Source of the DNA: Psammoneis japonica
Taxonomy: Eukaryota
Assembly: GCA_008632985.1 (NCBI GenBank)
Contig: QPGO01000212.1
Span: forward strand, 1 to 64,000
DNA length: 64,000 bases
Direction of reading: 5' to 3'
Numbering within the stretch: the first letter of the stretch is position 1; each line of letters opens with the position of its first letter. The position numbers were made by a program, and so were the translations under genes. The notes under the pieces were generated by a model. That model did not search any database, was not told where the DNA came from, and saw nothing but the letters and a program-made list of their open reading frames with translations. This document shows, piece after piece, positions 1 to 64,000 of this stretch.

Positions 1-381
1 CTTCCCCCGAAGACTGCATCATCTTCATTTGCTGGTCTCGAGGACGAAGGGAGGATGCTCCATTGGGCACTTGCCAACGGCTCCGACTGCAAGATCCTCG
101 ATGATGTGAAGGCGAGCGACCTTTGTGTCCAAGGAAGGATGGATGCCACCAGCAATCTGTGGTCAGCACTTTGCAACTTTCGCTGTGTCCTTGGATGCTG
201 GATCAAGGACTTCGACAATGCGGAGCTGTGGAAGTCCCTGGATGCACACGCAAAGGTTCTCTGGTCGCACCCGGGCCGCACGTAGCTCAAGAATCTCGAG
301 GACCCCAAGCCAGTCATCGCCAGCATCCTGGACGATTTCCAGACTATCATCAAAGTCTACTTTGAGATCGGAGACTCTCCA

Positions 382-930
382 TTGTACCGTCAGGCGGTAG
401 AAACCGGGCGTCCGCTGAGCTGTCAGACAGCAAAGGACGCTCGCACTCTGGTCAAGTCCCTCATTGCGGACCTCAACACCGCGATCACGCGGGGCAAGCC
501 TCTGGCCTTTGCGGAGGCATCTACATTGGCCCTTGTCCCCCTGGGCAACTCTGTTTTCCCCTCTGCTGGCGGAACGAAGGACAATGCGACCAAGTCTGGT
601 CAACCTCCGAACAAGAAGCCGCGCACGGGGGAAACAGATGAAAAAACCGCCGAGCTCTGCAAGGCGATGGGTGTGCTCAATTTTTCGGGCACGAAGCGGC
701 TCCCGGCCAGCCCCGTTTTCTACAAGAAGCGAGGATCAGATCAGGAGGAACGTGTCTGCATGCACTTTTGTGCTGAGGGGTGCTTCTGCAAGTTCCCCAA
801 CTGCCCGAAGCCCCACCCATCGTCACTCTCCAAGATTCCAAGTGAAAAGAGGGATGCCTTTTGCCAATTTGTCAAAGACACCCCGGGACTCGATTTTGTC
901 CCTGGCAAGGGCCCAGACGGTGCGTCCTAA
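382..930 (+). pseudogene. gag-like ORF1, C-terminal part with CCCH zinc finger
   Basis: CMHFCAEGCFCKFPNCPKPH resembles a CCCH finger. It lies directly upstream of the RT ORF; the upstream part (1-380) is disrupted. Confidence 0.6.
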
Positions 931-1056
931 TCAGGTTCGAAAGTTCCTAGTCTATGCACTGCACCCTGTTGCTGATGCAGTGTTGTCCAAAACTGTTTTA
1001 TTTTTCACTCTCGATTAGCCCACGTTGTCCCGGATGGGTCCGTTCGTCTCATCGCA

Positions 1057-4000
1057 ATGGATGTCGACAACGATGGCGATCAGGAGTACGAGGTGATCAA
1101 TGCAGAGCAAGAAGAGACCGGAGTGAGTGTCGATGATGCCATCTCAGCCATTGACGCTACACTTGCCACGTCGGTGAAGGAGCCGCACCTGAGCCTGCGC
1201 CAAGATGCGGTCACGCCGCAGCCTCCCGTCGACGAGAAAGAGCTGATTGAGCCATTCCCTGCCTTCTCCATGGTCCATAAGAAGAAAGGGACCGATTTGA
1301 TTCCTGCAATCAACAATGGCTTCAATGAGAAGGCATGTGAGCACTTTGCCAATGCGGAACTGTCACCGGGCGTGCGTGCTGAACTGGACCAAAAATTCGG
1401 CAAGGAAAACTTGAATCAATGTTTCTTGTCGGAAGCGTGTTTGCGTCATGTGTTGTTGCCGCTGTTGAAATCCGGATGCCTGTCGCCACCGGTTGATTGC
1501 ATGAGTGACTCGTCTGCCCAAATCGTCTTTGGGGGCGACTGGGAGAACTTTGGAGCGGCCATCCCGGAAGCAGCCGAGTTTATGAGTCTGGTCCGGGAAC
1601 ATGGCGACATCGACTTTAATCCTCTTCAAGGCTGCCCCAAGGGATGGCAAAAGGAGACAACGGTCAATGCGGACAGAGCTGCGATGACAACTGCCGCGTT
1701 GTTGCATTTTGATGGCGACCCAGCAAACCTGGTTTGCTGGGTTGGCGGACCGCATGTCGGTGAACACAGATGCACGCAGAAAATGCTCCGCTTTCTACAA
1801 GGTCGTGCACCCGACGAGACAATGGCACACGTTTGCCGTATCTTCCAAGACGGGGTGCCAGCGAAATGCAACACTGCTTTCTCTGAAGCCAACTTCCAAG
1901 CAGCTCTCAAGTGCGGAAACCACAAGACTGTCGACGCTGCACCTGACAAAACATTGGCGGCAGTCGTCAAGGACAATCGCAAGGGTTTCACACTGCTTTT
2001 TGACCAGCGTCTGGTGCTGCACTTGCTGAACTGCCATCTCACTCCTCAGGGGATGGTGGACCTTGACAAGAAGCACAAGAGTCCGCGCCCCATCTTCGAC
2101 AGCACGATGCGAGCCACTCCGGGCGGTGTGGCAATCAACGACACATTGGACCTGAAGCACGAACTGCCGATCACGTTCCCACAGTGGAAATGGACTTTAT
2201 GGTGTGGATGTGGAACATGAGAATGTCCCACCCACACGAGGAGATCTGCCTCGGCGATGATGATGTGAGTGGCGCTTTCCGCAACATGAAGCACCACCCG
2301 AACCTCATCGGGATGCATGCGACGCGTTCCAGCTCTAGGTGGGACCTCGTGCTGCTGAACTGTGACATCGATGGTTTTTTGGATCGCACCGCATGTCGCG
2401 CACGTAGAAAGGTGCGTGACTTTTCTGAAATTTTATGTCATTTTGTGGTGCACTTGTTGAGCGATCCGTCCAACAACTTTTGACATTTTTTCTTCTACGC
2501 CATTTGCAAATGTCTTAAGAATGGTGCAGGGCAGGCAGATTGCCGAAAACGTCAAGAGGCAATGGTCATAATTGTGCCACAAACTTGGTCATTTATTTGA
2601 TGTTGAAGATGAAAACATCCATTGATTAAATTCTCTTAATGCAGAGCTCGTGCGTAGAATTCTGCGGGCCGAATGTCACAAAAAGTCCCACCTGGGACTG
2701 GAACCCGTCATGCCAGCGTCCAGTGTGGACCAGGCATCCTACAGACGGGTTGCACCTTCGGCAATGAGACCAACCCAAGCAACTGGGATGCTGTTGCCAA
2801 TGCAAGACAATGCCTTGCTCAATGCTTCTGGCCAGTGCCCAATGTGGTGGAGCTCGCCCAGCAGCATCTCCCAACGACATCATTCGCGGAACCTCCCACA
2901 GCTGAAGAGGTGGCATCATTCTGTCCTGCGGAAGCAGATGCCATCAATCCGGGCGTGTTCCTAGATGGCAACCGTCTCCCACCAACATGCAAGCACCACG
3001 TCGATGACAACTTCTGCAGCGACATGCGTGACTTGATGAAAAGAACAGTCGCTGCAAGCGCCCTGGCCGTGTGCGCAGTGTTGGGCTTCCCACGCGATGA
3101 AACTCCAGATTTCCCAAGCAAAGAGAAACTGGACACACTGTGCTCGCATCTCCAATGAGCCCTGGGAAGATGCTTCAACTCAAGAGCGCTGTCGGTGGGA
3201 ATGCTCCCACACAAACGAGAACAGTTCCTTGAAACTTTGCGAGAATGGCGTGACAAACAACGGCATGCACTGTTGGATGCAGCGAACCTGAATGGCCAAC
3301 ATGAATTCCACACGCGGCATTGTCCATGGGCTTGGCCGAATTCTTTTGCACTCCAGAACTCCACGCGGCGGGCTGTGGTCGTCCAATGCGCCATTGTCAA
3401 ACGAATCATGGAGCGACAAAATTTCAAATTAAATTTTGAAACTCAACTGCCGAGCCATCTCAGAAATGGGCTGCCGAGCTCACTTGCGCGCACACAAGCC
3501 CAGCTCCTCTGTGAGCTGAAGATCAAGATCCCGATGACATCCGATGTCATTGATGTGACAAAGGATGCAGTGTCCCACATCGAGTCAACGCCAGACCCAT
3601 GGGCAGCACCGATTGGGTGTGTCACACCACGAGTGCCCCATTGCCAAGCAATTGGAGATGCTGGCAATGCAGGTGGAGGAGCCCACTGCGCGGAACTCAA
3701 ATTTTGGTTCGCATTTCTTTGGGGACCAAAAACAGCAAAAGGGCTCCGGCTGAGGAAGGCCTCTGACCCAGAACATGTCCATGTCAACACAGCAGAGTTT
3801 GTTGTCATCACACTCAAGCTGGCAGCTGCAATTGTCCGCATGGAGACTGTGACCCGAGGCCCATGAGTTCTTCTGGAATGGCGTTGTCCTGCTGTACCTG
3901 GTCGTCAGGAGTCGTTCAGACAACATGGCATTGGTCAACCGGTCCAACAAAGCAACGTCAAAGTCGCCACAGGGGCAACGATTTGTCTGGGTCTTCTGCG

Positions 4001-4305
4001 AATTGCTCCGCCGTGCTCGTGCCAACTTCAACGGAGATCACATCTTTGGCGACGAAAATTTTGTTGCCAACGACATCTCACGACCTTCTGTTTTTGCCTT
4101 GATCTCGCATCACACCCATTCTGAACAGCTGTTTTGGAAGCATCCCTTTCTGAAGACCTGGGGCCATTTCCAGCCGAGTCAAGAGCTGCTGCAGCTCCTC
4201 TCCTCACAGCTGTCTACCAAGCACAGAATGGCACCCCAGATCCCAAGCGACTTGGGACAGCTCGTTCCCACAGAATCCATTTCCTCTGCTTTTACAAGAC
4301 CATGA
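1057..4305 (+). pseudogene. Reverse transcriptase / RNase H of the YR retrotransposon, frameshifted and interrupted by a MITE
   Basis: RT-like motifs RPIFDS, DDVSGAFR, CTFGNETNPSNW and HVDD (YVDD expected). RNase H-like motifs GDAGNAGGG, HVNTAEF and HIFGDENFVANDISR. These are spread over ORFs starting at 1057, 2184, 2673, 3195 and 3925. Confidence 0.8.
2321..2709. mobile_element. MITE (389 bp) with 25 bp terminal inverted repeats and 4 bp TSD ATGC
   Basis: 2321-2345 gacgcgttccagctctaggtgggac matches the reverse complement of 2685-2709 (gacgggttccagtcccaggtgggac) at 21/25. ATGC lies on both sides. Removing the insert restores the RT frame IGMHASVQCGPGILQTGCTFG. Confidence 0.85.
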
Positions 4306-5381
4306 AGTGGCATCCAGGAGATCCGGAAATGACTGTGATTGGCAAGGACCTAAAGCACTGCCAACTGGTGCCAGCTGTGCATGCGTTACATCCAGCTAGC
4401 GGCTCCACTCTCTGCTGCAAGAACATCTCCTCAGGTGCCATCAAGGAACATGTCCATGACGTGACAACGTTCGTGTCTCTGTTTGGTTCCACGTGTCGGG
4501 ACGTCCGTAAAGACAATGGCGTGGACACCAAGATGGGGTGGATCCTCAGGGGAGCATTTGATGAACTCCAACGGCACGAGAAAGTCCCGGAAAGGCGTGA
4601 GTCATGCACGTTGCTCATGCAGCAACGAGCGACGTCGATGGCAGACACTGTGCAAGAAACCGACCCGGATGCGATTGAAGTGGTCCTTGCTGACTGGTTT
4701 GAGATTGGGCCAATGGCCGGCTTGCGAAGTGTCGAATGGGCTCAATCCAATGAGCACTCAGACCTGGAGAACCCAAGGCTGAACATCTTCGAGGAGACCT
4801 GCGCGTTCTGCCTCAACGACGTCCGCTGCGAGACAAATGACAAGCACCAACATGCCGGGGCGGATTGTCTTACCCCCAAGCAAGAGGATGTCGAGAGCAT
4901 GTGCGTCACGTTCCGAGCTCAGAAGAACATGCACAACGGCGAGGAACGCCAGTTTGCTGTGAATCTCGATGGCAAGCACAACTTGGTAAAGCCGATGCTT
5001 CGCGTTGTCCGACGTTTCGTGCGGGTCCGTGGTGAGGACGACAAGATCTGCCCCCTTGCTCTCTACTTCAATCCAAAGAAGGACAAGTGCCGTCTCGTCA
5101 CGTCCAAGAAAATCGAGACCCACATGCGCCGAATTGCCGCAGAAGCACACCACCTCGACCCGGTGAAAGACAAGAAAGCTCTTGGCAAATGGTCGGCTCA
5201 CTCCCTCCGTGTTGGAGCCTGCAATGTCCTTAACGAGATGAATTTTAGTGGCGAGCAGATCAAATGGCTGCTCAGATGGCGATCTGATGCCTTTGTGGCT
5301 TATCTCCACAACTGCCTGGGTCTTTCCCAGGCCCATTGTCGAGCTCTTGATGAGGCGGCACCCACGCCGCTCTTCGACTAA
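4134..5381 (+). CDS. Tyrosine recombinase of the retrotransposon (open frame but mutated; true start uncertain)
   Basis: Catalytic motifs GLRSVE (R), FRAQKN (K), HSLRVGA (HxxR) and RWRSDAFVAY (W, Y). Confidence 0.85.
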   Translation: MEASLSEDLGPFPAESRAAAAPLLTAVYQAQNGTPDPKRLGTARSHRIHFLCFYKTMKWHPGDPEMTVIGKDLKHCQLVPAVHALHPASGSTLCCKNISSGAIKEHVHDVTTFVSLFGSTCRDVRKDNGVDTKMGWILRGAFDELQRHEKVPERRESCTLLMQQRATSMADTVQETDPDAIEVVLADWFEIGPMAGLRSVEWAQSNEHSDLENPRLNIFEETCAFCLNDVRCETNDKHQHAGADCLTPKQEDVESMCVTFRAQKNMHNGEERQFAVNLDGKHNLVKPMLRVVRRFVRVRGEDDKICPLALYFNPKKDKCRLVTSKKIETHMRRIAAEAHHLDPVKDKKALGKWSAHSLRVGACNVLNEMNFSGEQIKWLLRWRSDAFVAYLHNCLGLSQAHCRALDEAAPTPLFD

Positions 5382-5660
5382 TCTTCTATGTTCGGATTCA
5401 ATGTATCTCGTTCCCACACGTCCTCTCTGCGTGATGTAAAACCGCTCACTGTCGTCCCATTGCACCCGAAATTCCAACTTTGAAATTCGAAATTTGATCC
5501 CAACATTGGGATCGCATGCATGCATTCAAGAGGAACATTCGTTCCTCCATCACATTCGAAGAAAATGCACACATGTCTCTTTTTTTTTTCCGGTTGGCTC
5601 TGCCTCCGATGACATGGGCGCGTTCGCAATGCTTTCAGCATTCCGCGTCGGCAGCATGGT

Positions 5661-5909
5661 CTGCACACAGTGAAAAAGGGAACCAATTGCTTGGCACTGG
5701 CGATTCCAAGCCCAGTCCCATGTCCCAATTGCTTCACCTGCTAGCGACTGTTTCATCGTGGCAACAATGTGAGTCTACACACGGATGTGAGCACCACGCA
5801 TGTTACAGACGACATCAATGTGTTGCATCGACAGAGAAAAGACGCTTCCACTGTGCCATGTCATCGGAGTGCAGACAGCCGAGGCGGAGGCAGGGAATCC
5901 GTGGGATTC
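5661..5909 (+). repeat. Direct repeat copy 1 (candidate B1 split repeat)
   Basis: ctgcacacagtgaaaaagggaaccaattgc...gtgggattc recurs at 6147-6400. Confidence 0.85.
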
Positions 5910-6146
5910 TTGCAGCCAAGACTCCAAGCCAAGCAAGGAGAGGACCTCCTTGACTGGACCGAGAGTCACCGCGCGAATGTAGGAGCAAAATGGGTTGAAG
6001 GACGGATGACGGACGAGACGAGCAGAAACGAGGCCAGCCCAAGGGATCCCCTCATTGTCTGGCAGGATGGGAGACACCATGGTGCTGTCGGAGGCGTCTC
6101 CCAGGAGATGCCAATGATGAAAATCGAAAACCCGCCACTCCCTCCC

Positions 6147-6400
6147 CTGCACACAGTGAAAAAGGGAACCAATTGCTTGACACTGGCGATTCCAAGCCCA
6201 GTCCCACACCCTGGTTGCTTCACCTGCTAGCGACTGTTTCATTGTGGCAACAACATGAGTCTACGCACGGATGTGAGCACTGCGCACATTGTGGACGACA
6301 TCAATGTGTTGCATCGACAGAGAAAAGATGCTTCCACTGTGCCATGTCATTGGAGTGCAGACAGCCGATCCGAGGCGGAGGCAGGGAATCTGTGGGATTC
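6147..6400 (+). repeat. Direct repeat copy 2 (candidate B2 split repeat)
   Basis: Near-identical to 5661-5909; differences are mostly reciprocal TG/CA. Confidence 0.85.
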
Positions 6401-7039
6401 ACGACAACTCACGACATTTTTGGCTGTTCAGGCATTTCGGGTCATTTGATTCAATGACCTTGGCGATTGCACAGCACTCTCGCCAAAATGATCGTTGTTC
6501 ATTCATTGGTGTCTTAAGATTTTATAAGAGGACCAGATCTTCGCCATTCATTTGTTGATCTTAATTGACATTGTTCATGTGTGAATGTCTCAACTTGTCG
6601 GGATCGCCAAAACAAGAATGTTGTCGATGTTGCATTCAAGAAAAGAAAATTTGCAAGTTGGCCGATTCGGAAATGTCCCAGCGAACCAGACTTTGCGGAA
6701 ATGCGAAATGCGCGGAATTTTTGCGTGCAACTCCGTGACCAAAAGAGGGGGTCACGGAACATGATCTGTGATTGCTTCGGCCGCTCTTTCTTGGAGATTT
6801 GTTTCGAAAAGTTAGGGAAGCAACGGTTGTCGGCGTTTGCTTCAAATCGGATTTGAATCAGGTGCACACCCGTCCAACATCTTTTCACTTTAAAAAACCA
6901 CAGCATTGGGTTTTCTTCTTAAGAGGCCTTCGCCAAAGCCCGAGCTGCTCAGGCCACTCAATCGCTCGTTGTTTGTGTTGTTTTGGGTGCACGAAGAAAG
7001 TTCATTTTCCTGAATGGAATCAATTCAAAGTTTTCCCAC

Positions 7040-8700
7040 CAACACAAACAAAGAGCAGCCTTGCGAGTTGAGTTGTGAGTCAAGGAAGAGCAGACAACAT
7101 TGTGATTGTTGACAGGATGGCAAGTGTGACCGTTGATCTCAATGTCAGCAGTGGTGTTGCGGGAAGATGCAGATCTGGGAGGTTTCTTGCCAGAGTGGAC
7201 TGAAGGTGGCCTTTCAGGTGCAAGAAGATGTTGCAGGTCACCGGGTGGCAAAGGCTTGCACCTGGTGAGGCGGGCCAGGATGGGGTTGGCATCGGCGCCG
7301 GCATCAGCTGCAGCGTTGGGTGGTTTGGTGGCCAACACAAGATTGTGAGCATTGGCCAACAAGTTGACATCACCATTGCTGCCAAGACGGAAGTCGTGCA
7401 GGTTGACTGCCATTGAGTCATGGCAGTTGCCAGCATGGGCAGTGTGCAAGCCAAGGATGATGGCCTTGGTGGACCAAGGCAAGGTGTCCCAGATGCGCTG
7501 GTGGTCCGGCGGAATGCAGTGCCGTTGTTCCCTGGTGAGGGAGTTGCCGTGAGTCTGTGCAGCACAAGCTTGGATGACGTCAACATCACTGTTGATGTCA
7601 AAGAATGTGTTGTCATCAGGGTCATCAGGAGCCAGGTCATGTTTGCAGATGAGGCTGGTTCAGGGTTGAACGCACTGTTGCTTTGTGCCGCTGCAGAAAG
7701 CAGGAGCCCCCTGCTCGCATGAAAGGCCCAAACCATTCTGCGCGCAGAACTGATTGGCTTGGTTCTTTGCCAAACAGAGTTCTTTCTTGACAGGGAGAAA
7801 GGCATTCTCAAACATGATGTGTTTCTGGCCAGCAGAGAAGCAGTCCATGTCCGGCATGAGAGCTTCACACTTGCAAAGTTGGTCCTGCCAGTGAAGCACA
7901 AAGGCATGGGTGGAGCCTTTCCAGGTGCTGTCACCAAGACAAGCAGTGGTGAGGTATGTGAGAAGGGTCAAGGACTCAAGGGATGCACGAGCAGATGCAA
8001 GGGCACACTTGGACAGTTTGGGACACACTGCTTGAGCATCAGAGGAGCCGACATGTTCACAAATGAGTGCCTTGCCTTTGTCACTTTGCAAGATGCATTT
8101 GAATGCGGTGCCTTGTCCTCAGTGGCAGAGGGCTTGTGCATCGGATCAAGAATGTGGTCAACATCCTGGGAGCAGGCCTGAGCAACAATGGAGGTGTGCC
8201 ACGTGTGCCACTGTTTGTCAGACTTGAGAGTCGCAAAGGCAAGAGGGCAATGTTTGATGCCTCATTTAAAGTCACGCATGGGGTCACATGGTTTTGGGGG
8301 CAATGAGCCAGGAGTGGGAGCAGATGGCACCACACCCATGGAGAGGGATGCCATGCACTTGGGACTAAGATGACAGTTGGCAAACTCCTCATGTGCAAAC
8401 AAGTTGGGGTTGTTGCTAACATCAGGGCCACCGCGTGCTTTTGCAGTGTGCAGACTAAACAACACAGCTGTCTGTGCTTTGCAGCCATGCAGCAAGGGCA
8501 TTTGATTGGTGCCGTCATTGTAAACTGGGGCATCCAGTTGCGCCGGAGCAAAAGTGAAGAGATCCTGGTGTGAGGCAGTGCCATCAATGCTGAGGGCGGA
8601 GTTCAATGGACTGTCTGTGGCTTGATTTGGAACAGTGCCTAAAATGTGCTCAAAGCCATTGGTTTGTTGCTGCCTGGTGAGAACCATGGTGCAACTGAGT
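7040..8700 (-). mobile_element. Degenerate Ty1/Copia (CoDi-type) gag remnant
   Basis: QSDKGKALI...DAQAVCPKL...LLTYLTTACLGDSTWKGSTHAFVLHWQDQL resembles diatom Copia gag as I recall it. It is multiply frameshifted, pol is absent, and boundaries are approximate. Confidence 0.65.
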
Positions 8701-10778
8701 GGGTGTTAGAACTGGAGTTGGAGGGTGAGCTTGAAATGGCTTGAAACTTGACTGGAAAGTTGACTTGAACTCTTGAACTGTCTTGCAAATCAGAAGCCAC
8801 CGGGTCATGACATCCCATTCACACTCAAATGCTGAGCTTCCCATCCAGTCCGCAGAGTTGTGCCAGCACATCCAACCCTGCAGCTGGCGATGCTTTGGGT
8901 TGTGCCTGAGAGCAGAATGACGGGTTAAAAACCCCTGCTGACAAGCCAACCAGAGATGGACAAGACCTCCGAACCTTTCTCATTTTGCATCGGTTGGACA
9001 ACCCAATCAGGTTGGCCAAATTGGTGCTGTGGAGGGACAAACAAATGTGGGAAATGCACCCTCGCCCCAACACAGGCTGCAATCATGAACTGCTTCCTCT
9101 CACAGTCATCCTCAGGGACCTTGTGGAACTGCAGAAGACCAGCAATCTGGTGCAGACATGTGGCAGCAGACTTGGCATGCGTTGAGCAGGGCCAGAGTCA
9201 TGCGATCACATCGTGTGCGCGTGAACGCATGCGGATGGATTGGTCTGTCTGCCAACCAGGGTAGAATCTGCTGCAGGGAATCTGGAATCTCAAATGTCTG
9301 AGAATGTGGGAGGAGTTCCTGACCAAACAAATGTCCGTTGAATGAATGTGTCTGGCAATGGCAGGCATTGGATGGATCCAAATGCACAGATTCAATCCAA
9401 CATGCAGCAGTGAAGAAGGCAGGCACACACTTCGCCAACGGTGCGTGTCGTGGAAATTTTCATGAAGATGAAAGCTCAATGGACAAAAAATGAGCAAGAC
9501 TGTCAATCTGACAGAAATTGAAGATGCCTGGGTGGAAGAAAACAACAACTCCTTGCTGCTGTCTAAATGGCAGATGAGTCTCCGTGTAGAGACAGTCACA
9601 GGAGCCAAAAGACTGGTGTTATGATGCCGGCGCTGCTGTTGTTGTTCTTGTGAGCCGTGAGGCTCAAAAGCAAACTACATCACGCATCGCGCGGAACCAA
9701 GAGCATGCGCAATTGTGTGTGACAAACTAAAATCTTGTTCAAATCCTGTCACTTGACGTCAAGTCTGGCTGCTGCATTGTGAGAGGAGAGGCATTCGATG
9801 TGATGGAATTGCTCTTGTGTCAGCATCTTAGATGTGGTTCATCTCGGCTTTGCCCTGCCAATTTCATGATGGAATGCATCACGTTCGAACAACGCACGAT
9901 GTGATTCAGATGATGCATTGTTCATGGTGTGTTCGCCACAAAGTTTGTGTGGGCTGGATTGATTGGGAGAGCAAGCACGGCATTTTTGAAAATGGAAGAC
10001 AAGCATTCTCGAAAATGGATGGGGGGGATTCTCAAGAATGAGCATTTCCCAAAGTCCGCGAGCGCGAGGAGTCACGTGCCATTTTTAAGAATCGAATTTT
10101 GACAAGATTCTGGAATCAGTTTAAGAATTTTTGATTAAGAGTGGTCGGTCGCTACTTTTTTTAGCTCGAATTCGGCCGAATGGCTTGTGATTTGCATCAT
10201 TTTTTCTGAATTTCACCGTGCTTCACTGTGGTGAAAACCGCAAGCCACAAGCATGCGACGGAAGTGTGCCGGCTCCATACTCTCATTGGTGTTATGCTCG
10301 CCATGTATTGTATGATCAGCATCAGATGATAGTTCGGAGGCGGAGCGCTACGTTTTTGAGAAACATTGACCATTGCATCATCGTCGTGCTTCGATCGCGG
10401 TGCCGATGCTTCTCGTTTTCGTGCGCGATCGGGTGGGAACATGGATAATTTTTGTATTCAAAAATAAACACTAATAAATAGCCTTATTCAAATCGCACGG
10501 TAATTCTAGGATAAACGAGGGGGTGACCCCTCTTAAAAATGCGCGCACTAACAGATCCGTGATCCATGATCTCGCGCGAAGATCACGCGGCGCGCTGGAG
10601 TGAAGTTCGGTGAGGAGATAGGATGTCCAAATCGGGCGAACACTGTAAGCAATCTACTCTACTAGCTAGTAGCTCTGCAACAAAACAGTGGAATTAAAAA
10701 ATGTAAGCATGCTTGACGAAGCATGCAGTAACAACAGCGAGCCAAAACCCACATCCACACACTACCGTACGGAGTACA

Positions 10779-12515
10779 ATGAACACACACAAAACCCACG
10801 ATCGAACTTCTACCGACTTTGCCCGGCCAATACCAGCTGCCTACGTCCACAAGCACATCAGGGATTTAGTAATCTCCCATGAGAGGAGAGATGCTGGGGA
10901 AATCGACAATTATCACTGTACAGAGAGCTATGCCATATCATATGCACAAAGGAGATTGCTGAGCGAATGGCAGATGCAAAACCATTTAGAGTCAACGATA
11001 CGCATGCTGGCCGTTCGCGGAGCAAGCATGTGGATTGATAGGTTCGCAAGGCCGAGAAACTACGGTGGAAAGGCCTGGGCCGTTGAGGGGCTAGCACCGT
11101 ACAGCATCCACAGGGTGCTAGTCTCTGGCATGTTCCGTCGAAGTGGACAAGAGGACAACAACTACCCTGGGGCCTGTCCGCTACGAAGAGGGCCCAGGAG
11201 AAGCTGCGGCTTCCACTTTTGTCCAGCAAGTCAATACGGGGAGATGATAACCAGCACTTCCGTAAGGGACGGAATGTTATGGTCCATTATTGAGGTTCCG
11301 TCGTGGGCTGTTATTGAAGACAAGCTTGCAGGGATATCACCAGCGAAAAGGGAGCCCTTTGAAACACTGTTAAACGAAATGTTCGAGTCACTGCCACGCT
11401 GGATCATCGGTGGAGGGAGGGTTACGTGCGACATAATAGACTTCGCAAGGGCCTGGCCCATAGCGGAACGGGCCACGGGAGCAATGAGACACAACCTATT
11501 TGTGAGCGCAAGCGACTATGCTGACGCAATTCTGTTGACTGTCGCCACAACAGCGGTGATGATCATGAAATACGCCGAGTACGAGCAGGGATCCGACTTG
11601 ACCGAGTTCTGGGCGGCCTGCGGATTCCTTGCAACGCTGTGCTGGAAGTCCATGGACGATGAAAGAGAAATACTAACTGTCGAGAGGATCGATCGCTTGA
11701 TACGTGCTGTGGAACCGGAACGGGTAAACATGCAAGCCCCGTCAATGGCACTATTTGTTTTCTACGGGGCTGTAATACACAGCGAGGCGGACAAATGTTC
11801 CCTGTTATTCGGCAACACTGAGATGAGGGGACTCTCAGAAGAGGAAAAGATTGAAAGGCTCCTCTCTGGAGGGAGAGTACCATTGAAAGCTGCTCTGAAC
11901 GGGTCTTTCCTCGACTACTACTACCGGTGGGGCAGTAGCGGCGTCGCCGTCGACGAGACTGCCTCCCGCCAAAACGGGGAGTGCCTCAGACTGGTGAGAG
12001 GACTACCATTGTTCTTTAACAAGCTAGTTGACCAATGGCTTGAAGCGAGAGGACACCAGAACTCTAGCTTTCAGCGTCGGCTCGTTGGCGGCTTTCACGG
12101 TTGTGACCCAACGGAGACGATTGTGCGGCTTGTCGGCCAGCAGGTACGGGTGAAACTGTACTTACGATCTTCCGAGATCGGCAGGCATGCCATGGACTAC
12201 GTCATCATCGCCCATGTCAACGACGCCAACCATGCTCTACACAGCTGGACCGAAGTGGATGGGGCGGTGTTGGAGGGCTATATCCGCCGTGGAAACATGA
12301 CGTTTAAGGCCAAGGACGTGGCATACTACGACGGGCGGGTTGAGGAGGGAGACTGGGCCGAGGCCGATAGGATCGCCCTCGTAAAGAGCCTGAGGGATGA
12401 GCACAAACAAAAAGCCAATGCTACATGTTGCCAGATTAAAACCTGGAGGACCACAGGTGCCGGGCAGAGTATGGAAGTGTGGGGTTCACCAGCGCGCAGT
12501 TCTTCGAGCAGCTAA
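10779..12515 (+). CDS. Hypothetical protein (~578 aa), no recognised domain
   Basis: Long uninterrupted ORF in a region of normal TpA content, where long ORFs are not expected by chance. Tyr usage is normal; first ATG at 10779. Confidence 0.65.
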   Translation: MNTHKTHDRTSTDFARPIPAAYVHKHIRDLVISHERRDAGEIDNYHCTESYAISYAQRRLLSEWQMQNHLESTIRMLAVRGASMWIDRFARPRNYGGKAWAVEGLAPYSIHRVLVSGMFRRSGQEDNNYPGACPLRRGPRRSCGFHFCPASQYGEMITSTSVRDGMLWSIIEVPSWAVIEDKLAGISPAKREPFETLLNEMFESLPRWIIGGGRVTCDIIDFARAWPIAERATGAMRHNLFVSASDYADAILLTVATTAVMIMKYAEYEQGSDLTEFWAACGFLATLCWKSMDDEREILTVERIDRLIRAVEPERVNMQAPSMALFVFYGAVIHSEADKCSLLFGNTEMRGLSEEEKIERLLSGGRVPLKAALNGSFLDYYYRWGSSGVAVDETASRQNGECLRLVRGLPLFFNKLVDQWLEARGHQNSSFQRRLVGGFHGCDPTETIVRLVGQQVRVKLYLRSSEIGRHAMDYVIIAHVNDANHALHSWTEVDGAVLEGYIRRGNMTFKAKDVAYYDGRVEEGDWAEADRIALVKSLRDEHKQKANATCCQIKTWRTTGAGQSMEVWGSPARSSSSS

Positions 12516-13019
12516 GTTCTTTCGCCATCATGGCGTCGGCTTGAATTGTCGACAATTAAGGCTGCTGTTGGGGACATGGACGCATGGTTGTGTGTTGTCG
12601 CTGATGACCGTGCACGTCAAGTCCTTCGAGTGATTGCGTGAAAAGCCGATTTCCATTTTCACTGATGTCACTTCACATCACTCTTCCCATTCTCACAACT
12701 TCGCAACAATACCAAACGTCAACTCTCTTTTTGTATTCATGTTGCATGTCACAATTCCAGTCCGCGAGAATCCCAGTCTCGTTGCCAAAATTGAGAGTGG
12801 TACGGCTTGTCGAAGTCCGTGTCACTGTCGGGTGGATGAGCCCAATAATTAAACGCCATGTGAATGCCACCACCCAATGCCAGCTGGTAGATACAAAACA
12901 TCACCAGCTTGCAGGAATAGAGTTTGTAGTTCAGCGGGCGACTGCCCGTCCTGCCTCTTTTCTCGGACCACAAAGTTTGGTGGAGTCGAATCAATTCTTG
13001 TTTTCTTGTTGCAGCTACG

Positions 13020-13760
13020 TTAACTGGATTCCTTATCTATGGATCCAGACCAGGTGCCATCGCTGTTCTCAGATTCGCAAGTGTCGTCCTGCACCAAAGC
13101 CAAATCGATTGCAGTGTCACCACCATCCTGATGCTGTTGACTCGCGGCAGGATCGTCACAGATCAAAGACGACTCTTCCTTGCTATCACTGCTTCCATCA
13201 TCATCATTAACATTCCCATCGTTCTCCATTTCAATATCCAAGAGCTCCTCTTCAATTTTATCGAGCTCTTCTTCGAGAATTGTTTGTCACTCTCGACACT
13301 TTTGTTTTCGTTTAGCTTTTGTACAATTTCTTCGTTTCGTATTTCCAGTTGAACAACACGTTCCACGGACTCGAGTGCTCCATCCGGCCGTATCGGTCCT
13401 CCTCCCATCTGCTCCGCGTACACAATGCGCCCATTGCTGTACAACTTGTGCAAGGTTCCCGCCATTTCAAATTGATGGACGACGCAGTCGGGCGGAGCAA
13501 TCCGAATCGTCTTGCAACCCGCCACGAGGCAATAAAGATTGTCGTGAAAGTCGTGATGCAATCCCGAAGAAGACAAACCCGTGGACGATGACCGTCCCAT
13601 CCAAAGATTGCCCACCGACATGGGAGTCAGGTTCCCCAAGAGATCCGGTCTAAGCGGAATAAGGTTTGAATCTAGCAGTAACTTTGTCAACCAGTTGAAC
13701 ACATCCGGTCGTCCTTCATCACAGGTACCAAACGTCTGAGTAGTCTTGTAGTATTCAGCG
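13020..13760 (-). pseudogene. JmjC/cupin-like 2OG oxygenase fragment (frameshifted or unresolved exon structure)
   Basis: YYKTTQ...DEGRP...PLRPDLLGNL...NLWMG...SSGLHHDFHDNLYCLVAGCKTIRIAPP contains the JmjC HxD motif. There is an apparent frameshift near 13280 into an acidic tract, and no clean start was found. Confidence 0.7.
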
Positions 13761-14029
13761 CATGTATTTTTGTCACTCTACCTTAATTCTTCCAGTTGTT
13801 ATGCTCCCCACATGCCGGATCTTCTTCCCGAGCTGGATGATGCTTGCCTTCGAAAATTCGCATCCTTCATTGACCTCACTAAAGCGCCTTAGTTTCCCTG
13901 GGGTTTTTGGCGGCTTCCAGAGAAACGGCTCTGTCTCTGCTGTTGTCAGTGATTGAAACTCATGCGGTGGATGACGACTTTAGGACTCGATTGGTCACAG
14001 TCCATCGCATCGTACGTAAGAATCCCCGG

Positions 14030-15859
14030 TCACTTTATTGCATCTTTCAACAATGCCCAATTTGGTGCAGTCTTTCGCCTTTCCTTCTTTGTCAGTCTAC
14101 CTGTATCCTCTCTTGTCGTCCGCCTTTTCTTATCGGGTTGTTTCTTACCGACAAATGCTGCACGCCACTTTCGTAGTTTGACGAGCGTGGCCTTCAAATC
14201 CCTCAACTCGGATTGCATCGATCCTTGCGCATGCGGACTGAATGCAGGGCATGGGTAGGGCTGCATACTTGGCGGTAGTGACTGGTAGAATGGATCCATC
14301 AACCGCTCCTCCCAAACACGTTCAAGTTGGATCCGCCCTTCCAATGACTCGATCATGACATCATACAAATCTTCGCAAACCGAAGCAGCTGCATCAACAT
14401 CCTTACATGATCCAACATCATCCCTTATTTTGTCTTTCTTGGCAACTCTTTGTAGCAGACCGAGAGTTTCGATTGAACGTTGTTCGACCTCGAGGTACCA
14501 CTTTGACAGCAGTTTCATTGGTTCGTGCCAATACGGATGCAACGATGCGTGCAATTCGCCTTGAACATGCCATTGATGCAACCATTCAAACTGGAGCTCC
14601 TGCAGTAGCTGTTGTTCCGCCCTTGCCTTTTTTACCAAAGTGAGTCTCTTGCTTCTTCCGCTGAGTGCCTGCGGCTCCTTCTTTCGTGGTTCCTTCTCCT
14701 CCTCACGTAGTATGCTTTGGCATTTGTCTCGAATGTACTGCCATGTACCGCGTCCCTCGCGAGCAACGCGATGCGTGGAACTGTACCGCACTTGTTCTTG
14801 TCCAGCTATTACTGCGTGTTCATGTTTGTGGTTGAAATCATCCAGCAAATAATAAAGAGTGCCACTGGGCAACGGCACTGCCAAAGGCGGTGTTGGGAAG
14901 TCCTTGCCAGACACTCGAAGAGCCACTCTCCATGGCGTACCCGCATTGTCCCTTGACAGTTGTTCTCCACCTCGTAATGAGTGATAGACTGCAATAGAAG
15001 AGAAATCCATCAAGCCTGAATCCCGATGCCAACTGACGCTCGTTTTGCCCATTCCGTAAAGAGGGTCTTGTTTCAAGTCTCGTTTGGTATTCGACGGCTC
15101 CATTCGATTCACAAGCGTTAACGAGTAGCTCGCAGACCCGACGAGTCCATCCTTGACATGAGGCTTCACGTTTTCTTCCAGGGATCGGTGAGTTCTTTCT
15201 TTGAGATTACAATTCAGTTGGCCCATCAACCACAAGGCCTTTGCAACCTCACGGGAATACCCCAAACCGACGAGATATGATACGGTTTCGTCTTCACCAC
15301 CATCTTTTTGCTTGGAAGAGGACATAGGATAAGTGCTCCATGGATGTGAAAAGAGCCGCAACCCCAAATAGCGATAGGTCGATCCTGGATTTCCAATGAG
15401 AGTTCGTGTAACCTGAGTTTGTGATACCTTTTTGCCCCCTGCCTGAATGGCGTCATAGAGGAACAGCCCGTTTTTGTACAATGCATCAAATGCCAGATCA
15501 AAGTTTGTATGAATTGACTGTGGTAAGCAATTCGGATTCTCCCATACAAAGCCTCGATAACATTCCTTTTGGCAGGAGTCAAACAGTTTGCCATCTTGCT
15601 CTGGCGTCAAGTACAGGCGATTATTCTCTCTGCTTTTCAATGACGCTTGATACTCTTCTTGGAAACTCCATAGTGGTGGATCTGGTGTGGATTCAGCGGT
15701 TCCTCGGTGGCGCTTGAGATTTGATGCCAAAGATAAGGTCTTCCGACCATCTCTTGTTTGCTTCGGATGGAGTTCGTCACGGCAGGGTGCGGTTGGCACT
15801 TTCTCCGGATCCCTTTTGACCTCCGATCGTTGACGCTTCTTCTTGCTGGACTTTCCCAT
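14030..15859 (-). CDS. FTO: FTO-like alpha-ketoglutarate-dependent dioxygenase (m6A/m3T nucleic-acid demethylase family)
   Basis: FTO motifs RTLIGNPGSTYRYLGLRLFSHPW, YGMGKTSVSWHRDSGL (HxD), DDFNHKHEHAV (H), RYSSTHR and the C-domain FEWLHQWHVQG. Intact and intronless; ATG at 15859. Confidence 0.93.
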   Translation of the reverse strand: MGKSSKKKRQRSEVKRDPEKVPTAPCRDELHPKQTRDGRKTLSLASNLKRHRGTAESTPDPPLWSFQEEYQASLKSRENNRLYLTPEQDGKLFDSCQKECYRGFVWENPNCLPQSIHTNFDLAFDALYKNGLFLYDAIQAGGKKVSQTQVTRTLIGNPGSTYRYLGLRLFSHPWSTYPMSSSKQKDGGEDETVSYLVGLGYSREVAKALWLMGQLNCNLKERTHRSLEENVKPHVKDGLVGSASYSLTLVNRMEPSNTKRDLKQDPLYGMGKTSVSWHRDSGLMDFSSIAVYHSLRGGEQLSRDNAGTPWRVALRVSGKDFPTPPLAVPLPSGTLYYLLDDFNHKHEHAVIAGQEQVRYSSTHRVAREGRGTWQYIRDKCQSILREEEKEPRKKEPQALSGRSKRLTLVKKARAEQQLLQELQFEWLHQWHVQGELHASLHPYWHEPMKLLSKWYLEVEQRSIETLGLLQRVAKKDKIRDDVGSCKDVDAAASVCEDLYDVMIESLEGRIQLERVWEERLMDPFYQSLPPSMQPYPCPAFSPHAQGSMQSELRDLKATLVKLRKWRAAFVGKKQPDKKRRTTREDTGRLTKKERRKTAPNWALLKDAIK

Positions 15860-16326
15860 CGTTTGGAATCCTGAAAGCACGCTACTGATTATGGTATCTG
15901 GTCAATTACTGTAATCGCCGAAGCGAAGCGGTCCACATCAACATGTCATGGCCAAACAATAACAACGGTACCGTACCGTAAAAGGGAGGTTGTGGTTGCC
16001 GTTGGGTCTGACGGGCGGCGGGCGGGTGGCTATCAAGGCGTGATGTAACCTTACATACAAGTACATACAGTATGTATGCGTCAAGGTATGCGTGATGTGC
16101 TGTATGATTGTACTTACCGTTCTACGCACGTGGCAAACATGCCAAGAATCGTGATGCTGAAGTCAGAATGAACTATCTACGGGTACGTAGTAAAACAAAA
16201 AGCTAACTCCATACCGGTACATAGCACGGGCGAAATCCAAAATGCATGTGAAAAAAGCAACACAAGTCAACACGCTGTTGTCAACAAGAAGAGCAAGAGA
16301 ACTTGCTCGTTGTAGAAGACAAGACG

Positions 16327-17517
16327 ATGTTAGTCAATCCAGGCAAACCAGACCATAGGTGGGATAAGAAAATCACCGACATTGTGCTTGATCCCGCCAT
16401 GATGCTTTTGCTGGATTTACGAGATGAGGAAAGCCTCAGCCACGACATTCTTTCTGTCTTGGGTTTTCACGAGACGTCCGATTTAGATGTTGCTGTGTCA
16501 AGCATGGAGCGTTTTTTGAAGCATCTATTGGGGAAACGCATAGATGGAAAGGAAGAATTTATTCGCTGTGAAGTTGAATTATGGGATCGGTTGAAGCTCA
16601 AAACAAACCGCAGCCGCTTGACCCGCACGCTATCAACCTTGCTACGGGAAAAGAAGGAGGCTATTTTCAACTCCAAACTCAACATTTTCGTCAACAAAAC
16701 ATTCACCGCCAGTCAGGTTTTGAAGATTGATTTGAGCTTCTTGCCCGACGAATTCTTTTACGACGACATGCTCCACGAGATGAGAGAAAAGATTGAGAAA
16801 CCGGCGACTCCCGCTTTTAAGTACGTGTTTGAGCACATTTCTCTCTGCCACTCTTGTTGTGTACATCTCGTTCCATCTAACTTGTTTTGCGTTTTCTCTC
16901 ATTGAATTGATAGAATGACTGGAGGGTTGCACTTTTGCCCCGTCAAGGACAGCGACAGCTTCCAATTAAGTCACCAAGAACGGTTCACGTCGTTTCTCAG
17001 GTCCGTCATGAAACAAGTCATGATCAAGTACGGTGGCGCTCAAGGAAATCATGCACTTGGTTGGCAGCTTGGTTTCCTGTGGACAGACGAAGGTGCCGTT
17101 GAACAAGATCCCCACGTGGATTATGAACATAAAGCGATGGTGAAGTTTTTGAGAAACTGCGCCGCAAAACGGTGCGGCAAGGTGTGCCTCCCGTACTCGA
17201 TGGACTTGCCATTGCAGAAGGGTGGAATGAAGCTCAACTACTATGGACCCGATGATTTTCTGTTTGAAGAGCCACTTGTGATTGAATGCCCATTCAAACA
17301 GTGCATTGTTTGGCGCGGAGATGCTGTTCACGGTGGGGGGCATCGTGATATTAATGGAGGCGGCGGATTCCGTGCCCACGGGTATTTGCACATGAATGCC
17401 GGCGGCACAGCTGGCATGTCCAACACGGTTCTTGCCATCATTGACTGGCGGGATTCGTCCAAATGCCACACGAGGTATTCAAACTATCTCAAGAGGTCCA
17501 CCGGCCAGCCCTTCTGA
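16327..17517 (+). CDS. Two-exon gene (16327-16820, 16914-17517) with C-terminal 2OG-Fe(II) dioxygenase-like domain
   Basis: A 93 nt intron at 16821-16913 (GTACGT...CTAAC...TAG) joins two in-frame ORFs. Motifs QDPHVDY (HxD), WRGDAVHGGG (H) and FRAH (R). Confidence 0.7.
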
Positions 17518-17857
17518 TCCAGTTGTAGTTTTAAGTTAGAACACATCTTAAATGCTCTAGAGTTTTGATGACAACTGTGCTACAGTGGCATTGATAACTA
17601 TCGTGATTTGAATGGAGGCGGCGGATTCGGAGCCCAGGTATTTTTGCACATGAATGCCGGCGGCACAGCTGGCATGTCCAACGGTTCTTGCCATCATTGA
17701 CTGGCGGGATTCGTCCGAATACCACACGAGGTATTTTCAAACTATCTCAAGAGGTCCACCGGCCGGCCCTTCTGATCCCGTTGTAGTTTAAGTTAGAACA
17801 ATATGTTTTTAAATGCTCTAGACTTTTTGATGACAACTGTGCTACAGTGGCATTGAT
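17344..17857 (+). repeat. Tandem duplication (~255 bp x2) of the 3' end and UTR of the oxygenase gene
   Basis: gtgat..aatggaggcggcggattc...ctacagtggcattgat occurs at ~17344-17596 and ~17602-17857; the second copy has small indels. Confidence 0.85.
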
Positions 17858-17949
17858 CCAGTTGGTAGTTTTAGAACACATGTAAATGCTCTCTACTCTC
17901 TACCGTACTCTAGCCCCACACCCAGCGCGAACCATGCAATCAGCTGCAT

Positions 17950-20900
17950 GCAATGGTTCGCCGCGCGAAATCACGAATGCGCGCGATAATTCCTGCCCCG
18001 AACCACCGAGTGGTTCGCGGTGCGCCAAAAACGACCCGACAAACGATGGGGAAAAATGTGAAAGACAACGAGGTGTCTGTGGTAACTTTACATAAATCGA
18101 TACAGTGACGTTTGTTTGACACAATGTATGCTTTATTTTAGCTCTTTGCTCCATTCTCAAAAGTCTCCGCACTGCTGCCGTGTGTTGTTCATCGTCGAAC
18201 CACATTTTTCTGGTGAATTTTGGCATTTGACCCCTGTGTGGGACAGTGACGTTGATGACTTTGCCACGGCACATATTTTCTCAACATTTGTGGATTTATG
18301 ACATGGAAATGATGTTGAAAACTTCCCACTCCTTCCATCCAGAGGTGAGGCCTTGGGGGGCGCCATGATGTGGCACACTGGTCCAGTCTCTCAACAATGA
18401 ACTTGAGCTGTGCCAACAAACCAAGTTCCAGCATCTGTTTGTTGAATTTGCATTCCCTGAACACATTTCCTTCAGCCAATCCATTTTTTGTTGTGTCCAA
18501 GTTGAAAAACAAAAGGGTGAGCAGGATCATCCTCTTGACATGGATGGCTGGCGACTGAACGCAAAATCTCAACCTCGCACTTTGGGCATTTGCACATCTC
18601 CTGTGGAGCATTCGGCCCCGTTGCACCGTGCACTGTGACATGCAGCTTGAACTGCATGACCATGGAACACCCTGAACCCTCCTTGCATGGTTTTTTCATG
18701 AACGACAGGTTTCCATTGAATGTGTCAGAGAACTTGTTCACCTTGCCATGTGGCTGTTTGAGTTGGAATTTCCGCTTGACTCCCTTTTGTTCCTGGCATT
18801 TTTGGCAACAGAGTTTGGTCAGATCAAACACAAACCCCACCTCTTTCCAGATGAACTGTGTGGTTTATCCACTCTTCTCCAGAAACTGATGCTGTCTGTG
18901 CTGCACTGCTTGATCTGCTGAAGGAGTGTTTCTTCCTCAGTTTTCTTTCTGGTCTTTTTCCCACAAGCAGAGTCAGGTTCGTCCTGGCAGTCAAGATCAA
19001 AGCGCAAAGTCGATCTGATGGGATTGAGCCTGCAGCCTGGACAATTCCAACAAGAAGCATTGGTTTTGAGTCTGCACCATTGACAACAGGTGCCCTTTCC
19101 CACCCGCGAAAACTGGAACAGGGCACAGATCCTCACAGCGCCAAGTCAAAGTGATGCACATGACTTTGCCGCCAAAATCTGAGAAGTGAGCCAAAGTTGC
19201 CTCATCTGAAGAAGTTGGTTTCTTGACTTCTTCATGTTTTAACTGGTGGCCCTTGATGCACTCTTCTCTCATCTGACACTTTCCAAAGGCAGAGATGTCC
19301 ACTTGCGTGTGGTCGCGCAGGATGGGTGTCTCTTCACGACATTGCTCTTCCCTCAGGAACCGGATCATGTGCTCCCCTGATGGACCTTGTTTCTTCCATT
19401 TGGCCCAGAACTTGACAAAGAACTGATTGCAACCTGGCAAGTAGAAAAGACCGTGCTCTGTTGGCAAACTCAACAGTTCCTTTAATGTGTGCTGGAAGAA
19501 TTTCTCCGTTGGGACACAAGATGACAGAGCATGGGGTGCAATGCACACAGTCAAGGAAAAAGTGATCAAACTTTGTGTCGGACAACAGGGTGCATCACTC
19601 ACTTAACAGATGCAAACTGAGAATGTCAAGCTGAGTGTGTTTGGGAGAGGAAGTGTGCCATTGCCTCTTGTCAATGGTGCAAACATCACAACCAATTTCT
19701 TGCAGCCATGACATCTGAGTACTGTCGCGCCCATCTTTGTCACTGCCATTTGCATCTCCTCTGATTTCCACTCCAATTGTCAACACTCCACTGCTGAAGG
19801 AGACTTTTTCATCCAGTTCTGCACCAGTTGCAGTGGGACAGTGACTGTCAACATTGTCCAAGTCCTGCCAAGCTGTGTCGTTGCTGTCATCCACAACTTC
19901 TTCCCTTTGTGTGTCTGCACTTGCATTGCTTTTAGACATCCTTTCCAGCTGGGACAGAAGAGTGAGTGTGGCGCTGGCAAGTGACTCAAGAGAACAGTCA
20001 GAACCAGACAACACATGCAATGACTTGCACCCATTGCTTGGCAGGCCTTTCATTTTTTCTTTTGGAAACAGCGAGCAGAGGACATCTTTTTTGTGGCTCT
20101 TTTGCAATTGAGCTCCTCTGGCTCTGACAGCACAGCTTCCTTCAAACCTGATCTAATGTGGGATGGATGTGCTGGCCACTTGGCAAATTCCCCATGCTGA
20201 TTTGGGTCAAAAACATCACTCTTCCCACTGGCCTTAAAGGAAAACAATTTTGCATCAAAGGCATCAGCCAATCTCCTTTTCTTCAAAGACAAATGGACAG
20301 GACCTCTGCGCAACACCCATCAGGCAGGAGAACAACACAGCCTCACATTGTTGTCAAGTTGTTGCTCTGCTTGACAGGGTGCAAGATGAACAGGCAGTGG
20401 ACACAGGTGTGACGGTGGCACAGAAAAGTTCCCAGGAAACCCAGTTTGCAGTTCACCAATGGAGGCAACTGACTTGGATGGCACTGAGGAGGTGGAGGTG
20501 GCAGTGGCAGACAATGCAATTGTTGAGTGTGACTAGGATGGTGCTGAGCAGGTGGAGGTCAAGGATGACAGAATTGTTTTGTTGGACCAAATGGAGGCAG
20601 AGGACAATGCCATTGTTTGGTTGGACCAAAGGGAGGAAGAAAAGACTTCACTGGTCTGCCCTTGGGCAGTGGGTTTGCCATCATTCTGCAAGGTGGAATC
20701 ATGACGACATTGATGTGTGTTGCTGTCAATGTCCCCAAGTGACAAAGGAAAGTGTTGGTTTGTTTGGTCAGAACCAATGTTGATGACAACCATGCATTGA
20801 TGAGCAATTGAATGTGTGGTGCTGTTGTTTGTGGCATCAGTGGAACACAAAAATGAACATGTTTTGTCTTTGATTGTTTTGCTTGTGAGTGAAGATTGCG

Positions 20901-22846
20901 TTGACACAGAAATGTTTCCCAAATGGAAAGGATTCATTGTTGTTGACTGAGATTGTGTTTTGCAACATTGTTCCCATTGACATTTTTGATGTTGGCACAC
21001 TGTTGCTCATTGGATCCATTTGGATTACAACCAATGAAGGTTGCACTGGGGTGGGCTCAACATCTGCAGACACCAACATGCAGAGTCAATGCAGAGGAAA
21101 TGCAGGGTGCTGGTGCCCATCCAGGAATGCTGGCAACATGTCATTTGCCACAGAGAAATGCCCTGGCATCTGATGCAACAATGACAACCTTTGTTGCAGG
21201 AAAGGTGGGACTCTGCTTTTGGGGGTGCTGTCAACCAGTTTAAGTGGCACAAGGCAGACCATCGTTCTGATGCAGTTGGAGTGACTGTTTCCAAATGGAC
21301 GTCTGTTGTTACACCGGCGGATGCAGAAACTACCCACATCAACATGCCATTGTTAATGTGGCACCAACTGATTGCCAATGGTCATTGGTGCTTGATTGAA
21401 AATGGGCTGAAAGTGCAAAATCAATGGGTGCAGAAAGTTTGCCAGGTGGCCAACCACTTTGTGTCGCGCTCATGCAGAGTTTGTCCAGTGGGAAGGCAGA
21501 GAGAAATTGCATTTGGTTGAAAGGAGATCCACCAAACAAAAGATGGGCAACGCGGTGAGGATGCCAATGAAAAGGACAAAATGAACAACACTGCATTTTC
21601 AAAGCTTCATGGTGACAAAAGAATTGCTGCACTGCATCACAACCTTGACCAACAAGAAGCCAGCAGTGCAACAGCAGTTGGAGGGAAATCACCATGCAAG
21701 CAAATGTGCAGCAGATGAAAATGAAAAGGCAGAAGGAGTTGAGCTTGCAGAAGAAGTGTTGGGTCTTCTGCTGGACTTCCCCCTTCTCAAAGATGATTCT
21801 GCAAAGAGGATCACTTCACATGCAGCAGTCCACGCTCCAGCCACTTGCTCGAGATCTAACTTTTGGTCAAAGGGAGAAATGCATCATGATTTTCTCAAGA
21901 CAGATTTGAGCCAAGGGTGCAAAATGCTTGTGCTGTTTTTGTTCCTTGACAACACAACTGAGGATGATGGAGCCATTGAAATTTGGCTGGACAGCTGCAA
22001 AAATGTCTTAAACAAGAAAAAGAGTGAAAGACAGTTGGGCAGGTTGGGTTTGGAAAAAAATCTGTTGGCAAGTGCAGCAGGATCCGCTTTTGTTTTCAAT
22101 TCCAGGATGTTGCGCAGATCATTGCCAAACAAAACAGAGTCAAATTGGAAGGACACGGTGTGTTTGATCCACAATTTTGAATTGGTCAAAGTGCAGTGGT
22201 GTGTTTTTTTTTAATGTTGGGATCAACAGCGGCACTCAAACTTGCTGTTTGTCCAGAGTTGCGTTTTAATGATGCAGGCCTTGTGTTGCTCTGGAGGGAA
22301 ACCAACGATGGACAAATGCCACAGACATGTGCAAAGAGAATGGCAAATGGATTGACCTGGATTTGCACTGCCAAAAAAAGACACCAGACAATGCCAAGAA
22401 GTGCAGTGTCACACCAGACCTTTTTTGGGGGGGCGAGACTTTCGTTTGGCATCCTTTGCAGTGTCGTTCCTTGTGGAGTGTCTTGGCTCCGTGATTCCAT
22501 CTCTTTTTTTGGTGTGCTTGTGCAGAATGAGGTGTTTGTTTGCCTTGCCACCCCATGATGGATTGTCTTTGCAGGTGGGGACAAAAAGGGCTCATGTGTC
22601 CATTTGTGAGCACAGCCACAAAACATTGCATCCAGAGATGCTGCTGCCATTCCCTCCACACACTCGTTGGTCAAGCCTTGAGGCGATTCTGTGTTGAGTT
22701 GTCATTGAACAGCATCTGCCCATTGCAATTGTTGAAGAAAATCTTGGTGTTGTTCTGCCGGTGCAATCCACAAACTGCTTTGTCGTCAGAAAGAAATGAG
22801 CCATTGATCAAAGTGGCGTCACCACCAGGTGGGGTGGGCCAAACAC
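17950..22846. mobile_element. Large, heavily decayed repeat/TE of unknown class (continues beyond the Copia insertion at 28699)
   Basis: Abrupt switch to TpA- and CpG-depleted, TG/CA-rich sequence with broken coding remnants. No transposase motif was recognised. Confidence 0.4.
21609..22214 (+). pseudogene. PhyH-like 2OG-Fe(II) dioxygenase remnant
   Basis: HHDF...LVLFLFLDNTTEDDGAIEIWLDS...AGSAFVFNSRMLRRSLPN follows the PhyH-family motif order, with the distal His replaced by Arg. Confidence 0.55.
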
Positions 22847-23042
22847 TGACAGAATGCCGAAGGTCAATGATGACAAAGGTGTGAAAGACTCCCTGAAGTA
22901 CCAGGACTGTGACAACACGAGCACCAGCAGATGAGAAAGTGAGAAGCAGATCTCAGAGAGATCTGCTCGTCCATCTGAATGGTCTGGCCATCATCCGCAT
23001 CCAGTCTGTCCATCACACGACATGCAGATGAGCAGGCTGACA
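22847..23042 (-). repeat. 3' LTR of Copia element
   Basis: tgacagaatgcc...gctgaca, homologous to 28503-28698. Confidence 0.92.
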
Positions 23043-23232
23043 CCCTGCCCTGATCTGTGATGTCTCAACATAGAAAACAGGACAGATCAAACCAAAGAAT
23101 GGGGATGATGCAGGGAAACAGAGAGACCAGACATGGGACACGATAAGTGTCCATGCCCAGTGCGCCATCAAACAAGGGGGCAACACGCAGCAGGGAGGCC
23201 ACCGCGGAAAAAACATCAACAGCAGTGTCCCA

Positions 23233-26213
23233 TCATGCATCGAGCATGGCAAGCATGCAGCACCCAGCCAAGGGCCTTGGTGAGGTCATCGCTGGGGTTG
23301 ACAATGCCAGGAACATGTCTTGGCAGGTCGAGTGAAGACGGTGGAGAATCGACGCAGCACGTGGGGATCCATCGCAGCATTGTCGCGATCGTCGCGTTCC
23401 ATCATGCTTGAGATCACACTGCCAATGCGGACGAAGGACTGTGGCATCCTTCGGACATTTAATTGGTGCACCAAACATCCCCAACTCATGAAATTGGTTG
23501 AGTTGTTTGAATTCACCCGCATGCCATTCGGGCCAGGTGTCCAATTTCTTGAGACGATGGCGAGTGAAAGCACCTGACCCTTGTTCCTCCGGAGCAATTG
23601 CATGAGAAGAAACAGTGCAAATGTTGACCACACCATTGTCGCAGTCGACATGAATTGGCGGAGGGACGTCATCATCGTCCACATCAGAAAAATCAATGTC
23701 AGGGTGACGGATGGCAGCAATGGCACGCATGTCAGCAGTGGCAATTTCTGGGACATGCTCATCATCAGGGTCAGGAGTCGGTGCATGGATGTTGTGTTCC
23801 ATCAGGGCACGTTGGAGAGCCTGGGAGTCCAATCGACATCCCGGCATGAATTCGATTTCAAAGTGAGTCTTGCCTGAATCACAGACTTGTTGAAAACGTT
23901 TGACAGCCTCCTCTGCCGTGAAGATGGGATGATCATCAATCGATGTGACACACGCACCCTTGGTCTTGTTGCGGGTGGCCTTCAAAGAAGAGAAAAGACG
24001 CACAGCAGGAGAACCACGCTTGATGTCAGAGACAACCACTCGCCAACAGAGATCGTCCGCAGCCAAGGAAAGTCCAAATGTCGGATCAGCAAATGGTCCC
24101 TTCATCGCACGCTTGATGGTCTTGGCAAAAGGATTCCCATGAAAGTGAAGCTCATCCATCGTAGATTCTTCAGTCTCGGCAGGCAAAGCCTTGCCATCTT
24201 GAGTGCGTTCCAAGTGAACCACATTCAGCGGAAGAGAGTCATGGGGCAGATCATTCATGCCCTCATCACAACGGATGTGCTTGGCAAGCTTGACACGTGA
24301 TGTCTCAGTGTCACACCAAAGGATGTTCTTGGCAGCATCCAGAAGATGGCCTGAGAACATTCCCTTGTGAGAGACAGACCGAAATTTTGCTGGGCGGTGA
24401 TTCGACGCACGCACCCACACTCGACAACCAAACGTGCAAAAGTTCTTGAAGTCATCCTTCCGACCAGCTGCACAGCAGCGAGAGCAATCGGAGCAGCAGG
24501 TTGTCCGCGGGATGGTGTGGCGTTGTTGATTTGAGTGAAATGATGAAAAGCATGGGGCCAGAATTTTGTGGGCAAATCGGCACCGATTGGCATCGCCCGG
24601 ATGGCGCTGGCAACAGTCAAATGACTGCGCTCCACTGGGCCACTCTGATTTGAAGCATCTTTTCCCGTAGGACGAATCACATGATGAAAGTCATCCTCGA
24701 AAAGTTGCTGAACTTCTGGGTTTTGATGCAATTCACCTCCTTGATCCACAAACACACACTTGTCTGGACATTTTGGCGAGTGCTCTTCCAGAAAGTGGCA
24801 AAGCCAATTCAGAGGGGTTGCCTTGGAGACCTGGGTTGCACCATGGAGATGCTTCGTTTTATGATCGCAGATGGTGATCCAACAAGTCTCGCCATTCAAC
24901 CCAACACAGTCTTTGGTGCACTCCGAGTTCTTGGACCGCAGGCCAGAGAAAGAAAAACCAACCGTGAGGCTTTGGCATGGTTGAGTGGCAGCAAGAGCAG
25001 TGTTTGGGCCGGCAGGTTCCTTCGTCTGCTTTGCTCGCATGCATGTGGGACAAGTGTCGAGAGGAGAAGTTCCGTGGGCAAACTTGGGGACGCCATCAAC
25101 ATGTTCATGGGCTTGACAAAGGCAGTGATCACTCGGATGACCAAGTTGCTGATGCCACAAAAGGCGTTCCATGTCAGCCTTGAGAGATTGCACAGGAATG
25201 TTCTTCTCTGCACACTTTTCAAAAGGGACATCTTGATGCACACGGGGGATCAACTTGCGTTCAGCACGAAGAGCATCATGTTGGTGAGTGCGATGCATTT
25301 CAATCATGTGCGCAGAAACCGCTTCACACTCATCGGCAAAGGAAGGGTCACTGGTCTTGAGGCGCTCAATGGATGCATCCAATTCATTGGCAGATTCTGG
25401 GAGGATGAGAGGGTGAGTGAAACATTTGCCATTGATCAATTTCCCATGGATGATGATGTCCTGATTCTTGCGCAATCGATGTCGTGCAACAAACTTGCAG
25501 GCACCGAGATCATGGAACTTGAGGATGCAGTCAACATTGCAATCTGCACGACGAGAACCATTTTGACGAAGGAGGAGTCGCTCATCGACCAATGTGGATT
25601 GGATCTGTGGGTGGCAGTGTGCATGGACCTCAACACAACCATCAGAGTTCTCTGCAGGGATGCGGAGACAGCCGAATCCAACTGGGACAGCTTGGTGGCC
25701 AAGGGCCGGATTGACAGCAAGGGGACAGGGATGGGACGGAGTGAAGTCTTGGTGTCGATGGAGGAGGTCACGGTCGCCTGCACACGCAATGTCAGCACCA
25801 GCATCCAACTGAGCACAACGTTCATTCGGAGCAAAATTTACCCCATTGACAGAACAAGTGGAGCGCAGCAGTTCCGGCTCAGGTGAGGGACTCGCTTGGT
25901 GTGGATCGATCGGAGCAACACAAACAGAATTGATGGCAGCAAAACCGTCTTCAACAGCCACATCATCGTAGGTGAGATCAACACACTCCTCAAAATCTGG
26001 TGTTTCTGGGTCTTCCCTCCCCTGTTCCAAAGGATCCGGAGCATGAGCAGCATTGACGGTGGCTTCTTGAGGAGCAGGGTCATCATCGGGCAATGTGTCA
26101 GTGTCAAATGACATCTTCGTGGAGGTGGAAGGGGTGGCATCCACATCAATCTGTGAGGAAAGAGGCACTTCAGCGGCAGATGATGAGATGGTTAGTCCCT
26201 CTTTCAAGGTCAT
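23233..26213 (-). pseudogene. Copia pol (protease, integrase, start of RT, end of RNase H), frameshifted
   Basis: LDAGA (protease), LWHQQLGH...CPTC (integrase zinc finger), VDQGGE and NQSGPVER (integrase core), GEFKQLNQF and RQCCDGS (RT start). It then jumps near 23330 to HVPGIVNPSDDLTK (RNase H end, in another frame). Confidence 0.88.
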
Positions 26214-26272
26214 CCCACTGACATTAGTCTTGTCTCAGTGAGGAGACAATGGGCAGCATCGGAGATCCGAAG

Positions 26273-28324
26273 CTAGCTGCGACGGCCCGATTGAAAATCT
26301 GAGGGTGGAGTGCGAGACGGGGGCGGATTTTCAGGATTGTCATGATGGGGTGGGAGCAACCCTTGGGGTCCTTGGAACTCAGAAGCATGCATGGCTGCTT
26401 CCCACTTTAAGAATTGACAAAAACGGATGTGGAATCCCTTGATGTACGGGTTGTTCTTCAGGACCGGACAGTCATCAAATAAATGCTCTCCAGAGCAGAC
26501 AAGACATGGTTTCTTGGAGGCTTCATTTGGAGCAACTTTCAGTTTATAGACTGAAGCCGAACATGCATGGTGAAGAATGCGATCTTCGTCCGTAGATGGG
26601 ATCTCGAGTTCGTGCAATTCATCGCAAAGAGTGTCAAAGGTGTCAGGAGGTGGAGACTCTGCACCAGGATCTTCAGTGGTAGAGGCATCGACTGGTTCAT
26701 GAAGGGGTGTCTCAGGGATCTGGAGAGAATTGACATTGATGGGTGTGCGTCGTGCATTGGCATCTGCTCGATTCCATGTACGGCATGGGTTGGATTGCGT
26801 CGTGCGAGTGGTGAGGGATGGACTGTCCGGTTGGTGGAGGAAATCAGAGAGAGTCTCAACAATCTGTGCATCCGTGCACTTCTTCTGCACAGCTGGAGAC
26901 TTCCGTTCATCTCTGGTGGCACGAGATAAGAACTTGGAGTGCTTGGCATTCTTGACAAAGACAGTCATCTCCTGTGGATCGTTCAACGTAGAGTCCGCAT
27001 CAAAAATGCAGGCACGCAGCTGCAGGAAATCATTGAAGATCATGTGGTGGTCCGTCAATGATTGATTGCCTTGGACAGGATGGGAATCAACGAGTCCAGC
27101 AGCATCGTGATCAAAGGCAGGATGATTCTTGTAGATGATCTGCTTGAGGGCCTTGCATCCGTTGCCGTAGCATGATGCAACAATCCGATGACATTTGCCA
27201 TTCTTGGGAAACACATCCGACTTGGACAGGATTTTGTGGAGAGAGCTCTGAGCTTCCTTGCAGTGGATGTACATGCGTTGAGGCAAGTCATCATCCTTGC
27301 CGTTTTCGATCTCAAAACCCTTCTCACCACCGTGGTCCTTAGCAAAACACCACAGGGGATGCATGCAGTGACCTGAATCAAAGGCATGACGTTGGAAATT
27401 TTGGCACCATGCTCGCATCCCAGGGGGAGAGTCGTCATGGCATACAGGAGGTTCCCTGAACAACATTTTCTGGTCAGGAGTCGAGCTCATGATGAAAAGG
27501 GTACTATCGTTGAGGATGATGCGATCGGATGCATCAATGCAGTGACGGAATCCATGGTCATAAGGGACGAGAGAGCTCTGAAGAGTGACTTTTCCGTCTT
27601 CGTTGCGGTCGTAGCGTGCACGAACATCTGGAGGAAGTGTGTTCGGATTGAAGAGGTATTTCGATGTTACGGAGGATGTGGCACTTCCAGATGTCTTAGC
27701 AGAAGCTGTAGAAGGCGGAGCGTGGCTCGACGCGCATGCATTGAGTGCATTGACTGAGTCATTCACAGTCAATGTAGCAGGTCCTGTGGTTTTCTGAGAA
27801 GAAGACGGAGGCTGCTGTTTCTTCTGGTGGGGCGCAAGAGAGAATTCGTTCCAATTACGATAGTTCCACATCATGTCCGGATCAACGTGTGTGTGTTGGG
27901 TGGAGATGAGAATGATCAAAGATTGCTCATTGTTCAGGAGATTCGTCTTGATCAGCTTTGACAAGACCGGAGTCGTCAAACGGACTGGACGAATTCTTTG
28001 AGAGTCAACAAGTCGGAACGGGGCTTGATCCATAATCGTCTTGATCGATTGCACATCTGTGGGATCAGCGGTGTAGGGTGGAAACGCTTCGTGGATGAAG
28101 CAATCACGAAGCATGTCCGCGAAATCTTTCTTGGGTTGCGCATGCTCTGGGTCATCAAAAAAAGGGTCAAGATCAGTTGTGGAGTCCGCACAAATCGCAC
28201 TCAGGCAATTGTGTGGATGTGGCATCGTTGCATGTGCCTCGAATTCGCAGCAGATCTCTGCAATGGACGGCAGAGCGGGCTTTGTGGTGTCGGAAGACGC
28301 CATGGTTTTAGTGGGTGGAGCCAT
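26273..28324 (-). CDS. Copia gag (683 aa)
   Basis: Long ORF just inside the 5' LTR with C-terminal zinc knuckle CLVCSGEHLFDDC. Confidence 0.8.
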   Translation of the reverse strand: MAPPTKTMASSDTTKPALPSIAEICCEFEAHATMPHPHNCLSAICADSTTDLDPFFDDPEHAQPKKDFADMLRDCFIHEAFPPYTADPTDVQSIKTIMDQAPFRLVDSQRIRPVRLTTPVLSKLIKTNLLNNEQSLIILISTQHTHVDPDMMWNYRNWNEFSLAPHQKKQQPPSSSQKTTGPATLTVNDSVNALNACASSHAPPSTASAKTSGSATSSVTSKYLFNPNTLPPDVRARYDRNEDGKVTLQSSLVPYDHGFRHCIDASDRIILNDSTLFIMSSTPDQKMLFREPPVCHDDSPPGMRAWCQNFQRHAFDSGHCMHPLWCFAKDHGGEKGFEIENGKDDDLPQRMYIHCKEAQSSLHKILSKSDVFPKNGKCHRIVASCYGNGCKALKQIIYKNHPAFDHDAAGLVDSHPVQGNQSLTDHHMIFNDFLQLRACIFDADSTLNDPQEMTVFVKNAKHSKFLSRATRDERKSPAVQKKCTDAQIVETLSDFLHQPDSPSLTTRTTQSNPCRTWNRADANARRTPINVNSLQIPETPLHEPVDASTTEDPGAESPPPDTFDTLCDELHELEIPSTDEDRILHHACSASVYKLKVAPNEASKKPCLVCSGEHLFDDCPVLKNNPYIKGFHIRFCQFLKWEAAMHASEFQGPQGLLPPHHDNPENPPPSRTPPSDFQSGRRS

Positions 28325-28502
28325 TTTTGGTCATGCACGCGCAGAAATCTGGCATGTTTCTACGACCGTGAAAAATGCCGGGAAAGCGAGATAAAAAGTT
28401 GTCTGATCAGACGATGAGGCTCGCTCAATCGGCTCACAAAACAAATGAATCGAAGTGGAAAGCTTGGCGCAGAGGTCTGTGGCACAGCGTGTGGCCACAA
28501 CC

Positions 28503-28698
28503 TGACAGAATGCCAAAGGTCAATGATGACAAAGGTGTGAAAGACTCCCCAAAGTGCCAGGACTGTGATGACACGAGTGCCAGTAGATGAGAAAGTGAGA
28601 AGCAGATCTCAGAGAGATCTGCTCGTCTGTCCAAATGGTCCAGCCATCATCCGTGTCCAGTCTGTCCATCATGCGACATGCAGATGAGTGGGCTGACA
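28503..28698 (-). repeat. 5' LTR of Copia element
   Basis: Homologous to 22847-23042. Confidence 0.92.
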
Positions 28699-29899
28699 AA
28701 CACTGTCACACCAAGAGCAGCCCAAGTCATGATGAGGAGAGTGGGGCTCAATGCCACATGCCTTGCAGGCAGGAATGAGCACATGACATGAAATCGCAAA
28801 ACTGGTGCAACTGCCACTGGCATTGATGGCATTGCTCTGGCCATCACAATCTTACGATGGCAGCCAAAGAATGCCGGGTGACAAATGATCTTGGCAACAC
28901 AACCAAATTGATGTTCGATTGCCAGCCTGTTGCTGCAGTGATGGAGGCATGTGTCCAGGTGTTGACAGTGGGCAACTGGGGCCACATCTGCATGAGAACA
29001 AGCACAGCAATTCCCATTGAATGAGAAAGAGAGAAACTGAGATTTTGTGGACAAGTGGGTTGTTGACTGCATGTGGACATGCACTGCTGTCAAACAAAAC
29101 ATTGCTCCATTTTGGCAATGGCTGAAGACGTTGGAGAGGGATGGCATCAGATGACAAGGGAAAATTGTCAATCTGGCTGTGGTTGAACAAAGAAGATAGA
29201 TTGAACAAATTTCTTGTGAACAAAAACATGTGTTCTTGGAAGCAAATTTTAAAACCACGTGGATCTGAATTTGCACCAGAAAACAAGATTGAATGGTCAA
29301 CTCAGTTTTGAAAAAAAGGCATGGAGTTGGAAGATTTTTTTTTTAACTGTGTGCAACTGCACCTGCATGTGTGAATGGCTCACAATGGGATGCAATTCAA
29401 AACAGTGGAAGATTTTGAAAAATTCAAATGTTGAGTTGCAAATGTGCACTCAAATTTGACACAAGTGCAAGTTTGAATCAATCTTGGAGAAGAGAGCAAT
29501 GGCACACTTGAGAAGATCAATGCAAAACTCATTCGCATTGTGACTTCTTGTGTCACAAACTAGAAGGAAAACAGCAAAACACCAGAACCGCCACATGGGG
29601 CAGGAAAGAAAATGGCAGAGTCAGTTGTCACATGTGCAAGATGGTGGGAGCGTGATGTCAAGCGGCAAGTGAGGTTGGAGGGCAGAAGAGTGAACAACAG
29701 CAGTTGTGACATTTGGCTGTGGCTGGCCGTTTTTGCATTCTCCACAGTTGCCATGAGCCCGACTGTGGCAGGACTTTTCAGCACACAAACCAACAAGCAT
29801 GGGGAACTCAACCAACTCCAGTTAGCCAGCAGAGACTCAAGTTTGGTTGTGACTCCAATGGAGGGATTTCATGCATTGGATTGAGCTCCAGCAGTTGGA

Positions 29900-30760
29900 C
29901 AGAAATTGATGGGGTTGATGTTGATGAAGGTGGTCAATGAAAGTGTGTGGTGGTGTTGCAAGTTCACAGTCTTTGACAAGAAACCAGCTGCAGGAGGAGT
30001 GCACATGAAGTTGGTCACACAGGAGTTGAGGAGCATGGCATCTTTGCTGGAGGCATTCTGGGATGAATGCAAAGAGGTGTTCAGGGAAAAACTCAACCAC
30101 AAAAGGAACAATGTGCAGGACAATGTAAGGAGGAGGATGACAGGTGAGCAAAAAAGTGCAGGCATTTGCCAGTCATGTGCGGGATTGTCTGACAAGTTGA
30201 GCATCAAATCCTTTGTTTTTGTCAATGCAGTTGCTGCTTTGGAGGGGTGACTGTTTTGGCATGAAGATGTGATCAAGGGCAGGGTGGACAAAGAAACGTG
30301 CAAGTGGTTCTTGGAAACGGTGGTGCCGACTGTGGTGGGCCAAGCGCATCTTGGCAGAAGCACAACAGATTTGCTCGGAGAGTGGCTCACCCTGTCATTG
30401 GAGGCCTTTGCTCTGCTGGCACACTTGGGCTGCTGTGACAGGGTGGTCGACACAGCAGTGCAGCTGGAGAATGATGATGATTGCCAGGCACAGAAAGCTG
30501 ACAGCAGAAGATGCCAAACCAGCAAAGTCGACGGTGCAGAAAGAGGGGGAGTTGGCCAAGAGGAGCCAAGGATGGAGCAAGGGTGGAATCAACAAGTGCA
30601 ATGAACTGCATGGGTGGGAGGCAAAAACAGAAAGGAGAACAAAGGATTCAGTGTGTGATTCAAGGAATGGAGGGGACAGAAGGCAAGCTTGTCACAGGAG
30701 GCAGAGAAGAAGCACAAGAGAGAGGAGAAGAGGGAGGAGAGAGAGGGTGGATGGGCCACT
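29900..30760 (+). pseudogene. Decayed ORF, probably TE-associated
   Basis: Protein-like fragments KWFLETVVPTVVG...LTLSLEAFALL and QGWSKGGINKCNEL across frameshifts. Family not established. Confidence 0.3.
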
Positions 30761-31189
30761 CTGATGGGAGAGGACCTGCCCTTGCAGCCAGTGGCAGCCA
30801 GCAATGGTGCAGAAGTAATTGCAGCCATGGCAACAAACCAAACTGGTGTGTGAACGTAAATTGCAGCAAACAACCAAGTCCAGATTAAGACAAAAAAAAG
30901 AGGCAAACTGCAAGGCAACTGGCAGTCAATGACAAACGGCAGTTGCAAAATTTGCTTTTAATGCAACAAGGCAAGGAAACAAAATGCAGAAAGAAGTTGC
31001 GGGTGCAGAGGGTGGATTGCAGGTGGAAAGAGATGTGATGAAGGTGCAAGGAACAGCAAATGATGAAATGGGTTGAGAACAAAATTGTGGGCAAGAATGT
31101 TCATGCTTCAAGGTGGGGTGGAAAACAGAATCCAGAAGCTTGTAAACTCAATTAGTTTTCAACTGGCATTTGAGGGAAGACTTGGCTCA

Positions 31190-32300
31190 TGAGCCCACAA
31201 TTGTCTGGGGTTGGAGTCAAGAAATGTCCAGACAGTGACAGGCGGTCAGACCCAGATTGTTGGTGTCCCAGATGGAGTGGCACTCCTGATCCAAGTGCAA
31301 TGACAGAAAGCACATGGCCAAAACTTGATTGGCACAAACCATGGGCCAGCTCTGATGAGCATTGCCTGGATGGCATGCCAAACATCATGTTCAAAAAGTC
31401 TTTGCACTGCTGCTGGATTTCTGTGCGGTTCGCCACCTTGATCCACAAACACATGTTTGTCTTGACATTTTGGCAAGTGGTCTTCCAAAAATCAGCAAAT
31501 CCATTTAATCTGAGTGGCCTTGGAGATGCAAACAGAACCATGGAGATGATGAGTGCAGTGGTCATGCAAGAGAATCCAACAAGTCTTGCAGTTGAGGCCA
31601 ACACAACCTGCAACACATTCTTCATTCTTTGACTTGACACCAGAGAATGTGAAGTCCACCATGAAACCTTGGCAGGGCTGAGTTGCAGTGTGTGTGAAGT
31701 TGAGACCAGCAGGGCACTTTGTCTGTTTTGCTTGAATGCAAGTGGGGCAAGTGTCCAAAGGAGAAGTGCCGTGAGTGAACTTTGGAATGCCCTTGAAGTG
31801 CTTGCCAGAATTGCACAGGCAATGATTGCTGGGACGGCCAAGACGTTGACACCAAAGTGAGCATTCTGCACCAGCCTTGAGGGCTGGTCCAGCACTTGAT
31901 CATTGAAGTGAGTCTCAAAGGGGGTGTCTTGACATGCAGGGGATGCCCTGCCGTTCATCAAATGACGTGCAACAACCAAACTGTGCCAAGCACTTGCACC
32001 TGTCAGTGCAAGTTCAAATGATGTCGACATGCATGGGGACAGTGTTGTGGTGACAAGAAAACTCAAATGCCTTTGATGGCAAGAATGACATGATTTGCAT
32101 CACTGCACATTGTGACAGAGCCAAGCATTGTGGACAAACTCTGTTTTTGGCACCTGTTGTTTTGAGCAACACAAGTGCATGCACACAGAATTCTGCAGTG
32201 CGACCCTGGCACACTGTCTGTCTGGCATCTCCAAGAGTCCATGAGGCAACCCGGGCATGTGGAGCAAGCACAGTGTGGTCAGTGCACAGACTCACGATGG
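31190..32300 (-). mobile_element. Older Copia integrase remnant related to the 22847-28698 element
   Basis: DTCPTCIQAKQTK...VDFTFSGVKSKN...VFVDQGGE...KFWP parallels the pol at 24.5-25.6 kb but is more decayed. Confidence 0.8.
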
Positions 32301-32990
32301 AGAGTGATTCAACTCAATGACATTTGTCGAAAGTCCAAAGCACCTTGCTGCCACAGCCACAGTTGCTGAATCATTGCTCACCCACTCATCCTTTGGAATT
32401 GAGAAAAACAAGCAAACAACAGCCAGTCTGACCCAAACTCCACATTGTTCACTTTACGACAACCGCAGCATTGCTTCATTCATTTGAGTCAAAAATGTCA
32501 AATGACAACAATGGCAGCACAGCACTGGCAGACAGTGCTCCAACTCATCACACTGACAACAGAGCACCCCCGCCACAGTTGGCATTTGTGTTGGGTAATC
32601 ATCATGGTGTCTGAAGCTGTGTTTGCAAGAATTCACGTGGAGAGTTTCCCCAAACAGGAAGAGCACATGACCTCCACATTTTGCTAAAGCTGGCTGAGCT
32701 GTGCAGCCTTTGAGAGACCAAGATGTGCCTGGCATGTGGTTGCAGTGGAAGCGAGCAAAAGACAATGAGCTTCCATGCCTTCCTGAGTGCCAGCAACCAG
32801 CAACACATGTGAGCTGCAGCTTGAAAAAGACCACATGGGACCTTGGTGCAAGTGCCTTGCAGCCGATTGGCACCACCAAGAGACAATCAAGCAACAGGGC
32901 ATGTTGTCTGCCAAAGAGCAGCCATCAATGCCAAAAGAGTCAGAAGAGCATGTGGCGTGAGAGCTCTGCTTTGACAGCACTCTGTGGAAG

Positions 32991-35900
32991 AAGCTGTGGA
33001 GCAATCCACCATCCCACGCCTTGATGGCAAGCCAGCCCTCTTGTCTTGTTGCCCCTCATCCCCCCTGGATTCATGCACCAGCTGCAGATCCCACTTGCAG
33101 CTGCACAAGGACACCAACTGGGAGTGTCAGATGCTGCTGCTGCTTGGGTGCAGCAGCATCAGCAGCCAGTGCCCTGAGCATGGTGGTGCAGGCTGGCGGT
33201 GTGTGTGTCCAGGGAAATGCCAGCACCAGCTCCCGTGACAACAAAGCCAACACCAGCTCCAGAGGCAATGCTGCCAGCAACCACAATGAGGGCAATGCCA
33301 ACCCCAACGATGGACCTGGCAACAGCTCTTGCAGCCAAAGCACTGCTGCTGCCAACTCACGCAGCAGCCATGACAACTCTCACAGCAGCAGCAACAGCGG
33401 CAGCAGCAGCGGTGCCAGAGCCAAATGTGGGTTGCCAGTTTCTGGAGCCACATGAGTGCTCTGCAATGCCCTCACAGTGTTTGCGAAATGTGGCAAAGTT
33501 CACGTTCATCCAGTTGCCATTTTTAGCCTGGACACTGTGAACGAACAGCTTGGTGAGAAAACTCACACAAGTGAACATGGTCACTTTGTCATCTGGACTC
33601 TGAATCAAGCTGCAAAGAATTGCAGCATTGCATCTGGTTTGCTCCATCTGTGGCAAGCGTTTGGCCCTCCATTGCTGCCGCCACCATTGAATGCGATCAT
33701 TTTTGAGACTGCAGTGCTCCACACAAACTTTTGTGGTGACACATGTGCCCAACTGCCCAAACTTCATTTCTGCTTTTTTTGTTCTGCCGACACCTGAACG
33801 ATTTTTTCTTTGCCAAATTCATTTGGATGGGTGGCGGGTCCTGCACCACGGTTCTTCCAGTCATTGATGTCTCCTTTTATGACTTGCTGCTGTTCTTCCT
33901 TTTCTTGTTTTCTGCCACCTCCCTTGCCTTTGCTTCCTTCTCCTCCTTCTCCTTCTTCCTCTCCTCTGCTGCAATTTTCTTCCTCCTTGCATTTTTTTCA
34001 CCTTTTCTGCTGCGCCATCTCCTTGCACCTCCTGGCATCCACCTTTGTGTGGCAATCCGGCATGTCTTGAACAGCTCCTTTCATCACAGCCCTTTTTGGT
34101 GGTTTTGATGGGGTTTTCATGGCGTGGCTGAAACTTTGGCAGCAGCCACAGCATTTGAAGGGTTGTCACAATCTTGATTTGCAAACTCCGCTTCAGAGGA
34201 TGAGGAATCAAAATCCACACTTAACTTCTTTTTGTTTGCATCACTTCTCTTCACATGTGTGGGCTTGATGTTTTTGCTGCTGTTGCTGTTGTTTCTGCTT
34301 TGAAAGAATCCATCATCTGAGTCAGATTCACTCTGCGACACTGCCAATGATTCAATGCTGGGCTCCGTGTTTTTGGTGTCCTCTTCTGCCTGGTGCTCTG
34401 GATGCACAGCGGACAGTTCCTCTTCAGCTGCTTCATTGTTTGCCTGCCCCCCCTGATGCTTGTCATTCCCCTCTGACTTTCTGTCTTTGTAAGAAGTTGC
34501 TTTGTTGTCTGGTGGCTTGCCGTTGTCCCCCTCGCCCCCCTCATCAGAAGAATCTTTCTTCTGTTGCTTTGTCATCATCATCTTCATTGTTGTTGTTGTC
34601 ATTGGTTTCCTCGTTGTCCTCCTCCAGTGCCTCCTCCTCCTCCTCCTTCTTTTTCTTCTATTCATCTTCCTTCTCTTCCTTGTTCTCTTCCTTTCCATGA
34701 CACACAGTGGGGTCACTCGCTGCATCCTTGCAGTCTTGTTGTGTGCCCCCATCTTCATGCTGCAGATGTCCCAAAGGGTTGGGGTCAGGGTCAGGGTCAG
34801 GGTCAGGGTTGTGGGTTGGGGTTCAGGCAGTGGGCAAAGGCCAAAAGGCAAGGCCAAAGCAAAAGCAAAGCTAAGAAGGGAAAAGGAAATGGGAAAGGGG
34901 AAATGGGAATGAAATGCAAAACTGAAATCAGATGCAAAATAAATTTTGGTGAATGTTTGTAAAAATGAAAGAGAGAAATAAAATGCAGAAATGAAATGCA
35001 CTGTGATTGATGCAGATGGAGATTGCAGCAAAGCAAGCAAGGAAGACACTTCAGAGAGGAGCTGACAAGTGTGAAACAACAGAAGAGTTGTCGTTGGTTT
35101 GAAGGATGGCGTTGTTGAGCTGCTGTTGGTTGGTGTCACCAAATGTTTCCATGGCTTGATGACAGAAAGCCAGAGCTTTACAGCGTTCCTGATTGAGTGG
35201 CTCAGGAATGACATCATCCAGGCAGATGAAAAGCCTGAAGTGATGGAAGTGATTGAGGAATCTCATGCCAAGCTCAGCTGTGGTGACAGAGCTTGCTTCT
35301 TCTGGAGAGATCCCAATGGAGAGACTGGTGTGAAAGAGATCTTCAAGGTGTGCTGAGTTTTCAGATCCAACAGAGAAGCTGTCCAGGGCGTCCAACTCTG
35401 CGATGTCACCATGAAATTGACCAGAGACAAAATTGCTGAGGGATGAAGCAGGGAAGAAGTGCCCTGCAGGGCCATGAAGGAAGTTTGTCTCAGTGTTTCC
35501 AATGAGAGATGACCTGATGACAGAACAAGGAATGGAGTGGACCACTCCCTGTTTGCAGGTTTCAAGACAAAGCTCGAATGGAAAGTCATGCTTCAAAGGG
35601 TGTTTTGCTTCAGACTGCCAAAATGAATGAAAGAAAGCAAAGAGCTTGGCTTTGGAAGAAGAGTGTGGGCAAAGCTTTCTCTGTTTCTTGCAGAGCTTGC
35701 TGAAGCAAGAGGAGCAATTTTTCCTCATCTTCCTGTCCCACCCAACAGTGTGGACACAATCCATCCATGACATGGAAGATGTTGGTGGCCATGGCTGTTG
35801 TTGTTGCCTCAGTGTCCTGAGAGAGAAAAATGCAGAAGTGAGGGTGAGCTGGAAATGTGGGTGTGTGCATCTGACAGTTTTATCCTTTTCGTGCTGTGTT

Positions 35901-36983
35901 TTGTTCTTTCCATGTTGCTCGGAGTGCAGCTTTGCTTCTCAAGGTGGCATCACGGGCGTGCCACCCACTCAGCCTTTTTGCGCCACTGTGAATGCATTGA
36001 CAGGATCTGGTGGGACTGTTGTGGGCCTCCTGCAGACAATCAGGGAAACCAGTCCTCGACTGCTCCTTTGGGTGTTGAAGTTGCAAACAGTGTGCCGTTG
36101 CCAGTTGACGATTGCTCTGGTGGAACCAGTGCTGGAGGAAGTGCACCCCAGTGAGCAGACAATGGTGTTGGCAAGTGTTGTTGCAAGGCATTCTGCCACT
36201 GTGCCAGATTGCACCACCACGGGGGCTGTTGTTGTTTTTGCACCACAAGGAATCAGAACCAAGACAGACCAAGGTCACGTTGTTGTTTTTGCACCAGCTG
36301 CAACGTTGCAGAATGAGAAAAAACAGACCTGGAGGTTTTGTGAAATGATGGTTTTACAGCTCGCTTGCAGCAGTTGCGACTGAAGATTTTAGATTGCTGT
36401 GATTGCAGAGTTGTTGCTTCTTGAGTTGAAGGAGCAGGCCCACAACTTCCACCACCACCAACTTTTCGTGGAGCCTTTTGCACTTCAAGCTCTTCTCTGC
36501 CAAAATTCCTTGCTGGTGCTCTCCGAATTCAATGGCGCCAAAGTGACTGGAAGATGGATCTCAATGTGATGTCCTCATTGGGGGCACAAACAACTTCACC
36601 ATTGCATTGTCAGCATTGGCCAGCAAAGTTGAAAGGTCTTTCTTTGATCCAAATGCTGGAATTGTGCCCTTTGACTGCAATGGTGGCTTTCCTGCAAAGA
36701 GAATTTGACGAGCACACACAGAAGAACTTTTGTCGCTTTCAACCAGCCCACTTGCAACTTGCAACAGCAGATGGCACTCCAACAAAGTCCTTGCTTTTTT
36801 GTGCAGGTTTGAATTCCAACACACCGTCATTTCAGGTGCTGATTTCTGAAGTGCCCAATCTTGTGAGATGATTGTCCCACTGTCTTGCACGACATTCTCC
36901 AAAGCACCTGATCTTGCAAGATGATTGTCATCTCACTGTCCCACGCACTGTGCCCTCACTGTCCCGTGCATTGTTTGGAACGG
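32991..36983 (+). repeat. ~4.0 kb direct duplication, left copy
   Basis: aagctgtggagcaatcc...tgtttggaacgg is near-identical to 41529-45522, and the ORF track repeats at an offset of ~8538. Confidence 0.95.
34775..34821 (+). repeat. Degenerate telomere-like (TTAGGG)n tract (also at 43313-43359)
   Basis: aggg TTGGGG TCAGGG TCAGGG TCAGGG TCAGGG TTGTGGG TTGGGG; each hexamer is one transition from TTAGGG. Confidence 0.65.
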
Positions 36984-37432
36984 CCCGTTTGAGTTTTTTT
37001 GTTTTGCATTTTGAGTTCATTCACTTGCGCACTTGCCACAGTAGAGTGTGCTTCTATGTCTGACAGCAGCAACATCAACTCGCTCTTTCTCCAACACCGT
37101 TGGAGTTTTTTTTTTTTTTGAGTTGATGATGCCTCACTCATTCTCATGCGCGCTTCGCGCGCATTCGAGATCCATGATCCACACGATTAACTCACCATGC
37201 GCACCGCGCACGGGTGGATCTTTCTGATGCGGCTTTTTCAACGCCTGTGACGTCAGCTGCGACGACAGCCGTAGAAAAATGCCGATTTCGAATTTTTTAG
37301 CTCGAAAAACAGCCGACAACACTGATGAAGCGAAAGCAAAAGCTCACATCATCGAGCTTTGTATGTCAGGCAACTCTCAATAGATTGCTGTTACGCTGAA
37401 GGCTGTCAGCACATCAGACAACCCCGAAAACA
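36984..37432 (+). repeat. 5' pseudo-LTR
   Basis: Matches 41014-41455. Confidence 0.92.
37312..37371 (+). ncRNA. Hammerhead ribozyme, 5' copy with mutated core (GAAA to AAAA)
   Basis: Same fold as 41335-41394, but reads gcaaaagc instead of gcgaaagc. Confidence 0.6.
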
Positions 37433-37452
37433 GTGTGCACAGACTTCCAACA

Positions 37453-38916
37453 ATGACCACAGCCAGCGCGTCCGCTCCGACAACCCCACCTGCTCGCAAC
37501 AGACGAAACAACGCAGCCGCACGCACCGTGCGATTCGCCACCGCAGCAGCAGCGACAATGACGGCGCCTGCGGCGCCGTCAACGGCGCCTTCGGCGCCAC
37601 AGATCTTGGCAGCTAACCAACGTAAGTTGGACAAACTAGCCCCTTGTCGCGAAGCGATCGAGACGCAGCTAACAGGATTCAAGGACATTGTCGAGTCACT
37701 AGCCACTCGTGTGATCACTCAGTGCGGGCTTGTAAAGAGCAGAAAGCCAAGTCTGTCGGCTTTCCCCGGCACTGATGACAATCCACACATCCCCAAATGT
37801 TGCAGGCTCAATGTGAACCTCACACATGCGGACCGGCTCAACGATGATGCCACTGCCCAAGAGCTCGTCCAGGAGATGAAAGACCTGGTTGCATGCTTCG
37901 AAAAGGATGCAGCCAAACTCGCACACAAGATGGCCTCACGTGAACTTGAGGTTGTGAAAACCAACCGAGTGCGAGAATTGGTCGAAGCTAGCCTTGTTCT
38001 CTTCCAATTCTACATTGACCATGTAAAAGAGTTCAAAGGCTCTACAGACCTAACAACGCGTCAACTCAGTGGAGTGCTGCTCATGCCCCACTTGTGCGAC
38101 GTGCTGCCATCGAGCTTCCTGAGAGACTGCCTTGAGACTTCTCCCAAAGAAATCATCAAGGAAGTTGAACGCCAGCTTCGACATGAAGGACCCTTCAGTC
38201 CCGAAGACAGCACCCCTCCCTCAACTCAAGAGAGCACCGAAGACAGCACCCCTCCCTCAACTCAAGAGAGCACCGAAGACGTGCACACACAAGAGGACAC
38301 CACGCGCACTCAGGCCGCACTGGCAGCAAACTTGAACCCCCTGCTCGAAAGTGAACACGTGAACCACGAACTTTCAACAGGTGAGAAAGTTGCAAAAGAA
38401 GAAGTGTTCAAGGAAATGAAACAGTTCTATGAACAAGTCACCATGCAATTGCAACACGCCCTGGACAAAGAAGAACGATTGAAATCGGTCAACGCCAAGC
38501 TGGGGGCAAAGTGGAAACGCCACAAGAAGGAACAAGCAGCTGACCTCGTCGCAACAGCTCTTGAAAACGAACCGACAGTTCAATCCCCCGCCCTCGACGA
38601 GTTGATCAACAAAAAGATTGACAAAAAAGTCGCAAGCCTCAAAAAGCTCCACAAGAAGGTAAACCGTCGGCAAAAAAACGACAAGGGCGGTCGGGAAGCC
38701 CCACCGGCACGAAAGAACGACGCAGCAAAAGACAACGAAACGCAAAAAGGAAAAGGAAAGCGGAAACGCCAACCCCAAGCCTCGAAGACGAATGGGAAAC
38801 CATCCGCCAAGAGACAAAAGAACGAAGCCAAGAACCGCCACAGAAAAAGAAAAGGGAATCACGGAGGACAGCACAGAGGCGAGCAAAGAGGCAAGAGAAG
38901 CAACAGGCGAAACTAG
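37453..38916 (+). CDS. ORF1 of Penelope-like element (coiled-coil, basic C-terminus)
   Basis: Long ORF with helical/heptad character and a K/R-rich tail; contains a 36 bp tandem repeat (EDSTPPSTQEST x2) at ~38203-38280. Confidence 0.75.
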   Translation: MTTASASAPTTPPARNRRNNAAARTVRFATAAAATMTAPAAPSTAPSAPQILAANQRKLDKLAPCREAIETQLTGFKDIVESLATRVITQCGLVKSRKPSLSAFPGTDDNPHIPKCCRLNVNLTHADRLNDDATAQELVQEMKDLVACFEKDAAKLAHKMASRELEVVKTNRVRELVEASLVLFQFYIDHVKEFKGSTDLTTRQLSGVLLMPHLCDVLPSSFLRDCLETSPKEIIKEVERQLRHEGPFSPEDSTPPSTQESTEDSTPPSTQESTEDVHTQEDTTRTQAALAANLNPLLESEHVNHELSTGEKVAKEEVFKEMKQFYEQVTMQLQHALDKEERLKSVNAKLGAKWKRHKKEQAADLVATALENEPTVQSPALDELINKKIDKKVASLKKLHKKVNRRQKNDKGGREAPPARKNDAAKDNETQKGKGKRKRQPQASKTNGKPSAKRQKNEAKNRHRKRKGNHGGQHRGEQRGKRSNRRN

Positions 38917-39059
38917 AGGCGAAACTCCTCTACCAACGCACCGAGCTCCCCATCAAAATTGCCGAGAAACAATCGGACCGCTGCTGCGTCAGAATCCATG
39001 GATTCACACCAAATCCTGATGCCCCCCTGTGGGAAAACGTAGCAACGGCTATCGGCAAG

Positions 39060-40931
39060 ATGAAAGCTACGGCATGCTTCAACCGCCTGGACAACATGTC
39101 TTACCACAACCTCTGTACAAAGCTGCAACCACCCCCGGGTACTGGATTACTGTTAGGACTTGGACACAAGTTTTGTATAGAATCAAGCACCCCGTTCCCA
39201 CACAACCGCCGAGGCGCACAACGCTTCCGACGAACCATACGTCTACGGAACTTTGTCGAGAACTCCGAACTCGTAAACGACGAAGACGGATACAACCCAC
39301 ACCTATACGTCCCCTCTGATTTCGACCCTCCACCGATTGAAGACGGGACAATAGAACTTCGAATGATGGACTTCGCAAACAAGATAGACAGAGCCAGTCG
39401 AACAGCCAACCGCCAACGACCCCGCTTTAATTTGACGCCTCAGCAGTATCGAACGCTGCGAACATTGCAAAACGACAGACGATTCGTCGTGTGTCTTACG
39501 GACAAGAATCTTGGTCCAGCCATCATGGAGCGCGAAGTATACATGAAACGGGCCCTCAGCGACCACCTGCTCAACCAGAAGAACTACCAACGCCACACGG
39601 AACAAGAAAAGAACACATTTATGAGAGCAACTAGAAGACGCCTACGCAACGCATACGACCTTGCAGCCGACAGCCTCTCTGAAGCGGAAAAAACTTACTT
39701 CGAAAGAAGTTTCAAAAAGAAACACCGCATACCACAGTTCTGCATCACTCCGAAAGTCCACAAAAAACCGTGGACGACACGACCAACAGTGAGCTGCATC
39801 AACAGTGAAAATGAAGTGTTTTCAAAATGGTTAGATTTCAAAATGAAAGAACTTCTACCCCCATCGCGAACGTACATCCGAGACTCTCACCAAGTCCTCG
39901 CCGACTTACGATCACTTGGAAAGCTGCCACCAGATGCTAAGCTATTCACAGTCGATGCAGTAGGAATGTGTGCCAATATCAACACCAACCATGCTCTGGA
40001 AACATTCCACCGGTGGTTCCTTGAGTACCCCGATGAGATACCAAAAAACTTCCCAGTTGACTTCTTCCTCACCGCACTGGAAATCGTCATGACAAGAAAC
40101 ATCATCCAGTTTGACGATACCTGCTGGCTCCAAATCGATGGTACAGCCATGGGAACCAGCACAGCCTGTATGTACGCCACCATGTACAAGGCTCTCCACG
40201 AACGCCAAAGTGTGCTAACCCGATTCAACTTGAACCTGCCCTATTATGGACGATTCATAGATGACGTACTCGGCGTATGGACAGGCGGTGAAGGTGAAAC
40301 ATGGGAGAAGTTCAAACATGAACTGAATAACTTCGGCACCTTGGAATGGGAAACCTCCGAGCTCAGTGACCAAGTTGTATTTCTGGATCTCGATATCAAG
40401 ATTGGAGCAAACCGGTGTGTTGAAACAAGAACGTACCAGAAGGCCATGAACCTGTACCTCTACATACCCCCAAGCTCAGCACATCCACCTGGAGTACTGA
40501 GAAGTATTGTGTATGGAAACCTTCGGACGTATCGGGCACAAAATCCAAACAACAAGGATTACCAAAAAACAGTGGCCCAGCTCTTCAACCGGCTGATAGC
40601 GCGAGGCCACAACAGAGAGTACCTCAAGAACCTCTTTGTGGATGCAGCCGCCACTGTCCACCGGAAAAAGGCCCCACGCTCCAATGTCGCTGACCCATCC
40701 AACACTCTTTTCTTTCACCAAGAGTATCACCCACGCGGGATAGCTCGCACTGAAATAAGAAGAGCGTATAAAAAAACCTGCGAAGGGCACAGCGGGTTCA
40801 ACCGGTTAGCAGTGGCGCACTCAAGACCCAAAAATCTAAGAGACGCCCTTATACGAACACCACTAAAGGAACCCAACAGGCAGCGTGCTTCAGATATTAT
40901 TAAAAAACTCTCTGATACACCGGAGCTCTGA
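39060..40931 (+). CDS. Penelope-type reverse transcriptase (no endonuclease domain)
   Basis: LGLGHKF, TDKNLG, PKVHK...RP, DAVGMCANI, QIDGTAMG, RFIDD, FLDLDI, YQK, SAHP and terminal RPKNLRDAL. The ORF stops ~25 aa later without GIY-YIG. Confidence 0.92.
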   Translation: MKATACFNRLDNMSYHNLCTKLQPPPGTGLLLGLGHKFCIESSTPFPHNRRGAQRFRRTIRLRNFVENSELVNDEDGYNPHLYVPSDFDPPPIEDGTIELRMMDFANKIDRASRTANRQRPRFNLTPQQYRTLRTLQNDRRFVVCLTDKNLGPAIMEREVYMKRALSDHLLNQKNYQRHTEQEKNTFMRATRRRLRNAYDLAADSLSEAEKTYFERSFKKKHRIPQFCITPKVHKKPWTTRPTVSCINSENEVFSKWLDFKMKELLPPSRTYIRDSHQVLADLRSLGKLPPDAKLFTVDAVGMCANINTNHALETFHRWFLEYPDEIPKNFPVDFFLTALEIVMTRNIIQFDDTCWLQIDGTAMGTSTACMYATMYKALHERQSVLTRFNLNLPYYGRFIDDVLGVWTGGEGETWEKFKHELNNFGTLEWETSELSDQVVFLDLDIKIGANRCVETRTYQKAMNLYLYIPPSSAHPPGVLRSIVYGNLRTYRAQNPNNKDYQKTVAQLFNRLIARGHNREYLKNLFVDAAATVHRKKAPRSNVADPSNTLFFHQEYHPRGIARTEIRRAYKKTCEGHSGFNRLAVAHSRPKNLRDALIRTPLKEPNRQRASDIIKKLSDTPEL

Positions 40932-41013
40932 TTCGGCGACTCCGTCGCGACGAGTCACCTCCGGTAAAAAACTCAAACGGGCCACCTGCCGCGCCACGGC
41001 GCTACGGCTTACG

Positions 41014-41455
41014 CCCGTTTTGAGTTTTTTTGTTTTATATTTTGAGTTTATTCACTTGCGTACTTACTACAGTAGAGTATGCTTCTATATCTGACAGCAG
41101 CAACATCAACTCGCTCTTTCTCCAACACCGTTGGAGTTTTTTGAGTTGATGATGCCTCACTCATTCTCATGCGCGCTTCGCGCGCATTCGAGATCTATGA
41201 TCCACACGATTAACTCACCATGCGCACCGCGCACGGGTGGATCTTTCTGATGCGGCTTTTTCAACGCCTGTAACGTCAGCTGCGACGACAGCCGTAGAAA
41301 AATGCCGATTTCGAATTTTTTAGCTCGAAAAACAGCCGACAACACTGATGAAGCGAAAGCGAAAGCTCACATCATCGAGCTTTGTATGTCAGGCAACTCT
41401 TGATAGATTGCTGTTACGCCAAAGGCTGTTGGTACATTAGACAACCCCGAAAACA
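41014..41455 (+). repeat. 3' pseudo-LTR, followed by a partial tandem copy at 41457-41530
   Basis: Matches 36984-37432; the last ~73 bp are repeated in tandem. Confidence 0.92.
41335..41394 (+). ncRNA. Type I hammerhead ribozyme
   Basis: gccgacaaca-CTGATGA-a-GC gaaa GC-GAAA-GCTC acatcatc GAGC-TT-tgtatgtcaggc. Core boxes are conserved, stems II and III pair perfectly, and stem I pairs with two bulged A. Predicted cleavage is after 41382. Confidence 0.8.
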
Positions 41456-41528
41456 ATGTATGTCAGGCAACTCTTAATAGATTGCTGTTACGCTAAAGGC
41501 TGTTGGCACATTAGACAACCCCGAAAAC

Positions 41529-44500
41529 AAGCTGTGGAGCAATCCACCATCCCACGCCTTGATGGCAAGCCAGCCCTCTTGTCTTGTTGCCCCTCATCCC
41601 CCCCTGGATTTTTGCGCCAGCTGCAGATCCCACTTGCAGCTGCACAAGGACACCAACTGGGAGTGTCAGATGCTGCTGCTGCTTGGGTGCAGCAGCATCA
41701 GCAGCCAGTGCCCTGAGCATGGTGGTGCAGGCTGGCGGTGTGTGTGTCCAGGGAAATGCCAGCACCAGCTCCCGTGACAACAAAGCCAACACCAGCTCCA
41801 GAGGCAATGCTGCCAGCAACCACAATGAGGGCAATGCCAACCCCAACGATGGACCTGGCAACAGCTCTTGCAGCCAAAGCACTGCTGCTGCCAACTCACG
41901 CAGCAGCCATGACAACTCTCACAGCAGCAGCAACAGCGGCAGCAGCAGCGGTGCCAGAGCCAAATGTGGGTTGCCAGTTTCTGGAGCCACATGAGTGCTC
42001 TGCAATGCCCTCACAGTGTTTGCGAAATGTGGCAAAGTTCACGTTCATCCAGTTGCCATTTTTAGCCTGGACACTGTGAACGAACAGCTTGGTGAGAAAA
42101 CTCACACAAGTGAACATGGTCACTTTGTCGTCTGGACTCTGAATCAAGCTGCAAAGAATTGCAGCATTGCATCTGGTTTGCTCCATCTGTGGCAAGCGTT
42201 TGGCCCTCCATTGCTGCCGCCACCATTGAATGCGATCATTTTTGAGACTGCAGTGCTCCACACAAACTTTTGTGGTGACACATGTGCCCAACTGCCCAAA
42301 CTTCATTTCTGCTTTTTTGTTCTGCCGACACCTGAACGATTTTTTCTTTGCCAAATTCATTTGGATGGGTGGCGGGTCCTGCACCACGGTTCTTCCAGTC
42401 ATTGATGTCTCCTTTTATGACTTGCTGCTGTTCTTCCTTTTCTTGTTTTCTGCCACCTCCCTTGCCTTTGCTTCCTTCTCCTCCTTCTCCTTCTTCCTCT
42501 CCTCTGCTGCAATTTTCTTCCTCCTTGCATTTTTTTCACCTTTTCTGCTGCGCCATCTCCTTGCACCTCCTGGCATCCACCTTTGTGTGGCAATCCGGCA
42601 TGTCTTGAACAGCTCCTTTCATCACAGCCCTTTTTGGTGGTTTTGATGGGGTTTTCATGGCTCGGCTGAAACTTTGGCAGCAGCCACAGCATTTGAAGGG
42701 TTGTCACAATCTTGATTTGCAAACTCCGCTTCAGAGGATGAGGAATCAAAATCCACACTTAACTTCTTTTTGTTTGCATCACTTCTCTTCACATGTGTGG
42801 GCTTGATGTTTTTGCTGCTGTTGCTGTTGTTTCTGCTTTGAAAGAATCCATCATCTGAGTCAGATTCACTCTGCGACACTGCCAATGATTCAATGCTGGG
42901 CTCCGTGTTTTTGGTGTCCTCTTCTGCCTGGTGCTCTGGATGCACAGCGGACAGTTCCTCTTCAGCTGCTTCATTGTTTGCCTGCCCCCCCTGATGCTTG
43001 TCATTCCCCTCTGACTTTCTGTCTTTGTAAGAAGTTGCTTTGTTGTCTGGTGGCTTGCCGTTGTCCCCCTCGCCCCCCTCATCAGAAGAATCTTTCTTCT
43101 GTTGCTTTGTCATCATCATCTTCATTGTTGTTGTTGTCATTGGTTTCCTCGTTGTCCTCCTCCAGTGCCTCCTCCTCCTCCTCCTTCTTTTTCTTCTATT
43201 CATCTTCCTTCTCTTCCTTGTTCTCTTCCTTTCCATGACACACAGTGGGGTCACTCGCTGCATCCTTGCAGTCTTGTTGTGTGCCCCCATCTTCATGCTG
43301 CAGATGTCCCAAAGGGTTGGGGTCAGGGTCAGGGTCAGGGTCAGGGTTGTGGGTTGGGGTTCAGGCAGTGGGCAAAGGCCAAAAGGCAAGGCCAAAGCAA
43401 AAGCAAAGCTAAGAAGGGAAAAGGAAATGGGAAAGGGGAAATGGGAATGAAATGCAAAACTGAAATCAGATGCAAAATAAATTTTGGTGAATGTTTGTAA
43501 AAATGAAAGAGAGAAATAAAATGCAGAAATGAAATGCACTGTGATTGATGCAGATGGAGATTGCAGCAAAGCAAGCAAGGAAGACACTTCAGAGAGGAGC
43601 TGACAAGTGTGAAACAACAGAAGAGTTGTCGTTGGTTTGAAGGATGGCGTTGTTGAGCTGCTGTTGGTTGGTGTCACCAAATGTTTCCATGGCTTGATGA
43701 CAGAAAGCCAGAGCTTTACAGCGTTCCTGATTGAGTGGCTCAGGAATGACATCATCCAGGCAGATGAAAAGCCTGAAGTGATGGAAGTGATTGAGGAATC
43801 TCATGCCAAGCTCAGCTGTGGTGACAGAGCTTGCTTCTTCTGGAGAGATCCCAATGGAGAGACTGGTGTGAAAGAGATCTTCAAGGTGTGCTGAGTTTTC
43901 AGATCCAACAGAGAAGCTGTCCAGGGCGTCCAACTCTGCGATGTCACCATGAAATTGACCAGAGACAAAATTGCTGAGGGATGAAGCAGGGAAGAAGTGC
44001 CCTGCAGGGCCATGAAGGAAGTTTGTCTCAGTGTTTCCAATGAGAGATGACCTGATGACAGAACAAGGAATGGAGTGGACCACTCCCTGTTTGCAGGTTT
44101 CAAGACAAAGCTCGAATGGAAAGTCATGCTTCAAAGGGTGTTTTGCTTCAGACTGCCAAAATGAATGAAAGAAAGCAAAGAGCTTGGCTTTGGAAGAAGA
44201 GTGTGGGCAAAGCTTTCTCTGTTTCTTGCAGAGCTTGCTGAAGCAAGAGGAGCAATTTTTCCTCATCTTCCTGTCCCACCCAACAGTGTGGACACAATCC
44301 ATCCATGACATGGAAGATGTTGGTGGCCATGGCTGTTGTTGTTGCCTCAGTGTCCTGAGAGAGAAAAATGCAGAAGTGAGGGTGAGCTGGAAATGTGGGT
44401 GTGTGCATCTGACAGTTTTATCCTTTTCGTGCTGTGTTTTGTTCTTTCCATGTTGCTCGGAGTGCAGCTTTGCTTCTCAAGGTGGCATCACGGGCGTGCC

Positions 44501-45522
44501 ACCCACTCAGCCTTTTTGTGCCACTGTGAATGCATTGACAGGATCTGGTGGGACTGTTGTGGGGCCTCCTGCAGACAATCAGGGAAACCAGTCCTCGACT
44601 GCTCCTTTGGGTGTTGAAGTTGCAAACAGTGTGCCGTTGCCAGTTGACGATTGCTCTGGTGGAACCAGTGCTGGAGGAAGTGCACCCCAGTGAGCAGACA
44701 ATGGTGTTGGCAAGTGTTGTTGCAAGGCATTCTGCCACTGTGCCAGATTGCACCACCACGGGGGCTGTTGTTGTTTTTGCACCACAAGGAATCAGAACCA
44801 AGACAGACCAAGGTCACGTTGTTGTTTTTGCACCAGCTGCAACGTTGCAGAATGAGAAAAAACAGACCTGGAGGTTTTGTGAAATGATGGTTTTACAGCT
44901 CGCTTGCAGCAGTTGCGACTGAAGATTTTAGATTGCTGTGATTGCAGAGTTGTTGCTTCTTGAGTTGAAGGAGCAGGCCCACAACTTCCACCACCACCAA
45001 CTTTTCGTGGAGCCTTTTGCACTTCAAGCTCTTCTCTGCCAAAATTCCTTGCTGGTGCTCTCCGAATTCAATGGCGCCAAAGTGACTGGAAGATGGATCT
45101 CAATGTGATGTCCTCATTGGGGGCACAAACAACTTCACCATTGCATTGTCAGCATTGGCCAGCAAAGTTGAAAGGTCTTTCTTTGATCCAAATGCTGGAA
45201 TTGTGCCCTTTGACTGCAATGGTGGCTTTCCTGCAAAGAGAATTTGACGAGCACACACAGAAGAACTTTTGTCGCTTTCAACCAGCCCACTTGCAACTTG
45301 CAACAGCAGATGGCACTCCAACAAAGTCCTTGCTTTTTTGTGCAGGTTTGAATTCCAACACACCGTCATTTCAGGTGCTGATTTCTGAAGTGCCCAATCT
45401 TGTGAGATGATTGTCCCACTGTCTTGCACGACATTCTCCAAAGCACCTGATCTTGCAAGATGATTGTCATCTCACTGTCCCACGCACTGTGCCCTCACTG
45501 TCCCGTGCATTGTTTGGAACGG
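41529..45522 (+). repeat. ~4.0 kb direct duplication, right copy
   Basis: Near-identical to 32991-36983. Confidence 0.95.
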
Positions 45523-47111
45523 TTGCAACCATGTTGGACAAAATGGGCAGACGCGTGTCAAGAGCAGTTGGCCCTGTGGCTGGCATCTTTTTCACTTCTT
45601 TCAGAAAGGAAAGAAAGTCAGATTGTGCTGGCGTGCAAGCACGGTGGTGCAAGATGAGCATCATTGGATTGCTGCTGAGCTCACCCCTCCAATCTGATGG
45701 AGGACAACCCCACGCTGTTGGAAAAGCATGCGCTTTGCTCACAAGTCAAGTTGCTCTGGAGATGATTGCCAAGTTTCACAAAAAAGGAAAGCCTCGCTGC
45801 TTTGTGAGCTCAGAGGCTGACAACCCCATTTTGGCTTGGAATCAGTTTTTGAACAAATTTGGCTTTGCAGGGTGAGGCGCTGGCTTTGAAGTCTTCTTTG
45901 ACGTGGACAGAGCTGTGCCCTGGGTGGGTGTGGCATGGAAAAATGTCCCGCCCAGATCAACAGGCTGGGCTTCTTCAAGACAAGCTGTGTTTTTTTTCTG
46001 CTTGGGTCAGGGTTGGAACACCCACACCTCAGCAACTGGGAGAAGACCTCAACAGTTGCAGCTTCACAAGATGGAGCATTAAAAACTTCCCGCTCCTTCC
46101 ATCCAGAGGTTCCTTGGGGAGTGCCACAATGTTGCAGCATGCATGTTCACTGGGAAAGTGCACTGGCCTCCACAGGACCTGTTTCTGTTTCCCCTGTTGA
46201 TTGCTGCATCCAACAATCAAAGTTGTCACAACTCAACAATGCAGTTTTTGGCTTGGATGAGGAGAAAACAACGAGGGAACAACAAAACCTCTGAGCCCGA
46301 CATCATGTGCCCCAAACCAATCTCAACTGTGCACAGACACCATGTGTCACTCTGATTGCTGGTCACCAATTCAAACTTGAACCATTCAAACCAATGTGCA
46401 CTTGTTCACTTCACCCCCTCACCACAGACTTCTGACAAGGGACAACACTCATGGCAACAGTCACATTCAATCTCTCTGTTGTCGGAACAGTCAGCCACAG
46501 TGCAGGTCAATTGGTGCTCGGTTCCTGAACAACACACTTCTGTTGGGATGTCTCTGGACAAGTTGTTGTTGTAAAATGTAAACTCGTGCAGCTCCAACAG
46601 CTCACCAAAGCTTCCCGTTAACTTGTTTTCATGAATTCACAGTTCTTTCAGTGATGCCAAATTGCCAATGGCATGAGGCAATGATCCTGAAAGCCAAAAA
46701 TTGGCCCCCAGCTAGATTCATCTGTTGGAGGGAGGAGATCTCACCGCAGAGGGGTGGGATGGTGGATTCAAACTGATTTCCATCCAGATGCAAGCTTTCC
46801 AACGAGCTGAGCAGCACCGTGCGTGGAAGAGATGAATGGAACTGGTTGTTGCTCAGCTGGATCCCTTTGAGTTCACGCAATGCATCAAACTTGTCTGGGA
46901 CGGTTCCGGCAAAGTTGTTTCCAGCCAATGAAAACATCTCCAAAAAGAGCAAGTGAAAATTGTCATCAGAACAGCTGAGTTGAGGCAGTTGTTTGACAAG
47001 TCAAGGTGCTTGAGCTCTGCAAGATGCCCAATGCTGGATGTGGTGTGAAGGAGACATGTGTAAGGAAAGAACAGGGAGAAGTGAGCGCAGGATGAGCACT
47101 CATCATTTTAA

Positions 47112-50100
47112 CTCTTTGTTTACCACAGCGACACGCGCGAAATTTTTTTTTTTTGCGTGCGTTGAAACGGGGCCACCATCAACAACACAACAAATGGAAC
47201 GTCGCGGTTCCGAGTCATTACAACAGATAGCACCCCAACACCATACGGGGTGATCGTTAACACGGTAAGGTGTATTATGATAGCTTGGTTTGGTTTGTTG
47301 TTGCCTTGGCGTTGTTTTTTCACGTCGTATCTTACCTGCTGTCGTATCGGCATTTCTTGCATCACGACAGGCGTGACCGACCGACATTGACAGAAACGGT
47401 GTCGTCGTTTTCGGCATCCTACTGGCAGAATCTGGTGGAATAGTAAACAAATCGGTAAGAATACAACACAATGCTGTTGTTCTGTTGTATCAGAGTGTCC
47501 TTTTTCCCATTCAATATTCCCTCAGCTTACCCTTGCTCTTTTTGCTCTATTTTTTTTTCTTTTCAGTGCGAAACAACCGTCTTTCGCGGTGTTGGTAACA
47601 TGAGCGTCGGCAACATCATGGAGATAATGGACATCTCCATGCTTACGTTCAGTTCCGATGATACATCTATGGAGGACGCTGATTTGGAGTCCGGCGTTGC
47701 TCCCTTGGCCTCTGCTGAACAACCTGATGACGTGCCGGCACCAGCTCGGAGAGCGCCTCGTCAAACAAATTCTGTGGCCCATGATGATTGGATTGCAGGA
47801 CGATGTGTACTTTTTCATGTTGATGTGGAGCATGGAGGGAAGAAGTGTGGTATGCTGCAGCTCTCAGCTGTTGCAGTAGATCCAAATGACAAGTCTACAC
47901 TCGGCGAATTTGACGAGTACATCAAGCCTCCAGAAGGAACCAAGTGGACCGACGAGATGGAGAGGGCCTCCCAGGAGTCGCACAAACTCAAGCTCACTGA
48001 TCCCCGCATAGCCAATGCTGATAAAATAGAATTGGTTTGGCCAAGATTTTGCAAGTTTGTAGAAGATAAGTTGGATGTAGGCTCCAAGGTTGGGATTCTG
48101 GCGGCATGGGGAGGCAAGGGAGGTGATTGCGAGTACATGTTTCGTCTTACTGAAGACACCCATCGCAAAACCTTGTCCATGCCTGAAGGGCTGAAGTACT
48201 TTTATGACCCAAGGAAGACAATTGAGCACTACAAGTCCTGTGCCCTGAATGCCAAGACATCCAAAGTTGTTGGCTACAGCTTGGGAGAAATTTGGTGTCA
48301 TGTGAAGAACAAGGAGGTGCTTCCTGAAGCTCACTCTTCCATTGTTGATGCCAAGGCACAAGCTGATGTGGTGAATGACGATCGCCTCTTCAAATTTGTG
48401 GACAAAGGCAAGGGAATGGAGCTTCTGTCTGATGTTTGGGCTGCCAAGAGAAAGAAGAGAGAGCTGCTGGATTCCGAGCTTGAAAGGCCTGTTCCACCTG
48501 GGTGGGAGAATGAGGGGTCCTCTAATTGGGAACCTGGATGGTCTGGATCTTATGCAGGCCCTGGTGGAGGGGGTGTTTGTGGCCCATCATGGGCTGTGAA
48601 GCAAGCCTGCAAGTCTCTTGTTGACTTGTTTCTCTTCTTTGTCACGGTTGACGACTTAGAGGAGGTTGCCAAGGAGACCAACTTTCATGCCAACGAAGAG
48701 TGGGTCAGGCCTGTGACTGAGCAAGAGTGGCAACAAATTAAAGATCAGAATGAGCAAGATGAGGAGCATGGGCATGCAACCAACTGTGAGATTGTGGCTG
48801 ATTGTGATCAGTTGGAGCTGGATTTTGATTTGATGGAGCAAGGCAGCCGGGGCTTTTTCATGGACGATGGAGACTCCCTCTTTGGTGGATCAATTTTTGA
48901 CCCTGACAAGTGCAGCAGCAGCAGCAGCGCCTCTGAATCCAGTGACCAGTCCTCTCACTCCAGTGACGCTGACTCATCGTTTGGGACGCACGGGAGCTTT
49001 TGGACGGTTTCTGATGACGAGAGCTCTGTCTCCTCTTGCGATTCTTCCGACTGGTCTCTTGGCAGCAGCGAAGCCTGCAACTCAGATGATGAGCTTGGGG
49101 ATGAGTTTGAGGAAGAGCCCAAGAGGAGAGCCAGGTTGGTTCCATGTGAGGAGGACCACCCTGACAGCAGGAAGAGACACAAGGACAAAAAAAGCCTTGG
49201 ATCCAAGTCACTCCTGGGTTCCTCCTTGCTTGGTTTGGAGTTTTGTTTGTTCTGGCTGCAATGAAACTCCGGTGGCAAGACCTCCTGTGGATGGAAACTT
49301 ATGACTTGGCAGTGCCATGGATTCAGAACTCCATGTCTCGAAATGCCTTCACCCAGATTCGAAGATTCATCCATTTCGTCGACAACAGAAAGTTGCCAAG
49401 GCACGGCACTTCAAGACGGCACCCATTGCAGAAGATGATCCCATTTGTGAACAAAGTTGGCAAAAGGCTAAGGGCCGGGTGGGTGATTGGAGAGAAGCCC
49501 AACGGTTGATGAGTCCATGATTCTCTACAAGGGAAGGGCTGTAAAGTTTGTTCAACACATGCCCGCTAAACCCATCAAACACGGCATAAAAGTGTGGGCA
49601 TTGTGCTGCGCAGAAACCGGATATCTGTGTGCATTTTATGTCTACACTGGCAAGGACAATGATGATGCATCGCCACTCGAAGTTGTTTCAAGGTTGTTGG
49701 CTATGGACCCCGAACTGGTGTTGTCGGGAAAAGGACGCAAGCTGTACACCGACAATTTCTACACATCGGAACAGCTCATGAAACTGGTGTATGACACGTA
49801 TGGCATGTTGGTGGTGGGCACCGTGAAGATGACGAAAAAGAAGTCACGAACAGCAACCGACTTCCCCTTCCACAAACTGTCATCCGGAGCATTGTCCAAG
49901 GTGCCTCGTGGGTGGTTACGCTGGGCTCAGAAGACTGTGCAAGGAGACAAGAGCAATTCGGCTGGGTTTGTAGTACAGGCAACAACTTGGAAAGACAGAA
50001 AACAGGTTGGCGTGTTGCACAACCACATGGTGGGCGCACCTGGGGATCACAAAATGTTGCGGTGGGACAACAACGAGCACAGCCGAGTTCCAGTCTCATC

Positions 50101-51663
50101 CCATGCGGTCATCCCCGACTGTGTCAAGTTCATGCCTGCTGTCGACAGGGAAGACAGGGAGACTGCTGACTGGTCTGTCAGCTTGAAGGGAAACAGATGC
50201 TGCCTCTGCATCATGAGCTGCTGCATGGACGGGGCAGCTCACGCAATGAAAGTGACAACAAAGAAGCTCTCAACAGTGGGACACCCCTCTGAAAAACATG
50301 CCAAGACCACACGATGGAAGTTCAAGTGGGTGATGGATCTGGGAATGCAGTGCATCAACAAAGGCATTGGCATGGATTGGACAAACATTGACAACCCCAC
50401 CACAAAGCCAAAATGGGTCAGACAGAAGCCGTGTGCACCTTGTGGCTGTGGAGAATGCTTTTTCTGCAAGCACGGCCTCACGCATGGAAAGACTCATCGG
50501 CCAAAGAAAGGGAGAAAGAGACTTGTACGGGAAGAAGATATTGTGCACGACAAGAAAGCAATCAAGATACTGAACCATAGCAAAGACTGCATTGATTGCA
50601 TAAGGAAGGCCAGATTGACGATGCCAGATGCCGATTACGCTACCTTGAGAAAAGGAAGTCGTACATCTTTGTACGGCTGTAGGAAATGTGGTGAAGCAAT
50701 TTGCAAAGTGTGCTGGCCAGATTACGATCACCTAGGTCATATCAGGAACAGGTAGGCATTACATAAAACTTAGTGAGTGACAAAAACATAACTTGCTTAG
50801 ATGCCACAACATGACACAAGCTTACCTGCACCTATCTCTTTGAAGATGCCGGTGGAAAACCTCATGCACAATACCCATTGCCCAGTGTTCTTTCCAACTG
50901 ATGAATGATTGCTTTGTTGGTGTGTGTGCCCTCACCATTCCTTTAGCATCGGCACCGGTGCCTCAATCCGAGAAAAAAGTAACACTGTGATGCTACCAAA
51001 AATCCGAGAAAAAAGTAATGCTGTGATGCTACCACGGCACAATGGTATGCTCTCAATGAAATTCTTGGTGTGCGTACCCTCACCATTCCTTTGGCATCGG
51101 CCCCGGTGCCTCAATCCGGGAAAAACGTAATGCTGTGATGCTGCCACGGCATAACGGTATACTCTCAATGAATTCTGACTCTACAAGCAAACAATAGTAA
51201 GACAGATAATGTGCTCGTGTTAGTAAGTAATGCCAAGGCATTACATGAAATGCATTGAGTAAAAAAGAACAACGCGATAGATAACAATGTAACTTACATT
51301 GACACCTAAACAAAAGCATACTTCTTCTCGTTGGCCCCCCCACATTGGTGATTCATAGCCAGAATATTATCTGCAACAGCAGCAACAATAGCAACCTTAT
51401 GCATGTGAGCCAATTGCCGCAGAACAAACAGCAGCAACGACAGTAAGCATAAATATGAAATAAGAAATGGCGTTGGAAAGGGTGGAAATCACCCGCAATG
51501 GTTGTTCTGCCTCAACGGCGAAGAAATAACATCTATGCGGCTCTGTCGGGGTGCAGCGCCGATGATGTGATGGTGGGTTGTTGGCGATAGGTCGAGGGAA
51601 AAAAAACGGCCTCCGCGCACCGCGCAAAAAAATCCGCAGTAATCCGTTGTGGCAAACAAAGAG
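47112..51663 (+). mobile_element. piggyBac DNA transposon, full length
   Basis: TTAA at 47108-47111 and 51664-51667. TIRs ctctttgtttaccacagcg and (reverse complement) ctctttgtttgccacaacg. Internal transposase, with subterminal tandem repeats at ~50.9-51.2 kb. Confidence 0.95.
47600..50755 (+). pseudogene. piggyBac transposase with N-terminal DEDDh exonuclease domain; two frameshifts (~49190, ~49490)
   Basis: Transposase motifs LFLFF, MSRNAFTQIRRFIHF, VDESM, KPIKHGIK, YTDNFYTS, WKDRK, AVDREDR and a Cys-rich tail. N-terminal HVDVEH...GGD...AHSSIVDA. Confidence 0.88.
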
Positions 51664-52810
51664 TTAAGATGTGAAAGAACAAGGCACAGCTTGCCACGTT
51701 GATCGCGCACCTGACAAATGGAACATCCTGTCACCTTGTGTCAAAAAGATGTCATTTGGGTCAAACGCTGAGCTCAGTGGGCATTTGGGTGCACCTTAAC
51801 GCCACAGACAGGGCTTTCAAAGCATGGTGAAAAGCCCAGTTGGAAGGATTCGTGCAGTCAGAAATCATGCCGACCACAAAAGAGCTGGAAAAAGCTTCAT
51901 CCGCTGTTCGTTTTGAGCACCACTTAGAGCAATCCAATGGATTGGACCTTGGTGATTGCGTGTCTGTGACGAGATGATGAGATTTCACAAACACATGCGT
52001 TCGTGTTGTCGCCGCCGCAGCGACACTCTCCAGTGAATCATTCCACAACAACGTGCAAGAGCCAATGCGATGATGTCTGCCACAAACCCAATGACAAACA
52101 AAATTGCTCCCAAAAATGCAGCATTTGACTCGAGTGCTGGTCTAGTCTCCTGCGTGAAACGTCGGCTTGGCGCGGACGCGAAGCGACAGCTGCTTGCTCT
52201 CCACGTTGCTCGTGTTTTCGTTTTCGATTCTTTTTGGGATTTCCATTTGCGCCAATGTTTCCTTTTTGGTTTTTTACAAGATCTTTCCCCTTTTGTCCCA
52301 AGTGAGGACTGTGGCGACAGATTGCTCTGCCGGACATCCTTTTGCATGCTCACTGTGAGTCACTCGCTTTTTCCATGCGGCGCATGTCCGCCCATTTGTT
52401 TTGTTGTTGTGAATTTGTCACACGGAAACATTTGTTAAATCTGCTGTAAGAATCAATCCAATCATAGAAACAACTGCTCCAGGACTGTGCTGCACAAGTG
52501 AAGTGCAGCGGCCCAGCCCTTTGTTGTGGTTGTCATCGCTTCCTTCTTCCTTCGGCACAACATGAAAAGATTTTCGAAATTCCGGAGCTCGTCGTCGGCA
52601 TCATGCCGGCTTTTTTGCGTTTTGGACCGTTGCCGTAGAGCCACGTAGGAATTAGTAATAATTTGGAAAGCATCAGTGCCCACCAACTTTCTACATACGA
52701 AATCATGGTAATAGTTCTACGAAGATACACAAAAATTACAGTGATTGACAAATTTAGCAACGGTCACGACTCAAAATCTCTGAGAATCCGCGCTCGTTTT
52801 TCGCTCACAA

Positions 52811-53105
52811 CTCGTCGTCTCGCACCATGTGCTTGTTGTTTGCCAAGCCGGAATGCCGTTATCGCCAAGGATGGCTCGCCCTTCCTCTGGCTTGAGACCT
52901 TGCATTTGTTTGGCATTCCACAACTCATTTTGCTTGATGGTGTGTTGTCTCTCTTTTTCGACTCGTCGTCTCGCACGATGTGCTTGTTGTTTGCCAAGCC
53001 TGAATGCCGGAATCGCCAAGGATGGATCGCCCTTCCTCTGGGTGATAGAGACCTTGCTCTCATTTGGCATTCCACAACTCATTTAGCTTGATGGCGTGTT
53101 GTCTC
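52811..53105 (+). repeat. Tandem duplication (~145 bp x2)
   Basis: ctcgtcgtctcgcac...gcttgatgg(t/c)gtgttgtctc at 52811-52951 and 52961-53105. Confidence 0.8.
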
Positions 53106-54043
53106 AAATGGCAGCGTAGGTGTTGCCAGTTAAGTCCGGAGGTCGGGGCAAATCGAATGCGTGTCTCCGGCCTGGAGTCCATGTTACTCCTGTGTCTTTG
53201 ACCGTAGGAAGTTGCCTGTTCGCTTGACCCGTCAGGTCACGGCTGTTGAAACAGACAGCAGCATTCGCCTGTGAAGCAGCAAAAGCTCGCCAAGCAGATC
53301 ACACCGTTGACGGAACGCGGGGTTTGGGGTTCCGTCGTATCAGTGACGTGGTGCGGTAAGTCTTCACTCGTAGGGAGTGTTGATTTAGCACGCGGTTGAC
53401 TCGCAAGTTTCTCTTGCTGTCTCCGTAGTACGTCCCCCCTTTTTCATTTTTTGGGATGGTTTTCCACCCCAAAAATAGGAAAAAGCTTGAGCTCCATCAT
53501 TTGATGGTGCTCTTGAGGCAATGTTATCCTACGCGACCAATTTCTATCAACTTTTGATGTTGGCGTGTTTCAGATATTCGAAACACACTTTGAACTTTTA
53601 CAATAGAGAAGTAGAAAGACTAAAAGTACCAGATAGCAATCTATATTTGCGTGTAATTTATTCCGTGCGCATGTCAATGGACTACGATGGCGGTCGTAGC
53701 ATGTTCTCGTTCTCGGCCCTCGTGCTCCATCGTCACGTCAAACACAAGGATTGTGGCGTACAGTACAGCGTACACCGGAGATTTTCAGTCACGTCGCGCT
53801 TGTGTGCCTTGTAAGATAAGGTGTCACCAGAACGCTTTGTTTCGACAGAGTCTGTCAGAAGTAATTTGTCCGAAGAATGGACAGGTGTATCATCCTCGAT
53901 TGGATAGAGTGGTTGACCGTTCATATAGCAAAACACAACACAACCTAGAAATTAATCGTATGCATCCGAAGCCTTCATTCTACTAAGCATGTAGAGGTGC
54001 CAATCAGGACTCTTAACTCATGAGCGCGTGTGCACCACTGCCC

Positions 54044-55714
54044 CTACTTGGACTCTTGTGGTTTGTCCACCCACCCAATAGACCGGTCAATTGCCTTGCC
54101 CCACGAATGCTTGAGCTCCGTTCGAGTGTCATCCGATATGTCAGAAGAAAAGGTACAGTCGTCTTCCCAAAGTTCCTTGATATCATCTAGCGAGTCCCAG
54201 ACACCGGCTGATAAACCAGCGGCGTAGGCGGCTCCGGCAGCGGTAGTTTCAAGACTACTTGGGCGAAGGACTTTGGCTCCCAAGATATTGGCCAAGAATT
54301 GCACAAATTCAGAGTTGGCGGCCATGCCGCCATCTACACGAAGTTCTGAAACGGGAACTCCCGAGTCAGCGGCCATGGCGTCAAACACCTCGGAGCACTG
54401 AAATGCTGCCGCCTCTATTGCTGCTCTTGCAATATGTGCCTTGGTATGATAGGCGGTGAGTCCAGCAATAATTCCACGTGCACTCTCCTCCCAGTGTGGA
54501 GCCAGTAAGCCAGCAAAGGCGGGGACAAACCGCACCCCGCCAGCGTCATCGACGGAAGATGCCAAATCTGCAATGTCTTTGGCGCTGTCACCGAACTGCA
54601 AGTTATCGCGGAGCCATTGAACAAGCGACCCTGCCATGGCAACAGCACCTTCAAGAGCGTAAACTGGTGGTTCTCCCTTGATTTGGTAAAAGGGAGTCGC
54701 CAGGAGTCCACGTTCTGAAATTTGCGGTTTCTCCTGCGCACCCATATTCATCATGAGAAAGGCTCCAGTTCCGAACGTAGCCTTAGCTTCTCCCACTTGA
54801 AAGCATGCTTGACCAAACATTGCAGCATGTTGGTCACCAAGATTAGCTCCAATGGGTACACCTTCCAACTCTGGGCACGATACTACAGTCCCAAAATTGC
54901 CGCCTACGGAAGGTTCAATGGCTGGCAGCATGGATCTGGGAATATCAAAGGTATCGAGGAGCTCATCGTCCCACTCGAGTGTCGTCAAGTTGCAAAGCAA
55001 AGTCCTCGCCGCATTTGTCACATCTGTCACATGCTTTTCTCCACCCGTGAGCTTGTACAAGAGCCAAGAATCAATTGTTCCAAACAGCGCTTGACCGTCA
55101 CGGGCCTTGCCCTCTAAGCCGTCCACATTGTCAAACATCCAACGCAGCTTGGTCGCCGAAAAGTAGGTAGAAATGGGAAGCCCCGTTTTGGAAAGTAAGG
55201 CATCTTTTCCTCCCAGGCTCTTGCAGTAGTCAGCAACAAGTCCCGCAGTTCGTCCACAATTCCAAACAACAGCCGGACACAGTGGCTCTCCCGAATCCTT
55301 GTCCCACACGACGGTTGTCTCCCTCTGATTGGTAATTCCAATGGACGCGACTGAACTGCTCGTAACGTTTGCTTTAGCGAGTGCATCCGAAATACACCGT
55401 GCAGAATTGTCCCAGATCTCAGAGGCGTCGTGTTCGACCCATCCGGACTGAGGATAATACTGTTTGTGCTCGCTCTGAGAAGAGGAGACGGGCTTGCCAA
55501 ACCTGTCATACAGAATAAAACGCGTTGACGAAGTCCCTTGATCAAGGGATCCGACGTATTGCTCTGACAAGCCAGCGGAGAAAGATCTCTGCCATTTCGA
55601 GCCAAACACTCCAAGATCCCTACCATTGATGAGAGCACGAGCAGCAAGCCGATTCGACCCACGAGAAGTCGGGGCGACAAAAAGAGTGTCAGCCAAGAAG
55701 AAGGCGGATCGCAT
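54044..55714 (-). CDS. glpK: Glycerol kinase with N-terminal extension (possible organellar presequence)
   Basis: LDQGTSSTR, GWVEHD, GITNQRETTVVW, YFSATK, GTIDSWL, TDVTNAART, GDQHAA, FVPAFAGLLAPHW, LRVDGG and ETTAAGAA. Intact; first ATG at 55714. Confidence 0.96.
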   Translation of the reverse strand: MRSAFFLADTLFVAPTSRGSNRLAARALINGRDLGVFGSKWQRSFSAGLSEQYVGSLDQGTSSTRFILYDRFGKPVSSSQSEHKQYYPQSGWVEHDASEIWDNSARCISDALAKANVTSSSVASIGITNQRETTVVWDKDSGEPLCPAVVWNCGRTAGLVADYCKSLGGKDALLSKTGLPISTYFSATKLRWMFDNVDGLEGKARDGQALFGTIDSWLLYKLTGGEKHVTDVTNAARTLLCNLTTLEWDDELLDTFDIPRSMLPAIEPSVGGNFGTVVSCPELEGVPIGANLGDQHAAMFGQACFQVGEAKATFGTGAFLMMNMGAQEKPQISERGLLATPFYQIKGEPPVYALEGAVAMAGSLVQWLRDNLQFGDSAKDIADLASSVDDAGGVRFVPAFAGLLAPHWEESARGIIAGLTAYHTKAHIARAAIEAAAFQCSEVFDAMAADSGVPVSELRVDGGMAANSEFVQFLANILGAKVLRPSSLETTAAGAAYAAGLSAGVWDSLDDIKELWEDDCTFSSDISDDTRTELKHSWGKAIDRSIGWVDKPQESK

Positions 55715-56439
55715 ACTGGAGCCAGCGTTATGCACTTTGTAAAACACTGTATGGTAATACGGTATTACAGAAGTGTTATGAACAGCAGCAAAGACACAGC
55801 AAATTAGCGTCACTCCCGACACAATAACACAAACAACACGCAATAAAAGCAACACGACGCTGGATCGCGAATCGCCAAAAAATGAGACGGAATCTTTGAA
55901 TCCTTCGACTGCTACCGGTAGTAGAGACTACTGTACTCCTCCCTCTACCGGTGCTCTATGGTAGAGAACGCGGCGCTCTCTCTATCTAGAGTAGCTACTC
56001 TATCTACTAGCTAAGAGTAGAGTAGAGCTGAAGGTAGCAGGCAGGCCTCTCTCTAGCAGAGAGCACCCAGCTAGAGCATGCCCTCCAAGTGATTGCGCAA
56101 ACTGCTCTGGAGCAGAGGCGAAACAAAGTCCAGCGATTTGGTGAGAATGCTGGGTGAATGTGGTGTAGATTCCAGTCAGTTAGTTCCAATTGTTTGGAGA
56201 GATTGAGAGAGAACTGAGAAGAGTTTTTGATGAGTCTACAAACAAGAGTTCGTCTCGGCTCTCCGTCACCACCGCCAATCAACAAAGAGTGTGTTTGATC
56301 CAACCAACCGTTGGCACGAAAGGATGAAGTTTTGCAACAAGAAACAATGATGCGCACTCAGCGACGTTGTGCAGCACAGCAGAGACAACGTCTCATGTGG
56401 GCTCAAATCCCAGAAGAGGCGGGTTTCCACATCACACTG

Positions 56440-57100
56440 ATCACCATCTTTTAGAGTCACTGCCTCCCAAAACTTCCTGTGACACATCATGTGATGCACT
56501 CGATTCAGTCAAAGAGTTCAGTGTGTCTTGACTGCGGCTGTTGCTGCCAGCAGACGTCGGGACCCCAGTCACGTGGACACCTCCTGTGCCGTTGCCTCTT
56601 GTTCTTGAGGACTGGGATTCTTCAACAAAATGGTGGTTGTGCACCTTGGGGCCAATGATCAAGCACACACTTGACACGGCAAACACCCAGATGAGCAAAA
56701 CACACACGACACACCTTGCCTCTGACGATTGCGAACACATGTGGCATCGACACGAAGAGAACCTGGAGATGCAACACAGTCAAAGAAAAAATCCAAGAGG
56801 ACTCTGAACACTTGCTCTCCACATCTTTTGTTTTCCACGCCATGTGTGCCATGAGGACAGTGGGGATGGCAACAAGAATCAAGAGGGGAATCGTCATTCC
56901 TGGCATTTTCTCGCGGGTGTCGCACTGGCCAATCGACTCCCCTGTGAAGTCATCCACACAATGGCGATCCCAGTCCAAACCACCCATGGCAGTCCACACT
57001 GACAGCAAGATGACAGTTGACAACACGACTGCAATGGAGGGCCAAACAACATGCTTGTCTTGTGCTCGGGTCCTTCGAAACTGAAGTGCCTTGTTTGCAC
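56440..57100 (-). pseudogene. Class C (GABA-B-like) GPCR 7TM C-terminal remnant
   Basis: TM helices with AWKTKDVESKCSESSWIF and LIIGPK motifs; frameshifted and TpA-depleted. Confidence 0.65.
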
Positions 57101-57317
57101 GCCAGAGCTGGGCTGTTGGAAATGGTGAATTAAAAGTTCAAACACCGAAATTAGATGGCGTGAAGAAGACGCACGTGTCAGCGCTCATGTGCTCCACGTG
57201 AAGCAAGAAAACAGCCGATGGAAGCAGTCATTGTTCTCTTTTGGCTGTTGTAATTTATCCTTCTGGTGACCATTCCAGAGTCACCTCAGTCCTCCAAGGT
57301 CTGATCCTGAGGCTAAA

Positions 57318-58776
57318 GAGAGATGGACGAATCAAGTCAAGGTTGTGTGCAAACGGAAGCACGCAACGAGAGCACATGGACCGAGATGAAACCGCCAGTC
57401 TGACAGCACCCACAGAATCTGCTCTCATTGCAGGAGTGATTGATGCCAAGCAAGGCAGAGACGTCATGACAGCGGACATCTCGAGCGCATTTGTGCAAAC
57501 GGACATCGAGGTCAAGGATGAAAAGATCATCATGAAGATCCGTGGAAGGATGGTGGACATGTTGCTGGAATTGGGTCCAGACACTTGCCAGGACTGCATC
57601 GTGTGCGAAGGCAAACATGAGGTTCTCTGTGTTGAAATGTTGAAGGCACTTTGCGGAATGCTGGTGTCCTCCATTCTTCACCACAAGAAGCTCCGCAGAG
57701 ACATCGAAGGAATTGGGTTTGAGATCAATCCTTGTGATCCATGTGTCGCCAACCACACTGTGAATGGAAAACATCACACGGTGACATGGCATGTGGACGA
57801 TTTAAAGTCCAGTCACGTTGACAGCAAGGTCAACAATGAATTCAAGATTTGGTTGGACAAAACTCACACGGATGAGATCGGAAAGGTCAAAGTCACGCGT
57901 GGAAAGAGGCGCGACTGTCCAGCCATGACTCTAGATTGCTCCATTCCAGGAGCACTGCAAGTTGACATGGTGCTTTGTGTGCAAGGAATGGCCAAGGAGT
58001 TCTTCAAGGAATTCCCAGAAGAATTGTCGGGTGACGTGGATTGCCCGTGGAGCGAGAAGCTCAACAAGGTGGATGAGACAGCCAAGAAATTAGATCTCAA
58101 GCGTGCTCGAGCATTTTGCACTTTTGTGATGAAGGGCATGTTTGTGTGCAAGAGAGCCAGACAGGACATTCAGCTTGGCACTGCTTTTCTCTCCACCAGG
58201 GTCAAGGATCTGAACGAATCGGATTGGCCAAAGCTGGCGAGGCTCATGAATTTCCTCAGGACCCAGCTTGATGTCGCAGTCATGTCGGCTGGAGACAAAG
58301 TCATCATCGAGTGGCACACGGGTGCCGCATTCGCAGTCCATCCGGACCACAAAAGTCACACAGGTTCTGCCATGACCCTTGGAAAAGGTGTCATTACATC
58401 AGTCAGTGCGAAGCAGAAGATCAACACCAGGAGTTCTACAGAAGCAGAGATCGTCGCAGGAGACGATGTTTTGGCAAAGGTCCTTTGGACCAAGCGTTTC
58501 ATTGAAGCTCAAGGTTTTGAAGTCGAGCGTAACATCATGCATCGAGACAACCAAAGTTGCATGAAACTAGAACAAAACGGAAAGGCCAGCTCGGGCAAAT
58601 GCACGAGACATTTCAACATCAAGTGTTTTCACATCACTGACCTCATCAAGCGAGGAGAACTCGAGATTGAGTTCTGCCCAACAGACAAGATGATGGCAGA
58701 TTACATGACCAAACCAGTGGTTGGTAAAAAGTTCATTGTTGATCGTCAAGCCATCATGAACATCCAAAGTGCCTAA
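57318..58776 (+). pseudogene. Copia RT + RNase H (5'-truncated, open frame)
   Basis: KRDGRIKSRLCANG, ADISSAF, KALCGML, WHVDDLKSSH, HPDHKSHTG, SSTEAE, DNQS and ADYMTKP. Confidence 0.92.
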
Positions 58777-58827
58777 GATGGTCAAATTTGGAAATGGCAA
58801 GAATCTTGTCATTGGCCAGCAGGAGTG

Positions 58828-59065
58828 TGTTTTGGAAATGGTGAATTAAAAGTTCAAACACCGAAATTAGATAGCGTGAAGAAGACGTACGCGTCAGCGC
58901 TCATGTGCTCCACGTGAAGCAAGAAAACAGCCGATGGAAGCAGTCATTATTCTCTTTTAACTCTTAGAAAGTATTGTGAACAAGCTTGTCTATTTTAGCC
59001 TCAGGATCAGACCTTAGAGGACTGAGGTGACTCTGGAACAGTCACCAGAAGGATAAATTACAACA
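58828..59065 (+). repeat. 3' LTR (TG...CA, 238 bp)
   Basis: Follows the PPT, begins tgtt and ends aaca; both ends have homologues at 57.1-57.3 kb. Confidence 0.85.
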
Positions 59066-62000
59066 CAGGCAGGCAAGAGACGAGAAAATGTTGTAAGACA
59101 TGTGCCCCAAACCAATCTCAACTGTGCACAGACACCATGTGTCATTCTGACAATGGCATGGTGTTGAGTCCAAATGTTCTGGAAATGGCCTGAGATGGTC
59201 AGATTTAAGTTTCTGCCATTGGTCATTTTTAATCAGCACTCACTGGACAACTGATCTAGAATATTCTCTGCTTAAACATGTGATGTCTGTTTTTATGTGA
59301 TTGCCACCTGTTTTTCACCTCAATTTTTGAAGCGATTTGGTCTCGGTTCTTTTGTTGGAGGAGGCCACCATTGTCATTCACAGTTTCCAAGTCGGCATTC
59401 GTGAAGCGTTTAATTGAACGCTTCGCTGAACGGCTGTGTCTCGTTGTCTTCACAACTGCAATGAAAAGAAAACAATCGAAACTGACAGTCACGATTGTGT
59501 CATTGTCACATTTTTGTAAAATTCTCAGAGTGGAGAATCGCAAGTCTCTTGAAATCGCTTAAAAAACAACCTAAAGCGCTTTTACGCTTGCAGTTTTATG
59601 TGAAAACGCAGAGCACGTGGCAAGACACACGGCCCTGAGCCGCATGACAGGATCAGCGTCAGACACCCTAGCAAAGATGCACAAGAGCAGGTAAGAACCT
59701 GAAGAGGAACAAAGTTTGCTTGTGATCTCATACACAAACATGAGGAAAAGCAAAAGAGTCTGATGATGAACAGACCAACAAAAACGCTGCAAGGGCAACT
59801 GAAGATTCGGTGAGGGCAATGTCGAAGACTGTGGAGATAAGGAATTTTGCTGCAAACATAAAACACAGTTTCTCAAGTTCTACGTCTAACATGAAAAGTG
59901 CCTGAACTGATGAGGGCAGCTTGCCTGAAAGAAGTTGCAGTGGTAGAATCGCGCGCAAGCGTGGAATCACCCACCTTCAGGTGACCCAAACGTCTGTGCG
60001 ACAACCACTGCCAGTGAATGACGTAGTTTCAGCAACCGAGCCGTTTGGTTCTTGCTAACAACTAAGTTCTATTTGGTCTCTACGATGTTTTGATGAATTC
60101 TCCATCTCGAACAGCCGAGTCTTTCTTGCGTGCTTGGATGGTTCTTCGTCGCTTACAATCCCTCCCAAGGGCCTTGGAGATATATGCTGAGTTATAACGT
60201 GGAGACGCAGCATGAAATGGATTGCTACATCCAATTGAATAACGCAGGAAGACACTTGCTGCATCGCCAAAATGTGCCTGCAACATGAGGGACTTTATTC
60301 TGTGGTTCTTGACTAACAATCCGGACTTAGTCAAAAAGTTGCCAGGGTTTAAAGTTTTAAGGCGTGAAATTTTGCAAAAGGTCTTAAGATGAACAAAGTC
60401 TTCAAATTAATTTATGTTGAAGATGAGCAAAATATTTAAATTAGCAAGACACAACAGATGTAAGAGCATCTTCGCCAGTGAGTCGTAAACACAATCGTAA
60501 ATATAGGAACATAACCTAAAAGGACAAGCGAACAGACTGCCCCGTATAAGTTTACGTACGATTCTGCACGCTACCATCATTTTCAGTCGATCACAATCGT
60601 ATTCACATTCGGCCGATGGTTGGGCAGACGTTGAGATAATAAGCAACCACATACACGTATATAAATGATTAACTGGTGGTAGGACGGACTTGTCAAATAT
60701 TGCATGACGCCATGGCGGCTTTGAACGCAATGTACGACACAAATCAAGTCTATTCAAAGATATGTCGATGTCTATCGATAGAGAATAATTCATATTATAC
60801 GTCTATGTGTTACTATGTTGTGAAAATCATTCTACATCGCGAAAACAAGCGAAATGTTATTACATGATTTATGTCTTATTCTCTTTTGACCCCATAAACC
60901 CCCCATATGTCCGTTCTCCTACCATATCTCGATGCGGTCGTATGTAAGTTCATAAGATACGACAAAGTGTTAATTGTTGGGCCTCTGTAAGGTCCTCTCA
61001 TCAAGAAAGCGTCGATTTGTCGTTTCGTCATGGTGACACGCACTTTCTACAGGATTTCTACATCCTTTTTGTACCGGAAATTTACGATTTTCGTTTACGA
61101 TTCTGGAGGTGGATCATATCCAAGGCCTGATTTGTGATTCGCTTTCACGAATCGTAAATTCGAAAAGGGTTATTAGCGCAAAAAGTATGTTTTTTTGCAA
61201 AAGATCCTAAGATGAGCAAACTGGATATAGCAACATTGTGGGCATTATTTAGAGTGGACAAACGCAAATATTGTTTCCCATGTGGTCGTCGAGGTGGGGT
61301 GAATGAGAATCTTTCGAAAATGACGCCACAGTGAGTGATTGGGGCTAACGACTTTTCGAGATGTCAATTGAAATGCTATTTAGGGTTCAGAATCAATCCA
61401 TCACTGTGACAAATTGGGTCCCATTCTAGCTGAACTGGGCAAGTTTGCAAGGCTCTTACCACTCTTGAAGCCTTTTTTGGTACAAATCATCCCATCACTA
61501 CAGGTAAGAGTAAGTCTTTGTGGAGTGTCGCAAGGCTCTTGAGATTTGTCAAGCAGTCTTAGGCGACGAACATTCCGACCTCGCCGCAATGAATTACAGA
61601 GCAAAATTCAATGTATTAGTGCTGTCACACCTCGGCCCAGCACATCCGGCAAAAGTCCTCCCATATTTTATTCTAAGATTTATATGTAAGAACCTATTTG
61701 AACAGTCCAGACGGGTTTCCATTGTCACTGTGGTTTCTGCACTGTATAATATGAGAAATAAAAAGCTGATTGTTCGCATAAGTAAAAGAAGGTTTAAAGT
61801 AGATTACCTTGTCATTTCTCATCTCAAGATTTTTCTACGAACGAGTTAGACCGCGCGAATTTACACCCCAAAATTGCAGCCGATTTTCGCACGAGTACGA
61901 GAGTGTGAAATTTTTTGACATCTGTAATTCTGCGAGCAGTGATAAATTCATTGAATAAATACTCCTTGAATATTGAAATGACTAAATCAAAACACCATGG

Positions 62001-64000
62001 CGTTCGGCGGATCCTCTGTGACCTTACGCACATCAATCACTGTTCTAAGGTTTCAGCAACCATATGTCGTGTATTTCTGAAAAGGTATGAAGTTGCAATC
62101 ATTTTGTTGTCCGTTGACTTCAATCTCATCGTTTTTTGCCTTTCTTTCTTTCTTTCTTTCTTTCATGAATACATCATAATAGCTCACCAGTAACGAATTT
62201 TTACATCTCTTATTGACTTTCGTTGTTGATTGTTGGTTGTCATTGTTGTTCGATATTCTGACGTTTTCTGCCATCGTGGACGATGATGAGTCTGTTTTCA
62301 TACTGGCGGCCGATTTGTTGGCTGTTTTTTTTTTTGGAGGGGCGTTCGGGCGTTTTTATACCCCAAAAATACACCCCTACGCCACGAATACGAGAGAGAT
62401 GAGGACAAATGTGATTACATAGGAGATCAAATAAAACAATCTACGAAGTATTCTCAAGAGATCGAATAAAAATAATCTGTTATTACAAATAATAGAAACC
62501 GTGTTACAGAAAATCAAGACATTAGACTTTCATTTTAACGAAATTACCGTAAAGTGATTGATTGATGACGTTGGTAACCAACTGCATCATTGCTTTGAAG
62601 CCAACACAAGAGATAGAATAAATTCAATAGAAACCATGTTATAGACAATCAAGACATTATTTTCATGATGTTTGGGTGATCAACTGTACTTTCACATTGT
62701 TTCACCTGATTGCCTCTCTTGCTTCACCATGAGCTGTTCTATCATTGCTTTGTAGCCAACTCAAAGCAAATATCAGAAAAAGAATTGCGACACTTCATCT
62801 TATCCTTATCATTAGGCTTTGACACAATACCTTTTTTCAATCAAGACATTAGATTTTCCATAACGAAGGTAAACACCAGTTTCCCTCATCTGTAATCAAA
62901 TCTAATTTGACATCGATTTGCCTTCATTGCCTTTCTTGCTGCACCATGAGCTGACTTTATTTATCTGTTGCTGTGTTAGCATGCAAATTGCATATGAACA
63001 GCTTCCATGCTTCTCAAATGAATCCTGACTATTTGTGACAGAATTTATTCTTTTTTTTTTTACTCTTCGCATTTCTGTGGTACATTTCATCTCAGGATAT
63101 CGTGGTGGGAAAATGGTTTTGCTCTTCGTCTTTTATCATCGCATGTTTCTGTTGTACTCGCTCGTGTTTTTATTAGCTCATCGCAGGATATCGTGGTGGG
63201 AAAATGATGGTATTCAGAAAACTCTCATCGACACATATTATGACTCATAAGTTACATAGACACACATTATGATGCTCTGGTGACAGGAACATCTTTACGG
63301 GAAAAGATTTCAAAAAATAGAAACCATGGGTTTAGGTGAGTCTAACAGGCAGCCACCAGCACAGGGTCACCTGTCATTTTCCAAGAGTTCTGACATTCAA
63401 GTGCACAAACATGAAAGCATTCCAAAGCGAGTGGAAGAAAACTCCATGCCATGTTAAACTGATCATACAATGTTTCAACATGTTCTTGAAGAATTTTTTA
63501 AAGGTTTTCAATGTGCTCTTCTTGCAAGAATGCAGCCAGTGGGAGAAGAAATTTCTTGACTTGATGGGGCAATCGGAGGGGGGGGGGTGCAAAGATGAAG
63601 GTCACCATGATGGCACCATGCCCCGAGCACCGGCACTACAGAGTGTCTCCTTCGGTGCCAATGGCACTTCTGCCATGGTTGAAACTGCCGGCAGCTCCGT
63701 TGTGCCAATCAAGACCAGCACAGCACCTGTCTCACAAACGTGCAATTCTACGTGCACTGACGTTAGAAATTGCACACAGCCACCAGTGCAGGGGAACACC
63801 ACCCTGTCATTGTCCAAGAGCAACTGTTTTTTCCCTTCGTGTTTTCTCGCATGTTTCTGTGGTGCTGGCTTGTGTTTGTTGGCTCATCTCAGGACACTCG
63901 AGGTGAGAAAATTGAACGGTGATCTCAGAATGCTCGTGGCAAGAAAAATGATCGGTGAACCAAGCTGTCCAGTCATGAGAGGTGAGAAAGACTGGAACAC

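Follow-up and report, generated by a model that had tools for sequence, protein, structure and literature searches.

Up to now, a footprint of TpA-targeted editing is known from a single account, a 2026 preprint that deals with one marine alga. This preprint (bioRxiv 10.64898/2026.01.13.699255) describes in Bigelowiella natans a TpA-to-TpG/CpA hypermutation that affects integrated giant-virus and virophage sequences, gives a rate in mutation-accumulation lines of about 6e-7 per site per generation versus 3.5e-10, and proposes an ADAT2-like deaminase with no enzyme proven. The TpA-poor coding sequences of this alga are furthermore described there as enriched for reverse-transcriptase and DDE domains, and adenosine deaminases, ADARs included, are cited as preferring a 5' U. 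The locus treated here lies in a stretch of 64,000 nucleotides of Psammoneis japonica DNA (the window), which would be a further and much stronger instance of the TpA hypermutation described in B. natans. An earlier note on this DNA had taken the process to be undescribed, a view that the preprint overtakes.

The retroelement and the ancestral state of its repeats

The retroelement carries two terminal repeats (pseudo-LTRs), L1 at its 5' end (36984..37436, +) and L2 at its 3' end (41013..41459, +), and a tandem partial third copy of 74 nt, L3 (41457..41530, +). L1 is depleted in TA (8 TA, TpA observed/expected (o/e) 0.25) whereas L2 has kept it (20 TA, o/e 0.60). Self-BLAST pairs the two repeats, each of about 450 nt (36983-37436 and 41013-41459), in an alignment of 455 columns that is 93.6% identical and has 2 gap openings; its 20 mismatched bases, falling in 16 runs, are transitions without exception (20/20), with no purine/pyrimidine mismatch. 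At 12 of them L2 has TA where L1 has TG or CA (positions 37006, 37007, 37018, 37030, 37035, 37037, 37048, 37058, 37173, 37249, 37410 and 37415), six more pair up as TG-versus-CA doublets at the three sites 37378, 37397 and 37407, and what remains is one CA/CG difference at a CpG (37338) and one at the last base of the repeat (37433), so that changes of the TA/TG/CA type make up 18 of the 20 differences. With 9% of L2 bases lying inside TA, the probability that at least 12 of 20 mismatches fall on them is 1.8e-8; one-sided TA loss is 12:0, L2 always being the copy that retains TA (p = 5e-4). The outcomes on the two strands are interleaved within L1, 5 being TG and 7 CA, and two of the three doublets, which read CA/TG and TG/CA in L1/L2, correspond to TA in L3. 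CpGs are retained (29 in L1, 30 in L2, CpG o/e 1.2-1.3), and the hits per copy within the pair come to about 0.39 for each TA, as compared with 0.017 for each CpG and 0.0015 for each other site. The 15 TA-type sites and one CpG found in L1 agree with the earlier note, which had counted about 15 TpA substitutions and one CpG in the 5' copy; the substitution examples that it quoted are all present in the alignment, and its use of the third copy for polarity is borne out by L3.

Two open reading frames (ORFs) overlap in different frames inside the element: ORF1, of 510 codons (37384..38916, +), which has no Pfam match, a TpA o/e of 0.20 and 0.4% Tyr, and a reverse-transcriptase (RT) ORF of 769 codons (38622..40931, +) with a TpA o/e of 0.63. 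TA content changes in a step at about 38.9-39.0 kb, and the element's 3' part (2.5 kb) is hardly affected despite adjoining TA-free DNA. Searches of Pfam-A and of PDB sequences returned nothing for the RT ORF, and its predicted structure (pLDDT 83.3) has a fold nearest to telomerase RT, the best eight PDB matches all being telomerase RTs (E 7e-9 to 9e-8). Upstream of the RT core lies a DKG-type motif, D294-K295-N296, which does not vary among 30 aligned sequences, and the variants DKA, DKT and DK are described for Penelope-like elements in PMC8557442, according to which pseudo-LTRs originate as partial tandem copies. The element thereby shows the telomerase-allied RT, the DKG-type motif and the pseudo-LTRs of Penelope-like retroelements, the last as the direct repeats L1 and L2 plus the tandem L3. 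The GIY-YIG endonuclease of EN+ clades has no Pfam domain in either element ORF at E up to 1, and its absence would fit the EN-less Penelope-like clades. A hammerhead ribozyme likewise found no Rfam match at gathering score in the whole window, nor at E up to 1 in 40950-41600. A CTGATGA...GAAA string, seen as letters only, is present at 37320-37337 and 41343-41360.

The ancestral state is, on the combined comparisons, TA and the derived state TG/CA, since several observations besides L3 point in the same direction. The Cys codon TGC at 39741..39743 (+) corresponds to Tyr in 60 of 60 homologues, and sister copies in reads have A at 39742, giving TAC; at 39969..39974 (+) the codons TGT (Cys) and GCC (Ala) stand where homologues have Tyr (100%) and then Thr (90%), which fits a change from TATA to TGTG. 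Tyr is furthermore scarce in the transposon ORFs, at 0.2% in the Copia-like ORFs and 0-0.4% in these and other transposon ORFs together, with (Cys+His)/Tyr of 19-68, compared with 2.2-3.5% and 1.2-1.7 in host ORFs. Related RT loci from metagenomes (n = 80) have a TpA o/e of 0.62-1.13 (median 0.815), and read depth is about tenfold higher on the L2 version (689-740) than on the first 250 nt of L1 (70-108). The claim that TA is ancestral, made originally in the earlier note, is thus upheld by the Tyr/Cys codons, L3, the sister copies and the metagenomic relatives alike.

Contigs from one sample, the public DNA run X1, were compared with the window. They match the flanks at 36500-36983 (484 nt) and 41529-41887 (359 nt) with 0 differences at a word depth of 56-68. 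Relative to the window, family copies in X1 show A>G at 52 places, T>C at 51, C>T at 53 and G>A at 35, with 21 transversions, making 191 of 212 variant places transitions, and among 40 listed of the 227 difference rows, 33 are switches among TA, TG, CA and CG, including 5 CA-TG doublets. Contigs of sister copies of ORF1 show 5 and 3 differences over 277 and 402 nt and are similarly TA-poor, and since this poverty is largely common to the sister copies it is inherited and did not arise at this locus.

TA-poor compartments along the window

The depletion extends well beyond the element. TA-poor compartments occupy 1..10000 (TpA o/e 0.02-0.23 in 1-kb windows, CpG near normal in 1-7000), 18201..38800 (Copia-like remnants, the 4-kb repeat A, L1 and ORF1), 41601..47000 (the second copy A' and beyond) and 56201..58400 (with a Copia-like RVT_2 remnant), and over their 38.2 kb TpA o/e is 0.09, CA/TG 1.60 and G+C 0.50, whereas the TA-normal compartments (18.9 kb) have TpA o/e 0.59 and CA/TG 1.20. 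Ordinary TpA is found in two gene blocks, 10001..18200 (o/e 0.46-0.72), with an uninterrupted FTO-like ORF (14033-15901, -) and a Cupin_8 ORF, and 52601..56000, with an uninterrupted FGGY kinase ORF (54047-55927, -). Non-ORF DNA of the gene blocks stands at 0.72, host ORFs range over 0.40-0.98 and are alike in all three codon phases, and the compartment edges against gene blocks are sharp at 200-bp resolution. The depleted ORFs have transposon Pfam identities, and the TA-poor DNA comprises several transposon classes, a piggyBac-like DNA-transposon ORF (TpA o/e 0.36) being depleted as well. Within this one window, depletion is limited to mobile DNA and composition is ordinary elsewhere. Across 1-kb windows, TpA o/e is at most 0.43 in 45 of 64, and in 28 of them CA/TG is in addition at least 1.52 (the 5% cut-offs of the B. 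natans paper); TpA and CA/TG are correlated at r = -0.81. TA loss is likewise correlated with CpG loss (r = 0.75), the older DNA here being CpG-depleted too (CpG o/e 0.49), but in 15 of 64 windows TA is scarce while CpG stays at 0.6 or above, and the converse, CpG lost and TA kept, occurs in none. AA is not depleted in affected DNA (o/e 1.21), and the loss depends on context, declining from RTAY, the most affected, to YTAR, the least.

The repeats A (32988..36983, 5' of the element; TpA o/e 0.05, CpG o/e 0.24) and A' (41526..45522, 3' of it) are 99.7% identical and retain just 13 TAs each, none of them RTAY, with the same contexts and order. Their 6 mismatch runs include none at TA, and the contrast with the L repeats (0/13 versus 12/20 from L2 to L1) is significant (p = 5e-4), which means that the residual TAs are refractory, that A and A' were homogenised by conversion, or that the L1 changes predate insertion. 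A contains the array TTGGGG(TCAGGG)4 (34779..34808, +), with a twin at 43317-43346, each unit of which is one TA-to-TG or TA-to-CA step away from TTAGGG, the canonical telomere unit. The depletion reaches some 38 kb of DNA from several transposon classes and is thus not confined to L1, L2 and L3, while A and A' are unchanged at their 13 TAs, so that the dependence on repeats put forward in the earlier note is not supported. Direct repeats flanking Copia-like gag/integrase remnants (22834..23042 and 28489..28698) have TG-versus-CA doublets in 9 of 14 mismatch runs and a purine/pyrimidine identity of 100% over 197 nt; diverged mainly in this way, this pair offers the best evidence of change after insertion.

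The proposed process and its rivals

A targeted TA to TG/CA process is very probably at work in this genome. The transition-only change at TA, its DNA-level and both-strand nature, its compartment limits and its independence from CpG decay are shown by the data above, both strands and the DNA level being indicated by the Copia-like doublets, the interleaved TG and CA in L1 and the depleted piggyBac-like ORF. We propose that 5'-TA-3' would become TG or CA through A-to-G change on either strand, in a process acting on DNA in transposon-derived compartments at a rate that may be orders of magnitude above background, sparing gene blocks; the L repeats would represent an early stage, with 15 TAs lost by L1 and retained by L2 and/or L3, and the older surrounding transposon DNA (TpA o/e 0.00-0.15) the end state. 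An ADAT2/TadA-like enzyme that descends from tRNA adenosine deaminases may deaminate adenine to hypoxanthine, recruited to silenced mobile DNA and perhaps active in episodes. We regard this explanation as a whole, its conjectural parts included, as likely, while adenine deamination as the chemistry of TA loss is put forward tentatively. Most eukaryotic ADAT tRNA substrates have UAG/UAA contexts, and the hot flanks found here, a pyrimidine after A or, equivalently, a purine before T, are unlike these and count against an ADAT-type deaminase. No deaminase Pfam domain turned up in the scan, which took in 71 of the 79 ORFs with 150 codons or more, in keeping with the earlier statement that the enzyme is not identifiable in the window. 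It is doubtful that the chemistry instead proceeds via the T of TpA or via repair, by a modified thymine of the hydroxymethyluracil/base-J type mispairing with G or by a T:G-directed repair bias. Since the reverse complement of TA is again TA, sequence does not distinguish A-to-G from T-to-C, and the flanks failed to predict the changed strand over 7 informative events; however, the window holds no positive evidence for such a route, the undepleted AA argues against polymerase-eta-type WA errors, and the 5' U preference of adenosine deaminases, as cited in bioRxiv 10.64898/2026.01.13.699255, favours deamination.

As to the L repeats themselves, it is conceivable, and should be taken seriously although we lean against it, that the template from which L1 was made, perhaps along with ORF1, had already been hypermutated elsewhere whereas the template of L2 was clean, in which case the copies record the process and not its action after insertion. 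Such copying would agree with the origin of pseudo-LTRs as partial tandem copies (PMC8557442), with the confinement of all 12 one-sided changes to L1, with the TA step within the element, with the zero TA change in A/A' and with the TA poverty common to the ORF1 sister copies. Derived TG/CA states are however found in L2 and L3 as well (the three doublets), the depth on the first part of L1 is close to that of the flanks, and the Copia-like pair demonstrates in-place change in this genome. Action after insertion, which the earlier note had claimed, finds its best evidence in that pair rather than in L1 versus L2. A uniform genome-wide bias against TA, with old neutral DNA at equilibrium and genes and young insertions only appearing spared, could account for the lowish host ORFs and for the correlated loss of CpG that is expected from age, but is rather improbable in view of the non-ORF DNA of the gene blocks, the like codon phases, the sharp edges and the 15 TA-poor windows with CpG. 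ADAR-type A-to-I editing at the RNA stage of the retroelement, made permanent by reverse transcription, is very improbable: the element is a retroelement and ADARs favour a 5' U (cited in bioRxiv 10.64898/2026.01.13.699255), but the strands are equally affected in L1 and in X1 (A>G 52, T>C 51), the Copia-like flanking repeats diverged by doublets, and a DNA-transposon ORF and the telomere-like array are affected too. As a sole cause, ADAR editing is contradicted by the both-strand changes. Next to nothing speaks for the reverse polarity, by which the TAs would be products of C-to-T change at CpA/TpG, as in RIP, or of double hits on decaying CpGs; the L1/L2 pattern is by itself symmetric and decayed CpGs also yield TG-versus-CA doublets, but TpA is about tenfold depleted rather than enriched, the Tyr-to-Cys codons indicate the opposite direction, the repeat CpGs are intact (1/20 differences at CpG) and relatives elsewhere have normal TpA. 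The data contradict this reading. Base modifications may give systematic miscalls on some long-read platforms, and a sequencing or assembly artefact at modified TAs is just as hard to credit, since the X1 contigs reproduce the TA-free flanks with 0 differences and show like variation among family copies, although X1 may be the assembly's own source and hence not an independent platform.

Comparison with known systems

Methyl-CpG decay resembles the proposed TA-directed process in turning a self-complementary YpR into TG/CA and in leaving TG-versus-CA doublets between copies, and it is itself at work in the older DNA of the window (CpG o/e 0.49). The dinucleotide here is however TA, its loss is faster (0.39 versus 0.017-0.026 hits per site per copy), and the two are separable by windows. 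APOBEC3 and ADAR footprints in vertebrate retroelements date from the cDNA or RNA stage of retrotransposition and are specific to one strand. They share with the window clustered deaminase-type transitions kept in genomic retroelement copies, but here both strands, integrated flanking repeat pairs and a DNA-transposon ORF are affected. Fungal RIP is likewise a hypermutation by transitions at particular dinucleotides, which destroys mobile DNA and leaves behind compartments with a biased composition, but it runs in the opposite direction, from CpA to TpA with A+T raised, whereas TpA is depleted here at a G+C of 0.50. RIP furthermore depends on duplication; here A and A', with only 13 TAs left in each, are untouched and give no sign of such a dependence. 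That the process is neither RIP nor CpG decay, as the earlier note held, is confirmed by the depleted TpA and the kept CpGs of the repeats, and its notion of a DNA-level change on both strands by the TG and CA outcomes in L1, the equal A>G and T>C counts and the Copia-like doublets.

The closest likeness is with B. natans, for which the preprint describes near-exclusive A-to-G/T-to-C change, at TpA only, on both strands and in foreign or mobile DNA, and TpA depletion coupled to a gain of CpA+TpG in clustered 1-kb windows. The two differ in that mutation was measured directly there and is read here from a footprint, that viral inserts are affected there and transposons of several classes here, and that depletion is far deeper here, down to 0.00-0.05 compared with 0.45 in the viral region; an RTAY flank preference is furthermore seen here. 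The genomic settings are likewise different, with a repeat content of 12.9% and 8 introns per gene in B. natans and uninterrupted 620-codon host ORFs among dense transposons in the window. By analogy, the two footprints may well reflect the same kind of process.

Differences between the terminal repeats of the retroelement

The 5' and 3' terminal repeats of the Penelope-like retroelement at 36984-41530, L1 (36984-37436) and L2 (41013-41459), are 93.6% identical over 455 columns in self-comparison, and all 20 mismatches are transitions. At twelve of them L2 reads TA where L1 reads TG or CA, three TG-versus-CA doublets account for another six, and the remaining two are a CA/CG difference and one at the repeat's final base. 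The 74-nt tandem piece L3 (41457-41530) has TA in place of two of the three doublets. The earlier observation that these repeats differ mostly by TA to TG or CA thus holds, and since bases within a TA make up only 9% of L2, the pattern has P = 1.8e-8. The CpGs are intact in both repeats, 29 and 30 per copy.

The internal part (37437-41012) holds ORF1 (37384-38916) and a reverse transcriptase (RT) ORF of 769 codons (38622-40931), which overlap by 295 nt (38622-38916) in different frames, perhaps at a frameshift site or through damage, and the same self-comparison places the element exactly between the 4-kb direct repeats A (32988-36983) and A' (41526-45522), themselves 99.7% identical with 8 mismatches in 3998 columns. 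The arrangement matches an insertion that duplicated 4 kb of its target. Pfam-A gave no match for either ORF and no endonuclease domain in them, and one may speculate that an endonuclease-less element was joined to a break subsequently repaired through copying, which could explain the flanks. A PDB sequence search with the RT likewise gave no match, but a protein search scoring 8000 candidates found 666 relatives at E up to 0.001, the best at 55-57% identity, and for an RT model built from 30 aligned sequences (pLDDT 83.3) the best 8 PDB structural matches are all telomerase reverse transcriptases. The D-K-N motif is invariant in the RT alignment, and because a motif of this type and partial-tandem terminal repeats are both among the features named for Penelope-like elements in PMC8557442, the label of Penelope pseudo-LTRs given in the earlier note is reasonable. 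No second copy of the element's proteins was found in the window by tblastn. Rfam assigned no family at gathering score in the window and no hammerhead in L2 at E up to 1; a CTGATGA...GAAA string resembling a hammerhead core is found in each terminal repeat (37320-37337 and 41343-41360), the sole CpG difference between them (37338) following directly after it. Where the internal part meets L2 (40967-41030) lies an inverted repeat able to form a hairpin, known from a weak and surely spurious Rfam match (E = 0.079).

A TA-specific, strand-symmetric and compartment-limited transition process on DNA

The effect had been described for three repeat copies only, but it spreads over 38.2 kb. The whole window has a TpA observed/expected ratio (o/e) of 0.28 with TG/CA at 1.46-1.48, and along it TpA forms a mosaic of TA-poor compartments (1-10000, 18201-38800, 41601-47000 and 56201-58400; TpA o/e 0.09, CA/TG 1.60, CpG 0.49) and TA-normal compartments totalling 18.9 kb (0.59, 1.20 and 0.96, respectively). 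The Copia-like remnants are located in the former and the uninterrupted FTO-like and FGGY-kinase ORFs in the latter; a piggyBac-like ORF (49487-50752) outside the TA-poor intervals is moderately depleted, at 0.36. A uniform genome-wide bias against TA, held back in genes by selection, is an unlikely explanation of this mosaic, since non-ORF DNA of the gene blocks keeps a TpA o/e of 0.72 and host ORFs keep 0.40-0.98 across all three codon phases. The WA signature of polymerase eta was rejected as a candidate, AA showing no depletion (o/e 1.21). On the minus strand of the TA-normal block, at 13166-15901, the FTO-like ORF (FTO_NTD, E = 4e-80, and FTO_CTD) adjoins a Cupin_8 (JmjC-like) ORF, both genes being of nucleic-acid or chromatin dioxygenase type.

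TpA below 0.25 is combined with CpG of at least 0.6 in 15 of the 64 1-kb windows and the reverse, TpA above 0.45 with CpG below 0.5, in none, and TA was thus lost earlier or faster than CpG. Hits per site per copy in the L1/L2 pair are about 0.39 at TA, 0.017 at CpG and 0.0015 elsewhere, and in the A/A' pair 0.026 at CpG and 0.0004 elsewhere. At 1-7000 a TpA o/e of 0.04-0.23 stands beside near-normal CpG (0.72-0.96); the ORF at 4125-5378 has a C-terminal motif which we take to resemble that of tyrosine recombinases, a likeness for which Pfam gave no support.

The process acts on DNA and on both strands. The direct repeats at 22834-23042 and 28489-28698, which flank a Copia-like remnant, are 100% identical in purine/pyrimidine space. 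TG-versus-CA doublets, whose ancestor could be TA or CG, make up 9 of the 14 mismatch runs between them, implying that, once integrated, each copy had the same ancestral dinucleotide altered on a different strand. L1 shows five TG and seven CA outcomes, interleaved, and among family copies in the reads the counts of A>G and T>C are alike, at 52 and 51. RNA editing of a single strand cannot produce such a pattern.

Self-comparison of the window in purine/pyrimidine space revealed no further large hidden repeats except a pair of Copia-like pieces (24716-25186 and 31413-31883), which align in that space with 87% identity along 471 nt; ordinary BLAST recovers no more than 117 nt of the pair (78% identity), the rest probably being hidden by transitions. 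TAA and TAG have all but vanished from the TA-poor DNA, the whole window counting 320 TAA and 257 TAG against 1471 TGA, and long spurious ORFs consequently appear in all six frames; 79 ORFs reach 150 codons or more within the 64 kb. Most of the depleted ORFs have no Pfam match, and homology-based transposon annotation is consequently defeated by such DNA. A dinoflagellate spliced-leader motif has no match in the window.

TA survival, taken as TA-poor relative to TA-normal compartments and hence approximate, as the reference is gene DNA, is 0.01 for ATAT, 0.03 for ATAC/GTAT, 0.07 for GTAC and for ATAG/CTAT, 0.13 for ATAA/TTAT, 0.17 for GTAA/TTAC, 0.18 for CTAC/GTAG, 0.26 for CTAA/TTAG and 0.38 for CTAG and for TTAA. 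Depletion is therefore greatest at RTAY and smallest at YTAR, and the 13 TAs remaining in A include no RTAY. Gains of tetranucleotides are confounded by differences between the compartments in composition and CpG decay. As predictors of the changed strand, the flanks divide two models 4:3 on seven informative L2-to-L1 events.

Ancestral state and history of the copies

We say that TA is the ancestral state, as the earlier note had it, since six independent lines agree. Two columns that are Tyr in 60 of 60 homologues have the Cys codons TGC and TGT in the window, the codon 3' of the second fitting a change of TATA to TGTG. Contigs of a public run, in which several sister copies are collapsed, have A at 39742 and so restore TAC, and their summed depth, a rough measure with one figure per contig, is 689-740 for the L2 version against 70-108 for the first 250 nt of L1, so that the majority of the family resembles L2. 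Tyrosine is almost absent from the transposon ORFs, Copia-like ORFs having 0.2% Tyr and a (Cys+His)/Tyr ratio of 55-68 against 2.2-3.5% and 1.2-1.7 in host ORFs. In 80 related RT loci from metagenomes TpA o/e is 0.62-1.13 (median 0.815), and TA poverty is therefore no trait of the element family. Finally, both A and A' contain the array TTGGGG(TCAGGG)4, each unit of which is one TA step away from the canonical telomere hexamer. A sequence artefact is opposed by contigs at depth 56-68 that agree with 484 and 359 nt of the TA-free flanks without a single difference and by like variation among family copies, although these contigs come from one sample, possibly the assembly's own source, the exact matches cover the flanks, and differences were read individually in 40 of 227 rows.

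The earlier note placed the changes after insertion, which agrees with the post-integration doublets of the Copia-like pair, but several results at the retroelement do not fit it. It is possible, if rather doubtful, that L1, and perhaps the whole 5' half, was copied from a template mutated beforehand: the one-sided changes, 12 in number, fall without exception in L1 (p = 5e-4), none of 13 TAs has changed between A and A' against 12 of 20 from L2 to L1 (p = 5e-4), TA content rises stepwise near 38.9-39.0 kb inside the element, and sister copies share the TA poverty of ORF1, a 277-nt contig differing at 5 positions and a 402-nt contig at 3. Alternatively, the likeness of A and A' may have been maintained by conversion. 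Copying from a mutated template would give the three copies another history, but the process would exist all the same.

Proposed chemistry and comparison with Bigelowiella natans

The adenine of 5'-TA-3' may be enzymatically deaminated to hypoxanthine and then read as G, a chemistry that we put forward tentatively, holding it a little less than probable. The deaminase would be a relative of the tRNA adenosine deaminases, which naturally act on A34, a base always preceded by U33; it would be brought to silenced mobile DNA and work episodically. Modification directed at thymine, or a repair bias, is an unlikely substitute for adenine deamination.

To our knowledge, before 2026 no cellular process had been known to mutate DNA specifically at TpA towards G:C. 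In the window its long-term effect on transposons is visible: TpA is nearly eliminated, Tyr codons become Cys and His, TAA and TAG stops are lost and frames open in all six phases, and sharp domain edges and a flank preference belong to the footprint, which suggests that an editor of A to G in DNA exists in nature. A simple screen of other genomes can look for DNA beside normal genes in which TpA o/e is under 0.15 and CA/TG over 1.6.

Our literature search for TpA-directed hypermutation returned one relevant work, a preprint on Bigelowiella natans (bioRxiv 10.64898/2026.01.13.699255). The earlier reading of a TA-specific process on both DNA strands with TA ancestral stands, but the phenomenon, which the earlier note did not know to be described, is described in the preprint, which proposes the same chemistry, with an ADAT2 homologue as enzyme. 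It reports that 231 of 302 nuclear point mutations in mutation-accumulation lines fell in integrated giant-virus and virophage regions, almost all of them there A-to-G/T-to-C and these all on TpA, at a rate of about 6e-7 per site and generation, compared with 3.5e-10 elsewhere, and limited to some lines; it also reports 124 clusters of TpA-poor 1-kb windows and an enrichment of reverse-transcriptase and DDE domains in TpA-poor coding sequences (bioRxiv 10.64898/2026.01.13.699255). The uninterrupted host ORFs of 620 codons and the dense transposons of the window disagree with the 8 introns per gene and 12.9% repeats listed for B. natans (PMC13746701), so that a different species is probable. 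Psammoneis japonica may be a second organism with a transposon-directed DNA adenine-editing defence, erasing over 90% of the TpA in all classes of mobile DNA, preferring RTAY, following bounded chromatin domains rather than homology, and accompanied by a co-evolving retroelement family whose TA-poor ORF1 persists in still-spreading copies; we consider this conceivable, though somewhat more doubtful than not. If it is true, this reverse of RIP would count as a genome defence widespread among protists, with a natural editor of DNA A to G in double-strand context yet to be identified. Whereas the preprint concerns a process in culture, in one alga and on two viral inserts, the window holds an evolutionary footprint on ordinary transposons, and 28 of its 64 1-kb windows pass the 5% cut-offs used for B. 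natans; it is a new case, and a far stronger one, of a process that had been described just months before.

Follow-up and report, generated by a model that had tools for sequence, protein, structure and literature searches.

A degenerate copia copy very probably lost its tyrosine codons through a process that changed TpA into TpG or CpA on chromosomal DNA, after insertion of the element, in a diatom nuclear genome. The specificity and direction of this process, its timing at the DNA level and its independence between copies were established from fixed differences between sequences and not from a new mutation event. A would be replaced by G on one or the other strand, with a preference for T-A-Y, and the process would act regionally on transposon-rich, CpG-depleted blocks, sparing neighbouring genes and running on until the TpA targets are exhausted. 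New here are the T-A-pyrimidine target and the inability of the process to create in-frame stop codons. Table 1 lists the features of the window, i.e., the whole 64-kb stretch of DNA that was analysed.

Table 1. Features located in the 64-kb window. O/E: observed/expected ratio.
Feature	Position	Strand	Remarks
Degenerate Ty1/copia RT-RNase H ORF	57202-58776	+	524 aa, stop-to-stop, 5'-truncated, terminal TAA
Left 127-bp direct repeat	57116-57242		TG, CA, TG against three TA in the right copy; TG against CG
Right 127-bp direct repeat	58832-58958		Less mutated copy, on the border of the depleted domain
TpA-depleted domain around the RT ORF	56200-58800		0-3 TpA per 200 bp (200-bp profile)
Second copia ORF, GAG-pre-integrase/integrase part	24255-26234	-	659 aa, 0.2% Tyr, TpA O/E 0.05
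Putative 3' LTR segment, minus-strand copia element at ~22.8-28.7 kb	22837-23042		88% identical to 28493-28698
Putative 5' LTR segment of the ~22.8-28.7 kb copia element	28493-28698		88% identical to 22837-23042
Left copy of 450-bp repeat	36983-37436		12 TpA kept by the right copy are lost; CpGs intact
Right copy of 450-bp repeat	41013-41459		Normal TpA, O/E 0.69-0.80
Insert separating the 4-kb duplicates, left half	37000-39000		TpA O/E 0.07-0.35 in 7/8 bins; CpG O/E 0.57-1.28
4-kb direct duplicate, first copy	32988-36983		99.7% identical to 41526-45522; TpA O/E 0.02-0.07
4-kb direct duplicate, second copy	41526-45522		Partner of 32988-36983

Tyrosine codons in two copia reading frames

The RT-RNase H reading frame (RT ORF) was assigned to Ty1/copia by similarity, 'CoDi' being only a label used in the original prediction. 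At least 120 homologues were listed, matching about 93% of the query at 50-63% identity, and PF07727 was carried by 109 of these 120; the Pfam RVT_2 score of the RT ORF itself was 30.4 bits, under the 31.6 cut-off. The locus does not hold a complete copia element but the RT-RNase H part alone. No other copia parts were found nearby when 269 copia proteins were compared with the window by tblastn, since they matched only 57253-58777, and the direct repeats that border the fragment are not LTRs.

The RT ORF contains 2 Tyr, 19 Cys, and 19 His (0.38%, 3.63%, and 3.63%, vs. 3.72%, 1.09%, and 2.28% in the homologues), and none of the 120 listed homologues was poor in Tyr (minimum 2.57%, median 3.69%). 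A stretch of about 485 aa with a single Tyr had been described; this count stands from position 57319 onwards (the remaining codon is TAC at 58702, and the second Tyr lies upstream), but the start given, 57318, was one base out of frame. The RT ORF was aligned with 60 of the 120 listed homologues, and positions with a Tyr consensus of at least 60% were taken as conserved. At the 18 positions so defined, the RT ORF has Cys at nine (all TGY), His at seven (all CAY), Phe at one, and Tyr at one. Seven of them are Tyr in 60/60 homologues and all seven are replaced, whereas 287 of the 365 conserved positions other than Tyr were retained (Fisher p = 2.3e-10 vs. the Tyr sites). The five motifs originally quoted as having Cys or His in place of Tyr were all recovered: KALCG (position 151), NPCDPC (178), VLCVEM (143), IKCFHITD (475 and 477), and IMHRDNQS (447). 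The alignments were inspected for homologues with native Cys or His at the Tyr sites, and none was seen.

The second copia ORF had been presented as a Tyr-poor pol ORF of 652 aa at 24255-26213; it is indeed almost free of Tyr, but it lies on the minus strand and is slightly longer (Table 1). Its 12 consensus-Tyr columns now read Cys in seven cases, His in four, and Met in one, with no Tyr left, and it also shows changes of Arg to Gln, Cys, or His that are explained by CpG decay. Since the homologues have Tyr where the two ORFs have TGY or CAY, the change ran from TA to TG or CA, and the prediction that protein conservation polarises a TpA transition is borne out at 16/18 and 11/12 Tyr sites. 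The Cys and His richness of the RT ORF is also tied to Tyr loss, as had been suggested, 10 of its 19 Cys and 7 of its 19 His being located at homologue-Tyr positions. Part of the Cys/His excess also comes from CpG decay, by which Arg becomes Cys, His, or Gln. The loss of invariant residues suggests that the RT copy is dead.

The HVDD motif, which had been read as a mutated YVDD in the RT of a YR element, has to be withdrawn from this list: in the copia RT, HVDD at 57790 is native, with His in 60/60 homologues. The ORF with the other HVDD (2997, plus strand) was not recognised as an RT by Pfam, the protein atlas, or a PDB sequence search, and a PDB sequence search with the ICLDD-bearing ORF at 34117-35262 (minus strand) gave no match.

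The putative LTR pair of the element that contains the second ORF provides information on timing. Its 24 mismatched bases comprise nine TG/CA swaps (18 nt), two TA-vs-TG/CA sites, one CG-vs-TG/CA site, and three transversions; 21 of the 24 thus fall in swaps or in TA- or CG-vs-TG/CA sites, a TG/CA swap by itself being compatible with a TA as well as with a CG ancestor. Because LTRs are identical at insertion and these differ mainly by TG/CA swaps, these mutations date from after insertion.

TpA depletion in the window and in a graded copia family

TpA O/E was 0.02-0.2 in repeat blocks and 0.5-0.7 in gene blocks, and the host genes within the window have a normal Tyr content (2.2-3.5%). The depletion also extends to a piggyBac-type DNA transposase ORF (TpA O/E 0.38). 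Sharply bounded on the left (~56190-56240), the domain around the RT ORF starts immediately beyond the TA-rich region upstream of a glycerol kinase gene, and its first ~400 bp are at single-copy read depth. A contig from a public run that possibly represents the sample behind this assembly spans 55762-56593 with no differences at a depth of 34, and the summed depth reaches 900-2800 over 57042-59147. The RT fragment is multi-copy, with at least five variant places inside it among those listed and 197 further places across a 7-kb stretch, and since so few are listed inside the fragment, much of its mutation may predate the last duplication of this copy.

The two copies of the 450-bp repeat show 12 TA-vs-TG/CA differences with TA always on one side, and the insert that separates the 4-kb duplicates is depleted in its left half and has normal TpA in its right half (39000-41500), with abrupt edges at ~39000 and ~41500. 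None of the eight mismatches between the 4-kb duplicates was of the TA type, and these were copied after TpA had been exhausted. In normal DNA, two repeat pairs used as controls differed mostly by transversions (11/16 and 9/13 differences). CpG O/E was 0.14-0.7 in the TpA-depleted blocks and the two depletions were correlated (Spearman 0.76, 1-kb bins), a co-variation in which dedicated targeting is inseparable from a common cause, e.g., chromatin state.

A different copia family, with 63-73% DNA identity to the window, was found at 80 loci in public metagenomes; its named relatives, Nitzschia and Pseudo-nitzschia, suggest the host. TpA O/E ranged from 0.01 to 0.78 across these loci, being ≤0.35 in 13 and ≥0.5 in 58, and formed a series descending from untouched copies to L001, a 5.5-kb contig with a TpA O/E of 0.01 and no Tyr. 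At 188 sites where the majority has TA, L001 reads TG at 86, CA at 67, and TA at one, and untouched copies retain TA at 136 and 155. It contains 0 TAA, 4 TAG, and 261 TGA triplets, together with ORFs of 605, 552, 434, and 408 aa without any Tyr. Its GC content was 0.536 vs. ~0.48 in untouched copies (Spearman -0.36 between GC and TpA across the 80 loci), and its CpG O/E, 0.69, was the same as in these copies. When a site was mutated in two copies, the outcome was the same in 77/136 cases (57%), so separate copies were hit independently. The same signature was present in separately assembled metagenome contigs of several assemblies and in the public proteins P0408 and P0419. Metagenome contigs of repeats may include chimeras.

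The frequency of A>G per target A in L001 was 0.48 at TpA, compared to 0.05 at ApA, 0.09 at CpA, and 0.06 at GpA; the frequency of A>C/T in L001 and that of A>G in 24 untouched copies were both 0.04. In partly mutated copies, the hit rate depended on the 3' base (TAC 0.47, TAT 0.47, TAA 0.20, TAG 0.18), and the TpA surviving in depleted bins of the window, relative to normal density, amounted to 0.039 for RTAY, 0.148 for TAY on one strand only, and 0.366 for YTAR (chi-square p = 2e-17). Judged from these sequence contexts, the target is T-A-pyrimidine, i.e., the Tyr codon itself, with a preference that is about 2.5-fold and not absolute. The flank context at the 27 polarised Tyr sites of the window gave too sparse a sample for a preference to emerge. 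Both strands were hit, with Cys:His ratios of 9:7 in the RT ORF and 7:4 in the second ORF and a TG:CA ratio of 86:67 in L001; the pooled counts gave an excess of TG over CA (279 vs. 228, p = 0.026). A runs test along four partly mutated copies revealed no clustering of hits (P 0.38-0.82) and thus no sign of tract-wise action.

Stop codon usage was tabulated, as had been proposed, in 37 low-TpA and 19 normal 1-kb bins. TAA and TAG were depleted in the former, where TGA represented 85% of stop triplets vs. 52% in normal bins, and ORFs of at least 100 aa were twofold more frequent (41.6 vs. 21.1 per 10 kb). Total stop density was lowered by only ~27% in low-TpA bins because TGA rises. By codon logic, TA to TG or CA never creates a new in-frame stop, and its only effect on a stop already present is to make it TGA, Trp, or Gln, so that the predicted contrast with RIP (repeat-induced point mutation), where stops are made, is upheld. 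With TAA and TAG removed and no new stops, hit elements would retain long, Tyr-free, Cys/His-rich open frames.

Comparison with known hypermutation systems

Literature searches for TpA-specific A>G hypermutation retrieved a single report, a preprint describing how integrated viral DNA of the chlorarachniophyte Bigelowiella natans is hypermutated at TpA (Mettrop et al., bioRxiv 10.64898/2026.01.13.699255); literature searches on diatoms retrieved no report of the signature, and neither hypermutation nor tyrosine is mentioned in the searched text of Maumus et al. 2009 (PMC2806351). According to the main text of the preprint, 230 of 231 single-nucleotide mutations in two hypermutable regions of mutation-accumulation lines were A>G or T>C, all of these at TpA, and reverse transcriptase and DDE domains were over-represented among TpA-depleted coding sequences. 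As far as that text goes, B. natans and the diatom share changes that are nearly all A>G/T>C and confined to TpA, the product being TpG or CpA according to the strand, in local, patchy regions of foreign or mobile origin with normal neighbouring genes. However, the host is a rhizarian there and a diatom, thus a stramenopile, here; LTR retrotransposons and whole TE-rich blocks are saturated here (O/E 0.02-0.1), compared to 0.45 for the giant-virus insert reported in the preprint, and the mutation rate described there is raised ~1000-fold in real time, in some lines only, whereas our data consist of fixed differences and graded copies. The words 'trinucleotide', 'tyrosine', 'stop codon', and 'diatom' do not occur in the main text, although its supplements may hold context data; the 3'-pyrimidine preference, the erasure of Tyr, and the no-new-stops property are found here and are absent from that main text. 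Diatoms, which are ecologically dominant, would thus be a second major lineage for TpA hypermutation, represented at saturation by an assembled genome and by environmental contigs, and the graded series of copies offers natural study material.

RIP, known from Neurospora and other fungi, likewise produces a burst of transitions that is local, confined to one dinucleotide and spread over both strands of mobile or repeated DNA; it hits copies independently and destroys their coding capacity. However, RIP changes C to T at CpA, makes TpA and stops, and lowers GC, whereas A is changed to G at TpA here, with TpA destroyed, no stops made, and GC raised. The hallmarks of RIP (TpA excess, stops, and AT enrichment) were not found: TpA O/E was 0.02-0.2, TAA and TAG were depleted, and GC rose. 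Mutation of all similar copies, as in RIP, which is triggered by homology, was not observed either, 58 of the 80 metagenome loci, which may come from more than one host, having a TpA O/E ≥0.5. CpG decay by 5-methylcytosine deamination yields the same TpG and CpA products in the same blocks, but it is unable to change Tyr codons, and TpA was lost with CpG intact at 37000-39000 and in L001.

Candidate agents and rival explanations

We infer an enzyme as the agent; the simplest candidate would be a DNA adenine deaminase that produces inosine, to which we give about an even chance, and its role would be defence against mobile or foreign DNA. More tentatively, diatoms might possess a dedicated defence deaminase, plausibly descended from the TadA/ADAT2 deaminases that act on tRNA at U33-A34, that converts T-A-Y into T-G-Y in silenced mobile DNA until its targets run out. 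Such a 'reverse RIP' would kill elements by missense and leave their frames open, and, given the same signature in a chlorarachniophyte, it would be an old system, spread widely through the SAR supergroup. The T-A-pyrimidine motif constrains the enzyme, and base-editing research would, if true, have an interest in a DNA adenine deaminase that occurs naturally and works in a defined context.

The same DNA signature could arise through other chemistry, either a modified thymine in R-T-A (of the 5-hydroxymethyl- or 5-formyl-uracil type, pairing with G) or biased mismatch repair, which we consider rather unlikely. An A>G change in T-A-Y, read on the opposite strand, is formally a T>C change in R-T-A, and the context data fit both; moreover, hydroxymethyluracil is located preferentially at TpA and TpC in dinoflagellate DNA, and 5-formyluracil promotes A:T>G:C transitions. 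Against a modified thymine, TadA/ADAT2 naturally act on U33-A34 of tRNA anticodon loops, which the U-A step matches, the TadA target being U-A-C. A>I deamination is also the more direct chemistry and, in the text of the preprint available to us, the proposal of the B. natans authors. Deamination linked to 6mA was abandoned as a leading idea, as ApT was only mildly low (O/E 0.66-1.17 in 2-kb bins) and eukaryotic 6mA occurs at ApT, not TpA.

Editing of retrotransposon RNA by an ADAR-like A-to-I activity, fixed by reverse transcription before integration, appears very improbable. It would account for a favoured U before the edited A and for the targeting of repeat-derived double-stranded RNA, as stated in the Discussion of the preprint (bioRxiv 10.64898/2026.01.13.699255), and animal ADAR (A>I in RNA) and APOBEC (C>U in cDNA) do produce deaminase-type transitions in retroelements, with a 5' U/T in the case of ADAR. 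However, these enzymes act before integration and on one strand, whereas here the LTRs of one element diverged after integration, both strands were hit about equally (9 Cys and 7 His; 86 TG and 67 CA) instead of the sense strand only, and the depletion reaches non-retroelement DNA, including flanking DNA at single-copy depth and the piggyBac-type ORF. In addition, ADAR prefers a 3' G and the preference observed here is for a pyrimidine. General AT>GC pressure in repeats, for example by GC-biased gene conversion among copies, would fit the rise of GC that accompanies TpA loss in L001 and across the 80 loci, but it is extremely improbable: A>G in L001 at ApA, CpA, and GpA stayed near the level of untouched copies, far from that at TpA, and gene conversion is unable to remove TA sites common to all copies. 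We attach practically no probability to a sequencing or assembly artefact, a transposon lineage that is Tyr-poor by nature, or unusual decoding. Some long-read assemblies do suffer from systematic base-calling errors due to modified bases, but contigs from the public run, with the reservation made above on its source, reproduce the region, and the signature recurs in metagenome contigs and public proteins; native Tyr poverty or unusual decoding is at odds with the normal Tyr content of the host genes of the window and of 120/120 listed homologues.

Hit elements evade domain searches, as illustrated by the RVT_2 score of the RT ORF. Eleven of the 16 repeat-region ORFs scanned had no Pfam match at E ≤ 0.001, and a wider scan at E ≤ 1 left 10/15 ORFs without a family, the other five giving weak matches below curated cut-offs. 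Gene callers report long Tyr-free, Cys/His-rich ORFs as proteins, P0408 being an example, and Tyr content together with TpA O/E provides simple flags for such false genes.

Tyrosine positions in two copia frames

The copia RT-RNase H frame (RT ORF), a stop-to-stop frame of 524 aa, matched RVT_2 weakly (30.4 bits for a cut-off of 31.6) and gave 1321 matches in a large protein collection. Among the 120 matches listed, identity was 50-63% over ~93% of the query, the majority carried PF07727, and the named homologues came from the diatoms Nitzschia, Epithemia, and Attheya. An all-against-one HMMER search was concordant, aligning the RT ORF to the C-terminal RT-RNase H part of full-length copia polyproteins. 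Taken together, these alignments indicate that the RT ORF is a 5'-truncated Ty1/copia RT-RNase H. The neighboring glycerol kinase ORF was closest to those of Odontella aurita (67%) and Eucampia antarctica (61%), indicating that the host of the window is a diatom.

The RT ORF was aligned with 60 of the 120 listed homologues, and positions with Tyr in at least 60% of homologues were taken as consensus Tyr. Eighteen such positions were found, seven of them with Tyr in 60/60 homologues, and the RT ORF reads Cys (TGY) at nine, His (CAY) at seven, Phe at one, and Tyr at one. Thus, as the original prediction proposed, conserved Tyr now reads Cys or His (16/18 sites are TGY or CAY), and each motif quoted as a former Tyr site falls on a consensus-Tyr position. 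For the remaining residue types pooled, 287 of 365 conserved positions were kept (Fisher p = 2.3e-10). Homologue-Tyr positions account for 10 of the 19 Cys and 7 of the 19 His of the RT ORF. All 120 listed homologues are Tyr-normal (minimum 2.57%, median 3.69%, none Tyr-poor); the refuting case, in which Cys or His would be native to these positions, was thus not observed. The HVDD motif at 57790 is native and not a mutated YVDD, with His in 60/60 homologues, and the earlier remark on HVDD for YVDD in the YR-element RT is not borne out; for another ORF with HVDD at 2997, searches of Pfam, the protein atlas, and PDB sequences gave no identity.

The second ORF, a copia GAG-pre-integrase/integrase frame, is nearly devoid of Tyr as predicted (0.2%); it lies on the minus strand and spans 659 aa. 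Compared with 34 homologues, its 12 consensus-Tyr columns read Cys (seven), His (four), and Met (one), with no Tyr left, and 9 of 22 conserved Arg were changed to Gln, Cys, or His.

Site-by-site changes in another copia family

With P0408, a public protein of 549 aa with 0 Tyr, as query, 80 metagenome loci were retrieved from a copia family other than that of the window, with only 63-73% DNA identity to it and a host that, from named relatives only (Nitzschia and Pseudo-nitzschia), may be a diatom. Whole-locus TpA observed/expected ratios (O/E) ranged from 0.01 to 0.78, being at most 0.35 in 13 loci, at least 0.5 in 58, and between in nine. In two loci, L033 and L073, depletion shifts abruptly part-way along the contig, which could reflect a domain edge within the element or a contig joined chimerically from mutated and unmutated copies.

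A first site alignment of 30 full-length matches held 46 majority-TA sites, at which locus L001 read TG (25), CA (18), or TC (3) and never TA; L002, L010, and L040 were intermediate, and untouched copies retained 87-91% TA. When 20 sequences were compared over the whole locus, 188 sites had a TA majority, and at these L001 read TG at 86 sites, CA at 67, and TA at one. When both members of a pair of mutated copies had changed at a site, they shared the outcome in 77 of 136 cases (57%), close to the 50% expected for separate events, indicating that the copies were mutated independently. On the coding strand, TG outcomes exceeded CA outcomes in L001, L002, L008, L010, and L040 pooled (279 vs. 228, binomial p = 0.026), a mild bias in five copies that may not be fully independent.

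The rate of A>G per target A on both strands of L001 was 0.48 at TpA, which is saturation because a single change destroys the site. The corresponding rates were 0.05 at ApA, 0.09 at CpA, and 0.06 at GpA, with a background of ~0.04 in 24 untouched copies, and a general AT>GC pressure is thereby excluded. In four partly mutated copies, the rate depended on the 3' base (TAC 0.47, TAT 0.47, TAA 0.20, TAG 0.18) and little on the base 5' of T (0.33-0.42), and no clustering of changed sites along these copies was seen. In the window, TpA survival relative to normal bins was 0.039 for RTAY, 0.148 for sites with one TAY strand, and 0.366 for YTAR (chi-square p = 2e-17). These rates indicate that the preferred target is T-A-Y, i.e., the Tyr codon, which explains the near-complete Tyr loss.

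TpA depletion and open frames in the window

The whole-window O/E was 0.28 for TpA, 0.63 for CpG, 1.48 for TpG, and 1.46 for CpA. In 2-kb bins, TpA O/E fell to 0.02-0.2 in the repeat blocks at 1-10, 18-37, 42-46, and 56-58 kb and was 0.5-0.7 in the gene blocks. ORFs inside depleted blocks contain 0-1.5% Tyr, 1.3-8% Cys, and 2.2-7% His; Tyr is 3.5% in the FTO-like gene and 2.2% in the glycerol kinase gene. The piggyBac-type ORF, in which depletion is only moderate, may be a partly mutated or younger DNA transposon.

Features of the window and their coordinates
Feature	Position	Strand	Description
FTO homologue	14030-15901	-	Intron-free 623-aa ORF; N6-methyladenine demethylase family; FTO_NTD E 3.6e-80, FTO_CTD E 1.4e-29; composition normal, TpA O/E 0.49; flanked by two TpA-depleted repeat blocks
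Putative LTR pair	22837-23042 and 28493-28698	-	Copia element; 24 mismatched bases
Second ORF	24255-26234	-	Copia GAG-pre-integrase/integrase
4-kb direct duplicates	32988-36983 and 41526-45522		99.7% identical; bracket a 4.5-kb insert; ICLDD motif at 35224 and 43762
Repeats bounding the 4.5-kb insert	36983-37436 and 41013-41459		450 bp, 93.6% identical
piggyBac-type transposase ORF	49487-50755	+	DDE_Tnp_1_7 E 6.4e-20; TpA O/E 0.38, Tyr 2.6%
Glycerol kinase ORF	54044-55927	-	
RT fragment with flanks	57042-59147		25- to 80-fold summed depth in read contigs
127-bp direct repeats	57116-57242 and 58832-58958		Flank the RT-RNase H fragment; not LTRs
RT ORF	57202-58776	+	Copia RT-RNase H

The depleted domain containing the RT ORF (~56200 to 58800) starts abruptly beside TA-rich DNA that lies upstream of the glycerol kinase gene; over the initial ~400 bp of the domain, read depth is single-copy. 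The insert between the 4-kb duplicates is TpA-depleted with CpG intact in its left 2 kb and normal in its right 2.5 kb, with abrupt TpA edges at ~39000 and 41500. TpA and CpG depletion were correlated across the 1-kb bins of the window (Spearman 0.76) and only weakly across the 80 metagenome loci (0.40). The process may thus act on silenced domains, not on sequence families as such. No TA-type site was found among the differences between the 4-kb duplicates, and they were therefore copied once TpA was already exhausted. Their ICLDD motif may derive by mutation from the Y-x-DD box of an RT; the unit had no family match in Pfam at E <= 0.001, and the ICLDD ORF no PDB match.

By codon enumeration, TA>TG/CA changes, within or across codons, make a stop only from a prior stop (TAA>TGA), and CpG decay makes one only from CGA. 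Stops per 1000 were TAA 2.34, TAG 1.67, and TGA 22.84 in 37 low-TpA 1-kb bins, compared to 9.78, 7.88, and 18.99 in 19 normal bins, so that the TGA share was 85% vs. 52%, in line with the predicted removal of TAA and TAG stops. The mean stop-free run was 35.7 vs. 25.7 codons, and ORFs of at least 100 aa numbered 41.6 vs. 21.1 per 10 kb, corroborating the proposal that stop removal explains the dense ORFs. In L001, which has 0 TAA, 4 TAG, and 261 TGA triplets, ORFs of 605, 552, 434, and 408 aa all lack Tyr.

Timing, candidate agents, and read contigs

The mismatches of the putative LTR pair comprise nine TG-vs-CA swaps (18 bases), two TA-vs-TG/CA and one CG-vs-TG/CA differences, and three transversions. 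Since the two LTRs of an element are identical at insertion and these now differ, RNA editing before integration is excluded. The 450-bp pair shows 12 TA-vs-TG/CA differences, with TA always in the right copy and CpG-rich stretches unchanged, and three of the four differing sites between the 127-bp repeats are of this type. In two control pairs from normal-composition DNA, transversions predominate (11/16 and 9/13). These comparisons indicate mutation in the chromosome, after insertion and on both strands.

From fixed differences, the data show TpA specificity with a T-A-Y preference, an A:T>G:C direction, action on both strands of chromosomal DNA, independence between copies, locality, and effects on proteins and stops. 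The agent would be an enzyme, most simply an adenine deaminase, and the process may serve defence. The same U-A step occurs at U33-A34 of the tRNA anticodon loop, on which TadA/ADAT2 act, and TadA itself targets U-A-C. The 3' G preferred by ADAR does not fit the observed T-A-Y. Formally, these sequence data do not separate A>G in T-A-Y from T>C in R-T-A through a thymine modification.

An adenine deaminase, ADAT2-like, has also been proposed for Bigelowiella natans in a preprint whose text reports that, in mutation-accumulation lines, 230 of 231 single-nucleotide mutations in an integrated giant virus and a virophage, the two regions found to be hypermutable, were A>G or T>C, every one of the 230 on TpA, at ~1000x the background rate and in a subset of lines (bioRxiv 10.64898/2026.01.13.699255). 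Reverse transcriptase and DDE domains were over-represented among TpA-depleted coding sequences in that study, and its main text uses none of the terms diatom, tyrosine, stop codon, and trinucleotide (bioRxiv 10.64898/2026.01.13.699255). No description of the TpA signature in diatoms was found in the literature searched by diatom terms. The diatom signature therefore belongs with this very recently described process, newly placed here and with added detail.

Contigs from a public run, possibly the source sample of the window's assembly and less telling than P0408, showed 0 differences over the unique flanks (depth ~35). Over the RT region, their summed depth was 900-2800, and this region is therefore a member of a multi-copy family. 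Transitions made up 173 of 231 variant places within a 7-kb stretch around it, and the window reads TG at 57618-57619 where other copies read CA. Given this depth and flanking 127-bp repeats instead of LTRs, the dead RT fragment apparently owes its copy number to some route other than retrotransposition of its own. Across the glycerol kinase gene (54000-55700), the contigs of run X2 and part of those of X1 differ by ~2-4% from the window (13/745 and 27/705 bases, chiefly transitions), suggesting that the sample also contained a second haplotype or a close relative.
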